This document shows, piece by piece, positions 1 to 64,000 of a stretch of 64,000 bases of DNA; within the stretch, counting starts at the first letter, position 1; every line of letters begins with the position of its first letter. The position numbers and the translations under genes are program-made. Origin of the DNA: Parcubacteria group bacterium GW2011_GWA1_56_13 (GTDB lineage Bacteria; Patescibacteriota; Minisyncoccia; Phycocordibacterales; Phycocordibacteraceae); the NCBI GenBank assembly GCA_001004905.1, contig LCRY01000001.1, forward strand, positions 10,461-74,460. The letters run 5' to 3'. Below the pieces are notes generated by a model that worked only from the letters and a program-made list of their open reading frames with translations, was not told the origin of the DNA and did no database searches.

Positions 1-124
1 ATGCCTCCTGTGGGCCGAATGTATGCCGCCAAACAGCAAGCGGAGTAAAGTGAGTATACTACCATATATGCCTATTTGTCAAGCCCCTGCTCCAGAGCGC
101 CTCTGCCGGTGGTATCATGGGCCG

Positions 125-1795
125 ATGGATTCCCCTTTTGATACGAAGAGCGAGGATGCGAAACTCGCCCAGGTGCGGGAGCGCGAAGAGGAGGACGTGG
201 CCCGCATTCTCTCCGAGAAATACGGCATGTCGTACGCGGACCTCTCTTTGAAACAGGTAGACAACGATGCACTGCGCATCGTTCCGGAGGCGCAGGCGCG
301 GGAAGCGGAGGCGGCGGCGTTCGCCAAGACGGCAAAGACGCTTTCGCTCGCCGTGCATAATCCGAACAATCCTGCTTTCACGAAGCTGAAAGAGGACCTT
401 TCCGCGCGCGAGTTCAAGGTAAAGGAATTCCTCGTATCGAAGAAAAGCCTCGACCGACTCCTGGCGCGGTACGCCGACCTCTCGTTTGCCGTGGAGTCGA
501 AAGCGGGTACGTTTTCCATACCTCCCGAAAATCTGGCAAAACTTATGGGCGCGACGACAACGCGTCTCGGCCTTACGCACGCGCTCGACGAAGCGAGCAA
601 GGAGCATTCGCTTGACCGTATCTCGCACATTCTTGAAGCCCTCTTCGCCGGAGCGTTCGGGCTCCGCGCCTCCGATATTCACATCGAACCGGGAGACGAG
701 CGGACGCTGTTGCGACTCCGCATTGACGGCGTGCTCTCCGACACGTACTTCTTCGACCCGAAAACCTACCATCAGCTGAATTCCCGCATCAAACTCCTGT
801 CGGGAGTGAAGTTGAACGTCACGAACCGCGCGCAAGATGGACGCTTCAGCATCGCCAAGGGCGGGAGCCAGATCGAAGTGCGCGCCTCCTTCATCCCCGG
901 CAACTTCGGCGAGTCCGTCGTGCTCCGCCTCCTCGACCCCGAAACGACCAAGGTCTCCTATACCGAGCTTGGCATCCATCCGAAACTCCTCGAGCGGCTC
1001 GAGAAAGAGATACGGCGCCCGAATGGAATGCTGCTGACGACCGGACCGACCGGGAGCGGCAAGACCACGACCTTGTACTCGTTCCTGCGCGAGATGCAGA
1101 CGCCGGAAATAAAGATAATCACGATCGAGGATCCGGTCGAATATCACCTCGAAGGCATCGTGCAGACGCAGGTGGAGGGCAAAAAATATACCTTCGCCGA
1201 GGGACTCCGCTCTATTGTGCGGCAGGACCCGGATATCATCATGGTGGGCGAGATACGCGACGGAGAGACGGCGAATATCGCCATCCAGGCGGCGCTCACA
1301 GGCCACTTCGTCTTCTCGACCCTGCACACGAACAATGCCGCCGGCACCTTCCCCCGGCTCGCGGACCTCGGTGCCGACCCAAAGTCGTTCGGCTCGGCGG
1401 TAAGCGTGTCGATGGCCCAGCGCCTCGTGCGCCGTTTGCACAAAGACACGAAAAAAGAGCGCTCTCTTACCGATGATGAGAAAAAAATGATAGCGAACGT
1501 GCTCGAGCCGCTCGCCGACAAGAGCCTCATCCCGAAAAAAATAGAAACGGTGTGGGAACCGGCGCCGCAGGACGAGGATGAGACCGGCTACAAGGGACGT
1601 GTCGGTTTGTACGAAGCGATATTCATGGATGACGAGCTCGCGAGTTTTCTGCGCGACAATCCGCCAGAGAACGAGATCTCGAAACTGGCCGCAAAGCAGG
1701 GCTACCTCACCATGGCGCAGGACGGCATACTGAAGGCGCTTTCGGGCCTCACCTCGCTCGACGAAGTCATCGCGACCGTCGAAATTCCTCGCTAG
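125..1795 (+). CDS. GspE/PilB-family type II secretion / type IV pilus assembly ATPase, second paralog in the window. The ORF opens at 23, so the true start may lie upstream.
   Basis: Walker A GPTGSGKTTTLYSFL; Walker B/Asp box IITIEDPVEY; His box LHTNNAAGT; N-terminal GSPII_E_N-like region; about 590 aa, typical PilB rather than PilT length. Confidence 0.8.
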   Translation: MDSPFDTKSEDAKLAQVREREEEDVARILSEKYGMSYADLSLKQVDNDALRIVPEAQAREAEAAAFAKTAKTLSLAVHNPNNPAFTKLKEDLSAREFKVKEFLVSKKSLDRLLARYADLSFAVESKAGTFSIPPENLAKLMGATTTRLGLTHALDEASKEHSLDRISHILEALFAGAFGLRASDIHIEPGDERTLLRLRIDGVLSDTYFFDPKTYHQLNSRIKLLSGVKLNVTNRAQDGRFSIAKGGSQIEVRASFIPGNFGESVVLRLLDPETTKVSYTELGIHPKLLERLEKEIRRPNGMLLTTGPTGSGKTTTLYSFLREMQTPEIKIITIEDPVEYHLEGIVQTQVEGKKYTFAEGLRSIVRQDPDIIMVGEIRDGETANIAIQAALTGHFVFSTLHTNNAAGTFPRLADLGADPKSFGSAVSVSMAQRLVRRLHKDTKKERSLTDDEKKMIANVLEPLADKSLIPKKIETVWEPAPQDEDETGYKGRVGLYEAIFMDDELASFLRDNPPENEISKLAAKQGYLTMAQDGILKALSGLTSLDEVIATVEIPR

Positions 1796-1807
1796 CAGTT
1801 TTTATGG

Positions 1808-1838
1808 AAAAACGCGAGCCTGTGCTCGCGTTTTTGCC
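1808..1838 (+). terminator. Rho-independent terminator after the GspE-like gene
   Basis: Hairpin aacgcgagc-ctgt-gctcgcgtt followed by TTTTT. Confidence 0.6.
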
Positions 1839-2117
1839 TCTCTTCCCGTACATAATCCTCAAGGCAAAACCCCGTGAGATAAAGAAGTTTGAAATGGCAC
1901 GGTCTCATGAATTGAGTCGTACATTCAAGATTTATCTCGCAGCAAACGTCCTTATCTCACGGGGGTAGACGAGACACCTGAGGAGATTCCCAGCGCCACG
2001 ACCGAAGTCGCGGACCAGAAAATCCTTGGGGAAACGCCCGAAGCCGTCAAGCCTTGCCTAGAGGAGTATGAACAGGATCAATAAACTGTGATAGAATGCT
2101 AGCATCATATAATTTTT

Positions 2118-3110
2118 ATGTCAAGTCCCCGTTCCGGCCTGCCCTCTCTGCCCGCTTCGCTTGACGCGGCCCTACGCCCCTCACGATGGGACGAATATGT
2201 CGGACAAAAACAAGTGAAAGCGAATATCCGAATCGCCATTGACGCCGCCAAAAAACGCGGGGGAATGCCGGAACATATTCTCTTCTACGGCCCGCCGGGC
2301 GTCGGAAAGACGACGCTTGCCCATCTTGTCGCCGCGGCGCTTGAATCGCCCATGAAAAGCACTTCCGGCGTCGCCATCGAGCGGGCGGGCGATCTGGCCG
2401 CCATTCTCACCAATCTTGAGCCGAATACGGTCTTGTTCATAGACGAAATCCACCGTCTCTCGCGCAAGATAGAGGAATTGCTCTACCCCGCACTCGAATC
2501 GGGACATCTCGATCTTGTGCTCGGCAAAGGGCCCTCGGCGCGCACGGTTGAACTCTCCCTCCCTCCCTTCACGCTCGTTGGCGCGACGACGCGCGTCGCG
2601 GAACTGTCCGGGCCGTTGCGCTCACGCTTCGGCGGGGGCGTTTACCAGCTCGATTTCTATAGCAACGAGGACCTATGGGACATCGTCCGACGCTCGGCTC
2701 GCCTTTTGAACCTCAAGGCACCGAAAGAGGTCATTGAGAGCATCGCGGCGCGGAGTCGCGCGACACCACGAGTCGCGAACGCGCTCCTGAAACGTGTTCG
2801 CGACTTCTCCGAAGTGCACGAGCGCGCCCTTTCCATCGCTCTCTGCGACGAGGCGTGCGAATTGTTTGGCATTGACGCGCTCGGGCTCACCAAAGACGAC
2901 AGACGTTACTTGGACGTCCTCCTTAAAAGTTTCCGGGGCGGCCCGGCCGGCGTCAGCGCTCTTGCGGCCGCGCTCCACGAGGACGTGGATACCGTCGAAT
3001 ATGTGTATGAACCGTATTTGCTGCGCCTTGGCTTTCTGGAACGCTCGAGTCGCGGGCGCATTCTCACCCCGAAAGGCCGCTCATACTTGACCGGCGACGT
3101 TCTTTTATAA
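2118..3110 (+). CDS. ruvB: Holliday junction branch migration helicase RuvB
   Basis: GPPGVGKTTLAHL Walker A; LFIDEIHRL Walker B; RuvB-type order and length (330 aa). Confidence 0.9.
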   Translation: MSSPRSGLPSLPASLDAALRPSRWDEYVGQKQVKANIRIAIDAAKKRGGMPEHILFYGPPGVGKTTLAHLVAAALESPMKSTSGVAIERAGDLAAILTNLEPNTVLFIDEIHRLSRKIEELLYPALESGHLDLVLGKGPSARTVELSLPPFTLVGATTRVAELSGPLRSRFGGGVYQLDFYSNEDLWDIVRRSARLLNLKAPKEVIESIAARSRATPRVANALLKRVRDFSEVHERALSIALCDEACELFGIDALGLTKDDRRYLDVLLKSFRGGPAGVSALAAALHEDVDTVEYVYEPYLLRLGFLERSSRGRILTPKGRSYLTGDVLL

Positions 3111-3219
3111 CGCAACCTGTAAAAGCGGGGTGGGCCGAAAAGTGGGTGGTGGAACTTGGCTCAGCGGTCCGGAGCGCCGCTCATTTTGCCGCTCGCGATC
3201 AAATTGCTATCATTGGAGG

Positions 3220-3774
3220 ATGTCAGGTCACAGTAAATGGTCCCAGATTAAGCGGCAAAAGTCGGTATCTGACGCGGCACGGAGCCGCACTTTCTCTCGG
3301 TTCGCGCGTCTTATCGCTCTTGAATCGAAAAAGTCCAATGGTGTCCTCTCGGCACCCGGCCTTGCGGCCGCCGTCTCGCGTGCGAAGGCCGCGAATATGC
3401 CCAAAGACAACATCGAGCGCGCCATCAAGAAGGGGATGTCCAAAGATTCGGGGGATCTCGAAACCGTCGTATACGAAGCATACGGTCCCGGCGGCGTTGC
3501 CATCATCATTACCGCGTTAACCGATAATAAAAACCGTACGACGCAGGAAATAAAGCATCTGCTTTCCCTCCATGGTGTCGAACTTGCGTCTTTAGGCGCC
3601 GCGAGCTGGGCGTTCACCAAGAACGCCGACGGATATGTGCCGAATGAACCCGGCGTCGAGGTCGCTGGTGCCGATGAAGAGCTCCTTTCCACAATTTTAG
3701 AAGCATTGGACGAGCACGACGACGTGCAACGGGTGTTCACGAACGCGAACGGCTATGCGGATACTGGCAATTGA
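3220..3774 (+). CDS. yebC: YebC/PmpR-family transcriptional regulator
   Basis: N-terminus MSGHSKWSQIKRQK matches the YebC signature MAGHSKW..IK; about 185 aa from that Met. Confidence 0.85.
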   Translation: MSGHSKWSQIKRQKSVSDAARSRTFSRFARLIALESKKSNGVLSAPGLAAAVSRAKAANMPKDNIERAIKKGMSKDSGDLETVVYEAYGPGGVAIIITALTDNKNRTTQEIKHLLSLHGVELASLGAASWAFTKNADGYVPNEPGVEVAGADEELLSTILEALDEHDDVQRVFTNANGYADTGN

Positions 3775-4228
3775 TCCGGGCTATGACCGTCTCGGCATGG
3801 CGGTCCTCGAAGGGACTGCCTCAAAGCCGGAGTTGCTCTGGAGCGATTGTGTGACTCCCGAGAAAGGAGCGCCGGCCAGCCGGCTTGCGCATGTGTCGCG
3901 TGCAGTTACGGACGCGATCATGAAATATTCCCCCGACGCCCTCTCCATCGAGACGCTCTTTTTCAGTGTCAATAAGAAAACAGCCATTGGGGTCGCCGAA
4001 GCGCGCGGAGCAATCCTTGCGGCCGCCGGCGCTTTGTCCATTCCAGTGAAAGAATATTCGCCTCAGCAGGTGAAGAATGCGGTGACCGGCCACGGCGGCG
4101 CCGACAAAACGGCGGTCGCGCGCATGCTTCCGCTACTCCTAAAACTCCCGGGGAAAAAGCGCACTGATGATGAGCTCGATGCAATCGCCATCGGCATTAC
4201 GTCACTAGTGGTATCATACGAATCATGA
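3755..4228 (+). CDS. ruvC: Crossover junction endodeoxyribonuclease RuvC
   Basis: MRILAIDPGYDRLGMAV N-terminus (RuvC catalytic Asp); 157 aa; adjacent to ruvB; TGA stop overlaps the next ATG (ATGA). Confidence 0.85.
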   Translation: MRILAIDPGYDRLGMAVLEGTASKPELLWSDCVTPEKGAPASRLAHVSRAVTDAIMKYSPDALSIETLFFSVNKKTAIGVAEARGAILAAAGALSIPVKEYSPQQVKNAVTGHGGADKTAVARMLPLLLKLPGKKRTDDELDAIAIGITSLVVSYES

Positions 4229-6393
4229 CCGTTCGCCGGCGCGCCTCATGGCGACATGCATTCCATGCGTCCGTTCTCGCTTTTTTCGGGTTCGGATTCC
4301 TTGTACTCGGGATATTGTTTGTGCTGGTCGCCGCCACTCCCGTGCTCGATATCAGCTCGTTTGCAGCCCGACAGTTGGATCAGTCTACGAAAATCTACGA
4401 CCGCACCGGACAGATCCTTTTATATGACTACAATCGGGACGCGAAACGCGAAATCGTTCCTTTGTACAATATATCGCCGAATATCATAAACGCCACGATC
4501 GCGATCGAAGATTCCAGTTTCTATGAACATGGGGGAATCCGATTCACTTCCATTATTCGTGCGATGATAGCCGATGCACTCGGCGGATCACTCTCCCAAG
4601 GAGGATCGACCATCACCCAACAGGTCGTGAAAAACACTCTTCTTACCAGCAGGAAAAGTATCGTCCGCAAACTGCATGAATGGGTGCTTGCCATCAAGCT
4701 AGAGCAGGTTTATTCCAAGGATCAGATCCTCGAAGCGTACCTCAACAACATTCCTTACGGCGGCACGCTCTACGGCGTGGAGGCGGCGGCCGAGGCCTAT
4801 TTTGGGAAAACCGCGAAGGACATCACCTCTGCCGAGGCCTCTTACCTCGCAGCCATGATCCAGGCGCCTACGTATTATTCCCCTTATGGAACGCATCAGA
4901 AAGAGTTGTCCGCCCGCAAGGACCTCGTCCTTAAGAGGATGTACACATTGGGTTTCATACAGGACATCGAATACGAGCAGGCGAGAAACGAGAAGATTTC
5001 CTTTGCTCCCGCAGGGCAGAATTCCATCATCGCCCCCCATTTCGTGTTCTATATCCTGAATCAGTTGGAAGAAAAATATGGCAAGAACATGCTTATTTCT
5101 GGGCTGAAGGTGACGACGACGCTTGACGCCGATCTTGAGACAAAAGCTGAATCGATCGTAAATCAGTACGCCCTCCAGAACGAAAAGAAGTTTAGGGCGT
5201 CGAACGCTTCCCTCGTCGCCCTCGACCCGGCGACCGGCCAGATCCTCGCGATGGTCGGTTCGCGGGATTTTTTCGATACGGCTATAGACGGTCAATATAA
5301 TGCGGCACTCGCCTCGCGTCAGCCGGGCTCCACGATGAAACCATTCATTTATTCATTGGCGCTTATGAATGGCTACACGCGCAACACGGTCGTGTTTGAC
5401 GTGCCGACACAGTTCTCCACTGCATGCCGCCCATCGGACGTGAACAATAGAACTTCTCCCTGTTATGCACCCCTTGATTACGATAATAAGTTCCGGGGCC
5501 CTATGACATTTGAAACCGCCCTCGCCCAATCCATTAATATTCCCGCTATTAAAGTCCTTTACTTGGTCGGCATACAAAACGCCATAAATCTCGCGAAGTC
5601 ATTCGGTCTCACCACACTCGGCAATCCAAACCAATACGGTCTCACGCTCGTGCTCGGCGGCGGCGAAGTCCGCCTCTTGGATCTGACGGGGGCCTTCGGT
5701 GTCTTCGCCAATGACGGCGTACTTGCCTCTCCGACCGGCATTCTTCAAGTCGATGACGCGCAAGGAAATGTGCTTGAAAAATATGATGCACATCTCTCGA
5801 GGGTCGTGCCCGAACATATTGCTCGAGATATGTCTGCGATGCTCTCTGATGCACAGGCGCGTCTACCGGAATATCCACTCGATTCACCATTGTCTTTCCC
5901 GGGCTATGATGTCGCGGTGAAGACGGGTACGACGGACGATACGCGCGATGCGTGGGTCATCGGCTATACACCGTCGGTCGCGCTCGGCGTCTGGGTGGGA
6001 AATAACGACAATACGCCGATGGTGAAATCCGTAGCTGGGTTTATCGCGGCACCAATGTGGCATGAGGCAATGGCGTATGCTCTTTCAAAATATCCGAGAT
6101 CCTATTTCGGCGAAGCGAGCCCCATTCCTGTATCTGTACCGCCTATGCTCCGAGGAAATTGGCAAATCCCTGATGCGAATGGAATTATTTTCCCTCATAG
6201 TTTGCTGTACTGGACGGATAAAAATAATCCCCAAGGACCGCCTCCTTCTAACCCGGCGCGAGATCCCCAGTTTGAGTACTGGGAGTACGGGATTTCAGCA
6301 TGGTATTACCTGCACCCCGAACTTTTCACCAATCCACCCCTTTTCGTCCCTCTTTCTTCCTCCTTCTCCTCGTCGGAGCAATCTTCTCTGTAA
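4225..6393 (+). CDS. Class A penicillin-binding protein with transglycosylase and transpeptidase domains
   Basis: N-terminal TM; GT51 motifs EDSSFYEHGGI and QGGSTITQQ; SxxK-like transpeptidase region STMKP, KTGTT; 722 aa. Confidence 0.85.
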   Translation: MTVRRRASWRHAFHASVLAFFGFGFLVLGILFVLVAATPVLDISSFAARQLDQSTKIYDRTGQILLYDYNRDAKREIVPLYNISPNIINATIAIEDSSFYEHGGIRFTSIIRAMIADALGGSLSQGGSTITQQVVKNTLLTSRKSIVRKLHEWVLAIKLEQVYSKDQILEAYLNNIPYGGTLYGVEAAAEAYFGKTAKDITSAEASYLAAMIQAPTYYSPYGTHQKELSARKDLVLKRMYTLGFIQDIEYEQARNEKISFAPAGQNSIIAPHFVFYILNQLEEKYGKNMLISGLKVTTTLDADLETKAESIVNQYALQNEKKFRASNASLVALDPATGQILAMVGSRDFFDTAIDGQYNAALASRQPGSTMKPFIYSLALMNGYTRNTVVFDVPTQFSTACRPSDVNNRTSPCYAPLDYDNKFRGPMTFETALAQSINIPAIKVLYLVGIQNAINLAKSFGLTTLGNPNQYGLTLVLGGGEVRLLDLTGAFGVFANDGVLASPTGILQVDDAQGNVLEKYDAHLSRVVPEHIARDMSAMLSDAQARLPEYPLDSPLSFPGYDVAVKTGTTDDTRDAWVIGYTPSVALGVWVGNNDNTPMVKSVAGFIAAPMWHEAMAYALSKYPRSYFGEASPIPVSVPPMLRGNWQIPDANGIIFPHSLLYWTDKNNPQGPPPSNPARDPQFEYWEYGISAWYYLHPELFTNPPLFVPLSSSFSSSEQSSL

Positions 6394-6399
6394 TAACGG

Positions 6400-7500
6400 T
6401 TATTGATTCATTGGAGAAACAAGATAAAGGAGTGAGGTATCCCCGACCCCTTTTATGATAAGCGGTCGACCTATTCCTGCGGCAAGTAATGAAATGCTTT
6501 CGGTTGTTGTGAGCGAGAGCGCTGCCAAGAGGTATCGATGATTGAAGGAAAGGTCTAGAGGGCTTCCTGAGATATTCGCGCTCAAGGTTTCCGAGGATTC
6601 GCCGATATCGAAGTTTTTCGCAAAAAAGGAGAAGTTGTTCTTTTTTGGGTTGAAACTGATTTTTACTTTCTGGAACGCATCGGAGAATATTGTCGTTCTT
6701 TTAAGAGCCGTTTCGAAATCCTTTCTAAGCACGACTGCCTCTACGATCGATTCTTTTGGTATGATTTGCCGGTAATCGGGATAGACCGCATTTGTGAGAC
6801 GGGAGACGAACATTCCTTGAGAAGCAACAAAAGCGCATTGATGCTCGTCGAATGACATGATTATATCGTCGTCTGGCAGCGCTTGCGCTATTTCGAGAGC
6901 GTTCTTTGCGGGAATAAGGAATTTACCTTGCGTTCCCTTATTGGAAAGGGGAATTTTTTTCTCTGCAAGGCGGAATGAATCGGTGGCAACGGCTGTTAGC
7001 ACCCCCCCTTCTATAGACATATAAATGCTTGATAATTCGGGGCGAACCATAGAGGAGGACGCACATGGCGCAATGGAGGTAAAAAGGTTTTTTAAGAGAA
7101 CACCAGGAAGCACCACTCTATTTTTTGGATTTTCTGGGAATGGAATGGTTGGAAAATCATCATAAGGGACCGTTTTTATCAAACTTTTGCCCGTACCGCT
7201 CATAAGTGAGACAGTGTCGCCAGTATGCTCGATAGTGATATTTCCTTCCTGGGTGAGCGTTCCTGCTATTTGTTGTAGAACAGCTGCAGGGATCGCAACG
7301 ACCCCATCGCTTATATATTTTCCTTCTAATTTTAGATCGATACCTATTTCGAGATTTGTCGCGCGCATTTTTATACCATCATGTCCGGCAATAATCAGTA
7401 TTGAAGATAAAACAGGAAGTGTCGTATTCTTCCTTTCGGCAAACCTAGACACTTTATACACAGCGTCAGAGAATTCTTTTTTTTCTATTGAAATATTCAT
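6400..7500 (-). CDS. dnaN: DNA polymerase III beta sliding clamp
   Basis: 366 aa; MNISIEKKEFSDAVYKVSRF...LPVLSSILI beta-clamp N-terminus; immediately downstream of dnaA. Confidence 0.9.
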   Translation of the reverse strand: MNISIEKKEFSDAVYKVSRFAERKNTTLPVLSSILIIAGHDGIKMRATNLEIGIDLKLEGKYISDGVVAIPAAVLQQIAGTLTQEGNITIEHTGDTVSLMSGTGKSLIKTVPYDDFPTIPFPENPKNRVVLPGVLLKNLFTSIAPCASSSMVRPELSSIYMSIEGGVLTAVATDSFRLAEKKIPLSNKGTQGKFLIPAKNALEIAQALPDDDIIMSFDEHQCAFVASQGMFVSRLTNAVYPDYRQIIPKESIVEAVVLRKDFETALKRTTIFSDAFQKVKISFNPKKNNFSFFAKNFDIGESSETLSANISGSPLDLSFNHRYLLAALSLTTTESISLLAAGIGRPLIIKGVGDTSLLYLVSPMNQ

Positions 7501-7612
7501 ACAATTCTTATTAAGGGTGTTGGTATTGGGGATATGGTAAAAAAATCAGATTTTATTTGTGCAACATTCCTTTTACTGAGTGCGCAATCTGTTGGTAATG
7601 ATGAAAAATAAC
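7501..7612. promoter_or_regulatory. AT-rich dnaA-dnaN intergenic region, candidate oriC element
   Basis: 112 bp of very AT-rich sequence. Flanked by DnaA-box TTATCCACA at 7659-7667 and GTTATCCAC (reverse) at 7697-7705 just inside the dnaA 3' end. Confidence 0.35.
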
Positions 7613-8962
7613 TCATACAAGTAGGGTACGAATATTTTGTATTTCTTTTGCCAGGTCGTTATCCACAATCACTTCCCGTTTTATCTTCTCACAGGAGTGG
7701 ATAACTGTTGTGTGATCGCGCCCACCAAGTTTTGTTCCTATGGTCGGATACGAAATGCTAAAATCCTCCCGCAAAATATACATAATGACCTGTCTCGGAC
7801 GCACCACTTCTCTTCTGCGTGTTTTTTCATAAATACTTTCTTCGTCAATACCGTAAAATGCCGCCACCTTATCTACAACATTCTTAACCGAGATATTTTT
7901 CTGGGGCCGTGTGAATGAACGAAGGGATTGACGGACTTCGACGATATCTGGAGCGACTCCTTTCACCTGCGCATGGCACACAATACTATTCACCATACCC
8001 TCCAATTCGCGTATAGAGCCGCTCATAGTGGAAGCGACATACTCGACGACCTCATCAGAAAGTATGACGCCATGGGAAGCAGCTTTCTTCCTGGCAATTG
8101 CCATGCGCGATTCAGGATCCGGTTCCCCAATATCAACCGACATACCACTTGCCAAACGGCCTTTTAAACGCTCGGCGATATCGGGGATGGCTACCGGGGC
8201 CCGATCGGAGGAAAAAATGATCTGTTTATTTGTGTCATGAAGAGCATTGAACAGATGGAATAATTCCTCTTCACTCCGCTCCTTCTTCGAAAGAAATTGG
8301 ACGTCATCCATGATGAGAAGGTCATAATGACGGTATTTATCTTTGAACCGATTCGCAGTTCCCGCCTGAACGGCATCGGTGTAATCAATAACGAACTTTT
8401 CGGAGGTGAGGTAATACACCTTACGACCAGGGTATTGTTTTTTGTATTGATTGCCGATCGCCTGGATGAGATGGGTTTTCCCGCGCCCGGTATCTCCGTA
8501 AATAAAAAGAGGATTGTATGTTATACCAGGGCGCTCGAGTGCTGCTTGTGCGGCCGCATACGCGAGATTATTGAAAGAGCCGATAACAAACGTGTCGAAT
8601 GTATATCGTGGGTTCAAATTATCACTTTTATTGATATAGAATTCATCAAGGGGAAGTTCAAGTGCTCCCCGCACGTTCCTTACCTCCTTTAATGCCTTAC
8701 GCCGTTCGTCCTTTACGATGAGATACTCGATATTACGGAACTCATAGGACACATCACGGACTATTTTGAGAAGGAGTGTGTGGAACTTCTTGAGGTACCA
8801 GTCCTTGAAGAACTGACTCGGCACACCGATGAAGATGACACCATCCTCCACCTTCACGATAAAACTGTTGCGGAACCATGTATTGAAATTTGCCGGCGAT
8901 ATCGAGAGTTCCACCTGTGTGAGAATGTATTCCCAGAGCTCTCGAGGATTCCCTTTATCCAT
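7613..8962 (-). CDS. dnaA: Chromosomal replication initiator DnaA
   Basis: 449 aa; Walker A GDTGRGKTHLIQAIGN; AAA+ and C-terminal domain IV; classic dnaA-dnaN with divergent rpmH-rnpA-yidC. Confidence 0.95.
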   Translation of the reverse strand: MDKGNPRELWEYILTQVELSISPANFNTWFRNSFIVKVEDGVIFIGVPSQFFKDWYLKKFHTLLLKIVRDVSYEFRNIEYLIVKDERRKALKEVRNVRGALELPLDEFYINKSDNLNPRYTFDTFVIGSFNNLAYAAAQAALERPGITYNPLFIYGDTGRGKTHLIQAIGNQYKKQYPGRKVYYLTSEKFVIDYTDAVQAGTANRFKDKYRHYDLLIMDDVQFLSKKERSEEELFHLFNALHDTNKQIIFSSDRAPVAIPDIAERLKGRLASGMSVDIGEPDPESRMAIARKKAASHGVILSDEVVEYVASTMSGSIRELEGMVNSIVCHAQVKGVAPDIVEVRQSLRSFTRPQKNISVKNVVDKVAAFYGIDEESIYEKTRRREVVRPRQVIMYILREDFSISYPTIGTKLGGRDHTTVIHSCEKIKREVIVDNDLAKEIQNIRTLLV

Positions 8963-9060
8963 AGTGCCTGGAGTATACTCTTATCGAGAAGGTAAAGCAC
9001 CAATGGTTTTTCCTGGGGAAACTGTTAATATCATGTGCATAACGTAATTTCACAATTTTT
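8963..9060. promoter_or_regulatory. dnaA-rpmH divergent intergenic region (promoters; alternative oriC location)
   Basis: 98 bp between the divergent dnaA and rpmH starts; contains the imperfect box tgtgcataa. Confidence 0.3.
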
Positions 9061-9198
9061 ATGTCAAAACGCACGTATCAGCCGAAAAAAAGGAAGCGGG
9101 CGCGAGCCCATGGCTTCCGTTCGCGCAGATCAACATCTGCCGGACGCAAGATTATGCGGGGTCGGCGACGTATCGGACGCTCTCGATTGTCCGCCTAA
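9061..9198 (+). CDS. rpmH: 50S ribosomal protein L34
   Basis: 45 aa [48 protein letters not shown], not in the ORF track (<60 aa); classic L34 consensus; precedes rnpA. Confidence 0.9.
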
Positions 9199-9203
9199 TC
9201 TTT

Positions 9204-9551
9204 GTGTTTCCACGCCGAAAACGGCTTCCTCGTTCGGCTTTCCCGGCCGCCCTGTCGACCGGCCGGCGTATCTCCTCCGCGCACTTTTCTGCCATCCTCC
9301 CGAAGGAGGCGGAGGGGTATGCCGTCGTCGTTTCGAAAAAAATTGCCCGGCTTTCGGTCGTACGGCATCGTATCAAGCGGCGGGTACTTGAAGCACTTCG
9401 GGGCATTTTGCGCTCAAGGAGGGACATTCCTCCAGCGCTCATACTCTTCCCTAAACAAACGGTAGAAAGGATGGATCATAAAACCATGCAGGAGGAACTG
9501 GAAGTACTTATTTCTAGAACCTCCACTCGGCGGCACGCGGGCGACAAATAG
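9204..9551 (+). CDS. rnpA: RNase P protein component
   Basis: 115 aa basic protein; RLPRSAFPAALSTGRRISSAHFS...VVVSKKIARLSVVRHRIKRRV matches the RnpA RNR-motif region; rpmH-rnpA-yidC synteny. Confidence 0.85.
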   Translation: MFPRRKRLPRSAFPAALSTGRRISSAHFSAILPKEAEGYAVVVSKKIARLSVVRHRIKRRVLEALRGILRSRRDIPPALILFPKQTVERMDHKTMQEELEVLISRTSTRRHAGDK

Positions 9552-9565
9552 CGTACAATACTCCC

Positions 9566-10309
9566 GTGATATCGACTTTTTTTCACGCCGTTTTTTATGA
9601 CCCGATTTATAATGCGCTCGTAGCGCTCGTAGCGCTCGTTCCCGGCTCTGATGTTGGTATCGCGGTCGTTCTCGTTACCATTATCATCCGGCTGATACTG
9701 CTTCCCTTCTCATTATCGGCAGCGCGCACTCAGCGGGCGATGAAAGTTTTGGAGCCGAAACTCAAAGAACTAAAGGAGAAACACAAAGGGAATAAAGAAA
9801 AAGAAGCACTCGAAACCCTTGGGCTCTACCGTGAGGCGCGAGTGAACCCGTTTGCGAGCATCCTTATGGTGTTCATTCAAATCCCCGTTCTGCTCGCCCT
9901 CTACTGGGTTTTCTATTATGAGCCGTTGTCCACCATCAACGTAGCGCAGCTCTACTCATTCACTCCCGTTCCACACGCGGTCTCACTCCAATTCCTCGGC
10001 CTCATATCGGTCGCCGGCAAGAGTTTGGTTCTTGCGGTCCTCGCCGGTCTTACCCAATTCTTTCAGGCGCATATGGCGCTCTCCGGGACGATGAAACCGT
10101 CGGATGCGAAGGGAATTCAGAACGACTTCCAGAGAGTCATGGGGATGCAGCTGAAATATGTATTTCCGTTCATTATCGGTGTTATTTCCTACACGACCTC
10201 CGGTGCCATCGCGCTCTACTTCATCACGACCAATCTTGCTGGTGCCCTCCAGGAGTGGCATGTGCAGCGTGTCATAGCCCGGGAAACCTCAGAGCGAGTA
10301 GCCCCATAA
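9566..10309 (+). CDS. yidC: Membrane protein insertase YidC/Oxa1, short form
   Basis: 247 aa polytopic membrane protein directly after rnpA; conserved YidC core helices. Confidence 0.8.
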   Translation: MISTFFHAVFYDPIYNALVALVALVPGSDVGIAVVLVTIIIRLILLPFSLSAARTQRAMKVLEPKLKELKEKHKGNKEKEALETLGLYREARVNPFASILMVFIQIPVLLALYWVFYYEPLSTINVAQLYSFTPVPHAVSLQFLGLISVAGKSLVLAVLAGLTQFFQAHMALSGTMKPSDAKGIQNDFQRVMGMQLKYVFPFIIGVISYTTSGAIALYFITTNLAGALQEWHVQRVIARETSERVAP

Positions 10310-11512
10310 CGAACCATCATTCTTGTTGGTGAATACAAGCACGGTGTCCAGCGAATCGACCGCAGGCGCCTCGACATCGAGAGATTCCTTGGTTTCTTTA
10401 GAGAAGTCCAGAATAAACTGGGCATAACGCCCAGTGACCTGTATTTTCCATATCCTGTCGGTAAATGACACGGTGCCCCGGTACCAATCATCGGGATACC
10501 GGGAGCCCTGAGGTGGATTCATGGGGACCCCGCAATAAATGGTAGAATCGTCCGCCGTCCACACGCATTTATCCGCGATGGACGCAATGGGAAGAGGGAT
10601 CTTCTCTCCGGTCGCCACGTTCGCTAATTCCATCTGCATTGCGCCGCCGGCGTCGGCGTAACTTACGAGCAACCATTTGCCGGAGTGGCTTGCTTTGGCG
10701 ACAAGACCGTTGCGTGGCCCCGCGACACGGGAAAAATATCCAGCGCCATCGACGAGGAATGCAGCGCCCGGAAGAGTGGCGGAAGGTTTGGTGTACGCGA
10801 GATATTGGTTCTTCCCGGCGAATGCGACGCGCAATGACGACAACGGCGTCGAAAATATCTGTGAAGCATGTGTGCCGTCGGTTCGGGCAAGCGAAGCGAC
10901 CGAGCCGTTCACGCCGGAGGAGAGTGTGAGCACGCCTGTCGAGGAAACGGCGATATCGGAAAGATTCTGTGGCAGGAAAAATCCATCAGAACCGTCTGTC
11001 CGTAAGGCGTAGGTGTTGGTGGTGGAGAAATCAGCGCCTGAAAGATAACGCACGAAAACCCCGGACGCATCCGGGAGCCAGACGGCGGACTGAATGCCCG
11101 GGATGGTCCGGTTGCTTATCCGCGTCAGTGTACCTGTGCGCACGGAATATGAATACACATTGCCACTTTGTCGCTCGATGTAACTCACGATGGTTTCCCC
11201 TGTCCCGAGCGAAGTGGAGGGAGACGCAGAACTCTCGCCATCGCTGTTCACCACCATCTCGCCCGGCACCACCGGCCCGGCGCTTATTTTCACGAGTCGG
11301 GGGGGAGGGGTCGGAGAAGTGTTCGTAGTAACGGTCGTCGTTCCGAACTCTTCGACGGGAGAAGACGCACCTTGCCCTGCGATCGGCAGGTCCACACTTC
11401 CAGCAGGAGCAACGACGACGCTTGCGGTATTGACGAAAAAGTAAAAATAGGCGGCGGTTCCGGTCCCGGCCAGGACTATCACGATGGCGATGATGGTAAG
11501 TGCGCGGCGCAT
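10289..11512 (-). CDS. Hypothetical N-terminally membrane-anchored extracellular protein (possible beta-propeller)
   Basis: N-terminal TM IIAIVIVLAGTGTAAYFYFF; Thr/Pro-rich linker; no recognised motif; last gene of the minus-strand T4SS-like operon. Confidence 0.5.
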   Translation of the reverse strand: MRRALTIIAIVIVLAGTGTAAYFYFFVNTASVVVAPAGSVDLPIAGQGASSPVEEFGTTTVTTNTSPTPPPRLVKISAGPVVPGEMVVNSDGESSASPSTSLGTGETIVSYIERQSGNVYSYSVRTGTLTRISNRTIPGIQSAVWLPDASGVFVRYLSGADFSTTNTYALRTDGSDGFFLPQNLSDIAVSSTGVLTLSSGVNGSVASLARTDGTHASQIFSTPLSSLRVAFAGKNQYLAYTKPSATLPGAAFLVDGAGYFSRVAGPRNGLVAKASHSGKWLLVSYADAGGAMQMELANVATGEKIPLPIASIADKCVWTADDSTIYCGVPMNPPQGSRYPDDWYRGTVSFTDRIWKIQVTGRYAQFILDFSKETKESLDVEAPAVDSLDTVLVFTNKNDGSLWGYSL

Positions 11513-11513
11513 A

Positions 11514-12209
11514 TCAATATCTCACACACGGATTTTGCACCGGCGTGGAACCCTGACCATCAGTGCAAGAAACTTGCGTGAGATTTTCTCTACAAAGGTC
11601 GTTGAAAAATTGTCGACAACCGTTTGAGTCCCTGGCACAAAAGTAACTTTTTCCATCAACAACGGCTTCTGGTTTCAGTTGAATACAGTAAGTACCCGTT
11701 TGAGGCGATGCATAGTAATCCTGCTGAAAACCAATGATCTGGCCGTTATTTATAGCGCGCGTACTTCCTGCTCGGACCGATTCCTGTACGTACTGCGTCT
11801 GTTGGGTTTGCGGTGAGCCGGACCTGGTATCAAGCGGGGGAAGGTTAACGGAGAGATTGAGGATACTCGGGTTGATGATGGAGAAGACGAGTGCGGGAGA
11901 GAGGACAAGCACGAGGCCGAAAATGGCGTTGTATATTTTTCCCTTGCTGTCCGTGAGAATACTGACATTATCTTGGTTCGTCGCTATTCGGAGCCCTTCC
12001 CAAACGATCATGAGGACGGCAAGTACCGCGGCAAGGCCAATGAGATATTTATAAAGATTGTTGAAAAATGCCGCGAGTCCTGCCGAGTCGGCCGTCACTC
12101 CTTGGGTCAGTCCCGGAATGGGGGCGAGCGGAATGAATCCATCCGCGAATGCATGCGGCGCTACGCCGAAGAAAAAGAGCGTCACGGCGATAAATAACAT
12201 TTTTTTCAT
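11514..12209 (-). CDS. Secreted/membrane protein with VirB2/TrbC-like topology and a Cys-rich C-terminal extension
   Basis: Signal peptide MKKMLFIAVTLFFFGVAPHAFA followed by two long hydrophobic segments; six Cys in the C-terminal 80 aa; 4-nt overlap with the upstream gene. Confidence 0.35.
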   Translation of the reverse strand: MKKMLFIAVTLFFFGVAPHAFADGFIPLAPIPGLTQGVTADSAGLAAFFNNLYKYLIGLAAVLAVLMIVWEGLRIATNQDNVSILTDSKGKIYNAIFGLVLVLSPALVFSIINPSILNLSVNLPPLDTRSGSPQTQQTQYVQESVRAGSTRAINNGQIIGFQQDYYASPQTGTYCIQLKPEAVVDGKSYFCARDSNGCRQFFNDLCRENLTQVSCTDGQGSTPVQNPCVRY

Positions 12210-13201
12210 AGGCCGAAGAAATTAGTGCTCGGTTTCGCCCCGAATATAAGCGGAAGATTCGCGGCGGCGGTTGCCGCGTTACCGGAGGAAGCGGTGAGCG
12301 AGAGCGAAGCGGTTCCCCTCCCCTCGCCGGTGGGGCGTAGTGTTATCAAGTTGCCGGTTTGTGCCGCCACGCCGTTTAAAAACCACTGGAGCGTTGGCAC
12401 GCCGCCCGAGAGAGGGAACGAGAAGGGCGCCGCGTAGAACGTGGCCTCCGCACCGCTCATGGTGTAACTGCCGGCGAGAGCACGTCCGAAGCGGATGCCG
12501 AGCAGTGGATCGTTCTCGTATATGTGCACGGAAGGTTCGAGCGCGGAAAACGACAGTGAAGCGCCGCCGACGATGGTCCCGGCGGCGTTCGTTACGGTGA
12601 CGGAGATTTCGCGTGTGCGGTACTGAAGCGGCGCAGCGGCAATGATGCTTGATTTTCCGATACCGGAGGAATCCATGACACGTGCACCGTCAACCGTCCA
12701 TGCGTAGGAGTATGTCGCCGGGATGGATGTTTTCCCACTGGCGTCCCTCAGGTTTGCAATGGCGATTATTCGTACGCTCCCTTCGAGCGGCACGAAAGGC
12801 TTGCCTGGGTAAAGAGGGGGGAAGGAGGATACTGGTTCGGCAATCAGCAGCACGTCCTGAGGTTGGAGAGAGACCGTCTGATTTGAAGAAATGCTGCCCG
12901 AGGATATTGTCACCCTTACGTTCATGATACTCCCCGCTTTCCCGAGTGGAACGGTGACGGGACGCACTGCGCCTTTATATATCTCCTTGCCCGAAGCCGA
13001 GACAGTGAGCGTTGCATTTGCAAGTTCCAGCGAATCGGACAGAACCGAGAGTGTGGCGTTGCTATAAGGAGCGGGATACTGCGGGTTAACCGAGAGCGTG
13101 AAGGCATTGCCGGTTATACTCCCGAGGTTTTCAAGAGATTGCGCCGATGCCAGAAACGGTAACACAAGGGCGACGCCACAGATCGCAAAAGCGAGACGCA
13201 T
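12206..13201 (-). CDS. Hypothetical secreted protein (Ig-like or repetitive beta-rich)
   Basis: Signal peptide MRLAFAICGVALVLPFLASAQS; Ser/Thr-rich; operon with the VirB4-like gene. Confidence 0.5.
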   Translation of the reverse strand: MRLAFAICGVALVLPFLASAQSLENLGSITGNAFTLSVNPQYPAPYSNATLSVLSDSLELANATLTVSASGKEIYKGAVRPVTVPLGKAGSIMNVRVTISSGSISSNQTVSLQPQDVLLIAEPVSSFPPLYPGKPFVPLEGSVRIIAIANLRDASGKTSIPATYSYAWTVDGARVMDSSGIGKSSIIAAAPLQYRTREISVTVTNAAGTIVGGASLSFSALEPSVHIYENDPLLGIRFGRALAGSYTMSGAEATFYAAPFSFPLSGGVPTLQWFLNGVAAQTGNLITLRPTGEGRGTASLSLTASSGNAATAAANLPLIFGAKPSTNFFGL

Positions 13202-13231
13202 ACTCCCTAGTATATATCCTGCGTGAGGCGA

Positions 13232-13900
13232 CTACGCCGCCTCACGCGCTTTTTCGGGGATTCCGTATTCGCCGCCCTCGGCGTGCGCCTGTTCGTACCA
13301 CTCATCATCGGCCGCCTCTGTTTCCGCGCGGTCCTGCAAAAGCCGGGCCATCCGCCGGTTCTGTTGCTGTAGCTGGGAGGCGGCTTGTTCTTTTTCGAAT
13401 GTTTGCAGCGCCGCCTTTTCCACCCGTATCTGCGTACGGTACATTTTCCACACGACGAGAGTAATAACAGGAACGGATCCGACGATAGGGATCTCGCTTA
13501 CCAGCAAACTTCCGGCGAACCACAACGCATTTTCTTTGAATATACGTCCATTCGTGACGAGAAGTATGATCCCAACAGTAAGCCATCCGGCAAATCCTAC
13601 CGCCATCGCCATTATCACGCCGAATGGCGCGATCATTTCTATAGCGACGGCTCCCACGAGCCCCGCGCCGGCCGTGCATACAAGAGCGGCCGTCTTCGTT
13701 CCAAGTAGCCCGAATGTCCACGCCTCCAAGGTGCCGCTCGTCGTTATCGTGCAGTAGAGGGCGGCAAGCGCGGGTCCAAAAAACCAAAACATCTCGAACA
13801 TCAAGCGCAGTGCATCAAAAATGGCGGAGACCGCCAGCACGGGGGTAGCTCTTCCCCACATCATCACCTTTGGCGGAGCACTATTTCTTTTCTGCGGCAT
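13232..13900 (-). CDS. Hypothetical polytopic membrane protein with a C-terminal coiled-coil tail
   Basis: 4-5 predicted TM helices; Gln/charged-rich C-terminal tail; located between the VirB4-like and secreted genes. Confidence 0.5.
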   Translation of the reverse strand: MPQKRNSAPPKVMMWGRATPVLAVSAIFDALRLMFEMFWFFGPALAALYCTITTSGTLEAWTFGLLGTKTAALVCTAGAGLVGAVAIEMIAPFGVIMAMAVGFAGWLTVGIILLVTNGRIFKENALWFAGSLLVSEIPIVGSVPVITLVVWKMYRTQIRVEKAALQTFEKEQAASQLQQQNRRMARLLQDRAETEAADDEWYEQAHAEGGEYGIPEKAREAA

Positions 13901-14012
13901 ACCCAGCGAGGACTAAAAAGAATTGCTCCGCGTGTCTGAAATGCTGGAATCTTATGTCGTTAAGGTAGTTTTGAGACATCATAGTAAGCAAATTATGTCT
14001 GGAGCAAGAACA

Positions 14013-15842
14013 CTATGCTTTTTTGTCCTGCTGGGCATACCGCTCTTTCTCCTGCTTGATGGCGAGGAGCTGGGACGGGTCGGACGTGATTATCTGGTCC
14101 TCGGTATAGCTAGCCACTACCTTGATGGCGACGTGTTTCAGGCCTGCGAAAAAGAGCCCTTCGCCCACGCCGGCCTCGAGCAGGAGATATTTTTCCTCGT
14201 CGGTGAGGTTGAATGTCTCCTGCAGAACGTTGATGGTCGTCGGCGACTGCTTGAGGAGGAGTTGGAGCGACGAGTTCGTGAGAATGGGCCGTCCGTAGGG
14301 GCTCTTGAGGAAGTCCTCCACGTCCTGCGTAATGGTGCAGACGCCCAGGTAGTATTTGCGCCCGCGCTTGGCCACCGAGTAGAGGAAGGAAGCGGTGTCT
14401 TCGCTCTTCATCATCCACCACGCCTCGTCAATGATGAGAAGACGCTTCTTCAGTTCGTGGCGCACGGCGTTCCAGATGTAGTGCGTGATGATGTACATCG
14501 CGACCGGCTTCAATTCGTCCTCCATGTCGCGCACCGAGAAGACGGCGAATTGCTGTTTGATGTCTATATTGGTCGGCTGGTTGAGAAATCCCGCCCAGGT
14601 GCCGCGCGTATATTTCGAGAGCCGTTCGACCAAGGACTCGCTCCCTTCCATGCCGGAGAGTACCTGCTCGAAGTCGGAGAGGAGCGGCGGTTCGGCGCCG
14701 GTAAAGTCGGCGTCGCCGGTGATGTCTTTGAGCGCGTACGTCTCGCTGATGGCGCGGTCGACGATAGCGTCCTCTTCGGGCGAGAGGCCGGAAAGCATGA
14801 TACGGAAGAGCCCGACGAGCGCGATGATGTTTGACCGCAGGATGTCTTTCGGGTCCTCGTCTTCTTTGACCGCCGGAAGATCGAACGGGTTTATGTGGTG
14901 CTCGGAGGAGAGCGAAATGTGGAACGATCGGCCGCCGGTCGCCTCTGCGAGCTGGTCATATTCGCGTTCCGGATCGATGACGATGACGTCGGTGCCGAAC
15001 ATGAGGGAGCGAAGCACTTCAAGCTTCGTCGCGTAGCTCTTCCCGGACCCGGACTTTGCGAAAATGACCGAGTTGTAATTCTCAAGCGAAAAGCGGTCGA
15101 AGAGAATAAGCGAAGAATTGTGCCGGTTGATGCCGTAGAGGATGCCACGGTCGCTCGTGAGGTCGAACGAGACAAAGGGGAAGAGCGAAGAGAGCGGCGA
15201 GGAATTCAGCTTCGAGTTAACAAGGAGCTCGTCGGTTCCGAGCGGAAGGCATGAACGGAACCCCTGCTCCTGCTGGAACAGCGCCGGTTTCGTGTAAACG
15301 AGTTTTGCATCGAGGATACCTCGGATATTTCCTTCGGTTTTGTCGATCTCCTCCTTTGAGTCGCCGTAGAGCGCGAGGTAGAGCCCCACTTCAAAGAGTT
15401 TTTCCTGTGCTTGCTGGAGATTGTTGCGCAGCGTCTCCAGATCCTGATAGGCGGTATCAAGCAGGGGGTCGCGCACGAGTCCCTTCGCCTCACGCTCGTT
15501 GATCTGACTCTCTACTTCCGCAACTTTTTTCTGGAAATCACGAAGTGCCTGCGCCGTCTCGATCGGATGGATGAATACGGAAACGTCGAGCACCTTATCA
15601 AGGTTAATGACCGGCGAGAACCATCCGTCGGTGAGGAACCGCGGGTAGGAAATGGTGTAAAAAGCGCGGACGAACTTCTCCCCGAGCTCGATCTCGCGCG
15701 GGCCGATGGAAAGAGCCGTCGGAGCGATCGTATCGACGAGTTCCAAGGAACCCTGTTTGTAGATATCTTTCGGCAAGACCGGCACGACCATCTGGTCTTG
15801 CGAGTGTTCCTTCTTCCGGTTCAAAAAATCGAGGAGTGACAT
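14013..15842 (-). CDS. VirB4/TrbE/CagE-family type IV secretion ATPase (C-terminal ATPase portion)
   Basis: Walker A FAKSGSGKSY; DEAW-type Walker B LLIIDEAWWMM; 609 aa. Confidence 0.8.
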   Translation of the reverse strand: MSLLDFLNRKKEHSQDQMVVPVLPKDIYKQGSLELVDTIAPTALSIGPREIELGEKFVRAFYTISYPRFLTDGWFSPVINLDKVLDVSVFIHPIETAQALRDFQKKVAEVESQINEREAKGLVRDPLLDTAYQDLETLRNNLQQAQEKLFEVGLYLALYGDSKEEIDKTEGNIRGILDAKLVYTKPALFQQEQGFRSCLPLGTDELLVNSKLNSSPLSSLFPFVSFDLTSDRGILYGINRHNSSLILFDRFSLENYNSVIFAKSGSGKSYATKLEVLRSLMFGTDVIVIDPEREYDQLAEATGGRSFHISLSSEHHINPFDLPAVKEDEDPKDILRSNIIALVGLFRIMLSGLSPEEDAIVDRAISETYALKDITGDADFTGAEPPLLSDFEQVLSGMEGSESLVERLSKYTRGTWAGFLNQPTNIDIKQQFAVFSVRDMEDELKPVAMYIITHYIWNAVRHELKKRLLIIDEAWWMMKSEDTASFLYSVAKRGRKYYLGVCTITQDVEDFLKSPYGRPILTNSSLQLLLKQSPTTINVLQETFNLTDEEKYLLLEAGVGEGLFFAGLKHVAIKVVASYTEDQIITSDPSQLLAIKQEKERYAQQDKKA

Positions 15843-15844
15843 AA

Positions 15845-16480
15845 TCAGTTGTCGAGGCGAATGGGGTTCTCAAGCTCTCCGGGATTGAAGGAACGGTACA
15901 AGAGTTCGATGATCTCCTCGGTTCCGAGCGGAACCGCTCGTACGCCGGTGCCGACGAGCCCTTCCGCGACGAGCGAGAGCCGCTGCTCAAGTTGCGCGCG
16001 GTCCTGCTCGAACGAGGCCTCTTGGGCGGCGCTCTTTACCGATGCGCTTTCGCGCTTCAGAAAGCTGACGGTCGCTGCGGCGGACACGTGCGGCGTGTAC
16101 GGCACGATGATGTAGAACGATTTTGTCATGATATTCGCTTGGTCCGTAAACGAGCGTACGAACTCGACGTACTCGTGCAACTGGATGCGCATAAGCTCGG
16201 TCTTTTGCTCCGGCGCTTTCTCTGCAAGTAGGGCGAGATACGGGCGCAGGTCCATACGGCGCGAATTGATGACGATCTGGATGGAAAAATCGAGCGTATT
16301 GAGAAAATTCTGGAAGCCAAGGACGATGGCATGCTGTTCATCGGCGGATTTAAGGCCGAAGTTGATGGAAGAACAGATAAGTACGCCGCGATAGCCGCCG
16401 TCTTTGAGGACGATAGTTCCGTTCCGTATCTCTTTGACCGGAACGAACTGCTGCGTTGCGCCTGCCGATTTAGTCGCCAT
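15845..16480 (-). CDS. VirB4 N-terminal-domain-like protein (possibly the split N-terminal part of the adjacent VirB4)
   Basis: 211 aa. The stop (15845-15847) lies 2 nt from the ATG (15840-15842) of the VirB4 ATPase ORF in a different frame. Combined 820 aa matches a full-length VirB4. Confidence 0.5.
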   Translation of the reverse strand: MATKSAGATQQFVPVKEIRNGTIVLKDGGYRGVLICSSINFGLKSADEQHAIVLGFQNFLNTLDFSIQIVINSRRMDLRPYLALLAEKAPEQKTELMRIQLHEYVEFVRSFTDQANIMTKSFYIIVPYTPHVSAAATVSFLKRESASVKSAAQEASFEQDRAQLEQRLSLVAEGLVGTGVRAVPLGTEEIIELLYRSFNPGELENPIRLDN

Positions 16481-16481
16481 A

Positions 16482-16928
16482 TCAAGTATCGCGTTCAGCG
16501 GGATTCACATCTCCCTTTTTTACGTCAAGTGACCACGCGAGTTCGGAGAGTTTCCCTCGGGTGAGCTTCGGCGTGCCACGCCTGGGTAGCTGCGCCGCCT
16601 CGGCAGCCGCCGCTGCAGCGGTCGCGGCGGTATATTCCTTGACCCCCGTCTCTTTATGTTTCCAGAGGAAGAATTTCGCGCCGGTGTAATAATTGAAACC
16701 GGCCTCCAGGATCTCGATAAATGCCTTGCCGTTCACCTTATAGAATGCGAGTGCCGCGCCGAATCCTGCCACGAGGGCCGAGAGCACGATCGCGAAGATC
16801 ATCGGCAGATAAACGAAGAACACGACGCAAAGCCCCGCAGCGCCGGCGATATAGATGAATTGTTTGAGGGTCAGAGGCCCGATGATCTTGTCCTCTACCT
16901 CGATGAACTGCGGCACTTGGTACTCCAT
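16482..16928 (-). CDS. PrgI-family (VirB3-like) small membrane protein
   Basis: N-terminus MEYQVPQFIEVEDKIIGPLTLKQFIYIAGAAG matches the PrgI-family start (VP..I..EDKI.GPLT..Q.IY); two TM segments; first gene of the operon. Confidence 0.55.
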   Translation of the reverse strand: MEYQVPQFIEVEDKIIGPLTLKQFIYIAGAAGLCVVFFVYLPMIFAIVLSALVAGFGAALAFYKVNGKAFIEILEAGFNYYTGAKFFLWKHKETGVKEYTAATAAAAAAEAAQLPRRGTPKLTRGKLSELAWSLDVKKGDVNPAERDT

Positions 16929-16941
16929 CCGCTCCAGTATA

Positions 16942-17002
16942 CCCTAGCACTCAACCGGTTTACGAAGTTCCCAGGCCGTTTTGTTCATTATTGAGTGCTG
17001 GG
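16942..17002. promoter_or_regulatory. Imperfect inverted repeat in the promoter region of the T4SS-like operon
   Basis: cctagcactcaa (16943-16954) and ttgagtgctggg (16991-17002) are reverse complements at 11 of 12 positions, about 36 nt apart. Confidence 0.3.
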
Positions 17003-17085
17003 TATAGCGGTAGTGCACAACGGTACACGCGGGATACTGTTGCTCTATACTGTATATGTTCGGAGTTCTTTACGGAGGGGCGAGT

Positions 17086-17268
17086 ATGGATATGACCATG
17101 GGCAAGGAACTCATTCTGGTAACGCGGGCGGAAGAGACCAGATGTTTTCGGTGCCGGAAAGTGGTCGATCTGACCATGGGAGCTTACCAAGAGCAGGTCG
17201 ACAGCATCGGGATCCCGCACTACTACCACATTTCCTGCTGGTTCGGACCCCTGGATTATCTGGATTAA
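17086..17268 (+). CDS. Hypothetical small Cys/His protein (possible zinc ribbon)
   Basis: 60 aa; CFRC...HYYHISCW; intergenic location; weak support. Confidence 0.25.
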   Translation: MDMTMGKELILVTRAEETRCFRCRKVVDLTMGAYQEQVDSIGIPHYYHISCWFGPLDYLD

Positions 17269-17301
17269 CAAGAGGCCGCACGAGGAGGCCTCTTCTTAAT
17301 T

Positions 17302-17562
17302 TTATGCCCCGCTCCCCTTGATGTCTTTGGATTGTAGCGGGCTTTCTATGCCAGGGACCCACTTTGCATTGATGGTGCCGAATTTCTTTTCATATTCCCC
17401 TAGCTGATGCACGAGACTCTGCACTAGCCGCTTCATATGTTGTGGCGTGAGTGCGTACGCATGCGCCGTCTCGCCGACGCTCATGAGCAGAACGAAATTC
17501 TCCTCGGAATGCCCCGCAATAACGTTTTCGCAGAACTGTTTGGGGATTTTATTGAAATCCAT
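17302..17562 (-). CDS. DUF3467-family small protein
   Basis: 86 aa; SEENFVLLMSVGETAHAYALTPQHMKRLVQSLVHQLGEYEKKFGTI resembles the DUF3467 core. Confidence 0.55.
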   Translation of the reverse strand: MDFNKIPKQFCENVIAGHSEENFVLLMSVGETAHAYALTPQHMKRLVQSLVHQLGEYEKKFGTINAKWVPGIESPLQSKDIKGSGA

Positions 17563-17569
17563 GCTTGCA

Positions 17570-18223
17570 TCATATGCTCCCGCCTGTCAGAAGTCCAAAC
17601 AGCCAGAGGACGAAATGAAAGAACGGCGTGGCAAAAATGTACGAGAAGATGATGAGGAACAGGACGAGAGAGAGTGCTCCGGCAGTACGGACCTGCTGCT
17701 CGAAGCGGCTCAAGCCAGGCGCGAGGTGCCACGGCAGCGCGGAACGCAGCGCGGTGAATCCGTCGAGCGGCGGGAATGGGATGAGATTGAAGAGGCCGAG
17801 GAAGAGGTTTATGAACGCGATGGTCGCGGCCAAAGAAAGCGCGGTTGCCGACAGCAGAGTGTCGCCCGTAGCGAGCGGAACAGAGCCAACACGGACGATG
17901 AGGCCGAAAATGACCGCAAGGAGGATATTCGTGCCGCTTCCGGCGACGGCAACGAGCGTTTCTCCCCAGTGCGGATTCCTCAGGTTGAAGGGATTGTATG
18001 GGACGGGCTTTGCCCAGCCGAAGAGGATGGGTGACCCCGTAAAGACGAGCAGCGCCGGAATGACGACGGAGCCCATGAGGTCGATGTGGGGAAGCGGATT
18101 GAGCGTGAGGCGCCCGGCGAGTCGGGCGGTCGGGTCGCCGAGCGAATTGGCGGCGTAGCCGTGCGCCACCTCATGCGCTATGACGGAAAAGACAAGAATG
18201 ACGAGAGAAAGAATACTGTCCAT
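17570..18223 (-). CDS. Site-2 protease family (peptidase M50) membrane metalloprotease
   Basis: HEVAHGYAA HExxH motif within the first TM region; multiple TM helices; 217 aa. Confidence 0.8.
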   Translation of the reverse strand: MDSILSLVILVFSVIAHEVAHGYAANSLGDPTARLAGRLTLNPLPHIDLMGSVVIPALLVFTGSPILFGWAKPVPYNPFNLRNPHWGETLVAVAGSGTNILLAVIFGLIVRVGSVPLATGDTLLSATALSLAATIAFINLFLGLFNLIPFPPLDGFTALRSALPWHLAPGLSRFEQQVRTAGALSLVLFLIIFSYIFATPFFHFVLWLFGLLTGGSI

Positions 18224-18331
18224 ATTGCTCGTTTCGTATCCTATGCTACCATGCGCCCCAGTACCACAGCCTCGCTTCGCTCGGCTGGCTACGGGGTAGG
18301 TCTCCTAAGGCAAGGTATCTATTTAATTTTT

Positions 18332-18574
18332 ATGGCAAGACAATGTGAAATTACCGGGAAAAGCACGCAAATCGGCGGGCGGTACTCTAACCGCACCCGC
18401 GCGACGCAGTTCAACCCGACCGGCAAAGGGCGCCGCAAGGCAAATCTCCAGCGCCGCCGCATCTACGTCGCCGAGCTCGGCAAGACCGTCATCGTCGATG
18501 TTTCCGTAAAAGGGCTTAAAACTATCAAGAAAAACGGTGCATTCGCCGCGCTCAAGAAGGCAGGAGTGATTTAA
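18332..18574 (+). CDS. rpmB: 50S ribosomal protein L28
   Basis: 80 aa MARQCEITGKSTQIGGRYSNRTRATQFNPTGKGRRKANLQRRRIYVAELGKTVIVDVSVKGLKTIKKNGAFAALKKAGVI; classic L28; lies within the longer track ORF 18086-18574. Confidence 0.9.
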   Translation: MARQCEITGKSTQIGGRYSNRTRATQFNPTGKGRRKANLQRRRIYVAELGKTVIVDVSVKGLKTIKKNGAFAALKKAGVI

Positions 18575-18581
18575 TAACGGC

Positions 18582-18615
18582 AAAAAAGAGCGCCGGACCA
18601 TTCGTTCGGCGCTCT
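18582..18615 (-). terminator. Terminator of cassette gene A (minus strand)
   Basis: Hairpin agagcgccg-gaccattcgtt-cggcgctct preceded on the plus strand by AAAAAA (a T-run on the minus strand). Confidence 0.5.
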
Positions 18616-18629
18616 GCTCACGGGCTCTG

Positions 18630-19343
18630 TCATTGCTTGCGTGCATCAATGATCGATGCGATCCGATCAATCATCCGTTCGGTAAGATGGTCTTTGTGGA
18701 AAATCGCGCACCCCTCCTCGAGATTTCGTAACCGGCAGATACTCCAGTATTCGTCCAAGGTGAACGGGATACCGAGGTACCGAGACCATGGGCAGACTGA
18801 ATAGTGAGTCCAGTCGACAGCCGTGCGACTTCCGAACCCTTGCGTATTCCACGCATGAAGCATCGGTCGGACAATCGATCCGTACGCGAGACCCTCGACG
18901 TACAGAATCGGAGGCGGAATAGCTGCCCATACTCGATCGTTTTCCATTGCCAGATGTGCGAGTAGCCATGCGTTTTCGAAGCAATGTCTGGGCCGAGGTT
19001 CGAAGGGAACGGTGGTCCATTCGTACGGCACGTAGTCCACTCCATATTCGAGCAATAGCCTCAGCCCAGCAGGGTGGACGCTGTTCAAGATCTTGAGATA
19101 GCCGGTGAATTGTTCTCCTCGCGCTCTTCTACCCGCTACCTGCTCGATAAAAGCGCGCAAGCTTGTATCGTGCCCGAGCGGGAATTTCCGAGCGAATCTC
19201 CGCGAAAGAAGATTACGGAAGTTCTTCCCTTGCGCGCTCATCAGCCATTTCCAATCGGTACGTTGGTCTATGTTTATTTCTACGGGTCGGCGCATGGCCT
19301 CCTCCCTATCAAGTTGTCCGCTGCGGACTCTACCAGATTGCAT
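18630..19343 (-). CDS. Cassette gene A: hypothetical protein with a transglutaminase-like/papain-like Cys-His-Asp motif arrangement
   Basis: HCFENAWLLAHLAMENDRVWAAIPPPILYVEG (compare TGase core G.C..FA.L...L..GIPAR.V.G), then MLHAWNT (HAW) and AVDWT (D); 237 aa. Confidence 0.45.
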   Translation of the reverse strand: MQSGRVRSGQLDREEAMRRPVEINIDQRTDWKWLMSAQGKNFRNLLSRRFARKFPLGHDTSLRAFIEQVAGRRARGEQFTGYLKILNSVHPAGLRLLLEYGVDYVPYEWTTVPFEPRPRHCFENAWLLAHLAMENDRVWAAIPPPILYVEGLAYGSIVRPMLHAWNTQGFGSRTAVDWTHYSVCPWSRYLGIPFTLDEYWSICRLRNLEEGCAIFHKDHLTERMIDRIASIIDARKQ

Positions 19344-19361
19344 ACAGTAATTCTAGTCGGC

Positions 19362-19409
19362 AAGAAGCACGGCGCCTTCGCCGCCCTCAAAAAAGCCGGT
19401 CGCATTTAA
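19362..19409 (+). repeat. Degenerate direct copy no. 2 of the rpmB 3' end
   Basis: aagaagcacggcgccttcgccgccctcaaaaaagccggtcgcatttaa encodes KKHGAFAALKKAGRI*; compare the native rpmB end at 18527-18574 encoding KKNGAFAALKKAGVI*. Confidence 0.85.
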
Positions 19410-19424
19410 ATTCACAAAACAAAA

Positions 19425-19449
19425 AGGACGGCCCGCCGTCCTTTTTTTG
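19425..19449. terminator. Bidirectional intrinsic terminator after rpmB-3' copy 2
   Basis: aggacggc-ccg-gccgtcct with an A-run upstream and TTTTTTT downstream. Confidence 0.6.
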
Positions 19450-19458
19450 GTCACGCCC

Positions 19459-20028
19459 TCACACCACCCGGCGCTCGGAAAATACTTTACCGAGAAGGCT
19501 CCCGTCCGTCTGGATGAGAGATTCAGTAATCGTCCACCCTGCCGCACGCATTTCAGCGTGGTACATTTGGCGTACCTCGTGTCGAGTCAAGATGATTCGA
19601 CCGTCCGGGCCAATGACGCGCGCCCAATATGGACCCTCACCCCAATCAAGCCACTGGTACGCGAAATTGATTGCGTTCAGTAGCGACTGGGACGTGTAGT
19701 TTTCGATGAAAGTCGGATTGAGCGTTGGACCGCAGACGACGAACGATGCGACTTTTGTCGGGAGGCCATACCCGCCTCTTGCCGCGTCCCAAACGCGCCG
19801 AGTCGTCCATGGCGAGACCACTATCTTCCCTTCGAAACTGTAGATCCCTGCCCACTGGGCTCTGCCGCCCCACATGAGTAAATGGGCGACTAGTTCCATA
19901 AGCAGGCGATTCTGAACCTGAATGATCTTGTCCTTCTGCGGGAGGCAGACTCTTAGGACGAATGACCGTCCGTTAAGCGCCTTCTTGGGGTAGGAACCGT
20001 AGCTTTCAACGTCGTTCGGTCGGTCCAT
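19459..20028 (-). CDS. Cassette gene B: diverged paralog of cassette gene A lacking the Cys/His/Asp positions
   Basis: LVAHLLMWGGRAQWAGIYSFEG aligns with LLAHLAMENDRVWAAI..YVEG of gene A; the catalytic C/H/D equivalents are replaced; 189 aa. Confidence 0.45.
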   Translation of the reverse strand: MDRPNDVESYGSYPKKALNGRSFVLRVCLPQKDKIIQVQNRLLMELVAHLLMWGGRAQWAGIYSFEGKIVVSPWTTRRVWDAARGGYGLPTKVASFVVCGPTLNPTFIENYTSQSLLNAINFAYQWLDWGEGPYWARVIGPDGRIILTRHEVRQMYHAEMRAAGWTITESLIQTDGSLLGKVFSERRVV

Positions 20029-20084
20029 CGGATTCTCCTTTAAGAGCAGTTCAGCTCGGACTATACTATGCGAAAGGTATTTTT

Positions 20085-20131
20085 AAAAGCACGGCGTCTT
20101 CGCCACTCTCAAACGCGCCGGTCGGATTTAA
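20085..20131 (+). repeat. Degenerate direct copy no. 3 of the rpmB 3' end
   Basis: aaaagcacggcgtcttcgccactctcaaacgcgccggtcggatttaa encodes KHGVFATLKRAGRI*. Confidence 0.8.
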
Positions 20132-20180
20132 AGCATAGATTCTTGTAATTTAATGAAGCGCTTGTTATCTTGGGAACGGA

Positions 20181-20441
20181 ATGGAGGATTTGCCCATGGC
20201 AAAACCATTTGCTGCCGGTGATCAAGTCGAGTGGCGTTATTTCGGGGGAAAAGAATGGACTGGAGGAATAATTGGGTCGATTGACCATGAACTTGGGATC
20301 ATGAGTGTTAACCAGGGCCATTTTTATGGCATTGAAGCTTCCCGCGCCACTCACACAGTCCGCAGAATAAATGGCAGATGGTTGGCGTTCCGCGCAGGCC
20401 ATGATGACTATATCGACCGAATACGCCATGTCAAAACCTGA
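20181..20441 (+). CDS. Hypothetical small protein (weak DUF2945/Tudor-like resemblance)
   Basis: 86 aa; FAAGDQVEWRYFGGKEWTGGIIGSID motif; lies after the third rpmB-3' copy. Confidence 0.35.
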   Translation: MEDLPMAKPFAAGDQVEWRYFGGKEWTGGIIGSIDHELGIMSVNQGHFYGIEASRATHTVRRINGRWLAFRAGHDDYIDRIRHVKT

Positions 20442-20481
20442 ACCAACCCCCGCCAAAAAGGTTCCTCTTACATAGAGGGAC

Positions 20482-21180
20482 CTACTTTTTTGTAATCATT
20501 TGACCGTTTGAAGTGTACATACTCGCGGGAGTTGAAGAAGAAGAGATAACGAGGTCCGGCGGAGGAAAACCCGCATTAAGCACAGCAAGCCATGCGGCGG
20601 CGCGCGGCGGCAGGTCGTTTTGGATGAGGATGGAAGTCGAACCATAAGAAATGCGCAGCACGACCGCACCATCGGCCGTGTTCAGGGCGGAGGCGGTGTT
20701 TGGCGGCCAGAGCACATCGGCATATGCGCCGTCGCCAAGCGAAAAGCGCTGGCCGCGCTCGGCCGTGAAATGGCGTAGGCCCCGCTGCGCGCTTGCCGCC
20801 GCGGCAAGCGCGGCTTCCTGGCTTCGAGTTCCTTCCGCGCGCGGGCGCACGAGCGCCGAAACGCGATAGCGTTCCATAATGTGCGGCAATCCGCCGGACG
20901 AATCGGCGGAAACGGTCGTGAGCACGATGCTGTCAATGTTTCTGTGCCACATCGGCAGGGCCGAACCGAGTTCGCGTAATATTCCGGCGTCCTTCCCGGC
21001 GTTTATAAGCAGCGTTGTGCCGCTCGGGCTCCGCACCAACACCGCGTTATCCTTGTCTGTATCGAGCACGCGTACTTCGAGCACCGGCAACGCGAATGCG
21101 GTCCGATACACGAGGACATTTCCGGCGACGAAAGCGACAAGTACCACAACATAGAAACCCACAACTTCTACACGGGGCAT
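20482..21180 (-). CDS. ComEC C-terminal metallo-beta-lactamase-like domain protein, catalytically degenerate and encoded separately
   Basis: LEVRVLDTDKDNAVLVRSPSGTTLLINAG...IDSIVLTTVSADSSGG follows the ComEC MBL-domain pattern; the HxHxDH metal ligands are replaced; N-terminal TM. Confidence 0.55.
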   Translation of the reverse strand: MPRVEVVGFYVVVLVAFVAGNVLVYRTAFALPVLEVRVLDTDKDNAVLVRSPSGTTLLINAGKDAGILRELGSALPMWHRNIDSIVLTTVSADSSGGLPHIMERYRVSALVRPRAEGTRSQEAALAAAASAQRGLRHFTAERGQRFSLGDGAYADVLWPPNTASALNTADGAVVLRISYGSTSILIQNDLPPRAAAWLAVLNAGFPPPDLVISSSSTPASMYTSNGQMITKK

Positions 21181-21209
21181 ACATAAAGTATATGGTACAT
21201 TCTATCTCT

Positions 21210-21800
21210 ATGAACTACTCACCAAAGACATTCAAGCTCCCGAAACTCGAGGGAATTTCCGAGAAGCAGCTCAAAGTGCATCTTGCTTTGTACGAAGGAT
21301 ACGTGAAGCACGTAAATCTCATCATGGATACCATTGCCAAGCAGGGTAAGGCCGATGACGAGGGCGGGAAATATGCGACCGCGGAATTGCGCCGCCGTCT
21401 CGCGTTCGAGTTCGACGGCATGCGCATGCACGAGTACTACTTCGAACAATTCGAAGGCGAAAAAGGAGGGAGTTCGGATTCAGGACTCGGGAAGGCGGCA
21501 AAGGAAAAATACGGCAGCGGCGAGAAGTTTATTGAACACATCAAGGAAGTCGCCGGTACGCGCGGCATCGGCTGGGTCGTCGTCTATAAGGACGCGCGTG
21601 CGGATACTATCCACACCGTTTTCGTCACCGATCACGAGCTCGGCCAGCTCGCCGGGCTCCCTATCATCCTCGCGCTCGACCTGTGGGAGCACGCGTATAT
21701 GGTGGATTATGTTCCGGCCGAAAAGAAAAACTACATTGACGCTTCCCTTGCGAACGTCAATTGGAGCGTCGTCGAAAAGCGTTTCGACGAAGCCAAGTAA
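21210..21800 (+). CDS. Fe/Mn superoxide dismutase family protein
   Basis: C-terminal PIILALDLWEHAYMVDYVPAEKKNYIDASLANVNWSVVEKRF matches the SOD D.WEHAY...NW..V..R motif; N-terminal LPKLEG...YVKHVN region; overlaps the ComEC ORF 3' end convergently by about 70 nt. Confidence 0.7.
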   Translation: MNYSPKTFKLPKLEGISEKQLKVHLALYEGYVKHVNLIMDTIAKQGKADDEGGKYATAELRRRLAFEFDGMRMHEYYFEQFEGEKGGSSDSGLGKAAKEKYGSGEKFIEHIKEVAGTRGIGWVVVYKDARADTIHTVFVTDHELGQLAGLPIILALDLWEHAYMVDYVPAEKKNYIDASLANVNWSVVEKRFDEAK

Positions 21801-23263
21801 ATCAATCCGGCGTACGCAACGAGTGCAAGCCAGAACGGGAACGGCGGGAGTGAGAATGCCGCAAGCGGTAGCGCGGCGGACTCGCGCGCGATAAATAAGA
21901 GGTAAGCATTCGCAAGGTACGCGGGGAATGCGAGCACGATGCCAATGAGCGGGGCCATAGAACCGAACAGCATTCCCGCAAAGCCCGCGAGGGCGGAAGA
22001 CCCCATCGCGAGCGGGACAAACGGCATCACGAGCAGGTTTGCCGGAATGGAAACGAGCGAGAGATTGCCGGTGTCGTAGAGGAGAAGCGGCAGCACGGCG
22101 ATCTGCGCCGAAAGCGTGGTCGCCACCGCATTTTTCCAGAATGAGCTTTTCATAAACGACAAAAACGTCTCGACGATGGGAGCGAGCCAGATGAGTCCGG
22201 TAGTTGCCGCCACCGAAAGGCCGAAGCCGGGGTCAAAGACGAGGTAGAGAGGGTTCCAGAGGAGCATGAGGAACACAACGAGGAGGAGCGCCCGACCGGC
22301 CGCATAGGTGCGGCCGGTCGCGCGGGCGTAGAGCGCGATGAGCGCCATGAGCGCGGCGCGCAGCGCCGTCGCCGAGAACCCAGCGATACCCACGAACATA
22401 AGCAGGGCAAACGCTCCGGCCGCCGCGCCCCAACGCCTCGGGAGCGCAGTGAGCGCGAGCGCGGCTATCACCCACTCGGCAACGACCATGACGTTGTAGC
22501 CGGAGAGCACGATTATCTGCACGAGGCCGCTGCGGACGAAATCTTCCTTTACTTTCTCGCCCAATCCCGATTTGCCGCCGATGACGATGCCGCTGGCCAG
22601 GGATGCATGGGGCTCGGGTAATGTCGCGGCGATACCATCAAGGAACGCATGCTTTACGCGCGCAAGCGCGGCCGGAAGCGAGTACCACGGCGCTGGCGAT
22701 TCGACGCGCAGGTATGCGAAATTGAGCATAAAACGCACGCCGTCGCGCTCCAGATATTTGTCGTAGCGGAATATGCGGCCATTATCGTCGGCGAACGGTT
22801 CCGGGATGGCGAGCGTTCCCGACACGAATACTCGGTCGCCGACGGCGACGCTTGGATAGCGCGGTGCGACTGCCAGCATCGTCGTTGATTCATTCCCTTT
22901 TGAAACTCGTATTTCGACGCGCTGGTTCGCATCACGCACATCGGGGTCGCTCACCACGATGCCTTCATACGAAACTCGCTGCCCCACTTCGGCGACGAAG
23001 ACCGTCGGCAGAGGCGATTCGGAAAGCGCCATGCGCACCGCGCCGAGCGCGGCCACGAGGCAAAAAGCGATGGCGAGCGCATAAAATATATGCCGCTTGA
23101 AGTAGTAGAACGCGCCGAACACACCCGCCGCGAGCACAAAAAATACCGCCGGTTCCCATCCCGACGTGAGCGACCGTACGAACACCCCTCCCGCGAATCC
23201 TATGACAACGGCAATAAGTGCACCCACGTAAAGTATGGTAGCGCAACCTGGGTCTTGACACAT
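21731..23263 (-). CDS. comEC: DNA internalisation-related competence protein ComEC/Rec2 (DUF4131 plus Competence domain, no MBL domain)
   Basis: 510 aa polytopic; Competence-domain motifs LALTALPRRWGAAAGAFALLMFVGIAGFSATALRAALMALIALYA...LLWNPLYLV.DPGF. Confidence 0.8.
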   Translation of the reverse strand: MCQDPGCATILYVGALIAVVIGFAGGVFVRSLTSGWEPAVFFVLAAGVFGAFYYFKRHIFYALAIAFCLVAALGAVRMALSESPLPTVFVAEVGQRVSYEGIVVSDPDVRDANQRVEIRVSKGNESTTMLAVAPRYPSVAVGDRVFVSGTLAIPEPFADDNGRIFRYDKYLERDGVRFMLNFAYLRVESPAPWYSLPAALARVKHAFLDGIAATLPEPHASLASGIVIGGKSGLGEKVKEDFVRSGLVQIIVLSGYNVMVVAEWVIAALALTALPRRWGAAAGAFALLMFVGIAGFSATALRAALMALIALYARATGRTYAAGRALLLVVFLMLLWNPLYLVFDPGFGLSVAATTGLIWLAPIVETFLSFMKSSFWKNAVATTLSAQIAVLPLLLYDTGNLSLVSIPANLLVMPFVPLAMGSSALAGFAGMLFGSMAPLIGIVLAFPAYLANAYLLFIARESAALPLAAFSLPPFPFWLALVAYAGLIYLASSKRFSTTLQLTFAREASM

Positions 23264-23309
23264 TTCCCATATAAAGATAACATATCCGTTATGTTAGCCC
23301 CGGTACATT

Positions 23310-23681
23310 ATGGAATATAGCTTCTGGCAGACCCGACAAGGGGGAACGCCAGTTCTAGATGACTTACAAGCTGTAGCCCAAGCCGATGCTAACTCAGGAA
23401 AATCTTACTGGCTCCAGCTGAGCAAGGTCGAGAAATATACCTATCAGCAATTAATAAGGAAACTTCTCAAGAAGCTCAAAGGGAAGAATCCCTACAAGCT
23501 GTTTGAACTAAGATTTGCCCTGCCCCGGAAGATAGCAAGGACCTTTTGCGTCATCAGTCGTGATTCGAAATTATGGTTGTTACATCTGGTTATTAAGAAG
23601 AAAGATGGAACTAAGCGTTCTGATATAAAGATTGCTGAAGAAAGGGCAAAAATCCTAGAACAGACAATCCATTATCTGTAA
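23310..23681 (+). CDS. HigB/Gp49-family (RelE/ParE superfamily) toxin-like protein
   Basis: LFELRFALPRKIARTFCVISRDSKLWLLHLVIKKKDGTKRSDIKIAEERAKIL matches the Gp49/HigB core (ElR...yRi.yf....ivLLhgf.KK); low-GC islet. Confidence 0.6.
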   Translation: MEYSFWQTRQGGTPVLDDLQAVAQADANSGKSYWLQLSKVEKYTYQQLIRKLLKKLKGKNPYKLFELRFALPRKIARTFCVISRDSKLWLLHLVIKKKDGTKRSDIKIAEERAKILEQTIHYL

Positions 23682-23691
23682 ATGAAACAAT

Positions 23692-24138
23692 ATGAAGATA
23701 CAACACGCAAAATCGATACTGCTTGAAAATGATATGATTCGAAAATCATTTGGGAAAAATGATCTTGATAGCATCAAGATGAATGTCGGTCTGCAGATTC
23801 TTGAGCTGAGGTTAATCAAGAACCTTACTCAAAAGCAGCTTGCCAAAAAAATCGGTACTAAGCAGCCGAGTGTTGCGCGTGTTGAAAGAGGAGCTATGGC
23901 CCCTAGTTTAACGTTCCTATATAAAATAGCGGCTGCGGTTGATACGGAATTAATTCCACCTAAATTCGCAGTTGTTGAAAGGAACGAACAACTATATCAA
24001 ACGAATAATTTTCCTTCCTACCATTTCAGCAATGTGCAGAGTCAAGGAAAGCTGCAAAAAAATGCTGAAATTTCACATGTGCAACTTCCAAGTACTCGGG
24101 AGATATTCTCGTTTGATCATCAATTAGTTACACGGTAA
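23692..24138 (+). CDS. XRE-family HTH protein, putative HigA-like antitoxin
   Basis: HTH LRLIKNLTQKQLAKKIGTKQPSVARVERG; immediately downstream of the toxin-like gene; low GC. Confidence 0.6.
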   Translation: MKIQHAKSILLENDMIRKSFGKNDLDSIKMNVGLQILELRLIKNLTQKQLAKKIGTKQPSVARVERGAMAPSLTFLYKIAAAVDTELIPPKFAVVERNEQLYQTNNFPSYHFSNVQSQGKLQKNAEISHVQLPSTREIFSFDHQLVTR

Positions 24139-24149
24139 TTCTCAAAAAC

Positions 24150-24623
24150 ATGGAAAAAGAAAACATACTTAGATACATGGGCGGCATAGTTTGTGAATCT
24201 TCTGCAGTCGACCAACAGACCCAAAGTCTTTCTGCCTTCAAGATAATTGACCAAATTAATGTGAACATTAAATCAACCGACCCGACGGTAACATCAAAAT
24301 CACTACAAAAAATAACAATCCCTCTTTCGCTACAAGTTATTTCTCTATGGAAAAGAAATAAACAATCGGATCAAGGGAGGGACATCGAAGGAAAAATCGT
24401 TGTGGAGATTATTGATCCCCGAGGTGAAGTCCTCGCAAAACATCCTATTAATGTCCTACTGCCATTAAACAAAATTCGTTCCAGAACAATTCTTAATATA
24501 CAGGGAATGCCTGTATCAACTACTGGTGAGTATTGTGTGCAGATGAAAGAGGTTAACACAAACGGGAAAGAATCATCACCTCTGGCCAAGCTTTGTTTCG
24601 ATTTAATTCTAAACAAGGAGTGA
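24150..24623 (+). CDS. Hypothetical protein in the low-GC islet
   Basis: 157 aa; AT-rich codon usage like its neighbours; no recognisable motif. Confidence 0.4.
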   Translation: MEKENILRYMGGIVCESSAVDQQTQSLSAFKIIDQINVNIKSTDPTVTSKSLQKITIPLSLQVISLWKRNKQSDQGRDIEGKIVVEIIDPRGEVLAKHPINVLLPLNKIRSRTILNIQGMPVSTTGEYCVQMKEVNTNGKESSPLAKLCFDLILNKE

Positions 24624-24663
24624 CTATCACAATAGTAAAAACGCTAGAAATAATGTCAGGAAT

Positions 24664-25089
24664 CTAGAATCCAGAACCTCGGTCCATGGCCCCGTTCGCA
24701 AGAGCATCGGCGTCGGTGTTTTCTTCCCGCGGGACGTGAGTGAAGGAAACGGTACCAAAGGCAGAAGCGAGTTGGCCGAGGCGCGCCTGCTGTTCCTTCA
24801 AGACCGGATGTTTTACTTTATATTCTCCGCGCATCTGCTTTACGATAAGCTCGCTATCGAGCTTCACCTTTACCTCCGTCGTGTCGTGTTCCGAAAGCGG
24901 TACGAGCTTCAGGAGCTCCTCAAAGGCGAGAATGACCGCTTCGTATTCTGCGTAATTGTTCGTGCGCGTGCCGAGGAATTTGGAGACGCTCGCGACCGAA
25001 TTGCCAAGCTCGTCCCGTATCATCGCTCCCGCGCCCGCAGGCCCCGGGTTTCCCCGCGCTCCCCCGTCGGCATGGATGGTGAACTTCAT
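24664..25089 (-). CDS. rnhA: Ribonuclease HI
   Basis: 141 aa; HADGGARGNPGPAG...YAEYEA...THVPREENTDADALA DEDD motif pattern. Confidence 0.85.
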   Translation of the reverse strand: MKFTIHADGGARGNPGPAGAGAMIRDELGNSVASVSKFLGTRTNNYAEYEAVILAFEELLKLVPLSEHDTTEVKVKLDSELIVKQMRGEYKVKHPVLKEQQARLGQLASAFGTVSFTHVPREENTDADALANGAMDRGSGF

Positions 25090-25096
25090 ACCGCTA

Positions 25097-26890
25097 TCAT
25101 ACCAATCGGATGTCTAAGAGTCGCAGGCGGACAGGATTCCCGCGGCTGAAGGTGTCGCGCTCCACGTGCGCGAGCATATTCACGCGGCTTCCTCCTTCTA
25201 ACGCGCCTGCGGTGCGCGCGACGGGTCCTTTTGCGAAAAACGTGACCGCGTCGATGCTCCTCCTCCCTTCTTCCGCCGATATTTTTAATTTTAAATGTTC
25301 TTCGCCTTTTCCGAAGCGAGAAACCTCCCGCACGGCGACCTCGCGTAGCAGAAACACCGGTTTGGGGTTCTCTATGCCGAAAGGGGCGAGCTTCTCGACC
25401 TTTTTCAGGAGCGTACCGTCTATTTCTTCCGGCGTAACGACCGCGTCGGCGTGCATGGAGAGATCATCTTCGAGCGGTTTCCCTTTCGTGAGATGGTCGT
25501 GCGCCTCGACGAGCCGGTCTTCCAGATAAAACACTTCCGTATCGCGCACGGTGAAACCGCCCGCGGCGCGGTGCCCGCCGAATTCCACGAACGTGCCCTC
25601 GGTCGCCTGCATGAGTTCCAAAATGTGCGTGGTACCGCCGTTGCGCACCGAGCCCTTCAAGCTCAAGTTCCCTTCCCGCCCCCACAAAAATACGGGCCGC
25701 TCGTATTCGTCCGCGATGTTCCCGGCGACGAGGCCCAAGAGCGCCGGGCGCCACGCCGGATCTCCGAGCGCGATGACCGACCGCACGGTTCCGCGCTCCT
25801 TGATGCGCGTATGCACCGCGCGCGTAATGGCGCCCGCCTCGGCTTTCCGCGTCCGGTTCGCCTTCTCCAATTTTTTTGCGAGCTCGTCGGCCTCATTCTC
25901 GTCGGTGGTGGTGAACAGGCGGAACGCGTCGCGCGCGTCGCCGATGCGGCTCGCGGCGTTCACTCTCGGCGCGAGCATGAAACCGACGTCGTCTTCGGAG
26001 AGCGTGCGCTGGTCAACGCGCATCCCGCGGCACAGCTTTTGGAGCCCGATGCGCGGCGACTTGCGCATCACCATGAGCCCGAAGGTCGCGAGTACGCGAT
26101 TTTCGTCCACGAGCGGCACCATGTCCGCGATGGTGGCGAGCCCGACCATGTCGAGGAGCCATTTCTCCCACCCTTCCGGCACTTTCTGGCGCAATTGCGG
26201 TTCGCAGGCGAGCGTCGCGCAGACGAGCTTCCACGCGACGCCCGAACCGCACAGCCCGTGGAACGGATACGTTTCATCGGCCCGGGCATTCGGATCGAGC
26301 ACCGCAAACGCTTTTGGCAATATCGGCCCTTCGACTTCGCTTGAGGCAGGCAGGTGGTGGTCGGTAACGATGACGTCCATGCCGAGTTCGCTTGCGCGCG
26401 CGACCGGCGCGCTGTCGGTAATGCCGGAATCCACCGTGACGATAAGTTTCACCCCGCGCTCCGCGAGCTTCTCGACGCCGTCCTCGTTCATCCCGTAGCC
26501 CTCGTTGTGGCGGTGCGGGATGTAATTCTCGAAATCCGCACCGGCTTTTTTGAGGAAATCGTGCATCACGACGGCGCCCGGGATGCCGTCGCAGTCGTAA
26601 TCGCTCCACACGGCGATTTTTTCTCCCGAAAGGATAGCCGTCGCAAGCCGCTTCGCGGCAAGCGGCATGTCGGTCATGAGGAACGGGTCGTGCAGGTGTT
26701 TGGCGTACGAGGGATTGAGGAATGTCTCGGCGGCTTCACGCGTCACGACGCCGCGGCGCGAAAGGAGCGCCGCAGTGAGCTCGTCGTACGCGCCGAGCTC
26801 TTCGCGAAGCAGGGCGGACAAGGGCTCGTGGAGCGGGAACATATAGGCCGTATTGTATACTGACCCGATGAAAGACTGTATCTTCTGCAA
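25097..26890 (-). CDS. recJ: Single-stranded-DNA-specific exonuclease RecJ
   Basis: DHH motifs DYDCDGI, VTDHH; DHHA1 region; 597 aa. Confidence 0.9.
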   Translation of the reverse strand: MQKIQSFIGSVYNTAYMFPLHEPLSALLREELGAYDELTAALLSRRGVVTREAAETFLNPSYAKHLHDPFLMTDMPLAAKRLATAILSGEKIAVWSDYDCDGIPGAVVMHDFLKKAGADFENYIPHRHNEGYGMNEDGVEKLAERGVKLIVTVDSGITDSAPVARASELGMDVIVTDHHLPASSEVEGPILPKAFAVLDPNARADETYPFHGLCGSGVAWKLVCATLACEPQLRQKVPEGWEKWLLDMVGLATIADMVPLVDENRVLATFGLMVMRKSPRIGLQKLCRGMRVDQRTLSEDDVGFMLAPRVNAASRIGDARDAFRLFTTTDENEADELAKKLEKANRTRKAEAGAITRAVHTRIKERGTVRSVIALGDPAWRPALLGLVAGNIADEYERPVFLWGREGNLSLKGSVRNGGTTHILELMQATEGTFVEFGGHRAAGGFTVRDTEVFYLEDRLVEAHDHLTKGKPLEDDLSMHADAVVTPEEIDGTLLKKVEKLAPFGIENPKPVFLLREVAVREVSRFGKGEEHLKLKISAEEGRRSIDAVTFFAKGPVARTAGALEGGSRVNMLAHVERDTFSRGNPVRLRLLDIRLV

Positions 26891-27200
26891 AATAATCGCG
26901 GGCGAAGTGCCGAGCGAGAAGACGCATCACGAAGACGATGCGATAGTGTCATTCCCCGACATCCACCCCGTGCGCCCGGGCCACACCCTTGTGGTCACGG
27001 CTAAGCACTATCAGTGGTTTTGGGAATTGCCGGGTGACGTCGCGAACGACTTCTTTAGGGTCTCCCGGAAGATGGCGCGAGAGCTGAAGGAAAAAACGGG
27101 CGCCGATTACGTCCAGCTCTCCATTGTGGGCAAAGACGTTCCGCACGTGCACGCGCACCTCATTCCGCGGACATTCGGCGATACGAAAGCGTTACTGTAG
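26853..27200 (+). CDS. HIT-family (histidine triad) hydrolase
   Basis: CIFCKII..E N-terminus; HVHAHLIP histidine triad; 115 aa. Confidence 0.8.
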   Translation: MYTDPMKDCIFCKIIAGEVPSEKTHHEDDAIVSFPDIHPVRPGHTLVVTAKHYQWFWELPGDVANDFFRVSRKMARELKEKTGADYVQLSIVGKDVPHVHAHLIPRTFGDTKALL

Positions 27201-28340
27201 GGCCTCGATACCGGGCAAGGTGCCGCGCGCGAGGTATTCGAGCATGGCGCCGCCACCGGTCGAGACGAAGGAAAAGCGCGGCAGAAGACCGAGATTTTCG
27301 ATGGCGGCGATAGTGTCCCCGCCGCCGACGACCGAATGCGCCTTTGAGGCGGCGACTGCGCGGGCGAAATCATTTGTCGCGTCAATGAATCCATTCTCAT
27401 AATTCCCCAAGGGTCCATTCCAGAGGACGGTCTTCGCTTTTGCGGCCAGCCCGGCGAGAAGCGCTGCGGTTCCCGGGCCATGGTCCAAGATATTTTCGTC
27501 GTTTTTGATATCCCCGAAAGGAGCGATGCGAGCTTCGGAGCGCGACGGGAAAGAGCCGTCCGCGCGGGCGGATACGACGACCGAATCTATCGGCAAGACG
27601 AGCTTCGAATTCGCGAGAAGACGCCTGATATCCTTCTCGTCCGCCTGCGACGTGAGCGATTTCCCCACTTCCTGTCCCGACGCTTTGAGAAAATCGTTTC
27701 CAAGGGCTCCGCCAACGAACACGTGATCATATGTACCCAGCAAGGTCGCGAGCACCGCTTCCTTGGTATTGAATTTCGCCCCCGCAATGACGGCAAGTGC
27801 CGGGCGCTTCGGCGCGAGCGCTCGTGTCAGCTCCTGTATTTCCTCTTCGAGCAGAAGTCCGGCGTACGACGGCAGGAATTGGGGAACGCCGACGATAGAC
27901 GCATGCGTCCGATGGCACGTATCGAAACTATCCTGGACGAACACATCGGCGAGCAGAGCGAGCTCCCTTGCGAAGGAATGGTCGTTTGCCCGTTCCCCGC
28001 GATCGCGTCGCAGGTTTTCCAAGACGAGGATGGTGCCGGGAGCAAGGTCGCGAACGGCCGCGCGCGCCCCTTCCCCGACGGTTTCGCCGAAGAACGAAAC
28101 GCTCGGTATGAGCGTGCCAAGCGCGTTCGCGACGGGCCGGAGCGTCTCGGTCCCTTTCTGGCCGAGATGGCTGATGAGCACGACGCGCGCGCCCTGCTGC
28201 GCGAGATGGCGGATGGTCGGCAGCGCACGACGCAGACGGTAGTCATTCACTACCCTCCCGTTCTCGACAGGTACATTCAGTGCCGCACGCACCAATATCG
28301 GAATATGTTGGAAAATTCGTATATCGCGGACGGAACGCAT
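27192..28340 (-). CDS. pgk: Phosphoglycerate kinase
   Basis: 382 aa; N-terminal LNVPVENGRVVNDYRL...VVLISHLG PGK signature. Confidence 0.9.
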   Translation of the reverse strand: MRSVRDIRIFQHIPILVRAALNVPVENGRVVNDYRLRRALPTIRHLAQQGARVVLISHLGQKGTETLRPVANALGTLIPSVSFFGETVGEGARAAVRDLAPGTILVLENLRRDRGERANDHSFARELALLADVFVQDSFDTCHRTHASIVGVPQFLPSYAGLLLEEEIQELTRALAPKRPALAVIAGAKFNTKEAVLATLLGTYDHVFVGGALGNDFLKASGQEVGKSLTSQADEKDIRRLLANSKLVLPIDSVVVSARADGSFPSRSEARIAPFGDIKNDENILDHGPGTAALLAGLAAKAKTVLWNGPLGNYENGFIDATNDFARAVAASKAHSVVGGGDTIAAIENLGLLPRFSFVSTGGGAMLEYLARGTLPGIEALQ

Positions 28341-28479
28341 GCCCGGTTAGGACAACACGGCATTGCTCCCCGTGTCGGGGATTCGGCAATGCCCATGCCG
28401 CAAAAAAACAAACGAGCCCGCCTTGCCCCGCTCGACCGCAGGAGCACTCACACGACGCCATGTTGACGTGCCGAGCATG

Positions 28480-29223
28480 CTACCGTAGCTGCCTTACCAG
28501 CAGTGCGAAATCGCGCGGGTCGACCGACGCGTGTCCCACAAGAAATCCGTCAACGCCCGAACTTGCCGCGAGGTCCCGCACGTTTGTCCGTTCGACCGCG
28601 CCACCATAAAGCACCAGGGAACCGTGGGAACTCTTTCCGGGCAGAAGTTCCGCGAGCACCTTGCGTATATAAAGCACCATTTCGGTCAGATCGTTCGGTC
28701 CGATGGAGTGCTCGGCTGCTTTGCCGATCGCCCACAACGGCTCGTACGCGATAATGACATTCGCGCGTTCCCTCGGAGAAAGCGGCTCGAGGGCGGCGGT
28801 AAGCTGTTCGCGCACGATCGCGAGATACCGTCCCTCACCGTCACGTTCCGTTTCTCCGACGCAGAGAATGGGAGTGAGGCCGTGGGTGAGCGCATGGGAG
28901 AGCTTCACAGCGACGATGGCATCGGTGTCGCCGAGCGCTCTGCGCTCGGAATGTCCGACGATGGCGTACGTCGCGCCGGCGGCGGCATAGGTCTGCGCCG
29001 TCGCTTCGCCGGTTAGGGCGCCGCCGGTCGTGGCCGATATGTCCTGCGCAGCGAAGGCAATGACGGACCTGTTCCGGAGCGCGAGCGCGCCCAACAGAGG
29101 GGCGCTCGGCGCAAGCACGACTCGGATCCGGGTCGCCGAGGCGACCCTCTTGCTCGTCGTTAAAAGCTTCCGCGCCTTCGCGAGTTCCTCAACATATGCC
29201 TTCCAGTTCGCGACAATGAGCAT
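28480..29223 (-). CDS. tpiA: Triosephosphate isomerase. The ORF extends to 29292, but the likely start is MLIVANWK at 29223.
   Basis: IVANWKAY; IAYEPLWAIG TIM motifs. Confidence 0.85.
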   Translation of the reverse strand: MLIVANWKAYVEELAKARKLLTTSKRVASATRIRVVLAPSAPLLGALALRNRSVIAFAAQDISATTGGALTGEATAQTYAAAGATYAIVGHSERRALGDTDAIVAVKLSHALTHGLTPILCVGETERDGEGRYLAIVREQLTAALEPLSPRERANVIIAYEPLWAIGKAAEHSIGPNDLTEMVLYIRKVLAELLPGKSSHGSLVLYGGAVERTNVRDLAASSGVDGFLVGHASVDPRDFALLVRQLR

Positions 29224-29298
29224 GTCTATAATAGTAGCAGGTAGCGGGAGCGGGTGGCAGGCGAATCCGGACCGCCCTGCGTTTCCTACCAACTGCTT

Positions 29299-30618
29299 TC
29301 ACCGGGTGATGGCGTAGGAGCCGGGAATGAAGGCCCAGCTCCCGCCCGGGCCTGCCTGGAACGCGGTATTGGGAAGGCCGGTGTCGTAGGTGACGGTTGC
29401 GGATTGCGAAAGGGAGATTTTATACCCGGTCGCCTCCTTCACGTTCACGCTCTGGCCGAGCGTGAGGCGTCCGTGGCTTGCATAGGCGACGAGCGCGGAC
29501 GCTCCCTGTCCGAGCGAGACGGCGACGTTCGACCCGCCTTGTTCCGCGCTCCTGTTCTGCGAAATGAGGAATACGAACGACCGCGGCGCGCCGGACCCGA
29601 AGAACTCGGTACTTTGGCCGACGGTGATGACGCCGCTACCCGTTGGGTTGGATGGATTATCCGCGATGATGGCCACGTTCTGGTCGCCGAGAGCCGGATC
29701 GATCCGTATCGTCGGCCCGGTTTGCGTGGTGATGTTGCCGGTCACCCAGATCGGTCCCGTGACCGTAAGCACGCCGGAAGAACTCTTCACGATCAGGTTG
29801 CAGGCGATCTTCTTTGGGCCGAGCGCCACGTCCGTACTGATCGTATAGTCGCCGTGGCTATCGCACGAACTGATCGTACCGCCCTCCGCCGCATACGATT
29901 CCCAAAGGGCGATCTGCTCGTCCGAGATCGGCAGCGCGACCTCCGCCTGGTCCGGACTATTCGGGTACAAGGTACCGTTGACGGTCGTGTTGACCTTGGT
30001 GACGTAATAGGCGTCCCCATCGATGGTCGTCGGCTGGCTCCCTAATCCGATGGTGTGCGCATACGCGGAGCTCGTGGCATGAACCCCGTATATGATGCCG
30101 TTCGGACCGGAGGAAATGACATCTCCGTATATATAATTCCCGCCGCTACCGGTGACCGGGCCGCTCGAGAACACGTTGCCGATTATTTTCGAAGTGTTGT
30201 TCATGGAAAAGCCGCCATTTCCCGCCTGGATGCCGTAATGGAACGCGATGTTGGCATTGTCGAGCCCGACATCGGCTTGGACGATTTTCGTTGCCGTTGG
30301 ATTTTGGTTATCCGGCACATATCCCGTTGCGGTGATCCGCTTGATGTTGGGGTCAATGTCCTGGACCGCTATAGTGAACATCCCGTTGCCGAGGGCCGTG
30401 TTGGCTTCTCCGGTGTAGGCAGGGTTCTGATTCAGTTGATACGTCGCTTCGTCAAACGCCCCCTCGGCGATCGCGAGTGCTTGCGCAGCGGCGACCGTCA
30501 CCCGTTCAGCCCGTCCGTATGAAGTTAAATACCCCACGAGCGCGGTGGAAACGGTCATGAATATGCCGGCAAAAACGAGCGCGAGCAGCATGATTTGTCC
30601 TTTTGTGTATGCGGTCAT
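29299..30618 (-). CDS. Large Gly/Ser-rich membrane-anchored protein, last gene of the pilus operon (putative pilus-associated or tip protein)
   Basis: N-terminal hydrophobic anchor KGQIMLLALVFAGIFMTVSTALVGYL without the conserved pilin Glu5; Gly-rich beta-repeat region; 4-nt overlap with the upstream pilin gene. Confidence 0.45.
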   Translation of the reverse strand: MTAYTKGQIMLLALVFAGIFMTVSTALVGYLTSYGRAERVTVAAAQALAIAEGAFDEATYQLNQNPAYTGEANTALGNGMFTIAVQDIDPNIKRITATGYVPDNQNPTATKIVQADVGLDNANIAFHYGIQAGNGGFSMNNTSKIIGNVFSSGPVTGSGGNYIYGDVISSGPNGIIYGVHATSSAYAHTIGLGSQPTTIDGDAYYVTKVNTTVNGTLYPNSPDQAEVALPISDEQIALWESYAAEGGTISSCDSHGDYTISTDVALGPKKIACNLIVKSSSGVLTVTGPIWVTGNITTQTGPTIRIDPALGDQNVAIIADNPSNPTGSGVITVGQSTEFFGSGAPRSFVFLISQNRSAEQGGSNVAVSLGQGASALVAYASHGRLTLGQSVNVKEATGYKISLSQSATVTYDTGLPNTAFQAGPGGSWAFIPGSYAITR

Positions 30619-31169
30619 GGCGAGAAATTACGCAGGTACAACTGCTCGCGCACACGGCTTTGCACCGTCTGCTCTTTGTATTGCGCGCGGGTTTGTATAT
30701 CGGCTATGACATTCGTGACCTGTGAAAAATCAGCATCGTCATACGTGAAAGAAACGGCATCCAGTGTGCCGCTTAGGCGAGTGAGTCCGGACACGCGTAC
30801 GCTCTGTGCATCTGCAAGCACAAGGCGGTAAAACTCGGTGGAAGATGCGTAAAATACGACATAATCTTTCGCGCTTTCCACAATGGCACCGGAACCATTG
30901 AACGCGGGAAGCGAAAGCACGAGAGTAGTCGAGCCGGACGCGTAGGACGTACCGGAGAAGGCGTGGGAAGCGAGCACCCGGTCCGCGGGAAGTACGGCCG
31001 CCTCCAGCGCGTTCAGCGCCGCGCCGGAGGAGCCGGCGGTCGCAATGAACGCCTGCTGGTATCCGTACATCGAATTGAAAACAAAAAACAAGTTTACCAG
31101 CGCCATCAGCACCACGACACTCACGCTCATGACGACGACCGCTTCGATAAGGGTGAATCCCTGTTTCAT
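30615..31169 (-). CDS. Prepilin-type N-terminal cleavage/methylation domain protein (type IV pilin or pseudopilin). The ORF extends to 31241, but the likely start is MKQGFTLIE at 31169.
   Basis: KQG|FTLIEAVVVMSVSVVVL class III signal peptide with Glu5. Confidence 0.7.
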   Translation of the reverse strand: MKQGFTLIEAVVVMSVSVVVLMALVNLFFVFNSMYGYQQAFIATAGSSGAALNALEAAVLPADRVLASHAFSGTSYASGSTTLVLSLPAFNGSGAIVESAKDYVVFYASSTEFYRLVLADAQSVRVSGLTRLSGTLDAVSFTYDDADFSQVTNVIADIQTRAQYKEQTVQSRVREQLYLRNFSP

Positions 31170-31555
31170 TTTAGTCCGGAATCCTCCGTTATGAGAGTCG
31201 TGAGCGACACTGTCCGGGTCACGAGGCCTGCTCCTCTCCACGAGACGCCCACGTCGACACGCTTGGTGTCGTCGTTGAAAGCCGTGCTGGTCAGGGACGA
31301 GGTGCTCGAAGCGAGCGAGGCGAGGAGTGTGTCCTCGAACGGGCCATCCGGCGGCAGCGCCGCATAACCGCCGGCGCGCAGCCGTTCGATCTCGCCGCGG
31401 ACGATCTTCAGTGCCAGGTCCTGATCGCGCACTTCCCTGCCGTTAATGGGAATGCGTTCGAGCAGGACCGAAGTCGCCACTATCATCAGGCCTATGATGG
31501 CGGTAGCGACGGTTACTTCGATGAGAGAGAATCCTCGCGGCCGGGGCGACACCAT
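31166..31555 (-). CDS. Prepilin-type N-terminal cleavage/methylation domain protein (type IV pilin or pseudopilin)
   Basis: RG|FSLIEVTVATAIIGL class III signal peptide; 129 aa. Confidence 0.7.
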   Translation of the reverse strand: MVSPRPRGFSLIEVTVATAIIGLMIVATSVLLERIPINGREVRDQDLALKIVRGEIERLRAGGYAALPPDGPFEDTLLASLASSTSSLTSTAFNDDTKRVDVGVSWRGAGLVTRTVSLTTLITEDSGLK

Positions 31556-31556
31556 A

Positions 31557-32774
31557 CTAGATGGCCGAAGAGAGCGAATAAATCGGCGCGATCATCGATA
31601 CGGCGAACACGCCAACGGCGCCGCCGATGAGGAGCATGAGGACGGGCTCGATAATGGTCGAGAGATCTTTTGTTTTCTCTGCAACATCCCCTTCGTAGAA
31701 CTCCGCGATCTGCTTCAGCATCTCGGCCACCTTGCCGGTTTCCTCACCGACCGCGAGCATGTCGCTCATGAGGATCGGATACAGTCTGGCATGCTCGGCA
31801 AACGCCGCGGAGAGCAGTTCCCCTTTCTTCACATGTGCCTGGGCCTCCTCGACGACGTTGGCGAACGCTTCGGCATGTACGACCTCGCGGGTGATGGCAA
31901 GCGCCTGGAGCACCGGCACGCCCGCCGACAGGAGCGAGGAGAGTGTGCGGGAAGCGCGTGCGGCGTAGGTCTCACGTACGAGTTCGTTGAGGACGGGGAT
32001 TGTGAGCGCTATCGCGAGCACGAGCCGCGCTCCTATCTTTGATCGGACGAATGCGACGGTTCCCAGAACGAGTGCAACAAGCGAAAGGAGCACGAGCGAT
32101 ATATGCGCCACCATGAAGTCCGAAAGGGCGACGATGATGCGCGTGGCAAGCGGTATCTGGACCCCGAGTGCCGTAAAGGTCTTGGTCAGGGTCGGTACGA
32201 CATAAATAAGCATCAGGACGCTCACGACGACGATGGCCGTGATGACGATTGCCGGGTAGATCATCGCGCCTTTTATTTTTCGTACCAGCTCCTCCGATCG
32301 TTCCATCTGGAGGGCAACGACGGTAAGCGACTCGGCAAGAGAACCCGACTCCTCGCCCGCCTGCACCATCGCAATGAACACTTCCGGGAACACTTTCGGA
32401 TATGCCGACAGCGCTTCGTGGAACGACGATCCTTTCTTAACCGATTCGGAGAGCCCGGCGGCGATCCTCTTTAGGTAGGTATTGCTCGACTGCCGTTCGA
32501 TAATGGACAGGGCGCGCGAAACGGAGAGCCCGGCACCCAGCATGGCGGAGAGATTCTTCGCGGTGCGCACCACCTCCATGCGTTTTACCCCCGTTCCGAT
32601 CGAAATGTTGAACCGAGAAAGCGCGCCAGGACTGAATCCCCGCTTCTCCGCGATTGCAACGACGAACCCTCCTTCGTTATGTATCTGGTGGTACACATCG
32701 AAGCGCGACGACGCCTCGACGACGCGTGTTTCATCCGGCGCGCCTTCTTTCCGTACCGTAATGCGGAACTTCAT
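31557..32774 (-). CDS. pilC: Type IV pilus / T2SS platform protein, PilC/GspF family
   Basis: 405 aa; duplicated GspF domains; three TM segments; follows pilB with a 2-nt gap. Confidence 0.85.
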   Translation of the reverse strand: MKFRITVRKEGAPDETRVVEASSRFDVYHQIHNEGGFVVAIAEKRGFSPGALSRFNISIGTGVKRMEVVRTAKNLSAMLGAGLSVSRALSIIERQSSNTYLKRIAAGLSESVKKGSSFHEALSAYPKVFPEVFIAMVQAGEESGSLAESLTVVALQMERSEELVRKIKGAMIYPAIVITAIVVVSVLMLIYVVPTLTKTFTALGVQIPLATRIIVALSDFMVAHISLVLLSLVALVLGTVAFVRSKIGARLVLAIALTIPVLNELVRETYAARASRTLSSLLSAGVPVLQALAITREVVHAEAFANVVEEAQAHVKKGELLSAAFAEHARLYPILMSDMLAVGEETGKVAEMLKQIAEFYEGDVAEKTKDLSTIIEPVLMLLIGGAVGVFAVSMIAPIYSLSSAI

Positions 32775-32776
32775 GG

Positions 32777-34555
32777 TTATTCGGTTATAGTACGGAGTAC
32801 CTCCTCGATGCTCGTGATGCCGCGCGCCGCTTTGTAGAGACCGTCCTCGAGCATCGTGAGCATGCCTTCCTTCTTCGCCTGTGCTTCCAGCGCGTCACTG
32901 GTCCCCGAACGGAGGATGATTTCCCTGATGGCGGGCGAAACATCGAGCACTTCGTGAATGCCGATGCGGCTTTTGTAGCCGTCGGCGCATTCAGGCGAGG
33001 GCATCGGCCGATAAAATGGGAGCTCGTCGAGCGTCGTTCCCGCCTTAAGAAGTTTTTCGTCCTGGAGCGCCTTGAACGCGGCGGCGAATTCCGCGTCGCT
33101 CGCGATCTTCGCGCGTGTCGTTTTGTCCATCGCGTACTGCTCCTTCGTATCGCAGAGCTTACGCACAAGCCGTTGCCCGATGATGACGCGGACGGTAGAG
33201 ACGAGCAGGAAAGGCTCAACGCCCATGTCAATGAGACGCGGAATGGCGCCTGCGGCGCTATTGGTATGGATAGTCGAGAGTACGAGATGGCCGGTCAGCG
33301 CGGCGTTGATCGCCAATGATGCCGTTTCGCCGTCGCGTATCTCGCCGACCATGATGATGTCCGGGTCCTGGCGCACAAGCGAACGGAGCCCGTTGGCGAA
33401 GGTGAATCCTATCTGGGGATTCACCTGGGTCTGATTTACGCGCTTCATCTGGTATTCGATCGGGTCTTCGACGGTCGAGATGTTCACGTCCGGCTGGTTG
33501 AGGATGTCGAGCATGGTGTACAACGTCGTCGTCTTGCCGCTGCCGGTCGGGCCCGAAATGAGGATGATGCCGGTGGTCTGCTTGAGTGCGCGGTGGATAC
33601 GCTCCATATTCTCGCCATGCAGGCCGAGAACCTCGAGAGTGAATCCCTCGCCGGTTTCCCGCAAAAGGCGCATAACCGTTTTCTCGCCGAAGAACGTCGG
33701 CAGGATCGAGACGCGGAAGGAGACCTTGTCGGCTTCGGTCTCCATCTTGAACCGGCCGTCCTGCGGGAGGCGCTTTTCGTCGAGTTTCAGGTTGGAGAGC
33801 ACTTTGATGCGCGCGACGATGCCCGCCGCCGCGTTCTTCGGCAAGGTCATTGCGTCGTGGAGTATGCCGTCGATGCGGTAACGCACCAGCACCTCCTTTT
33901 CCATCGGTTCGATGTGGATGTCCGAAGCCCCCTGCACGATCGCATGCCGCAAAAGAGTGTCGACGATGCGCACGATCGGCAGGTCCTCGGCCATCTTCTT
34001 CAGTTCGTCGCCCGAGAGGTCCTTTCCTCCCTCCGCGACGACGCGTATTTTCTCCGCTTCGGTCGAAATGATGTCGCCGAATTCGTCCTTCAGCGATTTT
34101 TGGTATTGCAGGAGCGCGTGTTTGATGCTGTCGGCGTCAGTGAGCCGCGGCAGTATCTTCAGTCCCGTTTTTTTCCGGACCGAGTCGATGGATACAAGGT
34201 CTCCAACGTCGAGCATCACGACTTCGAGAGCGTCCCCTTCTTTTCTGTAGGCGATGATATTGTGCGTGCGTGCGATGGGTTCTGGAATGAGCGCGAGAAC
34301 GTCGGCCGGGATACGATGCTCTTTCAAGTTCACGAACGGAATGCCGAGGACGTATGCCTGAATGCGCCGAAGGGCGTCGCTGGTCAAGGAGCCACGCGAT
34401 ACGAGAATGTCGCCCAGCGACTGACCGCGTTCTTTCGCCTCCGCCGCCGCAGCCTCGATATCTTTTTTGGCGATAAGGCCAGAATCGGTGATGAACTCCT
34501 TGAGCTCTCCCTCTGAAACGTGCATATATGAAGAAGTATAGCGCCTCCTGCCCAT
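32777..34555 (-). CDS. pilB: Type IV pilus assembly ATPase PilB (GspE family)
   Basis: N-terminal GSPII_E_N domain; Walker A ISGPTGSGKTTTLYTML; TVEDPIEY; IHTNSAAGA; 592 aa. Confidence 0.9.
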   Translation of the reverse strand: MGRRRYTSSYMHVSEGELKEFITDSGLIAKKDIEAAAAEAKERGQSLGDILVSRGSLTSDALRRIQAYVLGIPFVNLKEHRIPADVLALIPEPIARTHNIIAYRKEGDALEVVMLDVGDLVSIDSVRKKTGLKILPRLTDADSIKHALLQYQKSLKDEFGDIISTEAEKIRVVAEGGKDLSGDELKKMAEDLPIVRIVDTLLRHAIVQGASDIHIEPMEKEVLVRYRIDGILHDAMTLPKNAAAGIVARIKVLSNLKLDEKRLPQDGRFKMETEADKVSFRVSILPTFFGEKTVMRLLRETGEGFTLEVLGLHGENMERIHRALKQTTGIILISGPTGSGKTTTLYTMLDILNQPDVNISTVEDPIEYQMKRVNQTQVNPQIGFTFANGLRSLVRQDPDIIMVGEIRDGETASLAINAALTGHLVLSTIHTNSAAGAIPRLIDMGVEPFLLVSTVRVIIGQRLVRKLCDTKEQYAMDKTTRAKIASDAEFAAAFKALQDEKLLKAGTTLDELPFYRPMPSPECADGYKSRIGIHEVLDVSPAIREIILRSGTSDALEAQAKKEGMLTMLEDGLYKAARGITSIEEVLRTITE

Positions 34556-34670
34556 GTCCGGACGCTCTTTTCACACGCTATTGACGCACAAGGCGTATTT
34601 GGTACACTTGTCGGTATCTGAAATGCCCCTACGGGGCTTTCTTTATAAAAGTGCGACATACATATTCCAT

Positions 34671-36023
34671 ATGATCGATCTCAAAACCATCAATGCAGTG
34701 CTCGGAGAATTCGAAGACCGCGGCATCAGCCGCGCGACGATGCTCGACGCAATCGAGAGCGCGATGGCGACCGCGTACAAGCGCGAATACGGCAAGCGCG
34801 GGCAGGTGATACGCGCAAAGCTCGACCTCAACACAGGCACCATCGCCTTTGAACAGGTAAAAACGGTCGTTGACGAAACGAGCGTACGCTTTCCGTCGCC
34901 CGATGAAGCACCGGTGCGCCCACACTCGTTCCATGGCGAAGATGAGCATCTTGCGGAGGGCGAATTGCCGCGGTTTGATCCCGAAAAGCACATCCTCCTT
35001 GAGGACGCGAAGCGCATGAAGCGCGGTGTCTCCGTCGGCGAAGAGATAAGCTTCCCGCTCGAGCCGCAGGACGACTTCGGCCGCATCGCCGCGCAGACGG
35101 CAAAGCAGGTGGTCATCCAGAAGGTGCGCGAAGCCGAAAAACTCTCCATGATGGAGGAGTTCGGCGAGAAAAAAGGCCAGATAGTGAGCGGCATCGTCCA
35201 GCGCATGGAGCGCGGTGCGATATTTGTCGACCTCGGGCGCACCACCGGCATTATTCCCTACGAGGAACAGATACCGGGCGAGCGCTACCGCATGGGCGAG
35301 CGCATACGCGCGTATCTCTACGCGGTGGACGAGGGCTTCCGCGGCGTCTACCTGCGTCTTTCGCGGGCACATCCGAAGTTCGTCGTGAAGCTATTCGAGC
35401 TTGAGGCGCCGGAACTTGCCGCCGGTTCGATCGAGGTGAAGGCGCTCGCGCGCGAGCCGGGGAGCCGCACCAAAATAGCGCTCGCGTCCTTGGACCCGCA
35501 TGTCGACCCGGTTGGCTCCCTCGTCGGTCAGAGGGGCGTCCGTGTCTCGACCGTGATGAGCGAGCTTGGCGGCGAGCGCATCGACATCATCGAGTGGAGC
35601 GACAACATGAAGGAGTTCGTAAAAGAAGCGCTTTCTCCCGCGACTCCGCTTACGGTCGAGCTTGACGAAGCGAACCATCGCGCCACGGTCACCGTTGCCG
35701 AGGACGAACAGTCGCTCGCCATCGGCCGCGGCGGCCAGAACGTTCGGCTCGCGGCCAAACTCACTGGATGGAACATTGACATCGTATCGGCAGGAGGCAC
35801 CGAAGTCGCCGAATCCGACGGCGAGACCGTTGCCGTCGCGGAGGTCGATGCTGACCCCGCCGAGGCGGCCGGCGTGATGCCGACCGAGAGCGTCGAGATC
35901 GTCACCGATGATACGAAGGAGACGACCGTGCTGCCCGCCGAAGAGGAGTTGGCGATACTCCCGGCGAGCGATGAAAGCGCGGCTGACAAAGCGGAAGACA
36001 GAGACATCGCGAAAGACGAATGA
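34671..36023 (+). CDS. nusA: Transcription termination/antitermination factor NusA, with an acidic C-terminal extension
   Basis: MIDLKTINAVL N-terminus; S1 and two KH domains (GRGGQNVRLAAKLTGWNIDI); acidic tail. Confidence 0.9.
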   Translation: MIDLKTINAVLGEFEDRGISRATMLDAIESAMATAYKREYGKRGQVIRAKLDLNTGTIAFEQVKTVVDETSVRFPSPDEAPVRPHSFHGEDEHLAEGELPRFDPEKHILLEDAKRMKRGVSVGEEISFPLEPQDDFGRIAAQTAKQVVIQKVREAEKLSMMEEFGEKKGQIVSGIVQRMERGAIFVDLGRTTGIIPYEEQIPGERYRMGERIRAYLYAVDEGFRGVYLRLSRAHPKFVVKLFELEAPELAAGSIEVKALAREPGSRTKIALASLDPHVDPVGSLVGQRGVRVSTVMSELGGERIDIIEWSDNMKEFVKEALSPATPLTVELDEANHRATVTVAEDEQSLAIGRGGQNVRLAAKLTGWNIDIVSAGGTEVAESDGETVAVAEVDADPAEAAGVMPTESVEIVTDDTKETTVLPAEEELAILPASDESAADKAEDRDIAKDE

Positions 36024-36039
36024 GGTATAATCGACGGAT

Positions 36040-36564
36040 ATGAACTTACTGCACGACATCGATCCGGGAACGAAGGAAGCGATGAACGTCATCATCGAGA
36101 TCCCGAAGGATTCGCACAACAAGTACGAGATAGACAAGAAAACCGGTCTCATCAAGCTCGACCGCGCGAATTATTCTTCGGCGGCGTATCCGTTTGACTA
36201 TGGCTTCGTGCCTCAAACGCTCTGGGACGACGGCGATGCGCTTGACGTGATCGTGCTTACCACCTACCCGCTTGATGTCGGTGTTCTGGTCGTCGCCCGC
36301 CCCGTCGGCATTCTCCATATGGTGGATAACGGCGATGCCGACGAAAAGATAATCGCGGTACCGGTCGAGGACAAGCGCTGGGACGACGTGCAGGATATCA
36401 ACGACGTAAATCAGCACCAGCTCAAAGAATTCGTTCATTTCTTTGAGACGTACAAGCAGCTCAAGGGAAAGCCGGTGTCGGTGAAAATCGACGGATACGA
36501 GGACGGCGCGAAGGCGATGGAGGCCTTCGAGCGCGCATGCAGGCTGTATAGCGACAAAAAATAA
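36040..36564 (+). CDS. ppa: Inorganic pyrophosphatase (family I)
   Basis: DGDALDVIVL signature; 174 aa. Confidence 0.9.
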   Translation: MNLLHDIDPGTKEAMNVIIEIPKDSHNKYEIDKKTGLIKLDRANYSSAAYPFDYGFVPQTLWDDGDALDVIVLTTYPLDVGVLVVARPVGILHMVDNGDADEKIIAVPVEDKRWDDVQDINDVNQHQLKEFVHFFETYKQLKGKPVSVKIDGYEDGAKAMEAFERACRLYSDKK

Positions 36565-36565
36565 C

Positions 36566-36808
36566 ATGGAGAACAAAACATTTATTCCACGTGATGAACC
36601 AGTACGGGAAACCATCCCGACAATGCCGGAATCCTCGGTACCACCGAGCGCCCCGTTCCCCGGGACGCCGTCACCGAAAGCGCAGTCCTGGGGCGTCGTC
36701 ATTTCGATCATCATCATCATGCTTATGATCATCGTCGGCGCCTTCTACGCTTGGGGCAAGCGGATCGCTCAAGAACGCGCGCTCATCGCGCCTACGGCCG
36801 ACCAATAA
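36566..36808 (+). CDS. Hypothetical small single-pass membrane protein
   Basis: Pro-rich N-terminus, then TM VVISIIIIMLMIIVGAFYAW; ATGA overlap with the ppa stop. Confidence 0.4.
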   Translation: MENKTFIPRDEPVRETIPTMPESSVPPSAPFPGTPSPKAQSWGVVISIIIIMLMIIVGAFYAWGKRIAQERALIAPTADQ

Positions 36809-36901
36809 TCTTTGAAACAAAACCTCCCCCTCGTCTGCCGCGAACAAACAATTAAGAATATATTTGTTACTCAGATCACGTGATGGTATAATGTAAGCAT
36901 C

Positions 36902-37504
36902 ATGTATAAAAGCAACCAGCCGCGCGCATCTATGCTCGTTCCGATGGTCATCGAAAAGAGCCAGTTCGGTGAGCGCGCGTACGACATTTACTCGCGTCTT
37001 CTCAAGGAGCGTATCGTTTTTCTTGGCGGTCCGATCGACGACGACGTCGCTAATCTCGTCATTGCCCAACTCCTCTTCCTCGAGGCGGAGGACCCGAAAA
37101 AGGACATTTCGCTCTACATAAACTCTCCGGGCGGCTCGGTCACCGCGACGTTGGCCATGGTCGATACCATGAATCATGTGAAGCCCTCGGTCTCCACTGT
37201 CTGCGTCGGCATGGCGGCATCCGGCGCGGCGATCCTGCTTTCCGCCGGCGCAAAAGGCAAGCGCTTCGCGCTTCCGAACGCGGAAGTGATGATCCATCAA
37301 CCGCACGGCGGCGCCGAGGGCCAGGCGACCGACATCGAGATCACCGCAAAACAGATCATTAAGTTGCGCGAACGGCTGAATCACATTCTCGCGAAAAATA
37401 CCGGCCAATCATTCGAGAAGATCGAGAAGGATGTGGAGCGCGATTTCTTCATGACTGCAGAGGAAGCGAAGAAATACGGTCTTGTTGACCAGGTCTATAA
37501 ATGA
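36902..37504 (+). CDS. clpP: ATP-dependent Clp protease proteolytic subunit
   Basis: 200 aa; [12 protein letters not shown]; catalytic Ser region MAASGAA, His/Asp; ClpP family. Confidence 0.9.
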
Positions 37505-37512
37505 TATCGAGA

Positions 37513-37558
37513 GAAAAACGGACGGAGGTTCCCAGTGGGACCCTCCGTCCGTTTTTTA
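37513..37558 (+). terminator. Rho-independent terminator after clpP
   Basis: aacggacggagg-ttcccagtggga-ccctccgtccgtt followed by TTTTT. Confidence 0.65.
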
Positions 37559-37704
37559 TGACACGTTAGTTCCTGTGCGGCAATAGCATGCGGTGTGGTA
37601 TCTTTACCTGACGCTGACCGACCGTACGCTGTCCCGGGAGACCCTCCGTATTTCCTTTTACTTGAACGAGACCCGCCTTCGGGGCGGATAACTATGACGG
37701 GCGT

Positions 37705-39234
37705 ATGTCACTCAAAATCATACTGATCATGCTCGCGCTTTCCGGCGTGGGCGGCATCGTGCTCGGCTACGTGCTTCGCGTTCTTATCGGGCTCGCTCAG
37801 CGCGGCTCGATCGAGCTCGAAATAAAACAGAAAATGCTCCAGGCGAAGGAGCAGGCAGCGAAGATAATCGCCGATGCGGAATTCCGCGGAGAGGTCGTCG
37901 AGACCGAACGCCTCGCACCCGTTGAAGAACGCGAAGAAAAAGTCGCTGCACGGGAAGAGCGCGTCGCCTCGCGGGAGGAATTTCTCGATTCCCGCCAAAG
38001 GGACCTCGACGAAAAGGAAGTCGAAGTACGCGCGCGCGAACAACAAGCCGTGCATGCGAGAGCCGCGGCAGAAAAACTGACAGCCGAGCGGTCCAAGGAA
38101 CTCGCGAAGGTTGCCAACCTGTCGGAGGACAAAGCGCGTGAAGAGTTATTTTCCCAGATCGAGCGCGCCTACGAAGAGGCGATCCTTTTGCGTCTCCAGA
38201 AGCTCGAGGCGCACGGCCGGGAGCGCCTCGAGGACAAGGCGCGCGCCATTCTGACGTCCACCATTCATCGCCTCGGGAACGCGGTCAATGCTGAAGTGAT
38301 GTCTCTCTCGGTGGCGCTCCCCTCGGAAGAACTCAAGGGGAAGATCATAGGCAAAGAAGGACGCAACATCAAAGCGTTCGAGCGCGCGACCGGGGTGGAC
38401 GTCATCATTGACGATTCGCCGGAGAAGATAACGCTTTCCTCGTTCGATCCGCTCCGTCGCGCGGTCGCAAAGATCGCGCTTGAGAAGCTCATCGCCGATG
38501 GCCGTATCCAACCCGCGAAAATAGAGGAAACCGTGGAAAAAACGCGCGCCGAGGTGGCCGAGATCGTGAAGCAGAAAGGTGAAGCCGCTGCGTACGAGGC
38601 CGGCGTCATCGGGCTCGACCCGAAGCTCACCGCGCTTTTGGGTCGTCTCCATTTCCGCACGAGCTATGGGCAGAACGTACTCACGCACTCCATCGAGATG
38701 GCGCATATCGCCGGCATGCTCGCGGGAGAGCTCGGTGCGGACGCGGCCGTGGCGCGCACGGGCGCCCTCCTCCATGACATCGGGAAAGCTGTTGACCATG
38801 AAGTGCAGGGCACCCACGTAGAGATCGGACGTCGCATCCTGGAAAAATTCGGTATTGACCAGCGCATCATACAGGCAATGCAGTCGCACCACGAAGAGCA
38901 TCCCTACGAGACGCCCGAAGCGGTCATTGTCCAGGTCGCCGACGCGATATCGGGCGGTCGCCCGGGCGCCCGCCGCGACACCGTTGACCGCTATCTGGAA
39001 CGCCTCGGCGATCTGGAGCGCCTCGCCAGCACTTTCCCCGGTGTCGAGAAGGTGTACGCCATCGCGGCAGGGCGCGAAATACGCATCTTCGTGAATCCCG
39101 GCAAGGTTTCCGACCTGGCTATGCACGCCCTGGCCCGGGACATCGCGAAGCGCATACAGGAAGAATTGAAATATCCGGGCGAAATCAAGGTCAATATCAT
39201 CCGGGAGAACCGGGTCGTCGAGTTTGCCCGCTGA
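37705..39234 (+). CDS. rny: Ribonuclease Y
   Basis: N-terminal TM; coiled coil; KH domain; HD domain LLHDIGKAVDHE; 509 aa. Confidence 0.9.
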   Translation: MSLKIILIMLALSGVGGIVLGYVLRVLIGLAQRGSIELEIKQKMLQAKEQAAKIIADAEFRGEVVETERLAPVEEREEKVAAREERVASREEFLDSRQRDLDEKEVEVRAREQQAVHARAAAEKLTAERSKELAKVANLSEDKAREELFSQIERAYEEAILLRLQKLEAHGRERLEDKARAILTSTIHRLGNAVNAEVMSLSVALPSEELKGKIIGKEGRNIKAFERATGVDVIIDDSPEKITLSSFDPLRRAVAKIALEKLIADGRIQPAKIEETVEKTRAEVAEIVKQKGEAAAYEAGVIGLDPKLTALLGRLHFRTSYGQNVLTHSIEMAHIAGMLAGELGADAAVARTGALLHDIGKAVDHEVQGTHVEIGRRILEKFGIDQRIIQAMQSHHEEHPYETPEAVIVQVADAISGGRPGARRDTVDRYLERLGDLERLASTFPGVEKVYAIAAGREIRIFVNPGKVSDLAMHALARDIAKRIQEELKYPGEIKVNIIRENRVVEFAR

Positions 39235-39397
39235 TTTCGCATTATCCACGCCCCTCTGGCAAGGGGATTGCGCAAAATGGCGCATTTCCTATACTTTCCC
39301 CCATACCCTCCTTCGCCTCGCCCGGAGCTCGGCTTCGGCAGGGCACGGCCCACCGACCGGGCATAGGCAGGGTTGTTTACTAGGTAAAACTATATTC

Positions 39398-39670
39398 ATG
39401 AATAAAGCAGACATTGTCGACAAGGTGCACGGCGTCCTGGGCACGACGAAAGCGGACGCCGAACGCGCCGTCGAGTGCATGATCGATTCCATCGTTTCCG
39501 GCCTCAAATCCGGCAATGAAGTATCGATCGCCGGCCTCGGCATCTTCGCGACGAAGGCGCGTCCCGCGCGCCAGGGCCGCAATCCTCGCACCGGCGAGAC
39601 GATTCACATCGCAGCGAGCCGCACCGCGAAATTCCGCACCGCCAAAGCGCTTAAAGACGCCGTCAAATAA
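39398..39670 (+). CDS. hup: DNA-binding protein HU
   Basis: 90 aa; MNKADIVDKV...GLGIFATKARPARQGRNPRTGETIHIAASRTAKF classic HU/IHF fold motifs; lies within the longer track ORF 39224-39670. Confidence 0.9.
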   Translation: MNKADIVDKVHGVLGTTKADAERAVECMIDSIVSGLKSGNEVSIAGLGIFATKARPARQGRNPRTGETIHIAASRTAKFRTAKALKDAVK

Positions 39671-39698
39671 TAGGCAGGAAGCAGAAGACAGTATGCAG

Positions 39699-39736
39699 AA
39701 AAGAACGCGGCGCCTCTGGGCGCCGCGTTCTTTTTG
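39699..39736 (+). terminator. Rho-independent terminator after hup
   Basis: gaacgcggcgcc-tctg-ggcgccgcgttc followed by TTTTT. Confidence 0.7.
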
Positions 39737-39981
39737 ATATTCGAAGATTATGGATTATTTCGGTCTTCGTTCGCGCGCTTTTCTGCGAGTTCCTCCGGCG
39801 TCATCACAACAAGCGATTCCGGATCTACGAGAGGCTTCTTTGTCTCTTGCTCTTTCTCCTCTCCGCTTTTCGAGAAGAGCTTTTCAAATGGATTCATCAG
39901 GGCATCGTTAATGGCTATAACCTAATGGTAGAGCACTAGGCCCGCCTGTCAACCGAGGCCGAGGCGAGGTACTTCTTTTTC

Positions 39982-40704
39982 TCAGTTTTTCTGGGGAAAT
40001 AATTCCCCATACACCTCCTGCGGCCGCGCTTTCGTAGACAGCGCCTTGATGGTTTCATGGAGCGCCAGATAGGCAGTGACAGCGAGCGGGTCGCGCGTAA
40101 CCATCGCCTTCTTTTTTGCTCGATCGGTGATTAAGACCATTGTGCCGTCAGAAATAATTTCTAGATTTTCTAACTCTGGAGTATCGGCGGTGATATGCAG
40201 TATGGTTGGTCGCCGCAGATGAGATAAAAGCTCCTCTTTTGCCACCCGCTTTATCAGTTCAACGCCTCTCGTTGTCAGAATCCCGTCGACAATAATCTGT
40301 CGTAGTCGTTGGCGATGGTGAACAGGTTTGTATGTGGTTCCTCTCGATATCTCTTCCGTAAGCACGCGCACCGCCTCTGCACCCTGAATACCCCAAAGCT
40401 TCTGGGACGGGCTTCTTGTGAGCATTTCATACGCGCGTTCGATCGGGATTTCCATAGAACCGGTCCCCGCTTCTAACGGCTCCAAGATCCAGGTATAAAT
40501 TCTGCCGGTTCGGTCTTGCCGCACCAGTCCTCTCTTTTCTAATCGCCTCAAATTATAAAGCAATGTGAGCCGCTTCTTATCCAATCGCTCTTCAAGTTCC
40601 CGCATCGATGCGGGCTTTCTCGATGCATACAACGCTTTCAGCAGTGACACCTGTGTCTTATTAAACCCTCCCCTTCTAAGCTCTATGTTAAAAATATTTG
40701 ACAT
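39982..40704 (-). CDS. Winged-helix (MarR/ArsR-like) DNA-binding protein with an unknown C-terminal domain
   Basis: N-terminal wHTH LLKALYASRKPASMRELEERLDKKRLTLLYNLRRLEKRGLV; 240 aa; lower GC than the neighbours. Confidence 0.5.
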   Translation of the reverse strand: MSNIFNIELRRGGFNKTQVSLLKALYASRKPASMRELEERLDKKRLTLLYNLRRLEKRGLVRQDRTGRIYTWILEPLEAGTGSMEIPIERAYEMLTRSPSQKLWGIQGAEAVRVLTEEISRGTTYKPVHHRQRLRQIIVDGILTTRGVELIKRVAKEELLSHLRRPTILHITADTPELENLEIISDGTMVLITDRAKKKAMVTRDPLAVTAYLALHETIKALSTKARPQEVYGELFPQKN

Positions 40705-40834
40705 ATAATATCTTACAACTATGGCTTAGTTGCTGGGGAAAAGCAACTGCACAGAAGAGGATAGTAAATCACCCTTGCAGAATTTGATACTGATTGCAGA
40801 TGTTCCTCTGCAGGGCCTTCACAAGGAGAATGCC

Positions 40835-41074
40835 ATGAAAGTAAGACAGATTTCACCAGAGTGCGGCATAGGGATGTGCCCCACGGTGTTTCAGATATCG
40901 CCTGATTGCGGCCTCGGAGCCTGCGCGACAGTTTTCGAAGCCGAGGGCGACCTGATCATCGTCGGTACCGTCCTCACGGCGGAAGAGCTTGGGGCGGTCG
41001 CGCACAAGGTCAAATCAGGGGAAGAAATGGCGGTGCGCGTCCCCAAATCGCTCATCGCTGGCCTCAAGATCTGA
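40835..41074 (+). CDS. Hypothetical small protein with a tandem Cys-x4-Cys repeat
   Basis: ISPECGIGMCPTVFQ / ISPDCGLGACATVFE tandem 15-aa repeat; 79 aa; followed by a terminator. Confidence 0.35.
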   Translation: MKVRQISPECGIGMCPTVFQISPDCGLGACATVFEAEGDLIIVGTVLTAEELGAVAHKVKSGEEMAVRVPKSLIAGLKI

Positions 41075-41088
41075 TTCTCGCTTACCTA

Positions 41089-41116
41089 GGCCGCACGAAT
41101 CATGCGGCCTTTTTTG
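41089..41116 (+). terminator. Rho-independent terminator
   Basis: ggccgcacgaatcatgcggcc followed by TTTTTT. Confidence 0.6.
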
Positions 41117-41127
41117 TGGAGAAGCTA

Positions 41128-41589
41128 ATGTCAGTTGTACATAGGCATTTCTACCAAACGTCCGAGTGGATAGCATTGGGCTGCGTCGGGACTGCCATCA
41201 TGCTTGAGTACATTTTCCCCCTGCCAAAGATGCCACAGTGGTACCTACCGAATGCAGGAATTGGGCTCGTTCTAGGTGCAGTAGCCATTCTCTGTTGGTG
41301 CCAGATTCTCTTTCAAAGGTCAGGACAATCCACCAAGCCAAGACGCCCAACAACGAAACTCATTACTTGGGGACCATATCGATATTCGCGCAATCCCATC
41401 TATGTGGCGCTCGTTACGCTGATATTCGGCGTCGGACTTATGGGCGGATGGCTCTGGGTCGATGGGTCTGCAATAGTGACAGCTTTCTTTGTCCGCGAGC
41501 TACTGATTCTTCCAGAAGAAGAGTATTTAGAAAAGGTATTCAATGGAGAGTATATTGAGTACAAAAAGAAGGTAAGGCGTTGGATATAA
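41128..41589 (+). CDS. Isoprenylcysteine carboxyl methyltransferase (ICMT/PEMT) family membrane methyltransferase
   Basis: TWGPYRYSRNPIYVALV motif; 4-5 TM; 153 aa. Confidence 0.7.
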   Translation: MSVVHRHFYQTSEWIALGCVGTAIMLEYIFPLPKMPQWYLPNAGIGLVLGAVAILCWCQILFQRSGQSTKPRRPTTKLITWGPYRYSRNPIYVALVTLIFGVGLMGGWLWVDGSAIVTAFFVRELLILPEEEYLEKVFNGEYIEYKKKVRRWI

Positions 41590-41631
41590 TCGATTAACCG
41601 ATCGCTTCGCGACCCATGCGAAGCGATTTTC

Positions 41632-42807
41632 TTATGGTCTCAAGTACTTCTTTTTCTGTAATTTGTCGGGGAGATACGACCCTTCGTCGTATTTCTCATA
41701 ACCCTTACCATAATCAAGCCATTTCATCAGCTTCGTAACCGGATTGCGGAGCTTTTTTGGAACGGGCAGATTGCCGTATTCGCGCACGTCCGCCTGCGCC
41801 GCGCGGAGCGCATCATACGCGGAGCGGTTCTTCTTCGCGCCCGCGAGATACGCAACGCCGTGGGCAAGATTGATGGCACACTCCGGGTACCCGATGGTCT
41901 CGCACGCGCGGAATACCGCGTTCGCGACCACCAGCGCCGTCGGCTGGGCAAGCCCTATGTCTTCCGAAGCGAAGACCACCATTCTCCGTGCGATGAAGAG
42001 CGGGTCCTCTCCCGCATCCACCATCCGAGCAAGGTAGTAGAGCGCCGCGTCCGCCTGCGAAGCACGCATGCTCTTAATGAACGCGCTAATAGTGTCGTAA
42101 TGTTCCTCGCCTTTCTTGTCGTAGCGCAGACGGGGCGATTCAAGCGCCCTACCAAGCGTGTCGGCGGTAATTGCGCCATACAAACTCTGCGCACCCTCCA
42201 TCATGCCGAGCGCCTTGCGTGCATCCCCGTTCGCGTAGCCGAGAAGCCAATCAAAGGCGTCCTTCCCCACTTTCAATTTCGTGCTTTTAACGATGGCGCG
42301 AAGCGCCTCTTCGGAGAGCGGTTCCAAAACGAACACACGGCAGCGCGACAGAAGTGGCGCGATGACTTCAAACGAAGGATTCTCGGTCGTCGCGCCGATG
42401 AGCGTCAACTCCCCGCTTTCGACGTAGGGCAGGAGGAAATCCTGCTGGCTCTTGTTGAACCGGTGTATCTCGTCCAAGAATAAAACTTTCGGTTTTTCGC
42501 TCAGCGACGCCGATTGCGCAACGGCTTTCGAAGCCCGCTTCGCTGGCGAGGGAGAGCCGACTATTTTCTTTATGTCCTCTTTCCCCGCCGATACGGCAGA
42601 CAGTTCAAATAATTCCGCATCCAGCGCGCGGGCGTAGATACGCGCTATGGTCGTCTTGCCGGACCCCGGCGGCCCCCAAAGGATGAACGAAAACAGATGC
42701 TTTTTCTCTGCCGCGACCCGGATGGGTTTACCTTTTCCTACGAGGTGCTCCTGTCCAACGACGTCATTGAGCGTCTGCGGCCGTATGCGCGCGGCAAGAG
42801 GTTCCAT
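41632..42807 (-). CDS. rarA: Replication-associated recombination protein A (AAA+ ATPase)
   Basis: LWGPPGSGKTTIARIY Walker A; LFLDEIHRFNKSQQD; MgsA C-terminal domain; 391 aa. Confidence 0.9.
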   Translation of the reverse strand: MEPLAARIRPQTLNDVVGQEHLVGKGKPIRVAAEKKHLFSFILWGPPGSGKTTIARIYARALDAELFELSAVSAGKEDIKKIVGSPSPAKRASKAVAQSASLSEKPKVLFLDEIHRFNKSQQDFLLPYVESGELTLIGATTENPSFEVIAPLLSRCRVFVLEPLSEEALRAIVKSTKLKVGKDAFDWLLGYANGDARKALGMMEGAQSLYGAITADTLGRALESPRLRYDKKGEEHYDTISAFIKSMRASQADAALYYLARMVDAGEDPLFIARRMVVFASEDIGLAQPTALVVANAVFRACETIGYPECAINLAHGVAYLAGAKKNRSAYDALRAAQADVREYGNLPVPKKLRNPVTKLMKWLDYGKGYEKYDEGSYLPDKLQKKKYLRP

Positions 42808-42808
42808 G

Positions 42809-42879
42809 TGCGGGATACCGGAATCGAACCGGTGCTATCAGTTTGGAAAACTGATGTTCTACCATTAAACTAATCCCGC
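42809..42879 (-). tRNA. tRNA-Trp (anticodon CCA), no encoded 3' CCA
   Basis: Cloverleaf read manually: GCGGGAT...anticodon loop TTCCAAA...GGTTCGATTCC...ATCCCGCA; abuts the rarA start. Confidence 0.75.
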
Positions 42880-42911
42880 TTGATGCGAGAATACCATTTT
42901 TGGGATAGCGT

Positions 42912-44048
42912 ATGAATATGCTGCGCTTTTTGCCGTATGTCGGCGCTCTTGCCGTTCTTGCACTTGTCGCTCTTGCCATCTCCTTCTCAAGCGGCGCATC
43001 GGCGCGGTATTCCCCCTCCGCCACCACCCCACATGCCTCCTCGACGCTTTCCGTGTTGCCCTCTTTCGTTTTCCCGGCTCTTACCTTCCCCTCTCTGGAA
43101 CCACGGACATCGGCAGCGACCGTCTCAGCGTCTCGCGCCAGCCCATCCGCGCCTTTGGTGCTCGCTCCCGCTGAAAACCCGGCTGCGGCGGCATCTTCTT
43201 CGCCAGCGCTTCCTGCACATACGCCACTCATTTCCTCCGGGGCGGCGCTGCGTAAGGCGCTGGTAAATATCATCTGTCGCGTTCCAGCAAATGTCGGTCT
43301 GCTCTCGATAACGGGAAGCGGCGTCATGGTACACCCGAAAGGCATCATCCTTACCAATGCCCACATCGGGCAATATTTTCTTTTCGCCGACCGCGGTATT
43401 TCCTGCGTCGTCCGCACCGGCGGTCCGGCCGTCAGTGCCTACAAGGCCTCCCTCCTCTATCTCTCGCCGGCATGGATTCAAGCGAATTCAAGCGTGCTTA
43501 CCGAGGCGAATCCAAAAGGGACCGGACAGTACGACTTCGCCCTCCTCGCCGTCACCGGAAGCGCGACCGCCAAAGCGCTCCCCGCCTCGTATCCGTACGT
43601 GCCGCTCGCGGCGCAGCCGCCAAATACTGGAACTCCAGTCGCCATCGCTTCATATGGCGCGCAATTTCTCGGTCCCGAGCAGATAGAATCCGCCCTCTTC
43701 CCCACCGTTGTCTTCGGCTCGGTGAAGGACATCTACACGTTCGGCGACGATACGATCGACGTGCTCGCGCTCGGCGGTTCGGCAGCGGCACAGGAAGGTT
43801 CTTCCGGCGGCGGCGTGGTGGAGGCAGATGGGGAACTTGTCGGCATCATCACCACGAGCACCCTGCAAGATGATACCGGCGCGCGCTCCCTCCATGCCAT
43901 TACGGCGTCCTATATCAGGACCGAATACGCAAATGAAACGGGAAAAACGTTGAGCGCTCTGCTTGCGAAGTCGCTCGCAAGCGCTGTCGCTGATTTCTCT
44001 CTGACGCTTCCCGCGCTTGAGGCCATTCTCGTCGCTCATTTGCCCTAG
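42912..44048 (+). CDS. Secreted trypsin-like (S1 family) serine protease
   Basis: N-terminal TM/signal; catalytic triad context TNAHIG (His), DFALLAV (Asp), GSSGGGVV (Ser); 378 aa. Confidence 0.75.
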   Translation: MNMLRFLPYVGALAVLALVALAISFSSGASARYSPSATTPHASSTLSVLPSFVFPALTFPSLEPRTSAATVSASRASPSAPLVLAPAENPAAAASSSPALPAHTPLISSGAALRKALVNIICRVPANVGLLSITGSGVMVHPKGIILTNAHIGQYFLFADRGISCVVRTGGPAVSAYKASLLYLSPAWIQANSSVLTEANPKGTGQYDFALLAVTGSATAKALPASYPYVPLAAQPPNTGTPVAIASYGAQFLGPEQIESALFPTVVFGSVKDIYTFGDDTIDVLALGGSAAAQEGSSGGGVVEADGELVGIITTSTLQDDTGARSLHAITASYIRTEYANETGKTLSALLAKSLASAVADFSLTLPALEAILVAHLP

Positions 44049-44068
44049 AGTGCCGGTCAAGTTCTCTG

Positions 44069-44139
44069 TCGGGGCGCCGAGATTTGAACTCGGACTACAA
44101 CCTCCCAAAGGTCGCGTGCTACCGTTACACTACGCCCCG
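44069..44139 (-). tRNA. tRNA-Pro (anticodon TGG), no encoded CCA
   Basis: CGGGGCG acceptor; anticodon stem CGACC/GGTTG with loop TTTGGGA; T-arm CCGAG-TTCAAAT-CTCGG. Confidence 0.75.
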
Positions 44140-44159
44140 TTGCTTCGCACTTTAGCACC

Positions 44160-44555
44160 TCACACGATTTGCGGCAGGTAACTGACTCGTGCCATCCCAT
44201 CCCGGCGCCGGAGCCACACGAGGCAGCCATCCACCTGCCACTCCCCTTCCCAATTCTTTTCAAGGACATACCACTCGCCTGTGCGCGCGACTTTCCGTAC
44301 CTTCGCCTCATGCAGATTGAGCGACGGATCATACTCGTCCTCGGAACTTTTTTCGTCGCGGAATTCGTCAGTGAGTATGGTCTTTACTTCGACAAAATGT
44401 AAGGTATTTTCCCTCTTCGCCACGAGGTCAAGTTCGCCGGTTTTGCGCGTCACATTTCGGTCCTGGATGGAAAACCCGTGCCGCCGTAGATACTCGCACG
44501 CTACGTTTTCGCCAAGCATGCCGACCTCCTTGCGTGTGTAGGACGAGATATCCAT
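44160..44555 (-). CDS. yraN: YraN-family (UPF0102) PD-(D/E)xK endonuclease
   Basis: GENVACEYLRRHGFSIQDRNVTRKTGELDLVA...VEVK pattern; 131 aa. Confidence 0.8.
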   Translation of the reverse strand: MDISSYTRKEVGMLGENVACEYLRRHGFSIQDRNVTRKTGELDLVAKRENTLHFVEVKTILTDEFRDEKSSEDEYDPSLNLHEAKVRKVARTGEWYVLEKNWEGEWQVDGCLVWLRRRDGMARVSYLPQIV

Positions 44556-45010
44556 GCCCTTTATAAATATGGCTTATTCATTAAGTATTTCATGGACGGA
44601 TGGGAAAGTCCCATGTCCTTTATCCACAGTATGCACAGCTTTATCCACTTCAACACAAAACAAAAATATACGCAAAAATGACTATTTATTTGAGCGATTC
44701 TCCCAATCACCGCACAAAACCTCGTACGCTCGCTTGTGTGCGGGCTCGTCCACGATGTTCGAACCCGATACATCAATCGGGACCTCAAATTGCTCGAGTT
44801 AATTGACTCGATACAGAAGATAGAAAAAAATGCATTCGAACCCTCTTAGGGAAGTTGCTTGACGGTTAGCGTTCGTTTGTTACTGTCATCGCAGTTCTTT
44901 GATACGTTCAATTTAGGGTTTGCTGTAGCAGAGAGCGGCTTATTCACTTGGCCATTCCCTGCTATGGCAAACCTTCGATCTGAAGGAGTCCGCTGGCACC
45001 CAGCAAAAGG

Positions 45011-45379
45011 ATGATGACGATGCTTGCACGAAAAACTGCATTGATCACGTCTCGAGATCCAAAGGGCCGACAGGCAGTATCTATCTTCGAAGCCGCATAC
45101 AACCATTTAAACCTGAACGAGGGAGAAGCGCAGGTTCTGAACGAGCGCGGCAACAAGCTCAAACAAGGCATTGAACACCTGATTCACATCATCGTTATGG
45201 AACAGGCGCCAAGGGTGAAGGAAAGATGGCGTGTCCGATACCCTCACTCACCTCACGTGGCAGAAGTCGAGATCAAGGAAATCTCCGCGAAGGTTGTTCG
45301 GGTGAAAGAGTGTGGCTTCGGGCCCTTCTACACCTTCAAGATCACCGAGATTGAATTCCTGGAACTGTGCGCTTGGTAA
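45011..45379 (+). CDS. Hypothetical protein
   Basis: 122 aa; no recognisable motif; divergent from yraN across an AT-rich region. Confidence 0.4.
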   Translation: MMTMLARKTALITSRDPKGRQAVSIFEAAYNHLNLNEGEAQVLNERGNKLKQGIEHLIHIIVMEQAPRVKERWRVRYPHSPHVAEVEIKEISAKVVRVKECGFGPFYTFKITEIEFLELCAW

Positions 45380-45510
45380 CTTGGCCCCACCGCTCAAACA
45401 GACCCGCGTTTGTTCGAGCGGTTTCTGTTTCCCTACAAAATACATTGCCGATACAGAGTATTTTTCGTCTAGGTGTGAAACGTGCCACTCAAGCACGTTT
45501 TCTGTCCGGG

Positions 45511-45581
45511 TGCGGGTAGCGAGAATCGAACTCGCGTCAACTGATTGGCAACCAGTTGTTCTACCACTGAACCATACCCGC
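45511..45581 (-). tRNA. tRNA-Gly (anticodon GCC), no encoded CCA
   Basis: GCGGGTA acceptor; anticodon stem ACTGG/TCAGT with loop TTGCCAA; T-arm GCGAG-TTCGATT-CTCGC. Confidence 0.75.
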
Positions 45582-45619
45582 GCCGCAGCATGATACCACG
45601 CCACTGCTCTGTGTTTCTA

Positions 45620-45691
45620 GTGCCCCGACCAGGAATCGAACCCAGAATTCGACGTCCGAAGCGTCGCGTGATATCCGTTTCACCATCGGGG
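45620..45691 (-). tRNA. tRNA-Arg (anticodon TCG), no encoded CCA
   Basis: GCCCCGA acceptor; anticodon stem CGACG/CGTCG with loop CTTCGGA; TTCGATT T-loop. Confidence 0.7.
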
Positions 45692-45746
45692 CCTGCCTCG
45701 CCGGCAAGGCGGGCGCGCCTGTAATACTACGGTACTATGCTAGGAT

Positions 45747-47216
45747 TTGGAAATGCAGTACCGCATTCCGAAAGAGGTTTCAGAAATTTCCAAACGGCTC
45801 AAAGAGGACGGCTATGAGGCATATCTCGTCGGCGGGTGTGTCCGCGACCTCATCATCGGCCTGGAACCTAAGGATTGGGACATCACCACAAGCGCTACCC
45901 CAGAGCAGATCCAGACCGTATTTCCGGATTCTTTTTACGAAAACGACTACGGGACCGTGGGGATAAAAAGCGGCTCCGAAGACAGCAGACTCGCCATCGT
46001 GGAAGTGACCCCGTATCGCGTCGAATCCGGCTATTCTGACAAACGTCGGCCAGATACCGTTCGATTCGGAACTTCCCTGCTTGAGGATCTTGCTCGCCGG
46101 GACTTTACGGTCAATGCCATTGCCCTCGATGTCTCTCAAGGACAACTCGTTGACCCCTATGGCGGTCAAAAGGACATAAAGGACAAACTTATCCGCGCCG
46201 TCGGCAATGCATCGGACCGCTTCGACGAAGATGCGCTCCGCATGCTCCGTGCGGTTCGCTTGGTCGCGGAACTTGGCTTCGGCATAGACGGCGATACGGC
46301 AGCCGCAATAAGCAAAAATAGCAAGCATTTAGGCCGTATTTCTAAAGAAAGGATACGCGATGAATTCGTGCGGATACTCAATTCGAGGCGGCCTATGGAC
46401 GCGCTCGTGCTCGCCAACCAGCTCGGCATCCTCGCATTCATCGTACCCGACCTCGTGCGAGGGATCGGAGTGGAACAGAATCAGGCACACTCGTACGATG
46501 TTTTTGAACATAACCTCCGCACGATGCAGCACGCGGCCGATAAGGAATGGAGTTTTGACATCCGCCTTGCTGGCCTTTATCACGATATCGCTAAACCGGA
46601 AACACGGCGTTGGTCGGAAGAAAAGAACGATTGGACCTTCCATGGGCACGATGTAGTCGGTTCACGTGTAACGAGAAAAGCGCTCGATAACTTCCATTTT
46701 TCACGCGAAACTGGAGAAAAGGTGGTAAAGCTTGTCCGTTGGCATATGTTTTTCTCCGATCCCGAACAAATTACCCTCTCTGCCGTACGCCGGATGATAA
46801 AGAACGTCGGGGAAGAGAACATCTGGGACCTGCTTAATCTCCGAATATGCGACAGGATAGGGACTGGAAGGCCAAAGGAACAGCCGTTCCGTTTCCGCAA
46901 GTACAAAGCAATGGTAGACCAGGCGTTACGGGATCCTATTTCCGTGGCTATGCTAAAGACAGATGGAGCCAGAATAATGCAGAAGTTCCACGTGAACCCC
47001 GGTCCGGTCATTGGGTATACGCTTCACGCGCTCCTTGAAGAGGTTCTTGATGATTCGGCCAAGAACACCGAGAAGTATTTGGATAAAAGAACCGAAGAAC
47101 TACTCAAACTGCCAGAAAACGAATTAAAAAAGCTCGGGGAAGCAGGGAAGGAACGTCGGGAAGCGGCAGAAGATGAGGAAATACAACGCATAATGGAGAA
47201 ACATCACGTGTGCTAA
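45747..47216 (+). CDS. cca: CCA-adding tRNA nucleotidyltransferase with a C-terminal HD domain
   Basis: GGCVRDLIIG...DWDITT polymerase-beta head motif; RDFTVNA; HD domain; 489 aa. Confidence 0.85.
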   Translation: MEMQYRIPKEVSEISKRLKEDGYEAYLVGGCVRDLIIGLEPKDWDITTSATPEQIQTVFPDSFYENDYGTVGIKSGSEDSRLAIVEVTPYRVESGYSDKRRPDTVRFGTSLLEDLARRDFTVNAIALDVSQGQLVDPYGGQKDIKDKLIRAVGNASDRFDEDALRMLRAVRLVAELGFGIDGDTAAAISKNSKHLGRISKERIRDEFVRILNSRRPMDALVLANQLGILAFIVPDLVRGIGVEQNQAHSYDVFEHNLRTMQHAADKEWSFDIRLAGLYHDIAKPETRRWSEEKNDWTFHGHDVVGSRVTRKALDNFHFSRETGEKVVKLVRWHMFFSDPEQITLSAVRRMIKNVGEENIWDLLNLRICDRIGTGRPKEQPFRFRKYKAMVDQALRDPISVAMLKTDGARIMQKFHVNPGPVIGYTLHALLEEVLDDSAKNTEKYLDKRTEELLKLPENELKKLGEAGKERREAAEDEEIQRIMEKHHVC

Positions 47217-47224
47217 CACATGAG

Positions 47225-47838
47225 CCTTCGATTGGTTAATCCCGAGGTAATCCAAATAGTATGTGAAATCTGATTCACGCGAAACAGATATGGGAACAAA
47301 AAAGCCGCTCAAGGTGGCCGAGGCGTAAAAGGAGCAGGGGCGTAAATGGTGCCTCAAGGCCGGAGAATGTAGAGCGGCTTTTAGTTTGAAGGAGCGCTTT
47401 CACGTGGAATACCATGCCGAAGGGCTTGTGTCGCGGATCGCCGCGGAGCGTTGGCAGGCACCTCATTTAGCGCTTTGATAGAAAGAACTGGGAAGGAACT
47501 CCCCGGTGCGCCAAGCAGAACCCGGCGTACCCTGGAGTAAATGTATTCCTAGTAAAGGACATTGTAAAGGACACATCTGTGGATAGTGTCCTTTAGTATC
47601 AACCCTGCAGGTTCGGTGTTAAAATTAGTGTGGAAGTGCAGGGCAGATAATAGCCGACGAGAGCGACGTTGATGACGGCCTTCGTCGCATTTCTCCAGAC
47701 CGTCTACGGGGCTTCCCATAGGACCAGGTGAACTCGCTGACGACTTCCTGGTTCCCGAAGGGCAGCAACGATTAACGAGATGGTGGCCAGTCGTCAGGGT
47801 TTGCCATCATTGAGGCCCCACGCGGGGCCTTTCTTTTT
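47225..47838 (+). ncRNA. Candidate structured non-coding RNA region, possibly RNase P RNA and/or another stable RNA, ending in an intrinsic terminator
   Basis: No credible ORF across about 600 nt; dense nested stems, e.g. aaaagccgctc (47296-47306) with gagcggctttt (47369-47379), and ctgacgac (47736-47743) with gtcgtcag (47791-47798); gcagaacccggcgta at 47514-47528 resembles RNase P CR-V ACAGAACCCGGCUUA; terminator aggccccacgcggggcct plus T-run at 47813-47838. Confidence 0.3.
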
Positions 47839-47869
47839 AATTTTAATTCGATGAAACGGGGCAGTAGTC

Positions 47870-48667
47870 CTATGTCGCGAGGGTAATCGCGACCGGACAA
47901 TGATCGGAGCCGTAAATATCTGGGTAGATGTCGGCTTTTTTGACGCGCTTTACGAACTCGTTCACGACGAAGAAATAATCAATGCGCCAGCCAACGTTGC
48001 GGTCGCGCGCACGAGTGAATAGATCCCAATAGGTATATGCCTCGCGCCTGGCGGGGAAGAAGTGGCGATATATATCCACGTACCCGGCACTGATAACTTC
48101 GTCTATCCAGGCGCGCTCCTCGGGCAAAAATCCGGTATTCTCCTCGTTTTCTTTCGGCCGCGCGAGGTCTATCTCTTCGTGAGCGGTGTTCAAATCGCCG
48201 CAGAAAATGACCGGTTTCTGCTTGCGTAATGTCTCGGCGAATGTGAGGAATGCGTCGTAAAAACGCAACTTGTAATCAAGCCGTTCAGGACCCTGCCCGG
48301 CATTAGGGAAATAGACGTTTAAAAGCCAGAAGTCCTCATATTCGGCCCCAATAAAGCGCCCTTCCTGGTCGAATTCTTTTATGCCCATGCCGTAGATGAC
48401 CGAGAGCGGCTCAATTTTTGAGTAGAGAGCGACGCCGCTGTAGCCCTTCTTGATCTGACAGGAGGAAAAAAACGCCGAATAGCCGACAGGGGAGAGCAGC
48501 GCTTCAGGAAGCTGCTCCGGTGCGGCTTTTGTCTCCTGTAGGCAGAAAATATCCGGTTTCGTACCCACCAGAAACGATTCCCAGTAACCATTCTTCGCAA
48601 GCGACCGCAGCCCGTTGACATTCCACGAGACGATGCGGATGGAGCTCATTTTGTCCCATTTTATCAT
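47870..48667 (-). CDS. xth: Exodeoxyribonuclease III (AP endonuclease, EEP family)
   Basis: IVSWNVNGLRS N-terminus; C-terminal SDHCPV; 265 aa. Confidence 0.85.
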   Translation of the reverse strand: MIKWDKMSSIRIVSWNVNGLRSLAKNGYWESFLVGTKPDIFCLQETKAAPEQLPEALLSPVGYSAFFSSCQIKKGYSGVALYSKIEPLSVIYGMGIKEFDQEGRFIGAEYEDFWLLNVYFPNAGQGPERLDYKLRFYDAFLTFAETLRKQKPVIFCGDLNTAHEEIDLARPKENEENTGFLPEERAWIDEVISAGYVDIYRHFFPARREAYTYWDLFTRARDRNVGWRIDYFFVVNEFVKRVKKADIYPDIYGSDHCPVAITLAT

Positions 48668-48703
48668 GTATGCTTTCTATGGCCGCTCTTTACGTCGTAC
48701 GTT

Positions 48704-49084
48704 GTGCACCGAACGGATGGAGCCAAGGGAGGGCGCATGAGTGCCGTCATTCATCGAGTGTTGCTCGCTGATCTCAAGGGTTTGGCCGAAATTTGGGAAA
48801 TCCCCAACGGAAACCTCGGACTCGAAATTAACGCCGAAGGGAATCTCGTTCCGAGACTCATTGACGAGGAAGACGGTGTCGCGAGTTTGTCCCAGATGCT
48901 GGAAGTCGCCGAAAGGGATTTCCCAGATAATGATATTTTGGATCTCGTCGTACAGATCTACGAGTCACGCGGCGGGAACCGGATGAAACTTTCGACGGTG
49001 AACTACATCTGTTCCGCGGAAGGCAGAGCCTGCAAGTCCCGTTGGTGGACGTTCACCGATGACTACAAGAACCGTATGCATTGA
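48704..49084 (+). CDS. Hypothetical protein
   Basis: 126 aa; no recognisable motif; followed by the hairpin agaggccc-ttcg-gggcctct. Confidence 0.4.
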   Translation: MHRTDGAKGGRMSAVIHRVLLADLKGLAEIWEIPNGNLGLEINAEGNLVPRLIDEEDGVASLSQMLEVAERDFPDNDILDLVVQIYESRGGNRMKLSTVNYICSAEGRACKSRWWTFTDDYKNRMH

Positions 49085-49206
49085 GCTCAGAGAGGCCCTT
49101 CGGGGCCTCTTCTCGTTATCTGACATGCTGTTTTCTTGGGAGCCCAGTGGACGACCCCTGCCACGGCATCGGAATACTTGGCCACGGGGCAGGTTTCGCT
49201 CCGGCC

Positions 49207-50106
49207 TTAGTTACGGGATTTCCCGTGGTATTTGCGGTGAATTTCTCTCAAATGACTATCGGTGATGTGCGTATAAATTTGGGTCGTATTGATGGAGGCG
49301 TGGCCGAGGAGCTGTTGGACGGAGCGGATGTCGGCACCATTGTTGAGTAAGTCGGTAGCGAAGACGTGACGGAGCACGTGTGGGGTTACTCTTTTTGTAA
49401 TACCGGCTTTGGCAGCGCATTTTTTGATAATTCGCTCGACGGAGCGGGGCGTGAGCCGCGCCGGAATGATCTTTCCGACGGGGACATTCACAAAAAGCGC
49501 CTCCGCCATGTCCTTGCGTGCCCTGAGGTACGCGGAAACGGCATTCTTGGCGACGGGGGAGAGAAAGACGACCCTGACTTTGTCTCCCTTGCCGCGCACC
49601 GAAAGGGAATCCTGAGTGATATCTATGTCCGAATCAAGCGCGCAGAGCTCGGAAACGCGCAGTCCGGTGGAGAAAAGGAGCTCGAGTATGGCGGCATCGC
49701 GCAGACCCTTCTCCCCGGAACCACGGGCGGCCTGCATAAGTCGTCCGAGCTCTGTGGGAGTGATGAGGTCAAGTTCACGTTCGGGAAGCTTGGCGAGTTC
49801 GATGCGTTCGGGAGAGATGCATTCGATGCCCTGCTTACGCAGGAATTTCAAGAATGCGCGGAGAGCAATCATATAGTAATTTTGGGTACGCCGCTTCATT
49901 GAATCGGCATTTGTCCCCTTCTGACGATTGAGCCACAGGCGGAAGTCGCGAATATTTTTTTCGCTGATGTCACCTACCTTTCGTATCTCCATCCGGGAGA
50001 AGTAACGGGTAAGGTAGTGATCATAATTTTCGACCGTTTTCACCGCGCGTCCGCGCTCTATCTCTATGTATTCCAGAAATTGTCGTTTTGCGGCCTCTGC
50101 TTCCAT
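49207..50106 (-). CDS. Tyrosine site-specific recombinase XerC/XerD family
   Basis: RVSELCALD; HVLRHVFATDLL; LGHASINTTQIYTHI catalytic Tyr motif; 299 aa. Confidence 0.85.
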   Translation of the reverse strand: MEAEAAKRQFLEYIEIERGRAVKTVENYDHYLTRYFSRMEIRKVGDISEKNIRDFRLWLNRQKGTNADSMKRRTQNYYMIALRAFLKFLRKQGIECISPERIELAKLPERELDLITPTELGRLMQAARGSGEKGLRDAAILELLFSTGLRVSELCALDSDIDITQDSLSVRGKGDKVRVVFLSPVAKNAVSAYLRARKDMAEALFVNVPVGKIIPARLTPRSVERIIKKCAAKAGITKRVTPHVLRHVFATDLLNNGADIRSVQQLLGHASINTTQIYTHITDSHLREIHRKYHGKSRN

Positions 50107-50209
50107 GTAATTACTTTAACACCCAACGTCGCACATTATTTTTCTAAGCGGTGCCCGGCACCATGTGACTCTTGCAATTTCGTGCTGGGCGTGGTAGGAT
50201 GAGGCGTCT

Positions 50210-50476
50210 ATGCTTACCACTAAGAAAAAGACGGCGGCTATCAAGAATGCCGCCCGGCACGACACGGACACCGGCTCGGCGGACGTGCAAGTCGCGCTCC
50301 TTTCGAAACAGATCGATGACCTGGCGAGACATCTCAAGAAAAATCCGAAAGATTTTCATTCTCGCCGCGGACTTCTGCAGATGGTGGCCGATCGTCGCTC
50401 TCATTTGCGCTACCTTGAGACTTCCAACAAACGCCGCTACAACGCTCTTGTCAAGAAACTCGGGCTCAAGAAGTAG
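50210..50476 (+). CDS. rpsO: 30S ribosomal protein S15
   Basis: 88 aa; GSADVQVALLSKQIDDLARHLKKNPKDFHSRRGLLQMVADRRSHLRYL S15 signature. Confidence 0.9.
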   Translation: MLTTKKKTAAIKNAARHDTDTGSADVQVALLSKQIDDLARHLKKNPKDFHSRRGLLQMVADRRSHLRYLETSNKRRYNALVKKLGLKK

Positions 50477-50568
50477 CCACGAGGGTTTAGTGCTACACTG
50501 GTACGTGTGCGATTTATTTGTATAAGCATTTTTTAGGGCTATACCCTAGCAACTCGTAATTTATTTTT

Positions 50569-51084
50569 ATGGCAGTTATCAAACATCCAGCTCAGCGTGT
50601 CGGCGTATTCATTGACACGCAAAATCTCTATCACAGCGCCAAACACCTCTACAAAGCGCGCGTGAACTTCGGTAATATCCTGGAGGAAGCAGTCGGAGGC
50701 CGCATTCTCGTGCGTGCCATCGCCTACGTCATTAAGACGGAGAGCGGCGAAGAGAAGGGCTTCTTCGAAGCACTCACCAAGATGGGCATCGAAACGAAGG
50801 TGAAAGACCTACAGGTCTTCGCCGACGGTGCAAAGAAGGCCGACTGGGACGTCGGACTCGCAATTGATGCGGTGAAACTCGCCCCGAAGCTCGACACGGT
50901 CGTCTTGGTTACGGGCGACGGTGACTTCGTCCCGCTTATCCAATATCTCGATATAAACGAAGGATGCCAAGTTGAGGTCATCTCCTTCGGCAAGTCGTCC
51001 TCGGGCAAGCTGAAGGAGGCCGCGCACGCATTCACCGACATGTGCGAGGACCCGCATCGGTTTACCATCTCTTCTCGCGGCTAA
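50569..51084 (+). CDS. NYN-domain (LabA/DUF88) protein
   Basis: RVGVFIDTQNLYHSAK...VLVTGDGDFVPLIQYL NYN motifs; 171 aa. Confidence 0.75.
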   Translation: MAVIKHPAQRVGVFIDTQNLYHSAKHLYKARVNFGNILEEAVGGRILVRAIAYVIKTESGEEKGFFEALTKMGIETKVKDLQVFADGAKKADWDVGLAIDAVKLAPKLDTVVLVTGDGDFVPLIQYLDINEGCQVEVISFGKSSSGKLKEAAHAFTDMCEDPHRFTISSRG

Positions 51085-51179
51085 AACATTCCTGAAAAGC
51101 AGGAATCTTCACCACAACAGCACTCCGTTTAGGGATAACGCGCTCGCACCAGCCCCCCATGCGCTACTATACGTAGTGC

Positions 51180-52424
51180 ATGGACACGTCCCCGACCGTA
51201 CCGACGGCCGCTTCCGGCGCCCCGCCGTCTTCAAACACCGGGCAGACGCCGGAGAAATATATCCGTACGTTTGAGGGCGACATAGAGGCCTTCAAGAAGG
51301 GACGGATACCCAACTTCGCCCCCTTGAAGGAGCCGCCGACGCTTGCTCAAAACCCGATCCAGCCGCCGCAGACACCCGTTCCCACGGACACTGCCCCGCC
51401 CGGCAATCCACAAGACAGATTGCCGGAAAAATTTCCCGCGAACCAAACCGCAGAGGCAAAACCAAAGCCGCCGGAATCTCCCCTGGAGACGTACGCAGGA
51501 GATTTTTCACGGAGGATGCAAGAAACGCACGCCTCGAGGGCGACCGTGCTTGCAGCGCAACAGGACGCTCTGTCGGGAGCGCCCCATGCCGTTTTGGAGA
51601 AATCTCCCGACAACAGGAATATGCTCTACGTCATTGCCGCCGCCGTGCTCCTGCTCATGGGAACGGCGGGAACGTACATTGCCTACACGCGCTACCTTGC
51701 CAGCGTGGAGCCGGTCGTTCTTGCGCCGGTGGTATCGGCCCCGATATTCGTCGACGAGAGGGAACAGATACTGAGCGCGGCTCCTTCGGATGTATGGCAG
51801 GTGGTCACTCAATCGGCGGCGCGTCCGCTTGCTTTAAACGCCGTCCGTCTTCTCTATATGGATCCGGTAACAACGACCGAAGATGATGTTTTTTCCGCCC
51901 TGCAGCTACCGGCACCCGACATTTTGCTGCGTAACGTGAATGCCGCGCGCAGCATGGCAGGCGTTATCCGTTCGGGGAGCGGACAAAGCCCATTTTTCAT
52001 ACTATCCGTTGCTTCCTACCGAGACACCTTCGCAGGCATGCTTGCGTGGGAACCGACGATGCCGCGCGATCTTGGCGCGCTCTTTTTTGTGCCGCCGCCA
52101 GCGTTCTCTGCGGAGGCAACAAGTTCGCCGCAAGCGGCCGCATCGATTGCTACCACCTCGACAAGTTCGCCGCAGACAGGTCCGGCGCAGACAATCGCAA
52201 CGACTACACAAAAAACAAGCGCAAAAGCAGCCCCTGGGGCGGCAACCACACCCGAATTTCATGACGAGATCGTCGGCAACCACGATGTTCGCATATATCG
52301 CGACGCCGAAGGCCGTACGCTTCTTTACGGCTATTGGAACCAGGAAACGCTCGTTATCGCGCGCGATCCGGCGGCATTCGTAGACATACTGGGGCGGCTT
52401 GCAACTTCCCGCGCACAGAACTGA
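51180..52424 (+). CDS. Hypothetical Pro/Thr-rich single-pass membrane protein
   Basis: Pro-rich N-terminus; TM MLYVIAAAVLLLMGTAGTYIAY; Ala/Thr/Ser-rich low-complexity segment; 414 aa. Confidence 0.45.
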   Translation: MDTSPTVPTAASGAPPSSNTGQTPEKYIRTFEGDIEAFKKGRIPNFAPLKEPPTLAQNPIQPPQTPVPTDTAPPGNPQDRLPEKFPANQTAEAKPKPPESPLETYAGDFSRRMQETHASRATVLAAQQDALSGAPHAVLEKSPDNRNMLYVIAAAVLLLMGTAGTYIAYTRYLASVEPVVLAPVVSAPIFVDEREQILSAAPSDVWQVVTQSAARPLALNAVRLLYMDPVTTTEDDVFSALQLPAPDILLRNVNAARSMAGVIRSGSGQSPFFILSVASYRDTFAGMLAWEPTMPRDLGALFFVPPPAFSAEATSSPQAAASIATTSTSSPQTGPAQTIATTTQKTSAKAAPGAATTPEFHDEIVGNHDVRIYRDAEGRTLLYGYWNQETLVIARDPAAFVDILGRLATSRAQN

Positions 52425-52446
52425 TTCTTTGCTATCATTACCCCCC

Positions 52447-52794
52447 ATGAAAATGAAACACTTTAAGCGGGAGCTCGAGGCCGAGAAAGCGAAGCTCGAA
52501 GCGCAGATGGGGACTATCGGCCGTAAGAGCCCGAGCGTTCCGGGCGACTGGGAGCCCGTGCCCTCGGAAACCGGCATGGAGTCGGACCTTGCTGACCAAG
52601 CGGACGTCGTTATGAGCCGCGAGAGCAACTCGGCCATCCTCGCCGATCTCGAAGCCCGTTACGACACCATTCTTGCCGCGCTTTCGAGGATCGAAAAAAA
52701 GAAATACGGAAAGTGCGAAGTATGCGGCGAGGAAATAGAGGGGGCGCGTCTCGATGCCGATCCCGCCGCTACGACCTGCATGAAGCATTTATAA
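52447..52794 (+). CDS. DksA/TraR-family C4 zinc-finger protein
   Basis: Coiled-coil N-terminus and C-terminal CEVCGEEI...[10 protein letters not shown] zinc finger. Confidence 0.7.
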
Positions 52795-52805
52795 TCCCGC
52801 CTTCG

Positions 52806-54380
52806 ATGTCGGCGACCCGATCGGAAGTTGCAGAAAGGACGAAACGAACAGCCGTCACGGCGAATAAGCGCGGATATGCGAAAACGCTCGCGGCGCAACC
52901 GATCGGGGCCGGCGCTCAACTGGTCAGTGTCGAAGCCGACCTCACGCGCGGACTCCACGCGTTCTCGGTCGTGGGACTCCCCGATAAGGCGGTCGAAGAA
53001 GCCCGTGACAGAATCAGCGCCGCGATACGCCACTGCGGATACAAGCCGCCGAAGCAGCAGAACAAACGTATCGTTCTCTCGCTCTCGCCTGCGGATTTGA
53101 AAAAGGAGGGTTCGCATTACGATCTTGCACTCGCGCTCGCATACCTTATCGCAGCCGATGACCTACAGCCGCTTTCCGGTAGCGCGCTCCTTGTGGGCGA
53201 GCTCGCGCTCAATGGGGCACTCCGCGCGGTGAAAGGTGTCCTGCCGCAAGTTCTTGCGGCCAAACAGCACGGCGTCAAAACAGTTTTCGTGCCGCCGGGA
53301 AACTCGCGCGAGGCCCTGCTCGCCGAAGGCCTCGCCGTCTATGCGCCCGCCTCGCTCGCCGAGCTCCTTCAGCATCTTGCCGGGGAAAAGCTCCTGCCGC
53401 GCCTGGTTCGCGACAGGGGAACGGTCCCACCGCAGCCCGCGCTCGACCTCGCCGATATAAAAGGGCAGGAGAGTGCTAAGCGCGCTCTCGAAATCGCCGC
53501 TGCCGGCCGACACAATATCGTCCTATATGGTCCGCCCGGCACCGGCAAAACGATGCTTGCCCGTGCGCTCTCCGGAATTCTGCCGCCCCTCTCCGACGAT
53601 GAAGTACTCGAAGTGACCGCCATACATTCGACGGCCGGACTCCTCGGCGACGGCGAAGCGATGTATTGGCCGCCGTTCCGCGCACCGCATCATTCGGTCT
53701 CGCACATCGCCGTCGTTGGCGGCGGCACCTTCCCCAAAGCGGGCGAAGTGACGCTCGCGCACAAAGGGGTTCTCTTTTTGGATGAATTTCCTGAATTTGA
53801 ATCACGAGCGCTCGAGGCGCTCCGGCAACCGCTTGAAGACCGGATTGTGACCGTCTCTCGGGCGCGGGCCACCGTTACATTTCCGGCTGATTGCATGATC
53901 GTCGCTGCAATGAACCCGGCAGACACGATCTCGAACGACGCGCGCGTCGCGCTCCGGGCCGCGGCCAAACAAGCGCGCCGCATTTCGCGACCCATCGTGG
54001 ACCGCCTTGACCTCTGGATCGAAGTGCCGCTCGTGCCGCATGACGCGCTCGCGAAGCTGGGCGGCGGCGAATCATCCGCGGACGTACGCAGGCGCGTTGT
54101 CGCCGCTCGCGCCCGTTCGGCGAAACGGATCGGCAAGCGCGGCGCCACGAACGCCGCGCTTACGGGCCGCGAACTGGATACGAAAGGCGCGTTCAGTGCC
54201 GCCGCGAAAGAGACCTTGATGAGCGCCGCCGCCCGCCTCAACCTTTCCCCGCGCAGTTTTCATCGCACGATGCGGGTAGCGCGCACGATCGCCGATCTTG
54301 CCGGTGCTGATTCGGTCACCCCCGCCTTCGTACACGAAGCGCTACAGTACCGTCCCCGCGGGCTGTTCGGATTCGAGTAA
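52806..54380 (+). CDS. comM: YifB/ComM-family Mg-chelatase-like AAA+ ATPase, competence-associated
   Basis: Lon-like N-terminal domain; [14 protein letters not shown] Walker A; [10 protein letters not shown]; C-terminal ChlI domain; about 525 aa. Confidence 0.85.
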
Positions 54381-54498
54381 ACGACCCAAGGTCTGGATTC
54401 GAATGTACATTCGTCGAAAATAATCCGCGGTTGCCGTCGGCAGGTGGAAGCTACTGCAACGGGTGAGGGTACAAAAAATATAATCGCTGTTTGCGCGC

Positions 54499-55647
54499 TC
54501 ACTGCGGAGAGCACACAGAACCAACACGGCAGGTGCGGAAGGGGTTGGCGGCACCGCGGACTTCGAAGTGGAGGTGCGTGCCGGTCACACGGCCGGTGGC
54601 GCCCACATAGCCGATGACCTGTCCTTGTGTCACCGCCTGACCCATGCCGACGGCATTACTGCTGTTGTGGGAATAGAGCGTCTGCGTTCCGTTCGCATGC
54701 TGAAGCACGATGTAGTTTCCGTAGCCGCCGTTCCAACCACCCGCGCGCGCAATGATGACCGTACCGTCTGCCGCCGCACGAATGGGAGTGCCGCGCGGAG
54801 CGCCAAAATCAATTCCGTTCCAACCATGCAGTCCTTGGGTCACACGGCTTCCCGGCACCGGATGGGCGTAATAGCCGGCGATGAACGTACCACCGGCACC
54901 GCGAAGTGTGGAAACGGCGGTTTGCGGGCGCGCCGCAGGCGGCGCGACGACCTCGCCGCCCGGAATGATAACGGTCGTACCAACGGCAAGCGGCGCACTC
55001 TCGTCAAGTCCGTTGAACTGCGCGATCTCGTCTGCGTCTCCGCTGTATTTCCTTGCAAGCGACCCGAGCGTGTCCCCCTTTACGACCTTGTGCTCGATGC
55101 CGGACACCGGAAGGATAACGAGCGTATCGCCCGGATGCACGTCCCGCGCGCTCTTCAAGTCGTTCGCCCAGATAATCGTATTTATGGAAACGTTGAACAT
55201 GCCCGCAATGTCCGAAAGCGTGTCATCCGGTCGTACGACGTAGACGGAGATACGACCGGGAGTCGCGGACCCCGCGACGTCGGCGATCGTGCCGGAAGGC
55301 CCGGAAAAAGCAAGCAGGGCCCTACCACCGCTTGTCTGAAGCGTGTCGAGGAGGCCTTTATTGGGATTCGGGTCCGAATTAGTGGCGGCGACGAGCGCTG
55401 GCGTTCCCGTATCCGGCATGAATGCATTCACTGCCGCCGCAGCGTTCGTAGAGAATGACCAGAACGCGCTGGCGTAGTTCGGCAGGACCGCGGCGAGCGC
55501 CACAATCGCACATCCCGATATGAAAAGCTGTTGAGTGAATTTTATAGGAAAACGAGGCGGGGCGGGTTGTCTGTCAGGATACAAGAATGGCTTACATACT
55601 CTCGTATATAAGCCATTCCTTGAATGCTTTCGTATCAGCCGATACAA
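54499..55647 (-). CDS. LysM-domain-containing M23-family peptidoglycan endopeptidase
   Basis: Two LysM repeats (DTLSDIAGMFNVSINTIIWAN; KGDTLGSLARKY); M23 motifs HNSSNAVGMG and GTHLHFEV; N-terminal membrane anchor. Confidence 0.8.
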   Translation of the reverse strand: MYRLIRKHSRNGLYTRVCKPFLYPDRQPAPPRFPIKFTQQLFISGCAIVALAAVLPNYASAFWSFSTNAAAAVNAFMPDTGTPALVAATNSDPNPNKGLLDTLQTSGGRALLAFSGPSGTIADVAGSATPGRISVYVVRPDDTLSDIAGMFNVSINTIIWANDLKSARDVHPGDTLVILPVSGIEHKVVKGDTLGSLARKYSGDADEIAQFNGLDESAPLAVGTTVIIPGGEVVAPPAARPQTAVSTLRGAGGTFIAGYYAHPVPGSRVTQGLHGWNGIDFGAPRGTPIRAAADGTVIIARAGGWNGGYGNYIVLQHANGTQTLYSHNSSNAVGMGQAVTQGQVIGYVGATGRVTGTHLHFEVRGAANPFRTCRVGSVCSPQ

Positions 55648-55728
55648 GAAGTGTAGCCGAGGTGAAGCCGCCCGTCAATCATGCTTTCTTCATTCTGTGG
55701 AAAGCGATTTGTACGCTATATTCGGTAG

Positions 55729-57678
55729 GTGAAATACCTCCACGGATTAAATGACGCGCAACAGCGCGCTGTCCTCGCGAAGGACGGGCCCGTTTCCGTG
55801 CTCGCGGGCGCCGGAAGCGGGAAGACACGGGTACTGACCACCCGGATATACCACCTCATCCGCGAAGGCGTACCAGCGAACCGCATTCTCGCCGTCACCT
55901 TCACCAATAAGGCCGCCCGGGAAATGCGCCAGAGAGTCCGCGGCATGCTTCAGGACCGCTCGATAGAGCGGGACCAGGAGGGGCTTGGAGAAATTCCTTT
56001 CATCGCGACTTTCCATGGGCTTGGGCGCGAGCTTCTCGAGAGCTACGGCAAGGTAATTGGCATTCCGCGCTTTTTCAGCGTGTATGACCGCGACGATTCG
56101 GAAAAGGTGGTCGCCGCGGCGCTCAAAGCGCTCGACGTCGAGGCGAAAGAACTGTCGCCGCGGACGGTTCTCGGCAGGATATCGCGTGAAAAAGGGAACG
56201 GCGTACGCGTGCAGGAATTCGCTGAAAAGTACGCGCGCGGCGGATTCGGCAACCGGATCGTCGGCCTCGCATGGGAGCGGTACGAAAAGAAGCTTCGCGA
56301 GGAGAAAGCCCTTGATTTCGACGACCTCATCGCCCTTCCCGTGCGAATGCTTGAAGAGCATGAGAACGTGCGTATGCTTGCGCAAGACCGTTGGCGATAC
56401 ATACATATCGACGAATATCAGGACACGAACGCGCTCCAAGGGCGGCTCGCGAACATCCTCTCGGCCAAGCACCGGAACCTGTTCGTCGTGGGCGACATAG
56501 ACCAGACCATCTATACCTGGCGCGGCGCGACTATCGAGAACCTTCTTGCCTTCGACAAGGATTATCCGGACGCGAAGACCATCGTGCTCGAGCAGAATTA
56601 CCGCTCCACGAAAAACGTCGTCGATGCGGCGAATGCGGTCATCGAAAAGAACAAAAATCGCAAGAAAAAATACGCGACGACCGATAAAGCCGCCGGCGAA
56701 CCCATCCGTGTCCATGTCGCCCGCAGCGCCGAAGATGAAGCGCGCTGGATTGCGCTAAAGATACGGCAGCTGCTGCGGGAGGGGCATAAGCCGGAGGACA
56801 TCGCGGTGCTCTTCCGCACCAATTTCCAGTCCCGCGCGCTTGAGGAGGGATTACTCCGTGCGGGTGTTCCGTACAGGATTCTTGGCACGCGCTTTTTCGC
56901 GCGCAAAGAGGTAAAGGACGCGCTGGCGTGGATGCGGCTTGCGCTTGATCCTTCGCGCGAAACGGACAAATTGCGCGCGGCGGCTTCACCGCCGCGCGGC
57001 ATCGGACGCGTGACACTCGGAAAACTGGTGGCGGGAGAGCGTGTCATGCTTCGCGCGGGAGAAAAAGCGAAGGTGGAGGCATTCGAGAGCATTATTGAGG
57101 AACTCGCGCGGGCTGCGATAGTACTTCTGCCGTCGGAATTCGTGAAGCTCGTCGTCGAGAAAAGCGGCATGCGTCGCGTGCTCTTTGACGAGGGGAGCAC
57201 GGAGGACCGGGAGCGATTCGAGAACGTGGAAGAGCTCGCGTCGGTCGCGGTGCGACACGACCACGTTCCCGGAAAGGAGGGCATTGCGGCATTTCTCGCC
57301 GAGGCCGCGCTTGCGAGCGATCAGGACGAGATGGACCACCCGTCAAAGGACTCGGGACAGGGGAAAGAGAAAAAAGGCGTTACCCTTATGACCGTCCATG
57401 CGGCCAAGGGGCTTGAGTTCGATACCGTATTTGTGAGCGGGATGGAAGAAGGGCTGTTCCCGCATCAGGGGATGGATGAGAAAGAGCGCGATGCCGAGGA
57501 AGAGCGCCGACTTTTCTACGTCGCCATGACGCGCGCAAAAGAGCGTCTTATCCTCACGCTCGCGCTCGTCCGCAAAATTTACGGGAGCGATTATCTGTCC
57601 GAACCCTCTTCTTTTCTTGCCGACATAGACCCGTCGCTCCTCGTCTTTGACGAAGGCGAGGAAATCATCACGGCTTAG
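55729..57678 (+). CDS. pcrA: ATP-dependent DNA helicase PcrA/UvrD
   Basis: LNDAQQRAV; AGAGSGKTRVLTTRI Walker A; UvrD helicase motifs through the C-terminus; 649 aa. Confidence 0.9.
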   Translation: MKYLHGLNDAQQRAVLAKDGPVSVLAGAGSGKTRVLTTRIYHLIREGVPANRILAVTFTNKAAREMRQRVRGMLQDRSIERDQEGLGEIPFIATFHGLGRELLESYGKVIGIPRFFSVYDRDDSEKVVAAALKALDVEAKELSPRTVLGRISREKGNGVRVQEFAEKYARGGFGNRIVGLAWERYEKKLREEKALDFDDLIALPVRMLEEHENVRMLAQDRWRYIHIDEYQDTNALQGRLANILSAKHRNLFVVGDIDQTIYTWRGATIENLLAFDKDYPDAKTIVLEQNYRSTKNVVDAANAVIEKNKNRKKKYATTDKAAGEPIRVHVARSAEDEARWIALKIRQLLREGHKPEDIAVLFRTNFQSRALEEGLLRAGVPYRILGTRFFARKEVKDALAWMRLALDPSRETDKLRAAASPPRGIGRVTLGKLVAGERVMLRAGEKAKVEAFESIIEELARAAIVLLPSEFVKLVVEKSGMRRVLFDEGSTEDRERFENVEELASVAVRHDHVPGKEGIAAFLAEAALASDQDEMDHPSKDSGQGKEKKGVTLMTVHAAKGLEFDTVFVSGMEEGLFPHQGMDEKERDAEEERRLFYVAMTRAKERLILTLALVRKIYGSDYLSEPSSFLADIDPSLLVFDEGEEIITA

Positions 57679-58001
57679 CCGCTCTTCTGTTCTGGTTCTG
57701 CAACGCCGAAATGCTCCTTCAGGGCTGTTTCGATATGCTGTTTCTGGTGTTCGGGCATCTTCTTCCACTCCTCATGCTCTTTATTCAGGAATTTCATGGC
57801 TGTATCGAGGTGGTGGGCTCGCATGCCGGAACTCGTGCCCGTTTTGTGCTCAACATGCGCGATAGCATCGCTCATGATCCCTTTCGCGCGTTCAAGGTCT
57901 GCATGTTCGAAGCCGTGCTTGTAGCGTAAGGTTGCGCGAAATGTCCTATCGAAGTTGTGAGGCGTAAGGCGTAGATCATTCATACGGTGTAAAGTATACA
58001 T
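57675..58001 (-). CDS. Hypothetical small His-rich protein. The upstream extension of the track ORF overlaps ksgA and is rejected.
   Basis: About 108 aa from MYTLHRMNDLRL; His/Glu/Lys-rich; the longer 199 aa ORF would overlap ksgA antisense. Confidence 0.35.
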   Translation of the reverse strand: MYTLHRMNDLRLTPHNFDRTFRATLRYKHGFEHADLERAKGIMSDAIAHVEHKTGTSSGMRAHHLDTAMKFLNKEHEEWKKMPEHQKQHIETALKEHFGVAEPEQKSG

Positions 58002-58008
58002 CTTACGT

Positions 58009-58815
58009 ATGCGCACACGCAAATCCCTTGGACAGCATTTCCTGATGCACCGGCTCATCGCGGAGCGCATCGCGATTGTCGCAGGACTCTCTCCGCATTC
58101 CGTGGTGCTCGAGATCGGCCCCGGCACGGGAATGCTCACGCGGCAGTTGCTGCAGCGCGCGAAGAAAGTTATCGCCGTCGAAGCGGACCGCGGACTTTTT
58201 GAGAGATTGCAAAAAGAGTTTGAAGCGGACATCGCCGAAGGCCGGCTTATGCTCACCCACGCGGACATACGCACGTTCTCCCTTTCCGCGCTTCCGAAAG
58301 GATATGCACTTGTCGCGAATATTCCGTACTACCTGACCGGCGAAATATTCCGGATGTTCCTTGCATCGGACAACCAGCCGAGCGCGATGACCCTTCTCGT
58401 GCAGAAAGAAGTCGCCGCCCGCATCGCCCGCGCAAAAAAAGAGAGCATTCTTTCGCTCTCGGTAAAGGCATACGGCACGCCGAAGTACGAATTCACCGTG
58501 CCGCGCGGCGCCTTCAAGCCGTCTCCGGGCGTCGATTCCGCCGTGCTGACGGTCCGCGATATCTCACGGAAGCACTTCGCCACCAAAGAGCAGGAACGGC
58601 GGTTTTTCGAGCTCCTGCATGCGGGATTCGCGCATAAACGCAAATTCGTGCGGAATAACCTTTCGGATGCCGGCCTTTCCGCCGGGGGAATACCCGCGAA
58701 AAGCCGGGCAGAAGACCTGCCGCTTGCGGTCTGGCTTGCCCTGAGCAAAGTCGAAGGACTTTCGCTCGCGCGCCTCGACTCGCCGTCTTCGGCGAGGCGG
58801 GCCAAAAACGCATAG
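58009..58815 (+). CDS. rsmA: 16S rRNA (adenine1518/1519-N6) dimethyltransferase RsmA/KsgA
   Basis: LGQHFL; EIGPGTGMLT SAM motif; NIPYY; 268 aa. Confidence 0.9.
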   Translation: MRTRKSLGQHFLMHRLIAERIAIVAGLSPHSVVLEIGPGTGMLTRQLLQRAKKVIAVEADRGLFERLQKEFEADIAEGRLMLTHADIRTFSLSALPKGYALVANIPYYLTGEIFRMFLASDNQPSAMTLLVQKEVAARIARAKKESILSLSVKAYGTPKYEFTVPRGAFKPSPGVDSAVLTVRDISRKHFATKEQERRFFELLHAGFAHKRKFVRNNLSDAGLSAGGIPAKSRAEDLPLAVWLALSKVEGLSLARLDSPSSARRAKNA

Positions 58816-58887
58816 CAAACAATGCACAGATGAGACGGCACCCGACCGGCTATCGCGCCGGCGACTGCTATACTTTATGGCGATACT

Positions 58888-59919
58888 ATGGGGCAAATTC
58901 TGCGAAATTGGCGAGTTACCCTAGCGGCGTTTTTTGCAGTAGCAGCCATCATCGGTTCGTACCTGCTTGCTCGCGGTATCGAGTCGCCTCCGGCGGCGCA
59001 GGCGTCGACGGAATCGGCGCTACTGCAGGCGATCGCGGAGAAGGACTCGGACGGCGATGGACTTCCCGACTGGGAAGAAGCACTCTACGGCACATCGGCG
59101 AACATCACCGACACGTTTCGTCTCGGTATGGCCGACGGTGAGGCGGTCGCGAAGGGTCTCATCGTGCCGAGGGCCATCGCCGATATGTCTACCCTGGCTT
59201 CTTCACCGGCAGTACCCGGTCCCAACGGTCTTCCGCCGGCGCCTGCGGAAGGAACGCTCACTGCCGCTTTCGCGCAGAATTTTTTCACGCTCTATCTTGC
59301 GGCAAAGCAACGCAAAGGAGGAGAGAATCTCTCCGAAAGTGATATGGCGAATGTCGCGAACGAAGCGCTAAGCTCACTTTCCTCCGCGATAACCGCCGCA
59401 CCCGATTTCAAGTCGGCGAAGGACCTCACGGTGTCCGGTTCCGGTGCGGAGGCGCTCAGAGCATTTGCCGCGGACGCGGAAGCCGTGCTTCTGAAGAATA
59501 CGAACAATGCGACGACCAGTGAACTTAACTATTTAAAGAATGCAGTGGAGAATAACGACATCACTGCGCTTTCGCATATCGCCTCGATAGCAAAGGGGTA
59601 TCGTGATTCTGCAGCCGGCCTTGCGATGCTTCCTGTACCGCAAGAACTCGCCAGCGTCGATCTCGCTCTTATAAACTCGCTTATGCGCATGAGCGAGATA
59701 GCGACCGATTTCACGCGCGTGAACGATGACCCTCTTGCGGCGATGCTTGCACTCCAGCAATATCCGCAGGCGGTGCTCGCACTCGGGAACGCTTTTGTAC
59801 GCATCGGCACTATCTACAAGGATGCGGACGTTTCTCTTCTTGCGAGCACGCCGGGCGCTTCCTTCGTCAATCTCATCTCGGATGTCGCGGCGAGCAAGCA
59901 GGTAGCCAAGAAACCATGA
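58888..59919 (+). CDS. Hypothetical membrane-anchored extracellular protein with a calcium-binding-like DxDxDG motif
   Basis: N-terminal TM TLAAFFAVAAIIGSYLLA; DSDGDGLPDWEE; first gene of a 4-gene operon joined by 4-nt overlaps. Confidence 0.45.
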   Translation: MGQILRNWRVTLAAFFAVAAIIGSYLLARGIESPPAAQASTESALLQAIAEKDSDGDGLPDWEEALYGTSANITDTFRLGMADGEAVAKGLIVPRAIADMSTLASSPAVPGPNGLPPAPAEGTLTAAFAQNFFTLYLAAKQRKGGENLSESDMANVANEALSSLSSAITAAPDFKSAKDLTVSGSGAEALRAFAADAEAVLLKNTNNATTSELNYLKNAVENNDITALSHIASIAKGYRDSAAGLAMLPVPQELASVDLALINSLMRMSEIATDFTRVNDDPLAAMLALQQYPQAVLALGNAFVRIGTIYKDADVSLLASTPGASFVNLISDVAASKQVAKKP

Positions 59920-61601
59920 AGTCACGTCTATTTTCTTCAACACTAGCATCGTTACTCGTTGTCGCACTAATCGTGCCATCTGTTTTTCTAGTCGCACCGC
60001 AAAAAGTGCAAGCCGTTTCATCGTTCGAAACGAACCCAGTCATAATTACCAATACTGTAATTTCTGCAATAAAAGCCACACTCTCTGCCGCGCTTGATGT
60101 CACCAATACTGCCGCAAACGTTGCGCGGGAAGTTAATACCTACGTTCTTCAGCCGCTCGCTTTCGTCCTCTCGGGCAACCTGATGAAGCTCATCACCGCG
60201 AGTGTCATCGCCTTCGTCATCGGTAAGACGAACGGCACCGGCGTGCCGCAATTCGTGCAGAACCTGCAGGGACACATGCAAATGGTAGGTGATACGCAAG
60301 CATCCGCATTTTTTGCCCAATTCGGCAGGAATTCGAATTCACCGTTCGCCGCTGCGATCAGCTCATCGCTTCGCACGTACTACCTTCAGAATACAAGTTC
60401 TGCGGGATTCTTCGCCGCCAATCAAAACACGCTGAATCGCGTATGCCCGAATTCGGACGCCTTTCTTGCGGGCAACTGGCCGCAATGCGGCGCGGGAGCA
60501 TGGTTAGCGCTTACGGGCCCCAATCCGAACAATCCATACATTTTAAATCAAGCTGCGGAGAGCCATCTGGCGTCCGTCGTGGGTGGCGCACAAGCCGCGC
60601 GCAGTGCGGAACTAGATTGGGCACAGGGATTTCTTTCCTGGTGCGGTCCGGCTGAAATGCCGACTACGGATTCGGGTGATGGGACGGCGATGGAGGGTAC
60701 TGCACCCGGGGATGCTTGCACGCAGAGCGACGGCACACCGGGCACCATCAAAACGCCCGGCTCGGTTATCAAAGCCGTAGCCGATGAGGCGATTACTCTC
60801 CCGTGGAAGAAGCTCGCCGAAATGGGTAGCTTGGCGAAAGAAGTGAATCAAATCCTCGGCAATGTGGGGACAGTTCTCGCCACGGTGAACTTTGCCTCCG
60901 AGCTTCTCGGAGGCCCGGACTCCGGTGGCCTCTTCGGCGTCGGGCAGACGTCCGTCTCACAGCCCACCTCACGGCTCGTGCAGTATCAGACGGCACCGGG
61001 ATACTTTGGCGTCACGCCAGGGCAGGTGTATCAAAATGCGGCCACGCTTCCGTCATCTGGTTCTGACATGTCGAACCGTATAACGCAATACCGATCAACA
61101 TGGAATACGATAGCCGCGTCGGCGAACGCTGCATCGACAACAGTTGCCAGTTTGGTGAATTTCTGCACGACGGCTGCAATCCAAAATCCCGACACTGCAA
61201 GTACCTATGAAGCACAGGCAACGGCGGCACGCACGGCGCTTTCAACTGAGATAGCCCCTGTTCTCGCGAAGGCGGATGCCGCCTTCGCGACGATTGAGGA
61301 GGCGAGCGCTCTCGTACAGAAGGTGCAGACCGAACTGAACTCCGGCATTGACCCGAAAAGCGGTGCATACCTTGCCGATTTGCAGACGCTCCAGACAATG
61401 TCGCCGACCGATTTTGACGTCATAAACGTCCAACAGGACACGCAGGCTTTTGGGCAGTCAGTCGCCACTCCCGCAGGGTCTCTTACGGTAGGGGGCGGTT
61501 CGCTCATTGACCAGATGAGTCTCCTTGCCACGAATGCCCAAGCGATTAAAAACGCGGGGTGCACCACAATTTCGCAAGGAGGAACGGAGGCCGCCATATG
61601 A
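59916..61601 (+). CDS. Hypothetical large secreted protein
   Basis: Signal/anchor SSTLASLLVVALIVPSVFLVAP; Ala/Thr/Ser/Gly-rich; 561 aa; overlaps both neighbours by 4 nt. Confidence 0.45.
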   Translation: MKSRLFSSTLASLLVVALIVPSVFLVAPQKVQAVSSFETNPVIITNTVISAIKATLSAALDVTNTAANVAREVNTYVLQPLAFVLSGNLMKLITASVIAFVIGKTNGTGVPQFVQNLQGHMQMVGDTQASAFFAQFGRNSNSPFAAAISSSLRTYYLQNTSSAGFFAANQNTLNRVCPNSDAFLAGNWPQCGAGAWLALTGPNPNNPYILNQAAESHLASVVGGAQAARSAELDWAQGFLSWCGPAEMPTTDSGDGTAMEGTAPGDACTQSDGTPGTIKTPGSVIKAVADEAITLPWKKLAEMGSLAKEVNQILGNVGTVLATVNFASELLGGPDSGGLFGVGQTSVSQPTSRLVQYQTAPGYFGVTPGQVYQNAATLPSSGSDMSNRITQYRSTWNTIAASANAASTTVASLVNFCTTAAIQNPDTASTYEAQATAARTALSTEIAPVLAKADAAFATIEEASALVQKVQTELNSGIDPKSGAYLADLQTLQTMSPTDFDVINVQQDTQAFGQSVATPAGSLTVGGGSLIDQMSLLATNAQAIKNAGCTTISQGGTEAAI

Positions 61602-63658
61602 CCCGTTTCCCCGCCATCGTCTTCATCGCCCTCGCGCTCTTTGTCGGCGTGGCGGGCGCAGCGCCCGCCACGCATGCGCAAACCACTTGTACGAATGTAG
61701 GCAGTTCTTGCACCACAGCGGATGGTTCTATCGGCACCTGTGCTTCAGACCCTGATACTAATGGTCTTTACTGTCTCTCGAGTGCGTATGGCACAGCGAC
61801 GGCGAACAATCCTGGGGGCTCAGTCGACAAAGCAGCCGCGGCAACACCGAAGGCGCTCCCGCCGGATCCCGACATGAGCAAGGGATTCGGTACCATCATG
61901 ACCTGGATAATGTCCCTTTTTGCGTGGCTCGTTGGGGTTGCGGCGATCACGCTCGATTACGCCGTGTATTACACAGTCGTCACGATGGGGGATTACGTGA
62001 ACAAGCTTTCGGCCGTCGGCGTGACCTGGCGCATCATGCGCGATTTCGGCAACATAGCACTCATTTTCGGTTTCCTTGCCGCCGGAATTATGACGATTCT
62101 CAACGTGGACTGGTATGGATTTGGGAAGAAAATGCTTCCCATGCTTGTCGTCAGTGCCGTACTCCTCAATTTCTCGCTTTTTGCGGCCGAGGCGGTGATA
62201 GATGCCGGGAATCTTTTCGCAACGCAGTTTTATACGCAAATCAAGGGCGGCACTGTGCCCTCACAGGTCTCACTGTCTCAAACAACCATTGAAAATGAAG
62301 GTATTTCGAACAAAATAATGGCTCAGCTGGGGCTCCAGACCATCTATACCGCCGGCAGGGTGAATACTGAAGTGTACAAGGCCGGAAACACGTGGCTCAT
62401 CGGTTTTATGGGCATCATCCTTTTCACTATTACGGCGTTCGTGATGTTCTCGCTCGCCTTCATACTCATCGCGCGATTCGTCATACTCCTCGTTCTTATC
62501 ATTGTCGCGCCTCTCGGCTTCGCGGGGCTTGCCATACCGAAACTCAAAAGTGTTGCGGACAAGTGGTGGGCGGCACTCTTTGAACAGACCATCACGGCAC
62601 CTGTACTCCTCCTCCTGTTGTATGTCGCTCTTGCGGTCATCACGGATGCTCAATTCCTTACCGGCCTCTGCGGTGGCGGGACCTGCTCAAAAAATTGGAT
62701 AGGTTTCGTGAACGGGAATGATCTGGCCGGCTTCGCGAGCATGATACTTTCCTTCCTTGTCGCGATGGGACTTCTGCTCGCGGTCGTCGTCGCTTCAAAG
62801 AAACTGTCCGCCTTCGGCGGTGATTGGGCAATCAAAAGTGCCGGCAAGCTCAGCTTCGGCGCGACTGCGTGGGCGGGACGCAATACGGTCGGGTGGGGAG
62901 CCCAAGGTCTTTCCCAATACATTCGCAGAAGTCGGATTGGAGGCACAAAGGCAGGGCGTCTATTCGCTACAGCGGCCGATTATGGAGCAAAGGGAAGTTT
63001 TGACGTGCGAGGGGCCACTCTTTTTGGCGGTTTGAAAGCAGTTGGAGTCGATGCCGGTAAGGCCCAGGATGGCGGATACAGGGGACGTCGAGAACGGGCA
63101 ATGAAGGGCCATGAGGATTATGTAAAATCCATTGGTAAGGCATATAGTGAACAGGGCGCGACCGCTAAACAACAACGTGCACTCGCTGAAGAGCAAGCGC
63201 GGGCAAAAGACGTTGGTGAGAGAGCGAAGGCCGACAAGGCAGAAGCCGAACGTCTGCAAAAAATTTATGACACCAATCGTCAGAAAGGCATCCTTACCGA
63301 TCAGCAAACTATAAATGAACTCAATGCCGCAAAGGGAAGACGCGATGCAAGCGCGGCGGAGGCTGAGGCGGCACAAATCCGACTCAAAACAGCTAAGGAT
63401 GAAGTGGATAGGGCCAATAAAGGAGTCTCAGACGCGGAGAGAAACGCGAAACTGGGATATGCCGAAAATATCAATCGTTCTGTACTGGGCTGGGCGCTAT
63501 TCGGTCCGGGAGGCAGCGCTTCGGCGCGGAAGATTATCAAGGACGCGACCAAAGATCCGAACAAACAAATTCTTGATACTCTCAGAAAAGTGGTTGAAGA
63601 CCAGGAGCAACCAAAAGAAGAAAAGAAATCTGAAGAACCCAAAGCACCAGGGACCTAA
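61598..63658 (+). CDS. VirB6/TrbL-like polytopic inner-membrane protein (candidate T4SS channel component) with a Cys-rich N-terminal domain and a coiled-coil C-terminal domain
   Basis: Signal peptide; 8 Cys in the first 60 mature residues; at least 6 TM helices; about 250 aa Lys/Glu/Ala-rich cytoplasmic tail. The topology matches TrbL/VirB6 and TcpH-like proteins. Confidence 0.4.
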   Translation: MTRFPAIVFIALALFVGVAGAAPATHAQTTCTNVGSSCTTADGSIGTCASDPDTNGLYCLSSAYGTATANNPGGSVDKAAAATPKALPPDPDMSKGFGTIMTWIMSLFAWLVGVAAITLDYAVYYTVVTMGDYVNKLSAVGVTWRIMRDFGNIALIFGFLAAGIMTILNVDWYGFGKKMLPMLVVSAVLLNFSLFAAEAVIDAGNLFATQFYTQIKGGTVPSQVSLSQTTIENEGISNKIMAQLGLQTIYTAGRVNTEVYKAGNTWLIGFMGIILFTITAFVMFSLAFILIARFVILLVLIIVAPLGFAGLAIPKLKSVADKWWAALFEQTITAPVLLLLLYVALAVITDAQFLTGLCGGGTCSKNWIGFVNGNDLAGFASMILSFLVAMGLLLAVVVASKKLSAFGGDWAIKSAGKLSFGATAWAGRNTVGWGAQGLSQYIRRSRIGGTKAGRLFATAADYGAKGSFDVRGATLFGGLKAVGVDAGKAQDGGYRGRRERAMKGHEDYVKSIGKAYSEQGATAKQQRALAEEQARAKDVGERAKADKAEAERLQKIYDTNRQKGILTDQQTINELNAAKGRRDASAAEAEAAQIRLKTAKDEVDRANKGVSDAERNAKLGYAENINRSVLGWALFGPGGSASARKIIKDATKDPNKQILDTLRKVVEDQEQPKEEKKSEEPKAPGT

Positions 63659-63661
63659 ATT

Positions 63662-64000
63662 ATGGACCAGAATCAAATCGAACCAACATTAGAGGCCAGT
63701 ATTCGGGAGGTGATGCAGACGTTGCCGCCGCCAATTCGCAGCTACCTTGCGCAGGGAAGGTACACGTCGGTCGCGAAAAATTTAATGATGAAGCATCGCC
63801 TGCGCATTGACCAGGCGGGCATTCTCGAGCGGGAAATAATGCTTCTTCTCATGGGCATCGAGAATCCGGATGAGTTTACGCAGTCGCTTGCCGAGGAAGC
63901 GAAGCTCGACGAACAGACCATCAATGGCATCGTGCAGGACGTGAACGAGCAGATTTTTATTCCGCTTCGGGAAGAGATGCGCCGTGGCGAACAGAAACCG
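63662..64000 (+). CDS. Hypothetical protein, 3'-truncated by the window end
   Basis: ORF starting MDQNQIEPTLEASIREVMQTLPPP; continues past 64000; follows the VirB6-like gene after a 3-nt gap. Confidence 0.4.
   Translation, partial: MDQNQIEPTLEASIREVMQTLPPPIRSYLAQGRYTSVAKNLMMKHRLRIDQAGILEREIMLLLMGIENPDEFTQSLAEEAKLDEQTINGIVQDVNEQIFIPLREEMRRGEQKP

Follow-up and report, generated by a model that had tools for sequence, protein, structure and literature searches.

The window, meaning here the whole 64,000-nucleotide stretch that was analysed, contains two convergent genes. The first, cca, encodes the CCA-adding enzyme (45747-47216, plus strand; Pfam domains PolyA_pol head and HD), and the second is xth (47870-48667, minus strand; Pfam Exo_endo_phos). 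A 653-nt interval, 47217-47869, separates their 3' ends. The genes dnaA, dnaN, rpmH, rnpA and yidC occupy 6.4-10.3 kb of the window, and rnpA, whose presence had already been recognized in a first-pass annotation of this DNA, was found at 9204-9551, adjoining rpmH. The CCA-adding enzyme shares up to 84% identity with proteins from metagenome-assembled genomes (MAGs) of Candidatus Kaiserbacteria and Paceibacteria, and contigs of the identical strain originate from groundwater metagenomes. The source belongs to the Patescibacteria (CPR) and is Kaiserbacteria-like.

The sequence 3' of cca was compared in 80 loci around cca homologues of related Kaiserbacteria and Paceibacteria. Over these loci, the conserved part of the cca-xth interval spans only about 47256-47596; in more than 50 of them nhmmer places the conserved element directly downstream of cca and with unchanged orientation. 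The cca-xth gap of relatives is often just 280-330 nt long and is occupied by this element, which starts between -4 and about 100 nt after the cca stop codon. A covariance model, termed R1 (246 positions, 35 pairs), was built from 23 compact sequences. Its single match in the window lies at 47289-47546 on the minus strand (176.5 bits, E = 7e-44). Exactly one copy per locus, adjoining cca and always convergent with it, is present in 65 of the 80 related genomes. A second set of 19 metagenome contigs was retrieved by a loop/terminator pattern scan; all 19 carry a full-length R1 match (151-201 bits), convergent with cca in every contig long enough to tell. The known spread of the element is at least 84 genomes and contigs (65 genomes plus 19 contigs), while viral contigs scanned with the loop/terminator pattern contained no copy.

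The earlier description of the interval as lacking a plausible coding sequence holds: no ORF overlapping 47217-47869 is longer than 77 aa, and there is no period-3 signal. The spectral power of conservation at period 3 is 1.06x the median in the element, compared with 205x in the last 300 nt of cca from the same genomes, and 641 of the 817 pairwise indels in the element are not multiples of three. A small ORF starting from AAGGAG...AUG in the plus-strand loop was considered and set aside; its AUG is not conserved and a coding signal is absent. The R1 match and covariation predict a small RNA of about 245 nt at 47289-47533 on the minus strand, not the 600-nt structured region proposed earlier. 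Its 5' end would lie at about 47533, 7 nt past the -10 box, and its 3' end in the U-tract at about 47289-47299.

The promoter of this RNA was recognized by a promoter scan. On the minus strand, the -10 box TACATT (47540-47545) has the family form TAnnnT; its first T is conserved in 50, its A in 60 and its final T in 57 of 63 homologues. The -35 box TTTACA (47563-47568), supported by both the scan and conservation, is separated from it by a 17-nt spacer. The pattern TTTACN-16..18-TAnnnT fits 75 of the 80 loci, and the consensus upstream of R1 matches reads GTTATCCACAGGGGTGTCCTTTACAATGTCCTTTA.... The commonest upstream words of the window's genes are TATACT-like boxes near start codons. Conservation is higher in the promoter than in the RNA itself.

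Upstream of the -35 box lies a DnaA-box-like sequence, CTATCCACA (47578-47586, minus strand), which in most relatives reads TTATCCACA. With at most one mismatch it occurs in 72 of the 80 loci, in 40 of them exactly, and in 62 of 68 cases it begins at a fixed offset, 17-18 nt ahead of the -35 box. The box is enclosed by an inverted repeat, TAAAGGACAC / GTGTCCTTTA (47565-47595, minus strand), that overlaps the -35 box; its arms AAAGGACAC/GTGTCCTTT leave the DnaA box in the loop. A third copy of TAAAGGACA is found at 47553-47561. Because the xth stop codon lies within the outer arm of the inverted repeat in most relatives, the repeat is probably an old xth terminator stem that overlaps the promoter of the small RNA. 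The presence of the box suggests that DnaA may regulate expression of the RNA.

The position of the element relative to xth raises the question of whether it is an independent gene at all. In most relatives xth lies immediately upstream on the same strand, with its stop codon inside the upstream motif, and the element could accordingly belong to the xth transcript, either as its 3' UTR or as an RNA released from that UTR by processing. Against this, canonical -35 and -10 boxes are conserved between xth and the RNA. The RNA and its promoter also remain beside cca despite inserts of 0.27-3.5 kb between them and xth. Furthermore, the RNA lies by cca in five (L010, L012, L025, L027 and L065) of the seven full-length loci in which tblastn detected no xth within 1.5 kb downstream. 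An origin from the xth transcript is consequently given only a small probability.

In 7 of the 19 metagenome contigs, 0.7-3.5 kb are inserted between xth and the promoter of the RNA, and several of these inserts carry ORF pairs resembling Phd/YefM plus RelE/ParE, that is, toxin-antitoxin-like pairs. Since the RNA stays with cca and its own promoter despite the inserts, it travels with cca, and the site upstream of its promoter is an insertion hot spot. The window has its own counterpart in the 270 nt at 47597-47869, an ORF-free stretch that has no homologue in the 80 plus 19 loci and is not repeated within the window. It is identical in same-strain contigs, and its folding is only modestly better than that of shuffled sequences (z = -1.95 for the plus and -2.57 for the minus strand). 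This stretch is treated as lineage-specific filler or a decayed insert outside the RNA. An xth 3'-end remnant was sought here, and tblastn returned only a 6-aa echo. The stretch includes a plus-strand terminator-like hairpin, 47812-47838. The terminator reported earlier on this strand was confirmed by a scan at 47812-47831 plus a T-run, although it is not part of the RNA; a short plus-strand transcript may end at 47838.

Four inverted repeats had been listed in the first-pass annotation, and all are present, with some of the coordinates off by up to 7 nt. The first two, aaaagccgctc (47300-47310) with gagcggctttt (47372-47382) and the hairpin cgcggatcgccgcg (47432-47445), are real helices that show covariation in 44-65 homologues. 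The last two, ccctgca (47603-47609) with tgcaggg (47637-47643) and ctgacgac (47737-47744) with gtcgtcag (47790-47797), lie in the part that has no homologue. The description of the interval as highly structured thus applies to the conserved core, on the minus strand, and not clearly to the rest.

The 3' part of the RNA is an 83-nt hairpin (47300-47382, minus strand) that is followed by a U-tract and reads as an intrinsic terminator. Its outer stem, H1, joins 47372-47382 to 47300-47310; 95.7% of its pair cells are paired, and double changes occur in 9 of 10 pairs. The inner stem, H2, joins 47351-47361 to 47316-47324 and has 53 distinct sequences among the 58 analysed. The stems hold a 26-nt apical loop, ACCAUUUACGCCCCUGCUCCUUUUAC (47325-47350), with the conserved C-rich motif GCCCC-N2-3-(G)C(U/C)CC, the C columns of which are nearly invariant. 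In the family the C-rich loop is 22-30 nt long; around the motif it measures at least 20 nt in most of the 58 sequences and 7-10 nt in about a dozen.

The central domain (47393-47474, minus strand) is closed by helix H6, in which AGCGCU at 47469-47474 pairs with AGCGCU at 47393-47398 (73% paired; double changes in 4 of 4 pairs). Manual inspection of H6 revealed the covarying combinations GCGC/GCGC, GCAC/GUGC and GUGC/GCAC. Inside the domain, helix H4a pairs CCUGCC (47453-47458) with GGCAUGG (47412-47418), being 85% paired with double changes in 6 of 6 pairs. Together with H4b (47447-47449 with 47424-47426) it encloses, within 47412-47458, the hairpin H5, CGCGG-CGAU-CCGCG (47432-47445; 90% paired, double changes in 5 of 5 pairs).

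The 5' part is less uniform. It includes the CU-rich stretch GUUCCUUCCCAGUUCUUUC (47481-47499, minus strand), with the consensus GUUCUUUC...AUCUUUC and invariant G, C and T columns; a further conserved CU-rich stretch on the transcribed strand is UUUCUC. The variable portion contains a hairpin insertion at 47505-47531 (GGUACGCC...GGCGCACC), a sequence seen only in the window, and relatives lack the insertion or have a different one. A palindrome, GTTnCACGTGnAAC, is present in a degenerate copy between the cca stop codon and the 3' end of the RNA (47274-47285), and a second copy falls within the RNA at 47399-47409. Overall the RNA folds into several domains, without pairing between its 5' and 3' ends.

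Covariation statistics for this structure were obtained in two ways. In the R1 alignment, which is fitted to the model and from which these counts must be read with that caveat, 82.4% of pair cells are canonical, compared with 69.6% in shuffles. Double changes occur in 29 of the 35 pairs, and compensatory cells number 259 against 82 in shuffles, with none of 500 shuffles reaching the observed value. As a control, the 3' partners were slid along the alignment, and pairing fell to 42-52%. The well-aligned helices H1, H5 and H4a are independently strong. Analysis by RNAalifold of MAFFT alignments, which are independent of R1, indicated covariation in 7 of 9 pairs of H1 and in all 4 pairs of H5. 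One H5 pair is CG in 22 sequences and GC in 20 in this analysis; in the R1 alignment, one position of this hairpin is CG in 30 sequences and GC in 23. A mutual-information scan for additional helices, performed on the R1-fitted alignment, was too noisy. Conservation and covariation of the stems in homologues support the earlier view that the locus holds at least one structured non-coding RNA, possibly a novel one; its refutation would have required both to be missing.

The RNA had been placed on the plus strand, and this assignment is reversed here. It is encoded on the minus strand, as indicated by the promoter, the asymmetry of G.U pairs, the stability of the fold and the apparent inversion of the locus as a unit. 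In the R1 alignment, H1 read on the minus strand has 38 G.U and 4 A.C cells, and all helices together have 159 and 89, respectively; on the independent MAFFT alignment, H1 has 24 G.U and 1 A.C. For 44 of the 65 sequences, the same 35-pair structure is more stable when read on the minus strand (p = 0.001). Folding z-scores of the core are -2.46 for the minus and -0.58 for the plus strand, and a conserved U-rich tail follows H1 on the minus strand. In two distant relatives, L072 and L073, the promoter has switched strand with respect to cca; the gap of L073 also ends in a terminator-like hairpin on the promoter's strand. In these loci the unit appears to have been inverted as a whole, a reading based on the promoter and hairpin signals, L073 being without an R1 match.

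Not all observations point to the minus strand, and some would fit a plus-strand reading in which the structure is part of the cca mRNA, as its 3' UTR or terminator region, and there is no separate gene. The element always follows right after the cca stop codon, and H1 has a U-rich tail on the plus strand too. For the small UUUC-ACGU-GGAA hairpin, the plus strand gives the better pairing, and G.U asymmetry is missing from the central helices H4 and H5. In 53 of 63 sequences the plus strand has the lower raw folding energy, which is attributed to its being G/A-rich. However, a conserved promoter directed oppositely to cca in 75 of 80 loci does not suit such a region, nor does the plus-strand z given above. 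On the plus strand H1 would contain 38 A.C mismatches, and in L072 and L073 the promoter has changed strand, in L073 with a matching terminator-like hairpin. Moreover, a conserved 300-nt 3' UTR would be unusual for a genome of about 1 Mb. A cca 3' UTR is consequently judged very unlikely, and the minus-strand gene is retained.

The conserved motifs could also act mainly as DNA. On this reading, proteins would bind the DnaA boxes, the TAAAGGACA repeats and the CACGTG palindromes, for instance in replication control or at an operator cluster. The DnaA box and repeats are strikingly conserved, the palindromes vary symmetrically, and a similar motif pair is found at 44614-44649, at a distance of 2.9 kb and at a switch in gene orientation. 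These motifs, however, are confined to the 60 nt nearest the promoter and to two sites of 12 nt each. Over the remaining approximately 200 nt there are compensatory changes and strand-asymmetric G.U pairs, which DNA sites leave unexplained. A replication origin at this locus was likewise dismissed: the dnaA-dnaN region, with a DnaA-box cluster of its own, sits at 6.4-9.6 kb. A role primarily at the DNA level is therefore regarded as highly improbable.

Known RNA families were searched with Rfam 15. At gathering thresholds the 64 kb yield four tRNAs and nothing else. A permissive search of 47150-47920 returned no match with E below 1, and 47217-47730 remained without any match. The RNA core from the window and from the relatives L004 and L061 has no match at E up to 10. 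The checks proposed earlier with the models for RNase P RNA, tmRNA, SRP RNA and 6S RNA thus produced no match. The tmRNA reading had been rejected beforehand, correctly so: ARAGORN also finds only four tRNAs, and the Rfam tmRNA model has no match. 6S RNA is disfavoured by the lack of an Rfam match and by the multi-domain fold with unpaired termini, and SRP RNA has no Rfam match in the window. A hammerhead or k-turn (CUGAUG...GAAAG) was also considered, but stem II is missing and Rfam again gives no match.

The leading proposal made earlier was an RNase P RNA, reduced or highly divergent and encoded on the plus strand, with its CR-V motif near 47515 and its terminator at 47813-47838. The genome encodes rnpA, so an rnpB gene must exist, and the neighbourhood, with cca and four tRNA genes, is related to tRNA. 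The CR-V-like 15-mer is indeed present, at 47515-47529, and matches 13 of 15 positions and not 12. By eye, the plus-strand consensus GAUG...AAAGAACAnCCG loosely resembles CR-IV/CR-V, and GAAAAGGAGCAGGGG loosely resembles CR-I, a likeness that would require the apical loop to pair with the distant end of the RNA.

These resemblances do not withstand closer comparison. The window contains 2 CR-V matches with at most 3 mismatches, where 1.17 are expected, and 30% of shuffles do equally well. The match itself sits in the hairpin insertion that most relatives lack, and where an insertion is present its sequence is different. The CR-I motif GGAAAGUCC, which could not be placed in the first-pass annotation either, was found in the element neither in the window nor in any of the 80 loci; its sole match in the window is at 44603, outside the element. 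The sole candidate for P4, in which the apical loop joins the far segment, gives -10.97 kcal/mol for a sequence's own partner and -10.64 kcal/mol for those of others (median rank 21 of 44), and a permutation test showed no co-evolution. No P1 helix is formed between the unpaired ends, as every fold, and the covariation analysis too, has the 3' end in the local 83-nt hairpin. The RNase P models have no match at E up to 10 in 47150-47920, L004 or L061, and the promoter, terminator and G.U asymmetry all lie on the opposite strand. Due to the negative Rfam, motif, end-pairing and P4 results, the RNase P reading is rejected as extremely unlikely. As rnpA is present, rnpB is expected elsewhere in the genome, and the real gene must lie outside the window. 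The apparent RNase P lead is thus false, and the rnpB of this lineage is still to be located.

In the proposed model, 47289-47533 on the minus strand would be a gene in its own right, encoding a structured small RNA of about 245 nt. Transcription would start from a sigma-70-type promoter (TTTACA, 17-nt spacer, TAnnnT) with the DnaA box upstream. The transcript would fold into three parts: the variable CU-rich 5' part, the central domain of H6, H4a, H4b and H5, and the long 3' hairpin of H1 and H2. The GC-rich H1 and the U-tract would serve as its intrinsic terminator. The H1/H2 hairpin is probably bidirectional and would also end the convergent cca mRNA, while exposing the conserved 22-30-nt C-rich loop. 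The features predicted for an autonomous small-RNA gene were found here: the element has its own promoter and terminator, is non-coding and is conserved. Confidence that the gene itself exists is high, and the locus represents a candidate new small-RNA family of Kaiserbacteria-like Paceibacteria.

As to function, the favoured reading, offered tentatively, is a trans-acting RNA whose C-rich loop and CU-rich single strands would engage G-rich partners, either RNA or protein, perhaps within an RNA-protein complex. When the loop was tested against the start regions of the window's 54 genes, the result was -9.9 kcal/mol, compared with -9.4 +/- 0.6 kcal/mol for shuffled loops, so that no excess of pairing was seen. 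Shine-Dalgarno sequences are scarce, with GGAG upstream of 3 of the 54 window genes. An anti-Shine-Dalgarno sponge is thus not supported by the genes of the window, given the scarcity of such sites and the absent pairing excess. Antisense control of the cca start region likewise lacks support, as a crude whole-RNA duplex calculation gave no excess pairing. A more speculative and rather doubtful option is a Paceibacteria-specific housekeeping RNA that would be under DnaA control via the fixed box at about -50. Such an RNA would link replication status to an RNA-protein function in ultra-small symbionts, for example as a functional analogue of 6S RNA or as a scaffold replacing missing protein functions.

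CPR/Patescibacteria genomes are about 1 Mb in size and, to our knowledge, their non-coding RNAs have hardly been studied. In the literature searched, neither this RNA nor the RNase P RNA of CPR was described. A complex structure under purifying selection, a conserved promoter and a fixed place beside cca suggest that the RNA has an important role. It is a concrete candidate for metatranscriptomics and for studies of structure and function.

Several known systems share features with the predicted RNA. RNase P RNA (RF00010/RF00011) is likewise stable, structured and a few hundred nucleotides long, and here too the neighbourhood relates to tRNA maturation and the genome encodes RnpA; in contrast to it, the RNA described here has a local terminator hairpin at its 3' end and a pyrimidine-rich transcribed strand. 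6S RNA (RF00013), a family often missed in divergent phyla, is similar as a housekeeping-type RNA of about 200 nt with a sigma-70-type promoter, whereas the ends of the present RNA are unpaired and the rod with a central bubble is absent. In RsaE/RoxS of Bacillales and 6C RNA of Actinobacteria, C-runs in hairpin loops pair with G-rich mRNA sites. These RNAs share with the present one the C-runs in apical loops and an autonomous gene with its own promoter and intrinsic terminator. The present RNA differs in being 2-3 times longer, in its extra conserved multi-helix domain, and in having no sequence or Rfam similarity to them, an SD-poor host and no target enrichment. Finally, bidirectional intrinsic terminators resemble the 3' hairpin in its GC-rich H1, its flanking A-tract and T-tract and its position between the convergent cca and RNA genes. 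In contrast to them, the hairpin combines a stem of about 20 bp with a conserved 26-nt loop, which goes far beyond what termination needs.

In the distant relatives L070, L069 and L080, a DnaA box and the TGTCCTTTACA promoter are retained at the position of the predicted small RNA (window 47289-47533, minus strand). The counterpart locus in L070 lies at 5470-5790 (minus strand), and L069 and L080 have one as well. There, the promoter is followed on its 3' side by a predicted RNA of ~300 nt with a different sequence, which begins with GGUAGGCCCAGAAAGGGCGAGCA and includes a C-rich CCACCCC stretch as well as a long terminator hairpin. This predicted RNA has no Rfam match and scores under the threshold of R1, the covariance model of the RNA family in the window.

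The site that separates the RNA promoter from xth is a hot spot for insertions. Relatives such as L091, L094, L095, L100 and L103 carry inserts of 0.7-3.5 kb there, and several of these inserts include pairs of small ORFs, one Phd/YefM antitoxin-like and the other RelE/ParE toxin-like. The same spot in the window (47597-47869) is occupied by a 270-nt filler that is unique and ORF-free, with a plus-strand terminator. Directly past the xth stop codon, on the same minus strand, 47846-47869 reads DYCPVSSN*, which resembles the DHCPV motif at the xth C-terminus; this echo may reflect a minor duplication where the gene ends.

The terminator hairpin of the RNA is flanked on either side by a copy of the palindrome GTTnCACGTGnAAC, giving two copies per locus in the window (47274-47285 and 47399-47409) and in its relatives. 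Variants of the palindrome, including GTTCCACGTGGAAC, GTTACACGTGTAAC and GTTTCACGTGAAAC, carry symmetric changes, and some relatives have an unrelated hairpin in place of the internal copy. The palindrome may act as an RNA hairpin, a kissing pair or an operator.

Among the 54 long ORFs of the whole window, only three have GGAG at -20 to -4, and the commonest words just 5' of the start codons (TATAC, ATACT and GTATA) correspond to a -10-like TATACT. The genes of the window appear to be largely leaderless or Shine-Dalgarno-poor.

A second conserved non-coding element, GGGAAAGTCCCATGTCCTTTATCCACAGTATGCACAGCTTTATCCAC, is located at 44600-44650 (plus strand), and many relatives have a counterpart upstream of their cca. 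This element contains both the TGTCCTTTA motif and two DnaA boxes, one an exact match (44620-44628) and the other with one mismatch (44641-44649). Here a mostly minus-strand gene orientation gives way to a mostly plus-strand one, and the sign of the local GC skew flips; the element might serve as a DnaA-controlled promoter or as a site related to the origin. The long hairpin at 44904-44987 (plus strand), which is almost perfect and lies upstream of the uncharacterised ORF at 45011-45379, gave only spurious microRNA-precursor matches in Rfam. The gene set classic for an origin region is found at 6400-10309, comprising dnaN (6400-7500) and dnaA (7613-8962) on the minus strand, and rpmH (9061-9198), rnpA (9204-9551) and yidC (9566-10309) on the plus strand, with a low GC content (0.44) at 6-9 kb and a cluster of DnaA boxes spanning 7454-9042.

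What the first reader, a model, noticed from the sequence alone, without database searches (positions are those of the whole stretch)
58888..64000. Operon of three extracellular proteins ending in a VirB6/TrbL-like polytopic protein with a Cys-rich periplasmic head and a coiled-coil tail
Seen directly: four plus-strand ORFs are chained by ATGA-type 4-nt overlaps or a 3-nt gap. The first has an N-terminal anchor and a DSDGDGLPDWEE calcium-binding-like motif. The second is a 561-aa protein with an N-terminal signal/anchor. The third (61598-63658) has a signal peptide, 8 Cys within about 60 residues, at least 6 TM helices and a roughly 250-aa Lys/Glu/Ala-rich cytoplasmic tail. Established knowledge: this topology matches VirB6/TrbL and TcpH. 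Inference: this locus may supply the missing VirB6 channel subunit and surface components of the T4SS-like system at 11.5-16.9 kb. If so, the apparatus is split between two chromosomal loci.
Basis: partly seen in the sequence, partly recalled or inferred. Interest (0 to 1): 0.6.

Follow-up and report, generated by a model that had tools for sequence, protein, structure and literature searches.

The report
VirB6-like module of a split Patescibacterial T4SS
This four-gene operon in a Candidatus Kaiserbacteria chromosome encodes the membrane-platform (VirB6-like) subunit and three unnamed partner proteins of the already described Patescibacterial type IV secretion system. In this genome it lies about 42 kb from the ATPase and pilin genes, although in related genomes the two parts form one cluster.

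Summary
The ORFs are real. Four plus-strand genes run P1 58888-59919, P2 59916-61601, P3 61598-63658 and P4 63662 to beyond the window end. They are joined by two ATGA overlaps and a 3-nt gap.

One detail is wrong: P3 has 4 Cys in its N-terminal head plus 2 in a later loop, not 8, and the Cys head is not conserved among homologues. The operon also does not end at P3, because P4 (268 aa, Pro-rich tail) follows.

P3 has a signal peptide, 7 TM helices and a 283-aa charged tail. P3 itself fails Pfam TrbL (E=3.7). Three lines still point to VirB6:
- Close relatives are the only ones with recurrent Pfam hits, all to TrbL or TrbL_4. One orthologue scores 29.0 bits against a cut-off of 27.
- In 15 distinct related loci, P1-P2-P3-P4 is followed directly, on the same strand, by the exact gene series of the window's 10.3-16.9 kb locus: VirB3-like, TrsD-like, VirB4, three more genes, and the pilin.

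The Patescibacterial T4SS and its VirB6 homologues were published in 2025, so this is a new member of a known kind. P1, P2 and P4 remain uncharacterised.

The parts
58888..59919 (+). P1, 343 aa. N-terminal anchor or signal, a TSP3-like D-x-D-x-DG-x-x-D-W-E-E motif at residues 53-64, then an Ala/Leu-rich extracytoplasmic domain. Role unknown.
   Evidence: It is conserved next to P2 and P3 in 71 of 80 GTDB loci. A PDB profile search found nothing.
59916..61601 (+). P2, 561 aa secreted or anchored protein. C243, C268 and C417 are invariant. The C-terminal helical bundle (about residues 380-550) is modelled confidently. Role unknown.
   Evidence: There is no Pfam, NCBIfam or PDB match. Foldseek gave only generic helical bundles.
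61598..63658 (+). P3, 686 aa 'extended' VirB6/TrbL-like polytopic membrane protein. It has a cleavable signal peptide, a variable extracellular head (residues 28-96), 7 TM helices (96-406) and a 283-aa charged helical cytoplasmic tail.
63662..64000 (+). P4, the first 113 codons of a 268-aa protein. It has no TM segment, a helical N-domain of about 100 aa, and a Pro-rich tail with an invariant DPYRE motif near the C-terminus. Role unknown.
   Evidence: It lies between P3 and the VirB3-like gene in the contiguous loci.
16482..16928 (-). VirB3/PrgI-like small membrane protein (148 aa), the first gene of the ATPase-pilin half of the system.
   Evidence: Pfam PrgI PF12666, E=2.5e-9, 38 bits. It follows P4 directly in 15 distinct related loci.
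15845..16480 (-). 211-aa soluble protein in the position of the TrsD-like component described for Patescibacterial T4SS.
   Evidence: Synteny. There is no Pfam hit. The BLASTP match to the N-terminal region of PrgJ/VirB4 is only weak (E=0.032). The TrsD assignment comes from PMC12102498.
14013..15842 (-). VirB4-type ATPase, 609 aa.
   Evidence: Pfam P-loop_TraG PF19044 at 1.6e-25 and AAA_10 at 2.1e-11.
13232..13900 (-). 222-aa polytopic membrane protein with a charged C-tail. It is unassigned and not related to P3.
   Evidence: It is syntenic in related loci.
12206..13201 (-). 331-aa secreted protein, unassigned.
   Evidence: Signal peptide. Weak BiPBP_C match at 4.6e-4, below the cut-off. Syntenic in related loci.
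11514..12209 (-). VirB2-like T4SS pilin, 231 aa, with a C-terminal extension carrying 6 Cys.
   Evidence: Pfam T4SS_pilin PF18895, 4.9e-7, 30.2 bits against a cut-off of 26.6. TrbC/VirB2 at 1.2e-4. Cys positions.
10289..11512 (-). 407-aa N-terminally anchored extracytoplasmic protein, the last gene of the cluster. yidC and dnaA follow.
   Evidence: The same neighbours (yidC, dnaA) occur in the contiguous loci.
54499..55647 (-). LysM + Peptidase_M23 cell-wall hydrolase. It is a possible VirB1-type accessory and is conserved upstream of uvrD-ksgA-P1. Its assignment to the system is an inference.
   Evidence: Pfam M23 at 1.8e-31 and LysM at 4.9e-23. Present in 52 of 80 GTDB loci. The literature notes M23/LysM VirB1-like proteins near virB4 in Paceibacteria.

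Best explanation
The four genes P1-P2-P3-P4 are one half of the chromosomal, origin-proximal type IV secretion system typical of Patescibacteria. This system is related to the MPF-FATA conjugation machinery of monoderm bacteria. The other half lies at 10.3-16.9 kb in the same window and encodes the VirB3-like, TrsD-like and VirB4 proteins, three unassigned envelope proteins, and a VirB2-like pilin.

P3 is the VirB6 equivalent. By analogy with R388 TrwI, I infer the following:
- P3 oligomerises in the cytoplasmic membrane as the platform on which pilin subunits are recruited from the membrane.
- The VirB4 ATPase energises lifting of pilins into a growing filament or channel.
- The 283-aa charged helical cytoplasmic tail, which minimal VirB6 proteins lack, most likely contacts the VirB3/TrsD/VirB4 complex.
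- P1 and P2, both exported, are probably lineage-specific extracellular parts of the apparatus, and P4 a cytoplasmic accessory.

In most Kaiserbacteria-like genomes, including this one, the two halves are separated. A single inversion with a breakpoint exactly at the P4|VirB3 junction would account for this. It left P1-P4 between ksgA and the rpsL-rpsG-fusA-tuf operon.

Shown here: gene structure, topology, family-level TrbL homology, fold resemblance, and contiguity in relatives.
Inferred: oligomeric state, pilin handling, the role of the tail, the roles of P1, P2 and P4, and the direction of the rearrangement.
For: Identity of the organism:
- P3 is 100% identical to a protein of a Candidatus Kaiserbacteria MAG, GCA_003531405.1.

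Sequence:
- Weak TrbL alignments fall at the same place in P3 and its homologues (P3 170-394 against profile positions 19-213).
- TrbL_4 and TrbL are the only recurrent Pfam families among 61 relatives (8 and 6 members, best E=4.4e-7 and 1.7e-6).
- The L067 orthologue reaches 29.0 bits for TrbL_4 against a cut-off of 27.
- Positive controls show how weakly monoderm VirB6 proteins score. PrgH reaches 29.2 bits and Tn916 Orf15 only 17.9 bits, against 170.7 bits for TrwI.

Structure:
- The AF2 model has mean pLDDT 75.9.
- The top two Foldseek PDB hits are TrwI/VirB6, 8rt9_F at prob 0.98 and 8rtd_L at prob 0.94. Another TrwI/VirB6 chain, 8rtd_H, is at rank 14 (prob 0.44). All other hits are at prob 0.30 or below.

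Topology:
- Signal peptide, N-out, 7 TM helices, C-in. The Cys358/Cys363 pair falls in a loop predicted to be outside.

Context:
- P1-P4 synteny holds in 71-80 of 80 GTDB loci.
- 15 distinct loci are fully contiguous: M23(-), uvrD, ksgA, P1-P4, VirB3, TrsD, VirB4, 222, 331, pilin, 407, yidC(-), dnaA. Intergenic gaps at the P4/VirB3 junction range from 11 to 28 nt.
- The yidC-dnaA flank is the same one that borders the window's VirB4 locus.

Literature:
- The Patescibacterial T4SS has VirB4, TrsD, PrgI, VirB6 and VirB2-like pilins near dnaA, and KsgA is frequent near virB4 (PMC12102498).
- The T4SS, including its virB6, is essential in S. epibionticum.
- VirB6 acts as a pentameric base and pilin recruitment site in R388 (PMC9259494).
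Against: - P3 itself does not pass any TrbL model (7.7 bits).
- Profile searches of the P3 family against PDB sequences find only coiled-coil noise from the tail.
- hhalign of the P3-family TM domain against a TrwI-family alignment gives a collinear alignment with P about 0.02-0.03, but it scores barely better than a reversed decoy (24.2 against 20.7).
- In this genome and in most relatives the operon sits among housekeeping genes, not next to virB4.
- One P3-bearing draft MAG is listed without VirB4.
- No evidence of any kind assigns functions to P1, P2 or P4.
Confidence: 0.78

Rival explanations
1. P1-P4 is an independent cell-envelope module, for example for host attachment or surface organisation. 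In this reading it merely sits near the T4SS in origin-proximal DNA, and P3's likeness to VirB6 is a generic resemblance between polytopic helical proteins.
For: - P3 itself fails Pfam TrbL.
- hhalign against the TrwI family is no better than a decoy.
- Most loci place the operon between ksgA and rpsL, away from virB4 (67 of 80; 43 of 80).
- P1 carries a TSP3-type motif common in surface proteins.
- P2 resembles only generic surface helical bundles.
Against: - The TrbL-family hits are the only recurrent ones among relatives, and one orthologue passes the curated cut-off.
- VirB6 is the top natural match by two independent structure-comparison methods.
- In 15 distinct loci the operon is fused head-to-tail with the VirB3-VirB4-pilin genes with intergenic gaps of a few tens of bases at most.
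- No other VirB6 candidate exists in the window's VirB4 locus. The 222-aa membrane protein is unrelated to P3 and has no TrbL hit.
Confidence: 0.12
2. The operon is a housekeeping membrane complex tied to translation or cell growth. It would be co-transcribed or co-regulated with ksgA and the str ribosomal operon and be unrelated to secretion.
For: The position ksgA - P1-P4 - rpsL-rpsG-fusA-tuf is conserved in most relatives. No clear promoter or terminator signal above chance lies inside the operon.
Against: - Three of the four products carry export signals.
- The family is confined to Patescibacteria-type metagenomic proteins.
- In the contiguous loci rpsL is absent and the T4SS genes take its place. 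The link to the str operon is therefore not conserved, whereas the link to ksgA and the T4SS is.
Confidence: 0.05
3. P3 is a TcpH/Tn916-Orf15-type protein left behind by an integrated conjugative element.
For: The architecture is the same: a VirB6-like TM domain plus a long cytoplasmic C-terminal region. hhalign of the family against Tn916 Orf15 aligns the TM4-TM5 core (P=0.029, 54 columns).
Against: - The operon occupies the same chromosomal position across more than 100 related loci.
- GC content is like its surroundings (0.57-0.58).
- No relaxase, integrase or coupling-protein gene was seen in the gene lists or tblastn maps of the flanks.
- The Orf15 alignment is not significant.
Confidence: 0.03

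Closest known systems
VirB6/TrbL family, structurally TrwI of plasmid R388 (PDB 7o3v, 8rt9)
   Same: Both are polytopic inner-membrane helical proteins. TrwI is the best natural structural match. Relatives of P3 hit Pfam TrbL and TrbL_4. In related genomes P3 orthologues are encoded with VirB3, VirB4 and a VirB2-like pilin.
   Different: P3 is twice as long (686 aa against 342). It has a cleavable signal peptide, a hypervariable extracellular head and a 283-aa charged cytoplasmic tail. Its own sequence is below every TrbL threshold. The host is a monoderm without VirB7/9/10. No VirB5 homologue was identified.
Patescibacterial (CPR) chromosomal T4SS described by Quinonero-Coronel et al. 2025 (PMC12102498) and shown essential in Southlakia epibionticum (Wang et al. 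2023, PMC10633639)
   Same: The component set is the same (VirB4, TrsD-like, PrgI/VirB3, VirB2-like pilin, VirB6-like). The location near dnaA, dnaN and yidC matches, as does the ksgA neighbourhood. This very genome, GCA_003531405.1, is in their dataset as VirB4-positive.
   Different: Here the VirB6-like gene lies about 42 kb from virB4, probably outside the +/-20-CDS neighbourhood that study analysed. It sits inside a conserved four-gene module whose other three members have no assignment. I could not check whether that study called this protein VirB6, because Table S3 is not held.
Extended VirB6 proteins of monoderm conjugative elements (TcpH of pCW3, Orf15 of Tn916, PrgH of pCF10)
   Same: All have an N-terminal VirB6-like TM domain. 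TcpH and Orf15 also have a large C-terminal cytoplasmic region. All give weak or sub-threshold Pfam TrbL scores (PrgH 29.2 bits, Orf15 17.9 bits).
   Different: Those proteins are encoded on mobile elements together with relaxase and coupling-protein genes. P3 is a conserved chromosomal gene with no such neighbours. There is no significant direct sequence similarity.

Membership tests
VirB6/TrbL (Pfam PF04610 and related TrbL_4 PF19597) | The protein itself matches a TrbL/VirB6 sequence profile above threshold | tested here: inconclusive
   P3 scores E=3.7, 7.7 bits, against a cut-off of 25.9. The test is insensitive for monoderm members: PrgH reaches 29.2 bits and Tn916 Orf15 fails at 17.9 bits. 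hhalign against a TrwI-family alignment gives P about 0.02 but scores similarly to a reversed decoy.
VirB6/TrbL (Pfam PF04610 and related TrbL_4 PF19597) | Clear orthologues or relatives match a TrbL profile (transitive homology) | tested here: met
   Of 61 relatives (34-50% identity to P3), 8 hit TrbL_4 (best 4.4e-7) and 6 hit TrbL (best 1.7e-6). No other family recurs in more than 2 members. The L067 orthologue scores 29.0 bits for TrbL_4 against a cut-off of 27. P0043 scores 23.8 bits.
VirB6/TrbL (Pfam PF04610 and related TrbL_4 PF19597) | Polytopic cytoplasmic-membrane protein with five or more hydrophobic helices | tested here: met
   Hydropathy predicts 7 TM helices (residues 96-406), and the AF2 model shows matching long helices.
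VirB6/TrbL (Pfam PF04610 and related TrbL_4 PF19597) | Fold resembles a solved VirB6 | tested here: met
VirB6/TrbL (Pfam PF04610 and related TrbL_4 PF19597) | Encoded in a T4SS gene cluster with VirB3 and VirB4 | tested here: met
   Not adjacent in this window (about 42 kb apart, opposite strands). Orthologues are directly upstream of VirB3-like, TrsD-like and VirB4 in 15 distinct loci.
VirB6/TrbL (Pfam PF04610 and related TrbL_4 PF19597) | Forms the oligomeric membrane platform, binds pilin, and is required for T4SS function | not testable with these tools
   This needs multimer modelling, co-evolution analysis or experiment.
Patescibacterial MPF-FATA-like chromosomal T4SS | VirB4 ATPase together with PrgI/VirB3, a TrsD-like protein and a VirB2-like pilin, near dnaA | tested here: met
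   VirB4 PF19044 at 1.6e-25, pilin PF18895 at 4.9e-7, and dnaA, dnaN and yidC adjacent. PrgI PF12666 at 2.5e-9. The TrsD-like assignment rests only on position and a weak match.
Patescibacterial MPF-FATA-like chromosomal T4SS | No relaxase or coupling protein in the cluster | not tested
   None was seen among the genes examined. The whole window and genome were not screened.
VirB5 (candidate identity for P2) | Sequence or fold similarity to VirB5/TraC | tested here: inconclusive
   No Pfam or PDB sequence match. The P2 model is poor (pLDDT 57), and Foldseek returned only generic helical bundles with no VirB5.
Bacterial TSP3 repeat (P1 motif) | Match to PF18884 above threshold | tested here: not met
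   19.7 bits against a cut-off of 25. The single D-x-D-x-DG-x-x-D-W-E-E motif is conserved in 45 of 71 orthologues. It is a TSP3-like motif, not a demonstrated repeat domain.

The most novel reading that the evidence does not exclude
P1, P2 and P4 are previously unrecognised structural subunits of the Patescibacterial T4SS. P1 and P2 would form the extracellular stalk or tip that replaces VirB5, VirB8 and the outer-membrane core in a pilus-forming monoderm system. P4 together with the long P3 tail would form a new cytoplasmic adaptor to the split TrsD+VirB4 ATPase. This four-gene module would then define the missing half of a machine that is essential for the epibiotic lifestyle.
Probability: 0.35. 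Interest if true: 0.55.

Novelty: new member of a known kind. Interest (0 to 1): 0.3.

Why it matters
Patescibacteria depend on other cells. Their chromosomal T4SS is the only T4SS shown to be essential for growth of its owner, and its substrate and architecture are unknown. Published surveys detected only 480 VirB6 homologues, against 2,474 virB4 genes in the same dataset.

Two results here help to complete the parts list for Kaiserbacteria-like lineages:
- A very large protein family belongs to VirB6/TrbL (14,641 clusters at 50% identity with E<=1e-3; 4,306 with E<=1e-30).
- This VirB6-like protein travels with three conserved unnamed proteins.

The work also shows that searches limited to the virB4 neighbourhood miss components in genomes where the cluster has been split. 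This is an incremental gain, not a new kind of system.

Tried and rejected
- Pfam, NCBIfam and PADLOC scans of P1-P4 gave nothing above threshold.
- Profile searches of the P3, P2, P1 and P4 families against PDB sequences gave only coiled-coil noise or nothing.
- hhalign of the P3 family against single TrwI, PrgH and Orf15 sequences was not significant.
- hhalign of the TM-only P3 family alignment against a 121-sequence TrwI family alignment was collinear but indistinguishable from a reversed decoy, so I do not count it as evidence.
- The idea that P2 is a VirB5 analogue, based on gene order and a helical C-terminal domain, found no support from Foldseek, and the model is too poor to exclude it.
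- The idea that the 222-aa membrane protein next to VirB4 is the real VirB6 or a P3 paralogue was rejected: no similarity and no TrbL hit.
- The Cys-rich head as a defining feature was rejected, because it is hypervariable with 0-12 Cys.
- I could not identify the precomputed label PF19590 carried by some homologues. The current Pfam copy does not return it and no paper mentions it. From memory it is a TrbL-like family, but this is unverified.
- I could not check whether the 2025 survey had already called this protein VirB6, because its Table S3 is not in the stored supplement.
Full report
**What is in the sequence.** Region 58888-64000 holds four tightly chained + strand ORFs:
- P1, 58888-59919, 343 aa.
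- P2, 59916-61601, 561 aa.
- P3, 61598-63658, 686 aa counted from the ATG.
- P4, starting at 63662 and running off the window.

The P1/P2 and P2/P3 junctions are ATGA overlaps. P3 and P4 are separated by 3 nt, and a GGAGG precedes the P3 start. The same contig from other assemblies shows that P4 is 268 aa. It is followed by rpsL, rpsG, fusA, tuf and rpsJ, and the operon is preceded by uvrD and ksgA. P3 is 100% identical to a hypothetical protein of a Candidatus Kaiserbacteria MAG, GCA_003531405.1. The window is therefore chromosomal DNA of a Patescibacterium (CPR, class Paceibacteria).

- P1 has an N-terminal hydrophobic segment and DSDGDGLPDWEE at residues 53-64. Pfam TSP3_bac matches below threshold (19.7 bits against 25), but the motif is kept in 45 of 71 orthologues.
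- P2 has a signal peptide. The GenBank model of 531 aa omits it, while homologues support the 561-aa form.
- P3 has a signal peptide with an A-H-A|Q site, an extracellular head (residues 28-96), seven hydrophobic helices (96-406) and a 283-aa tail with 52 K+R and 38 D+E. The AF2 model is helical throughout.
- The claim of 8 Cys in about 60 residues is wrong. There are 4 Cys at positions 31, 38, 48 and 59, plus a pair at 358/363 in a loop that the topology places outside.
- In 46 homologues the head is hypervariable, with 0 to 12 Cys, nearly always an even number. The Cys-rich head is therefore not a family trait. The charged tail of 256-386 aa is.
- The operon does not end with P3.

**Is P3 a VirB6/TrbL protein? 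Sequence evidence.**
- Direct searches are negative for P3 itself. Pfam TrbL gives E=3.7 and NCBIfam gives nothing.
- A family profile finds only coiled-coil proteins in the PDB.
- The weak TrbL alignments fall at the same place in several homologues, and P0043 scores 23.8 bits on TrbL_4.
- I scanned 61 more distant relatives (34-50% identity to P3). The only families that recur in more than two members are TrbL_4 (8 members, best E=4.4e-7) and TrbL (6 members, best E=1.7e-6).
- The orthologue in locus L067 reaches 29.0 bits on TrbL_4, above the curated 27.
- Controls show that accepted monoderm VirB6 proteins are barely detectable. PrgH scores 29.2 bits and Tn916 Orf15 scores 17.9 bits, against 170.7 bits for TrwI.
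- Profile-profile alignment of the TM domain with a TrwI-family alignment is collinear (P3 131-395 against TrwI 18-258, P about 0.02-0.03). A reversed decoy scores almost as well, so I discount this result.

**Is P3 a VirB6/TrbL protein? Structural evidence.**
- The AF2 model has mean pLDDT 75.9.
- Its two best Foldseek PDB matches are TrwI/VirB6 of R388, at prob 0.98 and 0.94, with E 0.054 and TM-score 0.42 on the target. A third TrwI/VirB6 chain, 8rtd_H, ranks 14th at prob 0.44. All other hits are at prob 0.30 or below.
- The structural signal is specific in rank but modest in size.

**Genomic context, the strongest evidence.** At 10.3-16.9 kb on the minus strand, the window carries the following genes in order:
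- a PrgI/VirB3-like gene (PF12666, 2.5e-9);
- a 211-aa gene in the TrsD position;
- VirB4 (PF19044, 1.6e-25);
- a 222-aa membrane protein;
- a 331-aa secreted protein;
- a VirB2-like pilin (PF18895, 4.9e-7);
- a 407-aa anchored protein;
- then yidC, dnaA and dnaN.

I fetched 80 loci from GTDB species representatives using the P3 family. I fetched 80 more from metagenomes using a query biased to the most divergent orthologues. I then mapped all window proteins onto them.
- P1-P2-P3-P4 is almost always intact (71-80 of 80 GTDB loci).
- In 67 of 80 GTDB loci and 43 of 80 metagenome loci, rpsL follows P4, as in the window.
- In 4 GTDB and 14 metagenome loci, P4 is followed on the same strand by the full series. 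After de-duplication at 97% nucleotide identity these are 15 distinct loci. The series is VirB3-like, TrsD-like, VirB4, 222, 331, pilin and 407, then yidC(-) and dnaA. Gaps at the P4/VirB3 junction range from 11 to 28 nt.
- These are the same genes, the same order and the same flank as in the window's VirB4 locus.
- One inversion with a breakpoint at the P4|VirB3 junction converts the contiguous layout into the window's layout. The direction of this change is an inference.

A small co-occurrence check used the published genome table. This genome and 4 of 5 other P3-bearing Kaiserbacteria MAGs are VirB4-positive. The exception is a draft MAG.

**The partner proteins.**
- P1 and P2 are exported, and P4 is cytoplasmic.
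- P4 has a helical N-domain and a Pro-rich tail ending in an invariant DPYRE motif.
- None of the three has a Pfam, NCBIfam, PADLOC or PDB-sequence match.
- The P2 model is poor except for a C-terminal helical bundle. Foldseek gives only generic bundles, so a VirB5-like role suggested by gene order is not supported.
- A LysM-M23 peptidase upstream is conserved in 52 of 80 loci. It may be the VirB1-type hydrolase noted in the literature for Paceibacteria.

**Mechanism.** In R388, VirB6 forms a pentameric dome in the inner membrane. Its first TM helix recruits VirB2 pilin, and VirB4 is proposed to lever pilins to an assembly site on VirB6 (PMC9259494). The Patescibacterial system has VirB4, VirB3 and VirB2-like pilins. 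It lacks a relaxase in most clusters, and most T4CP homologues are encoded away from virB4. It is essential for epibiotic growth of S. epibionticum. I infer that P3 plays the VirB6 role. Its long cytoplasmic tail would contact the VirB3/TrsD/VirB4 complex, and P1 and P2 would contribute extracellular parts. None of this is shown here.

**Comparison and novelty.**
- The system type, its position near dnaA, the frequent ksgA neighbour and the presence of VirB6 homologues were published in 2025 (PMC12102498).
- That survey detected only 480 VirB6 homologues (304 near virB4) against 2,474 virB4 genes, and it concentrated on +/-20 CDS around virB4. That neighbourhood probably does not reach a gene 42 kb away.
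- The additions here are threefold. First, the P3 family is very large and belongs to VirB6/TrbL (14,641 clusters at 50% identity with E<=1e-3; 4,306 with E<=1e-30). Second, it lies in a conserved four-gene module with three unnamed partners. Third, the cluster is split in most Kaiserbacteria-like genomes.
- This makes it a new member of a known kind, of modest interest.

Noticed in passing
window 21731-23263 (-): A ComEC-type competence channel gene (Pfam Competence 1e-43, DUF4131 6e-12) lies about 5 kb from the VirB3 end of the T4SS locus. The literature reports competence genes near T4SS loci in another Patescibacterial class (ABY1). Any functional link here is unknown.
   Followed up: partly
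window 54499-55647 (-): A LysM + Peptidase_M23 gene is conserved upstream of uvrD-ksgA-P1 in 52 of 80 GTDB loci and in most metagenome loci, in both the split and the contiguous arrangements. It is a candidate VirB1-like cell-wall hydrolase for the T4SS.
   Followed up: partly
window 59916-60005: The GenBank protein for P2 (531 aa, DIV48_03470) starts 30 codons downstream of the ORF's ATG and so loses the signal peptide. Homologues cover 98-100% of the 561-aa form, and the ATG overlaps the P1 stop codon (ATGA).
   Followed up: yes
L001:12065-12871 (full-length P4; window 63662-64000 is its start): The Pro-rich tail of P4 (20-35% Pro) carries two conserved short motifs, LLEDHEEPHIE and an invariant DPYRE(PIE) at the C-terminus. 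They look like short linear docking motifs.
   Followed up: partly
window 11514-12209 (-): The VirB2-like pilin is 231 aa, far longer than classical VirB2. It has a C-terminal extension with 6 Cys (positions 175-228). In L069 the corresponding gene is 326 aa.
   Followed up: no
window 61679-61885 (P3 residues 28-96): The extracellular head of P3 is hypervariable among homologues in length (46-146 aa before TM1) and in Cys content (0-12, nearly always even). This pattern would fit an exposed, diversifying surface element.
   Followed up: partly
homologues P0042, P0043, P0045, P0064, P0072, P0090, P0097: The precomputed label PF19590.5 on these P3 homologues is not reproduced by the current Pfam scan, even at E<=10. 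No paper in the library mentions the accession, so its identity could not be verified.
   Followed up: partly
window 15845-16480 (-) and 14013-15842 (-): VirB4 is short here (609 aa). It is preceded by a separate 211-aa soluble protein that weakly resembles the N-terminal region of full-length PrgJ/VirB4 (BLASTP E=0.032). This fits the TrsD-type split of the VirB4 N-domain described in the literature.
   Followed up: partly
window 6000-10000: GC content dips (0.44-0.49 against about 0.55-0.6 elsewhere) over dnaN, dnaA and the dnaA-yidC intergenic region, as expected near a replication origin. A class A PBP (transglycosylase + transpeptidase) lies at 4225-6393 and an M50 peptidase at 17570-18223.
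   Followed up: no
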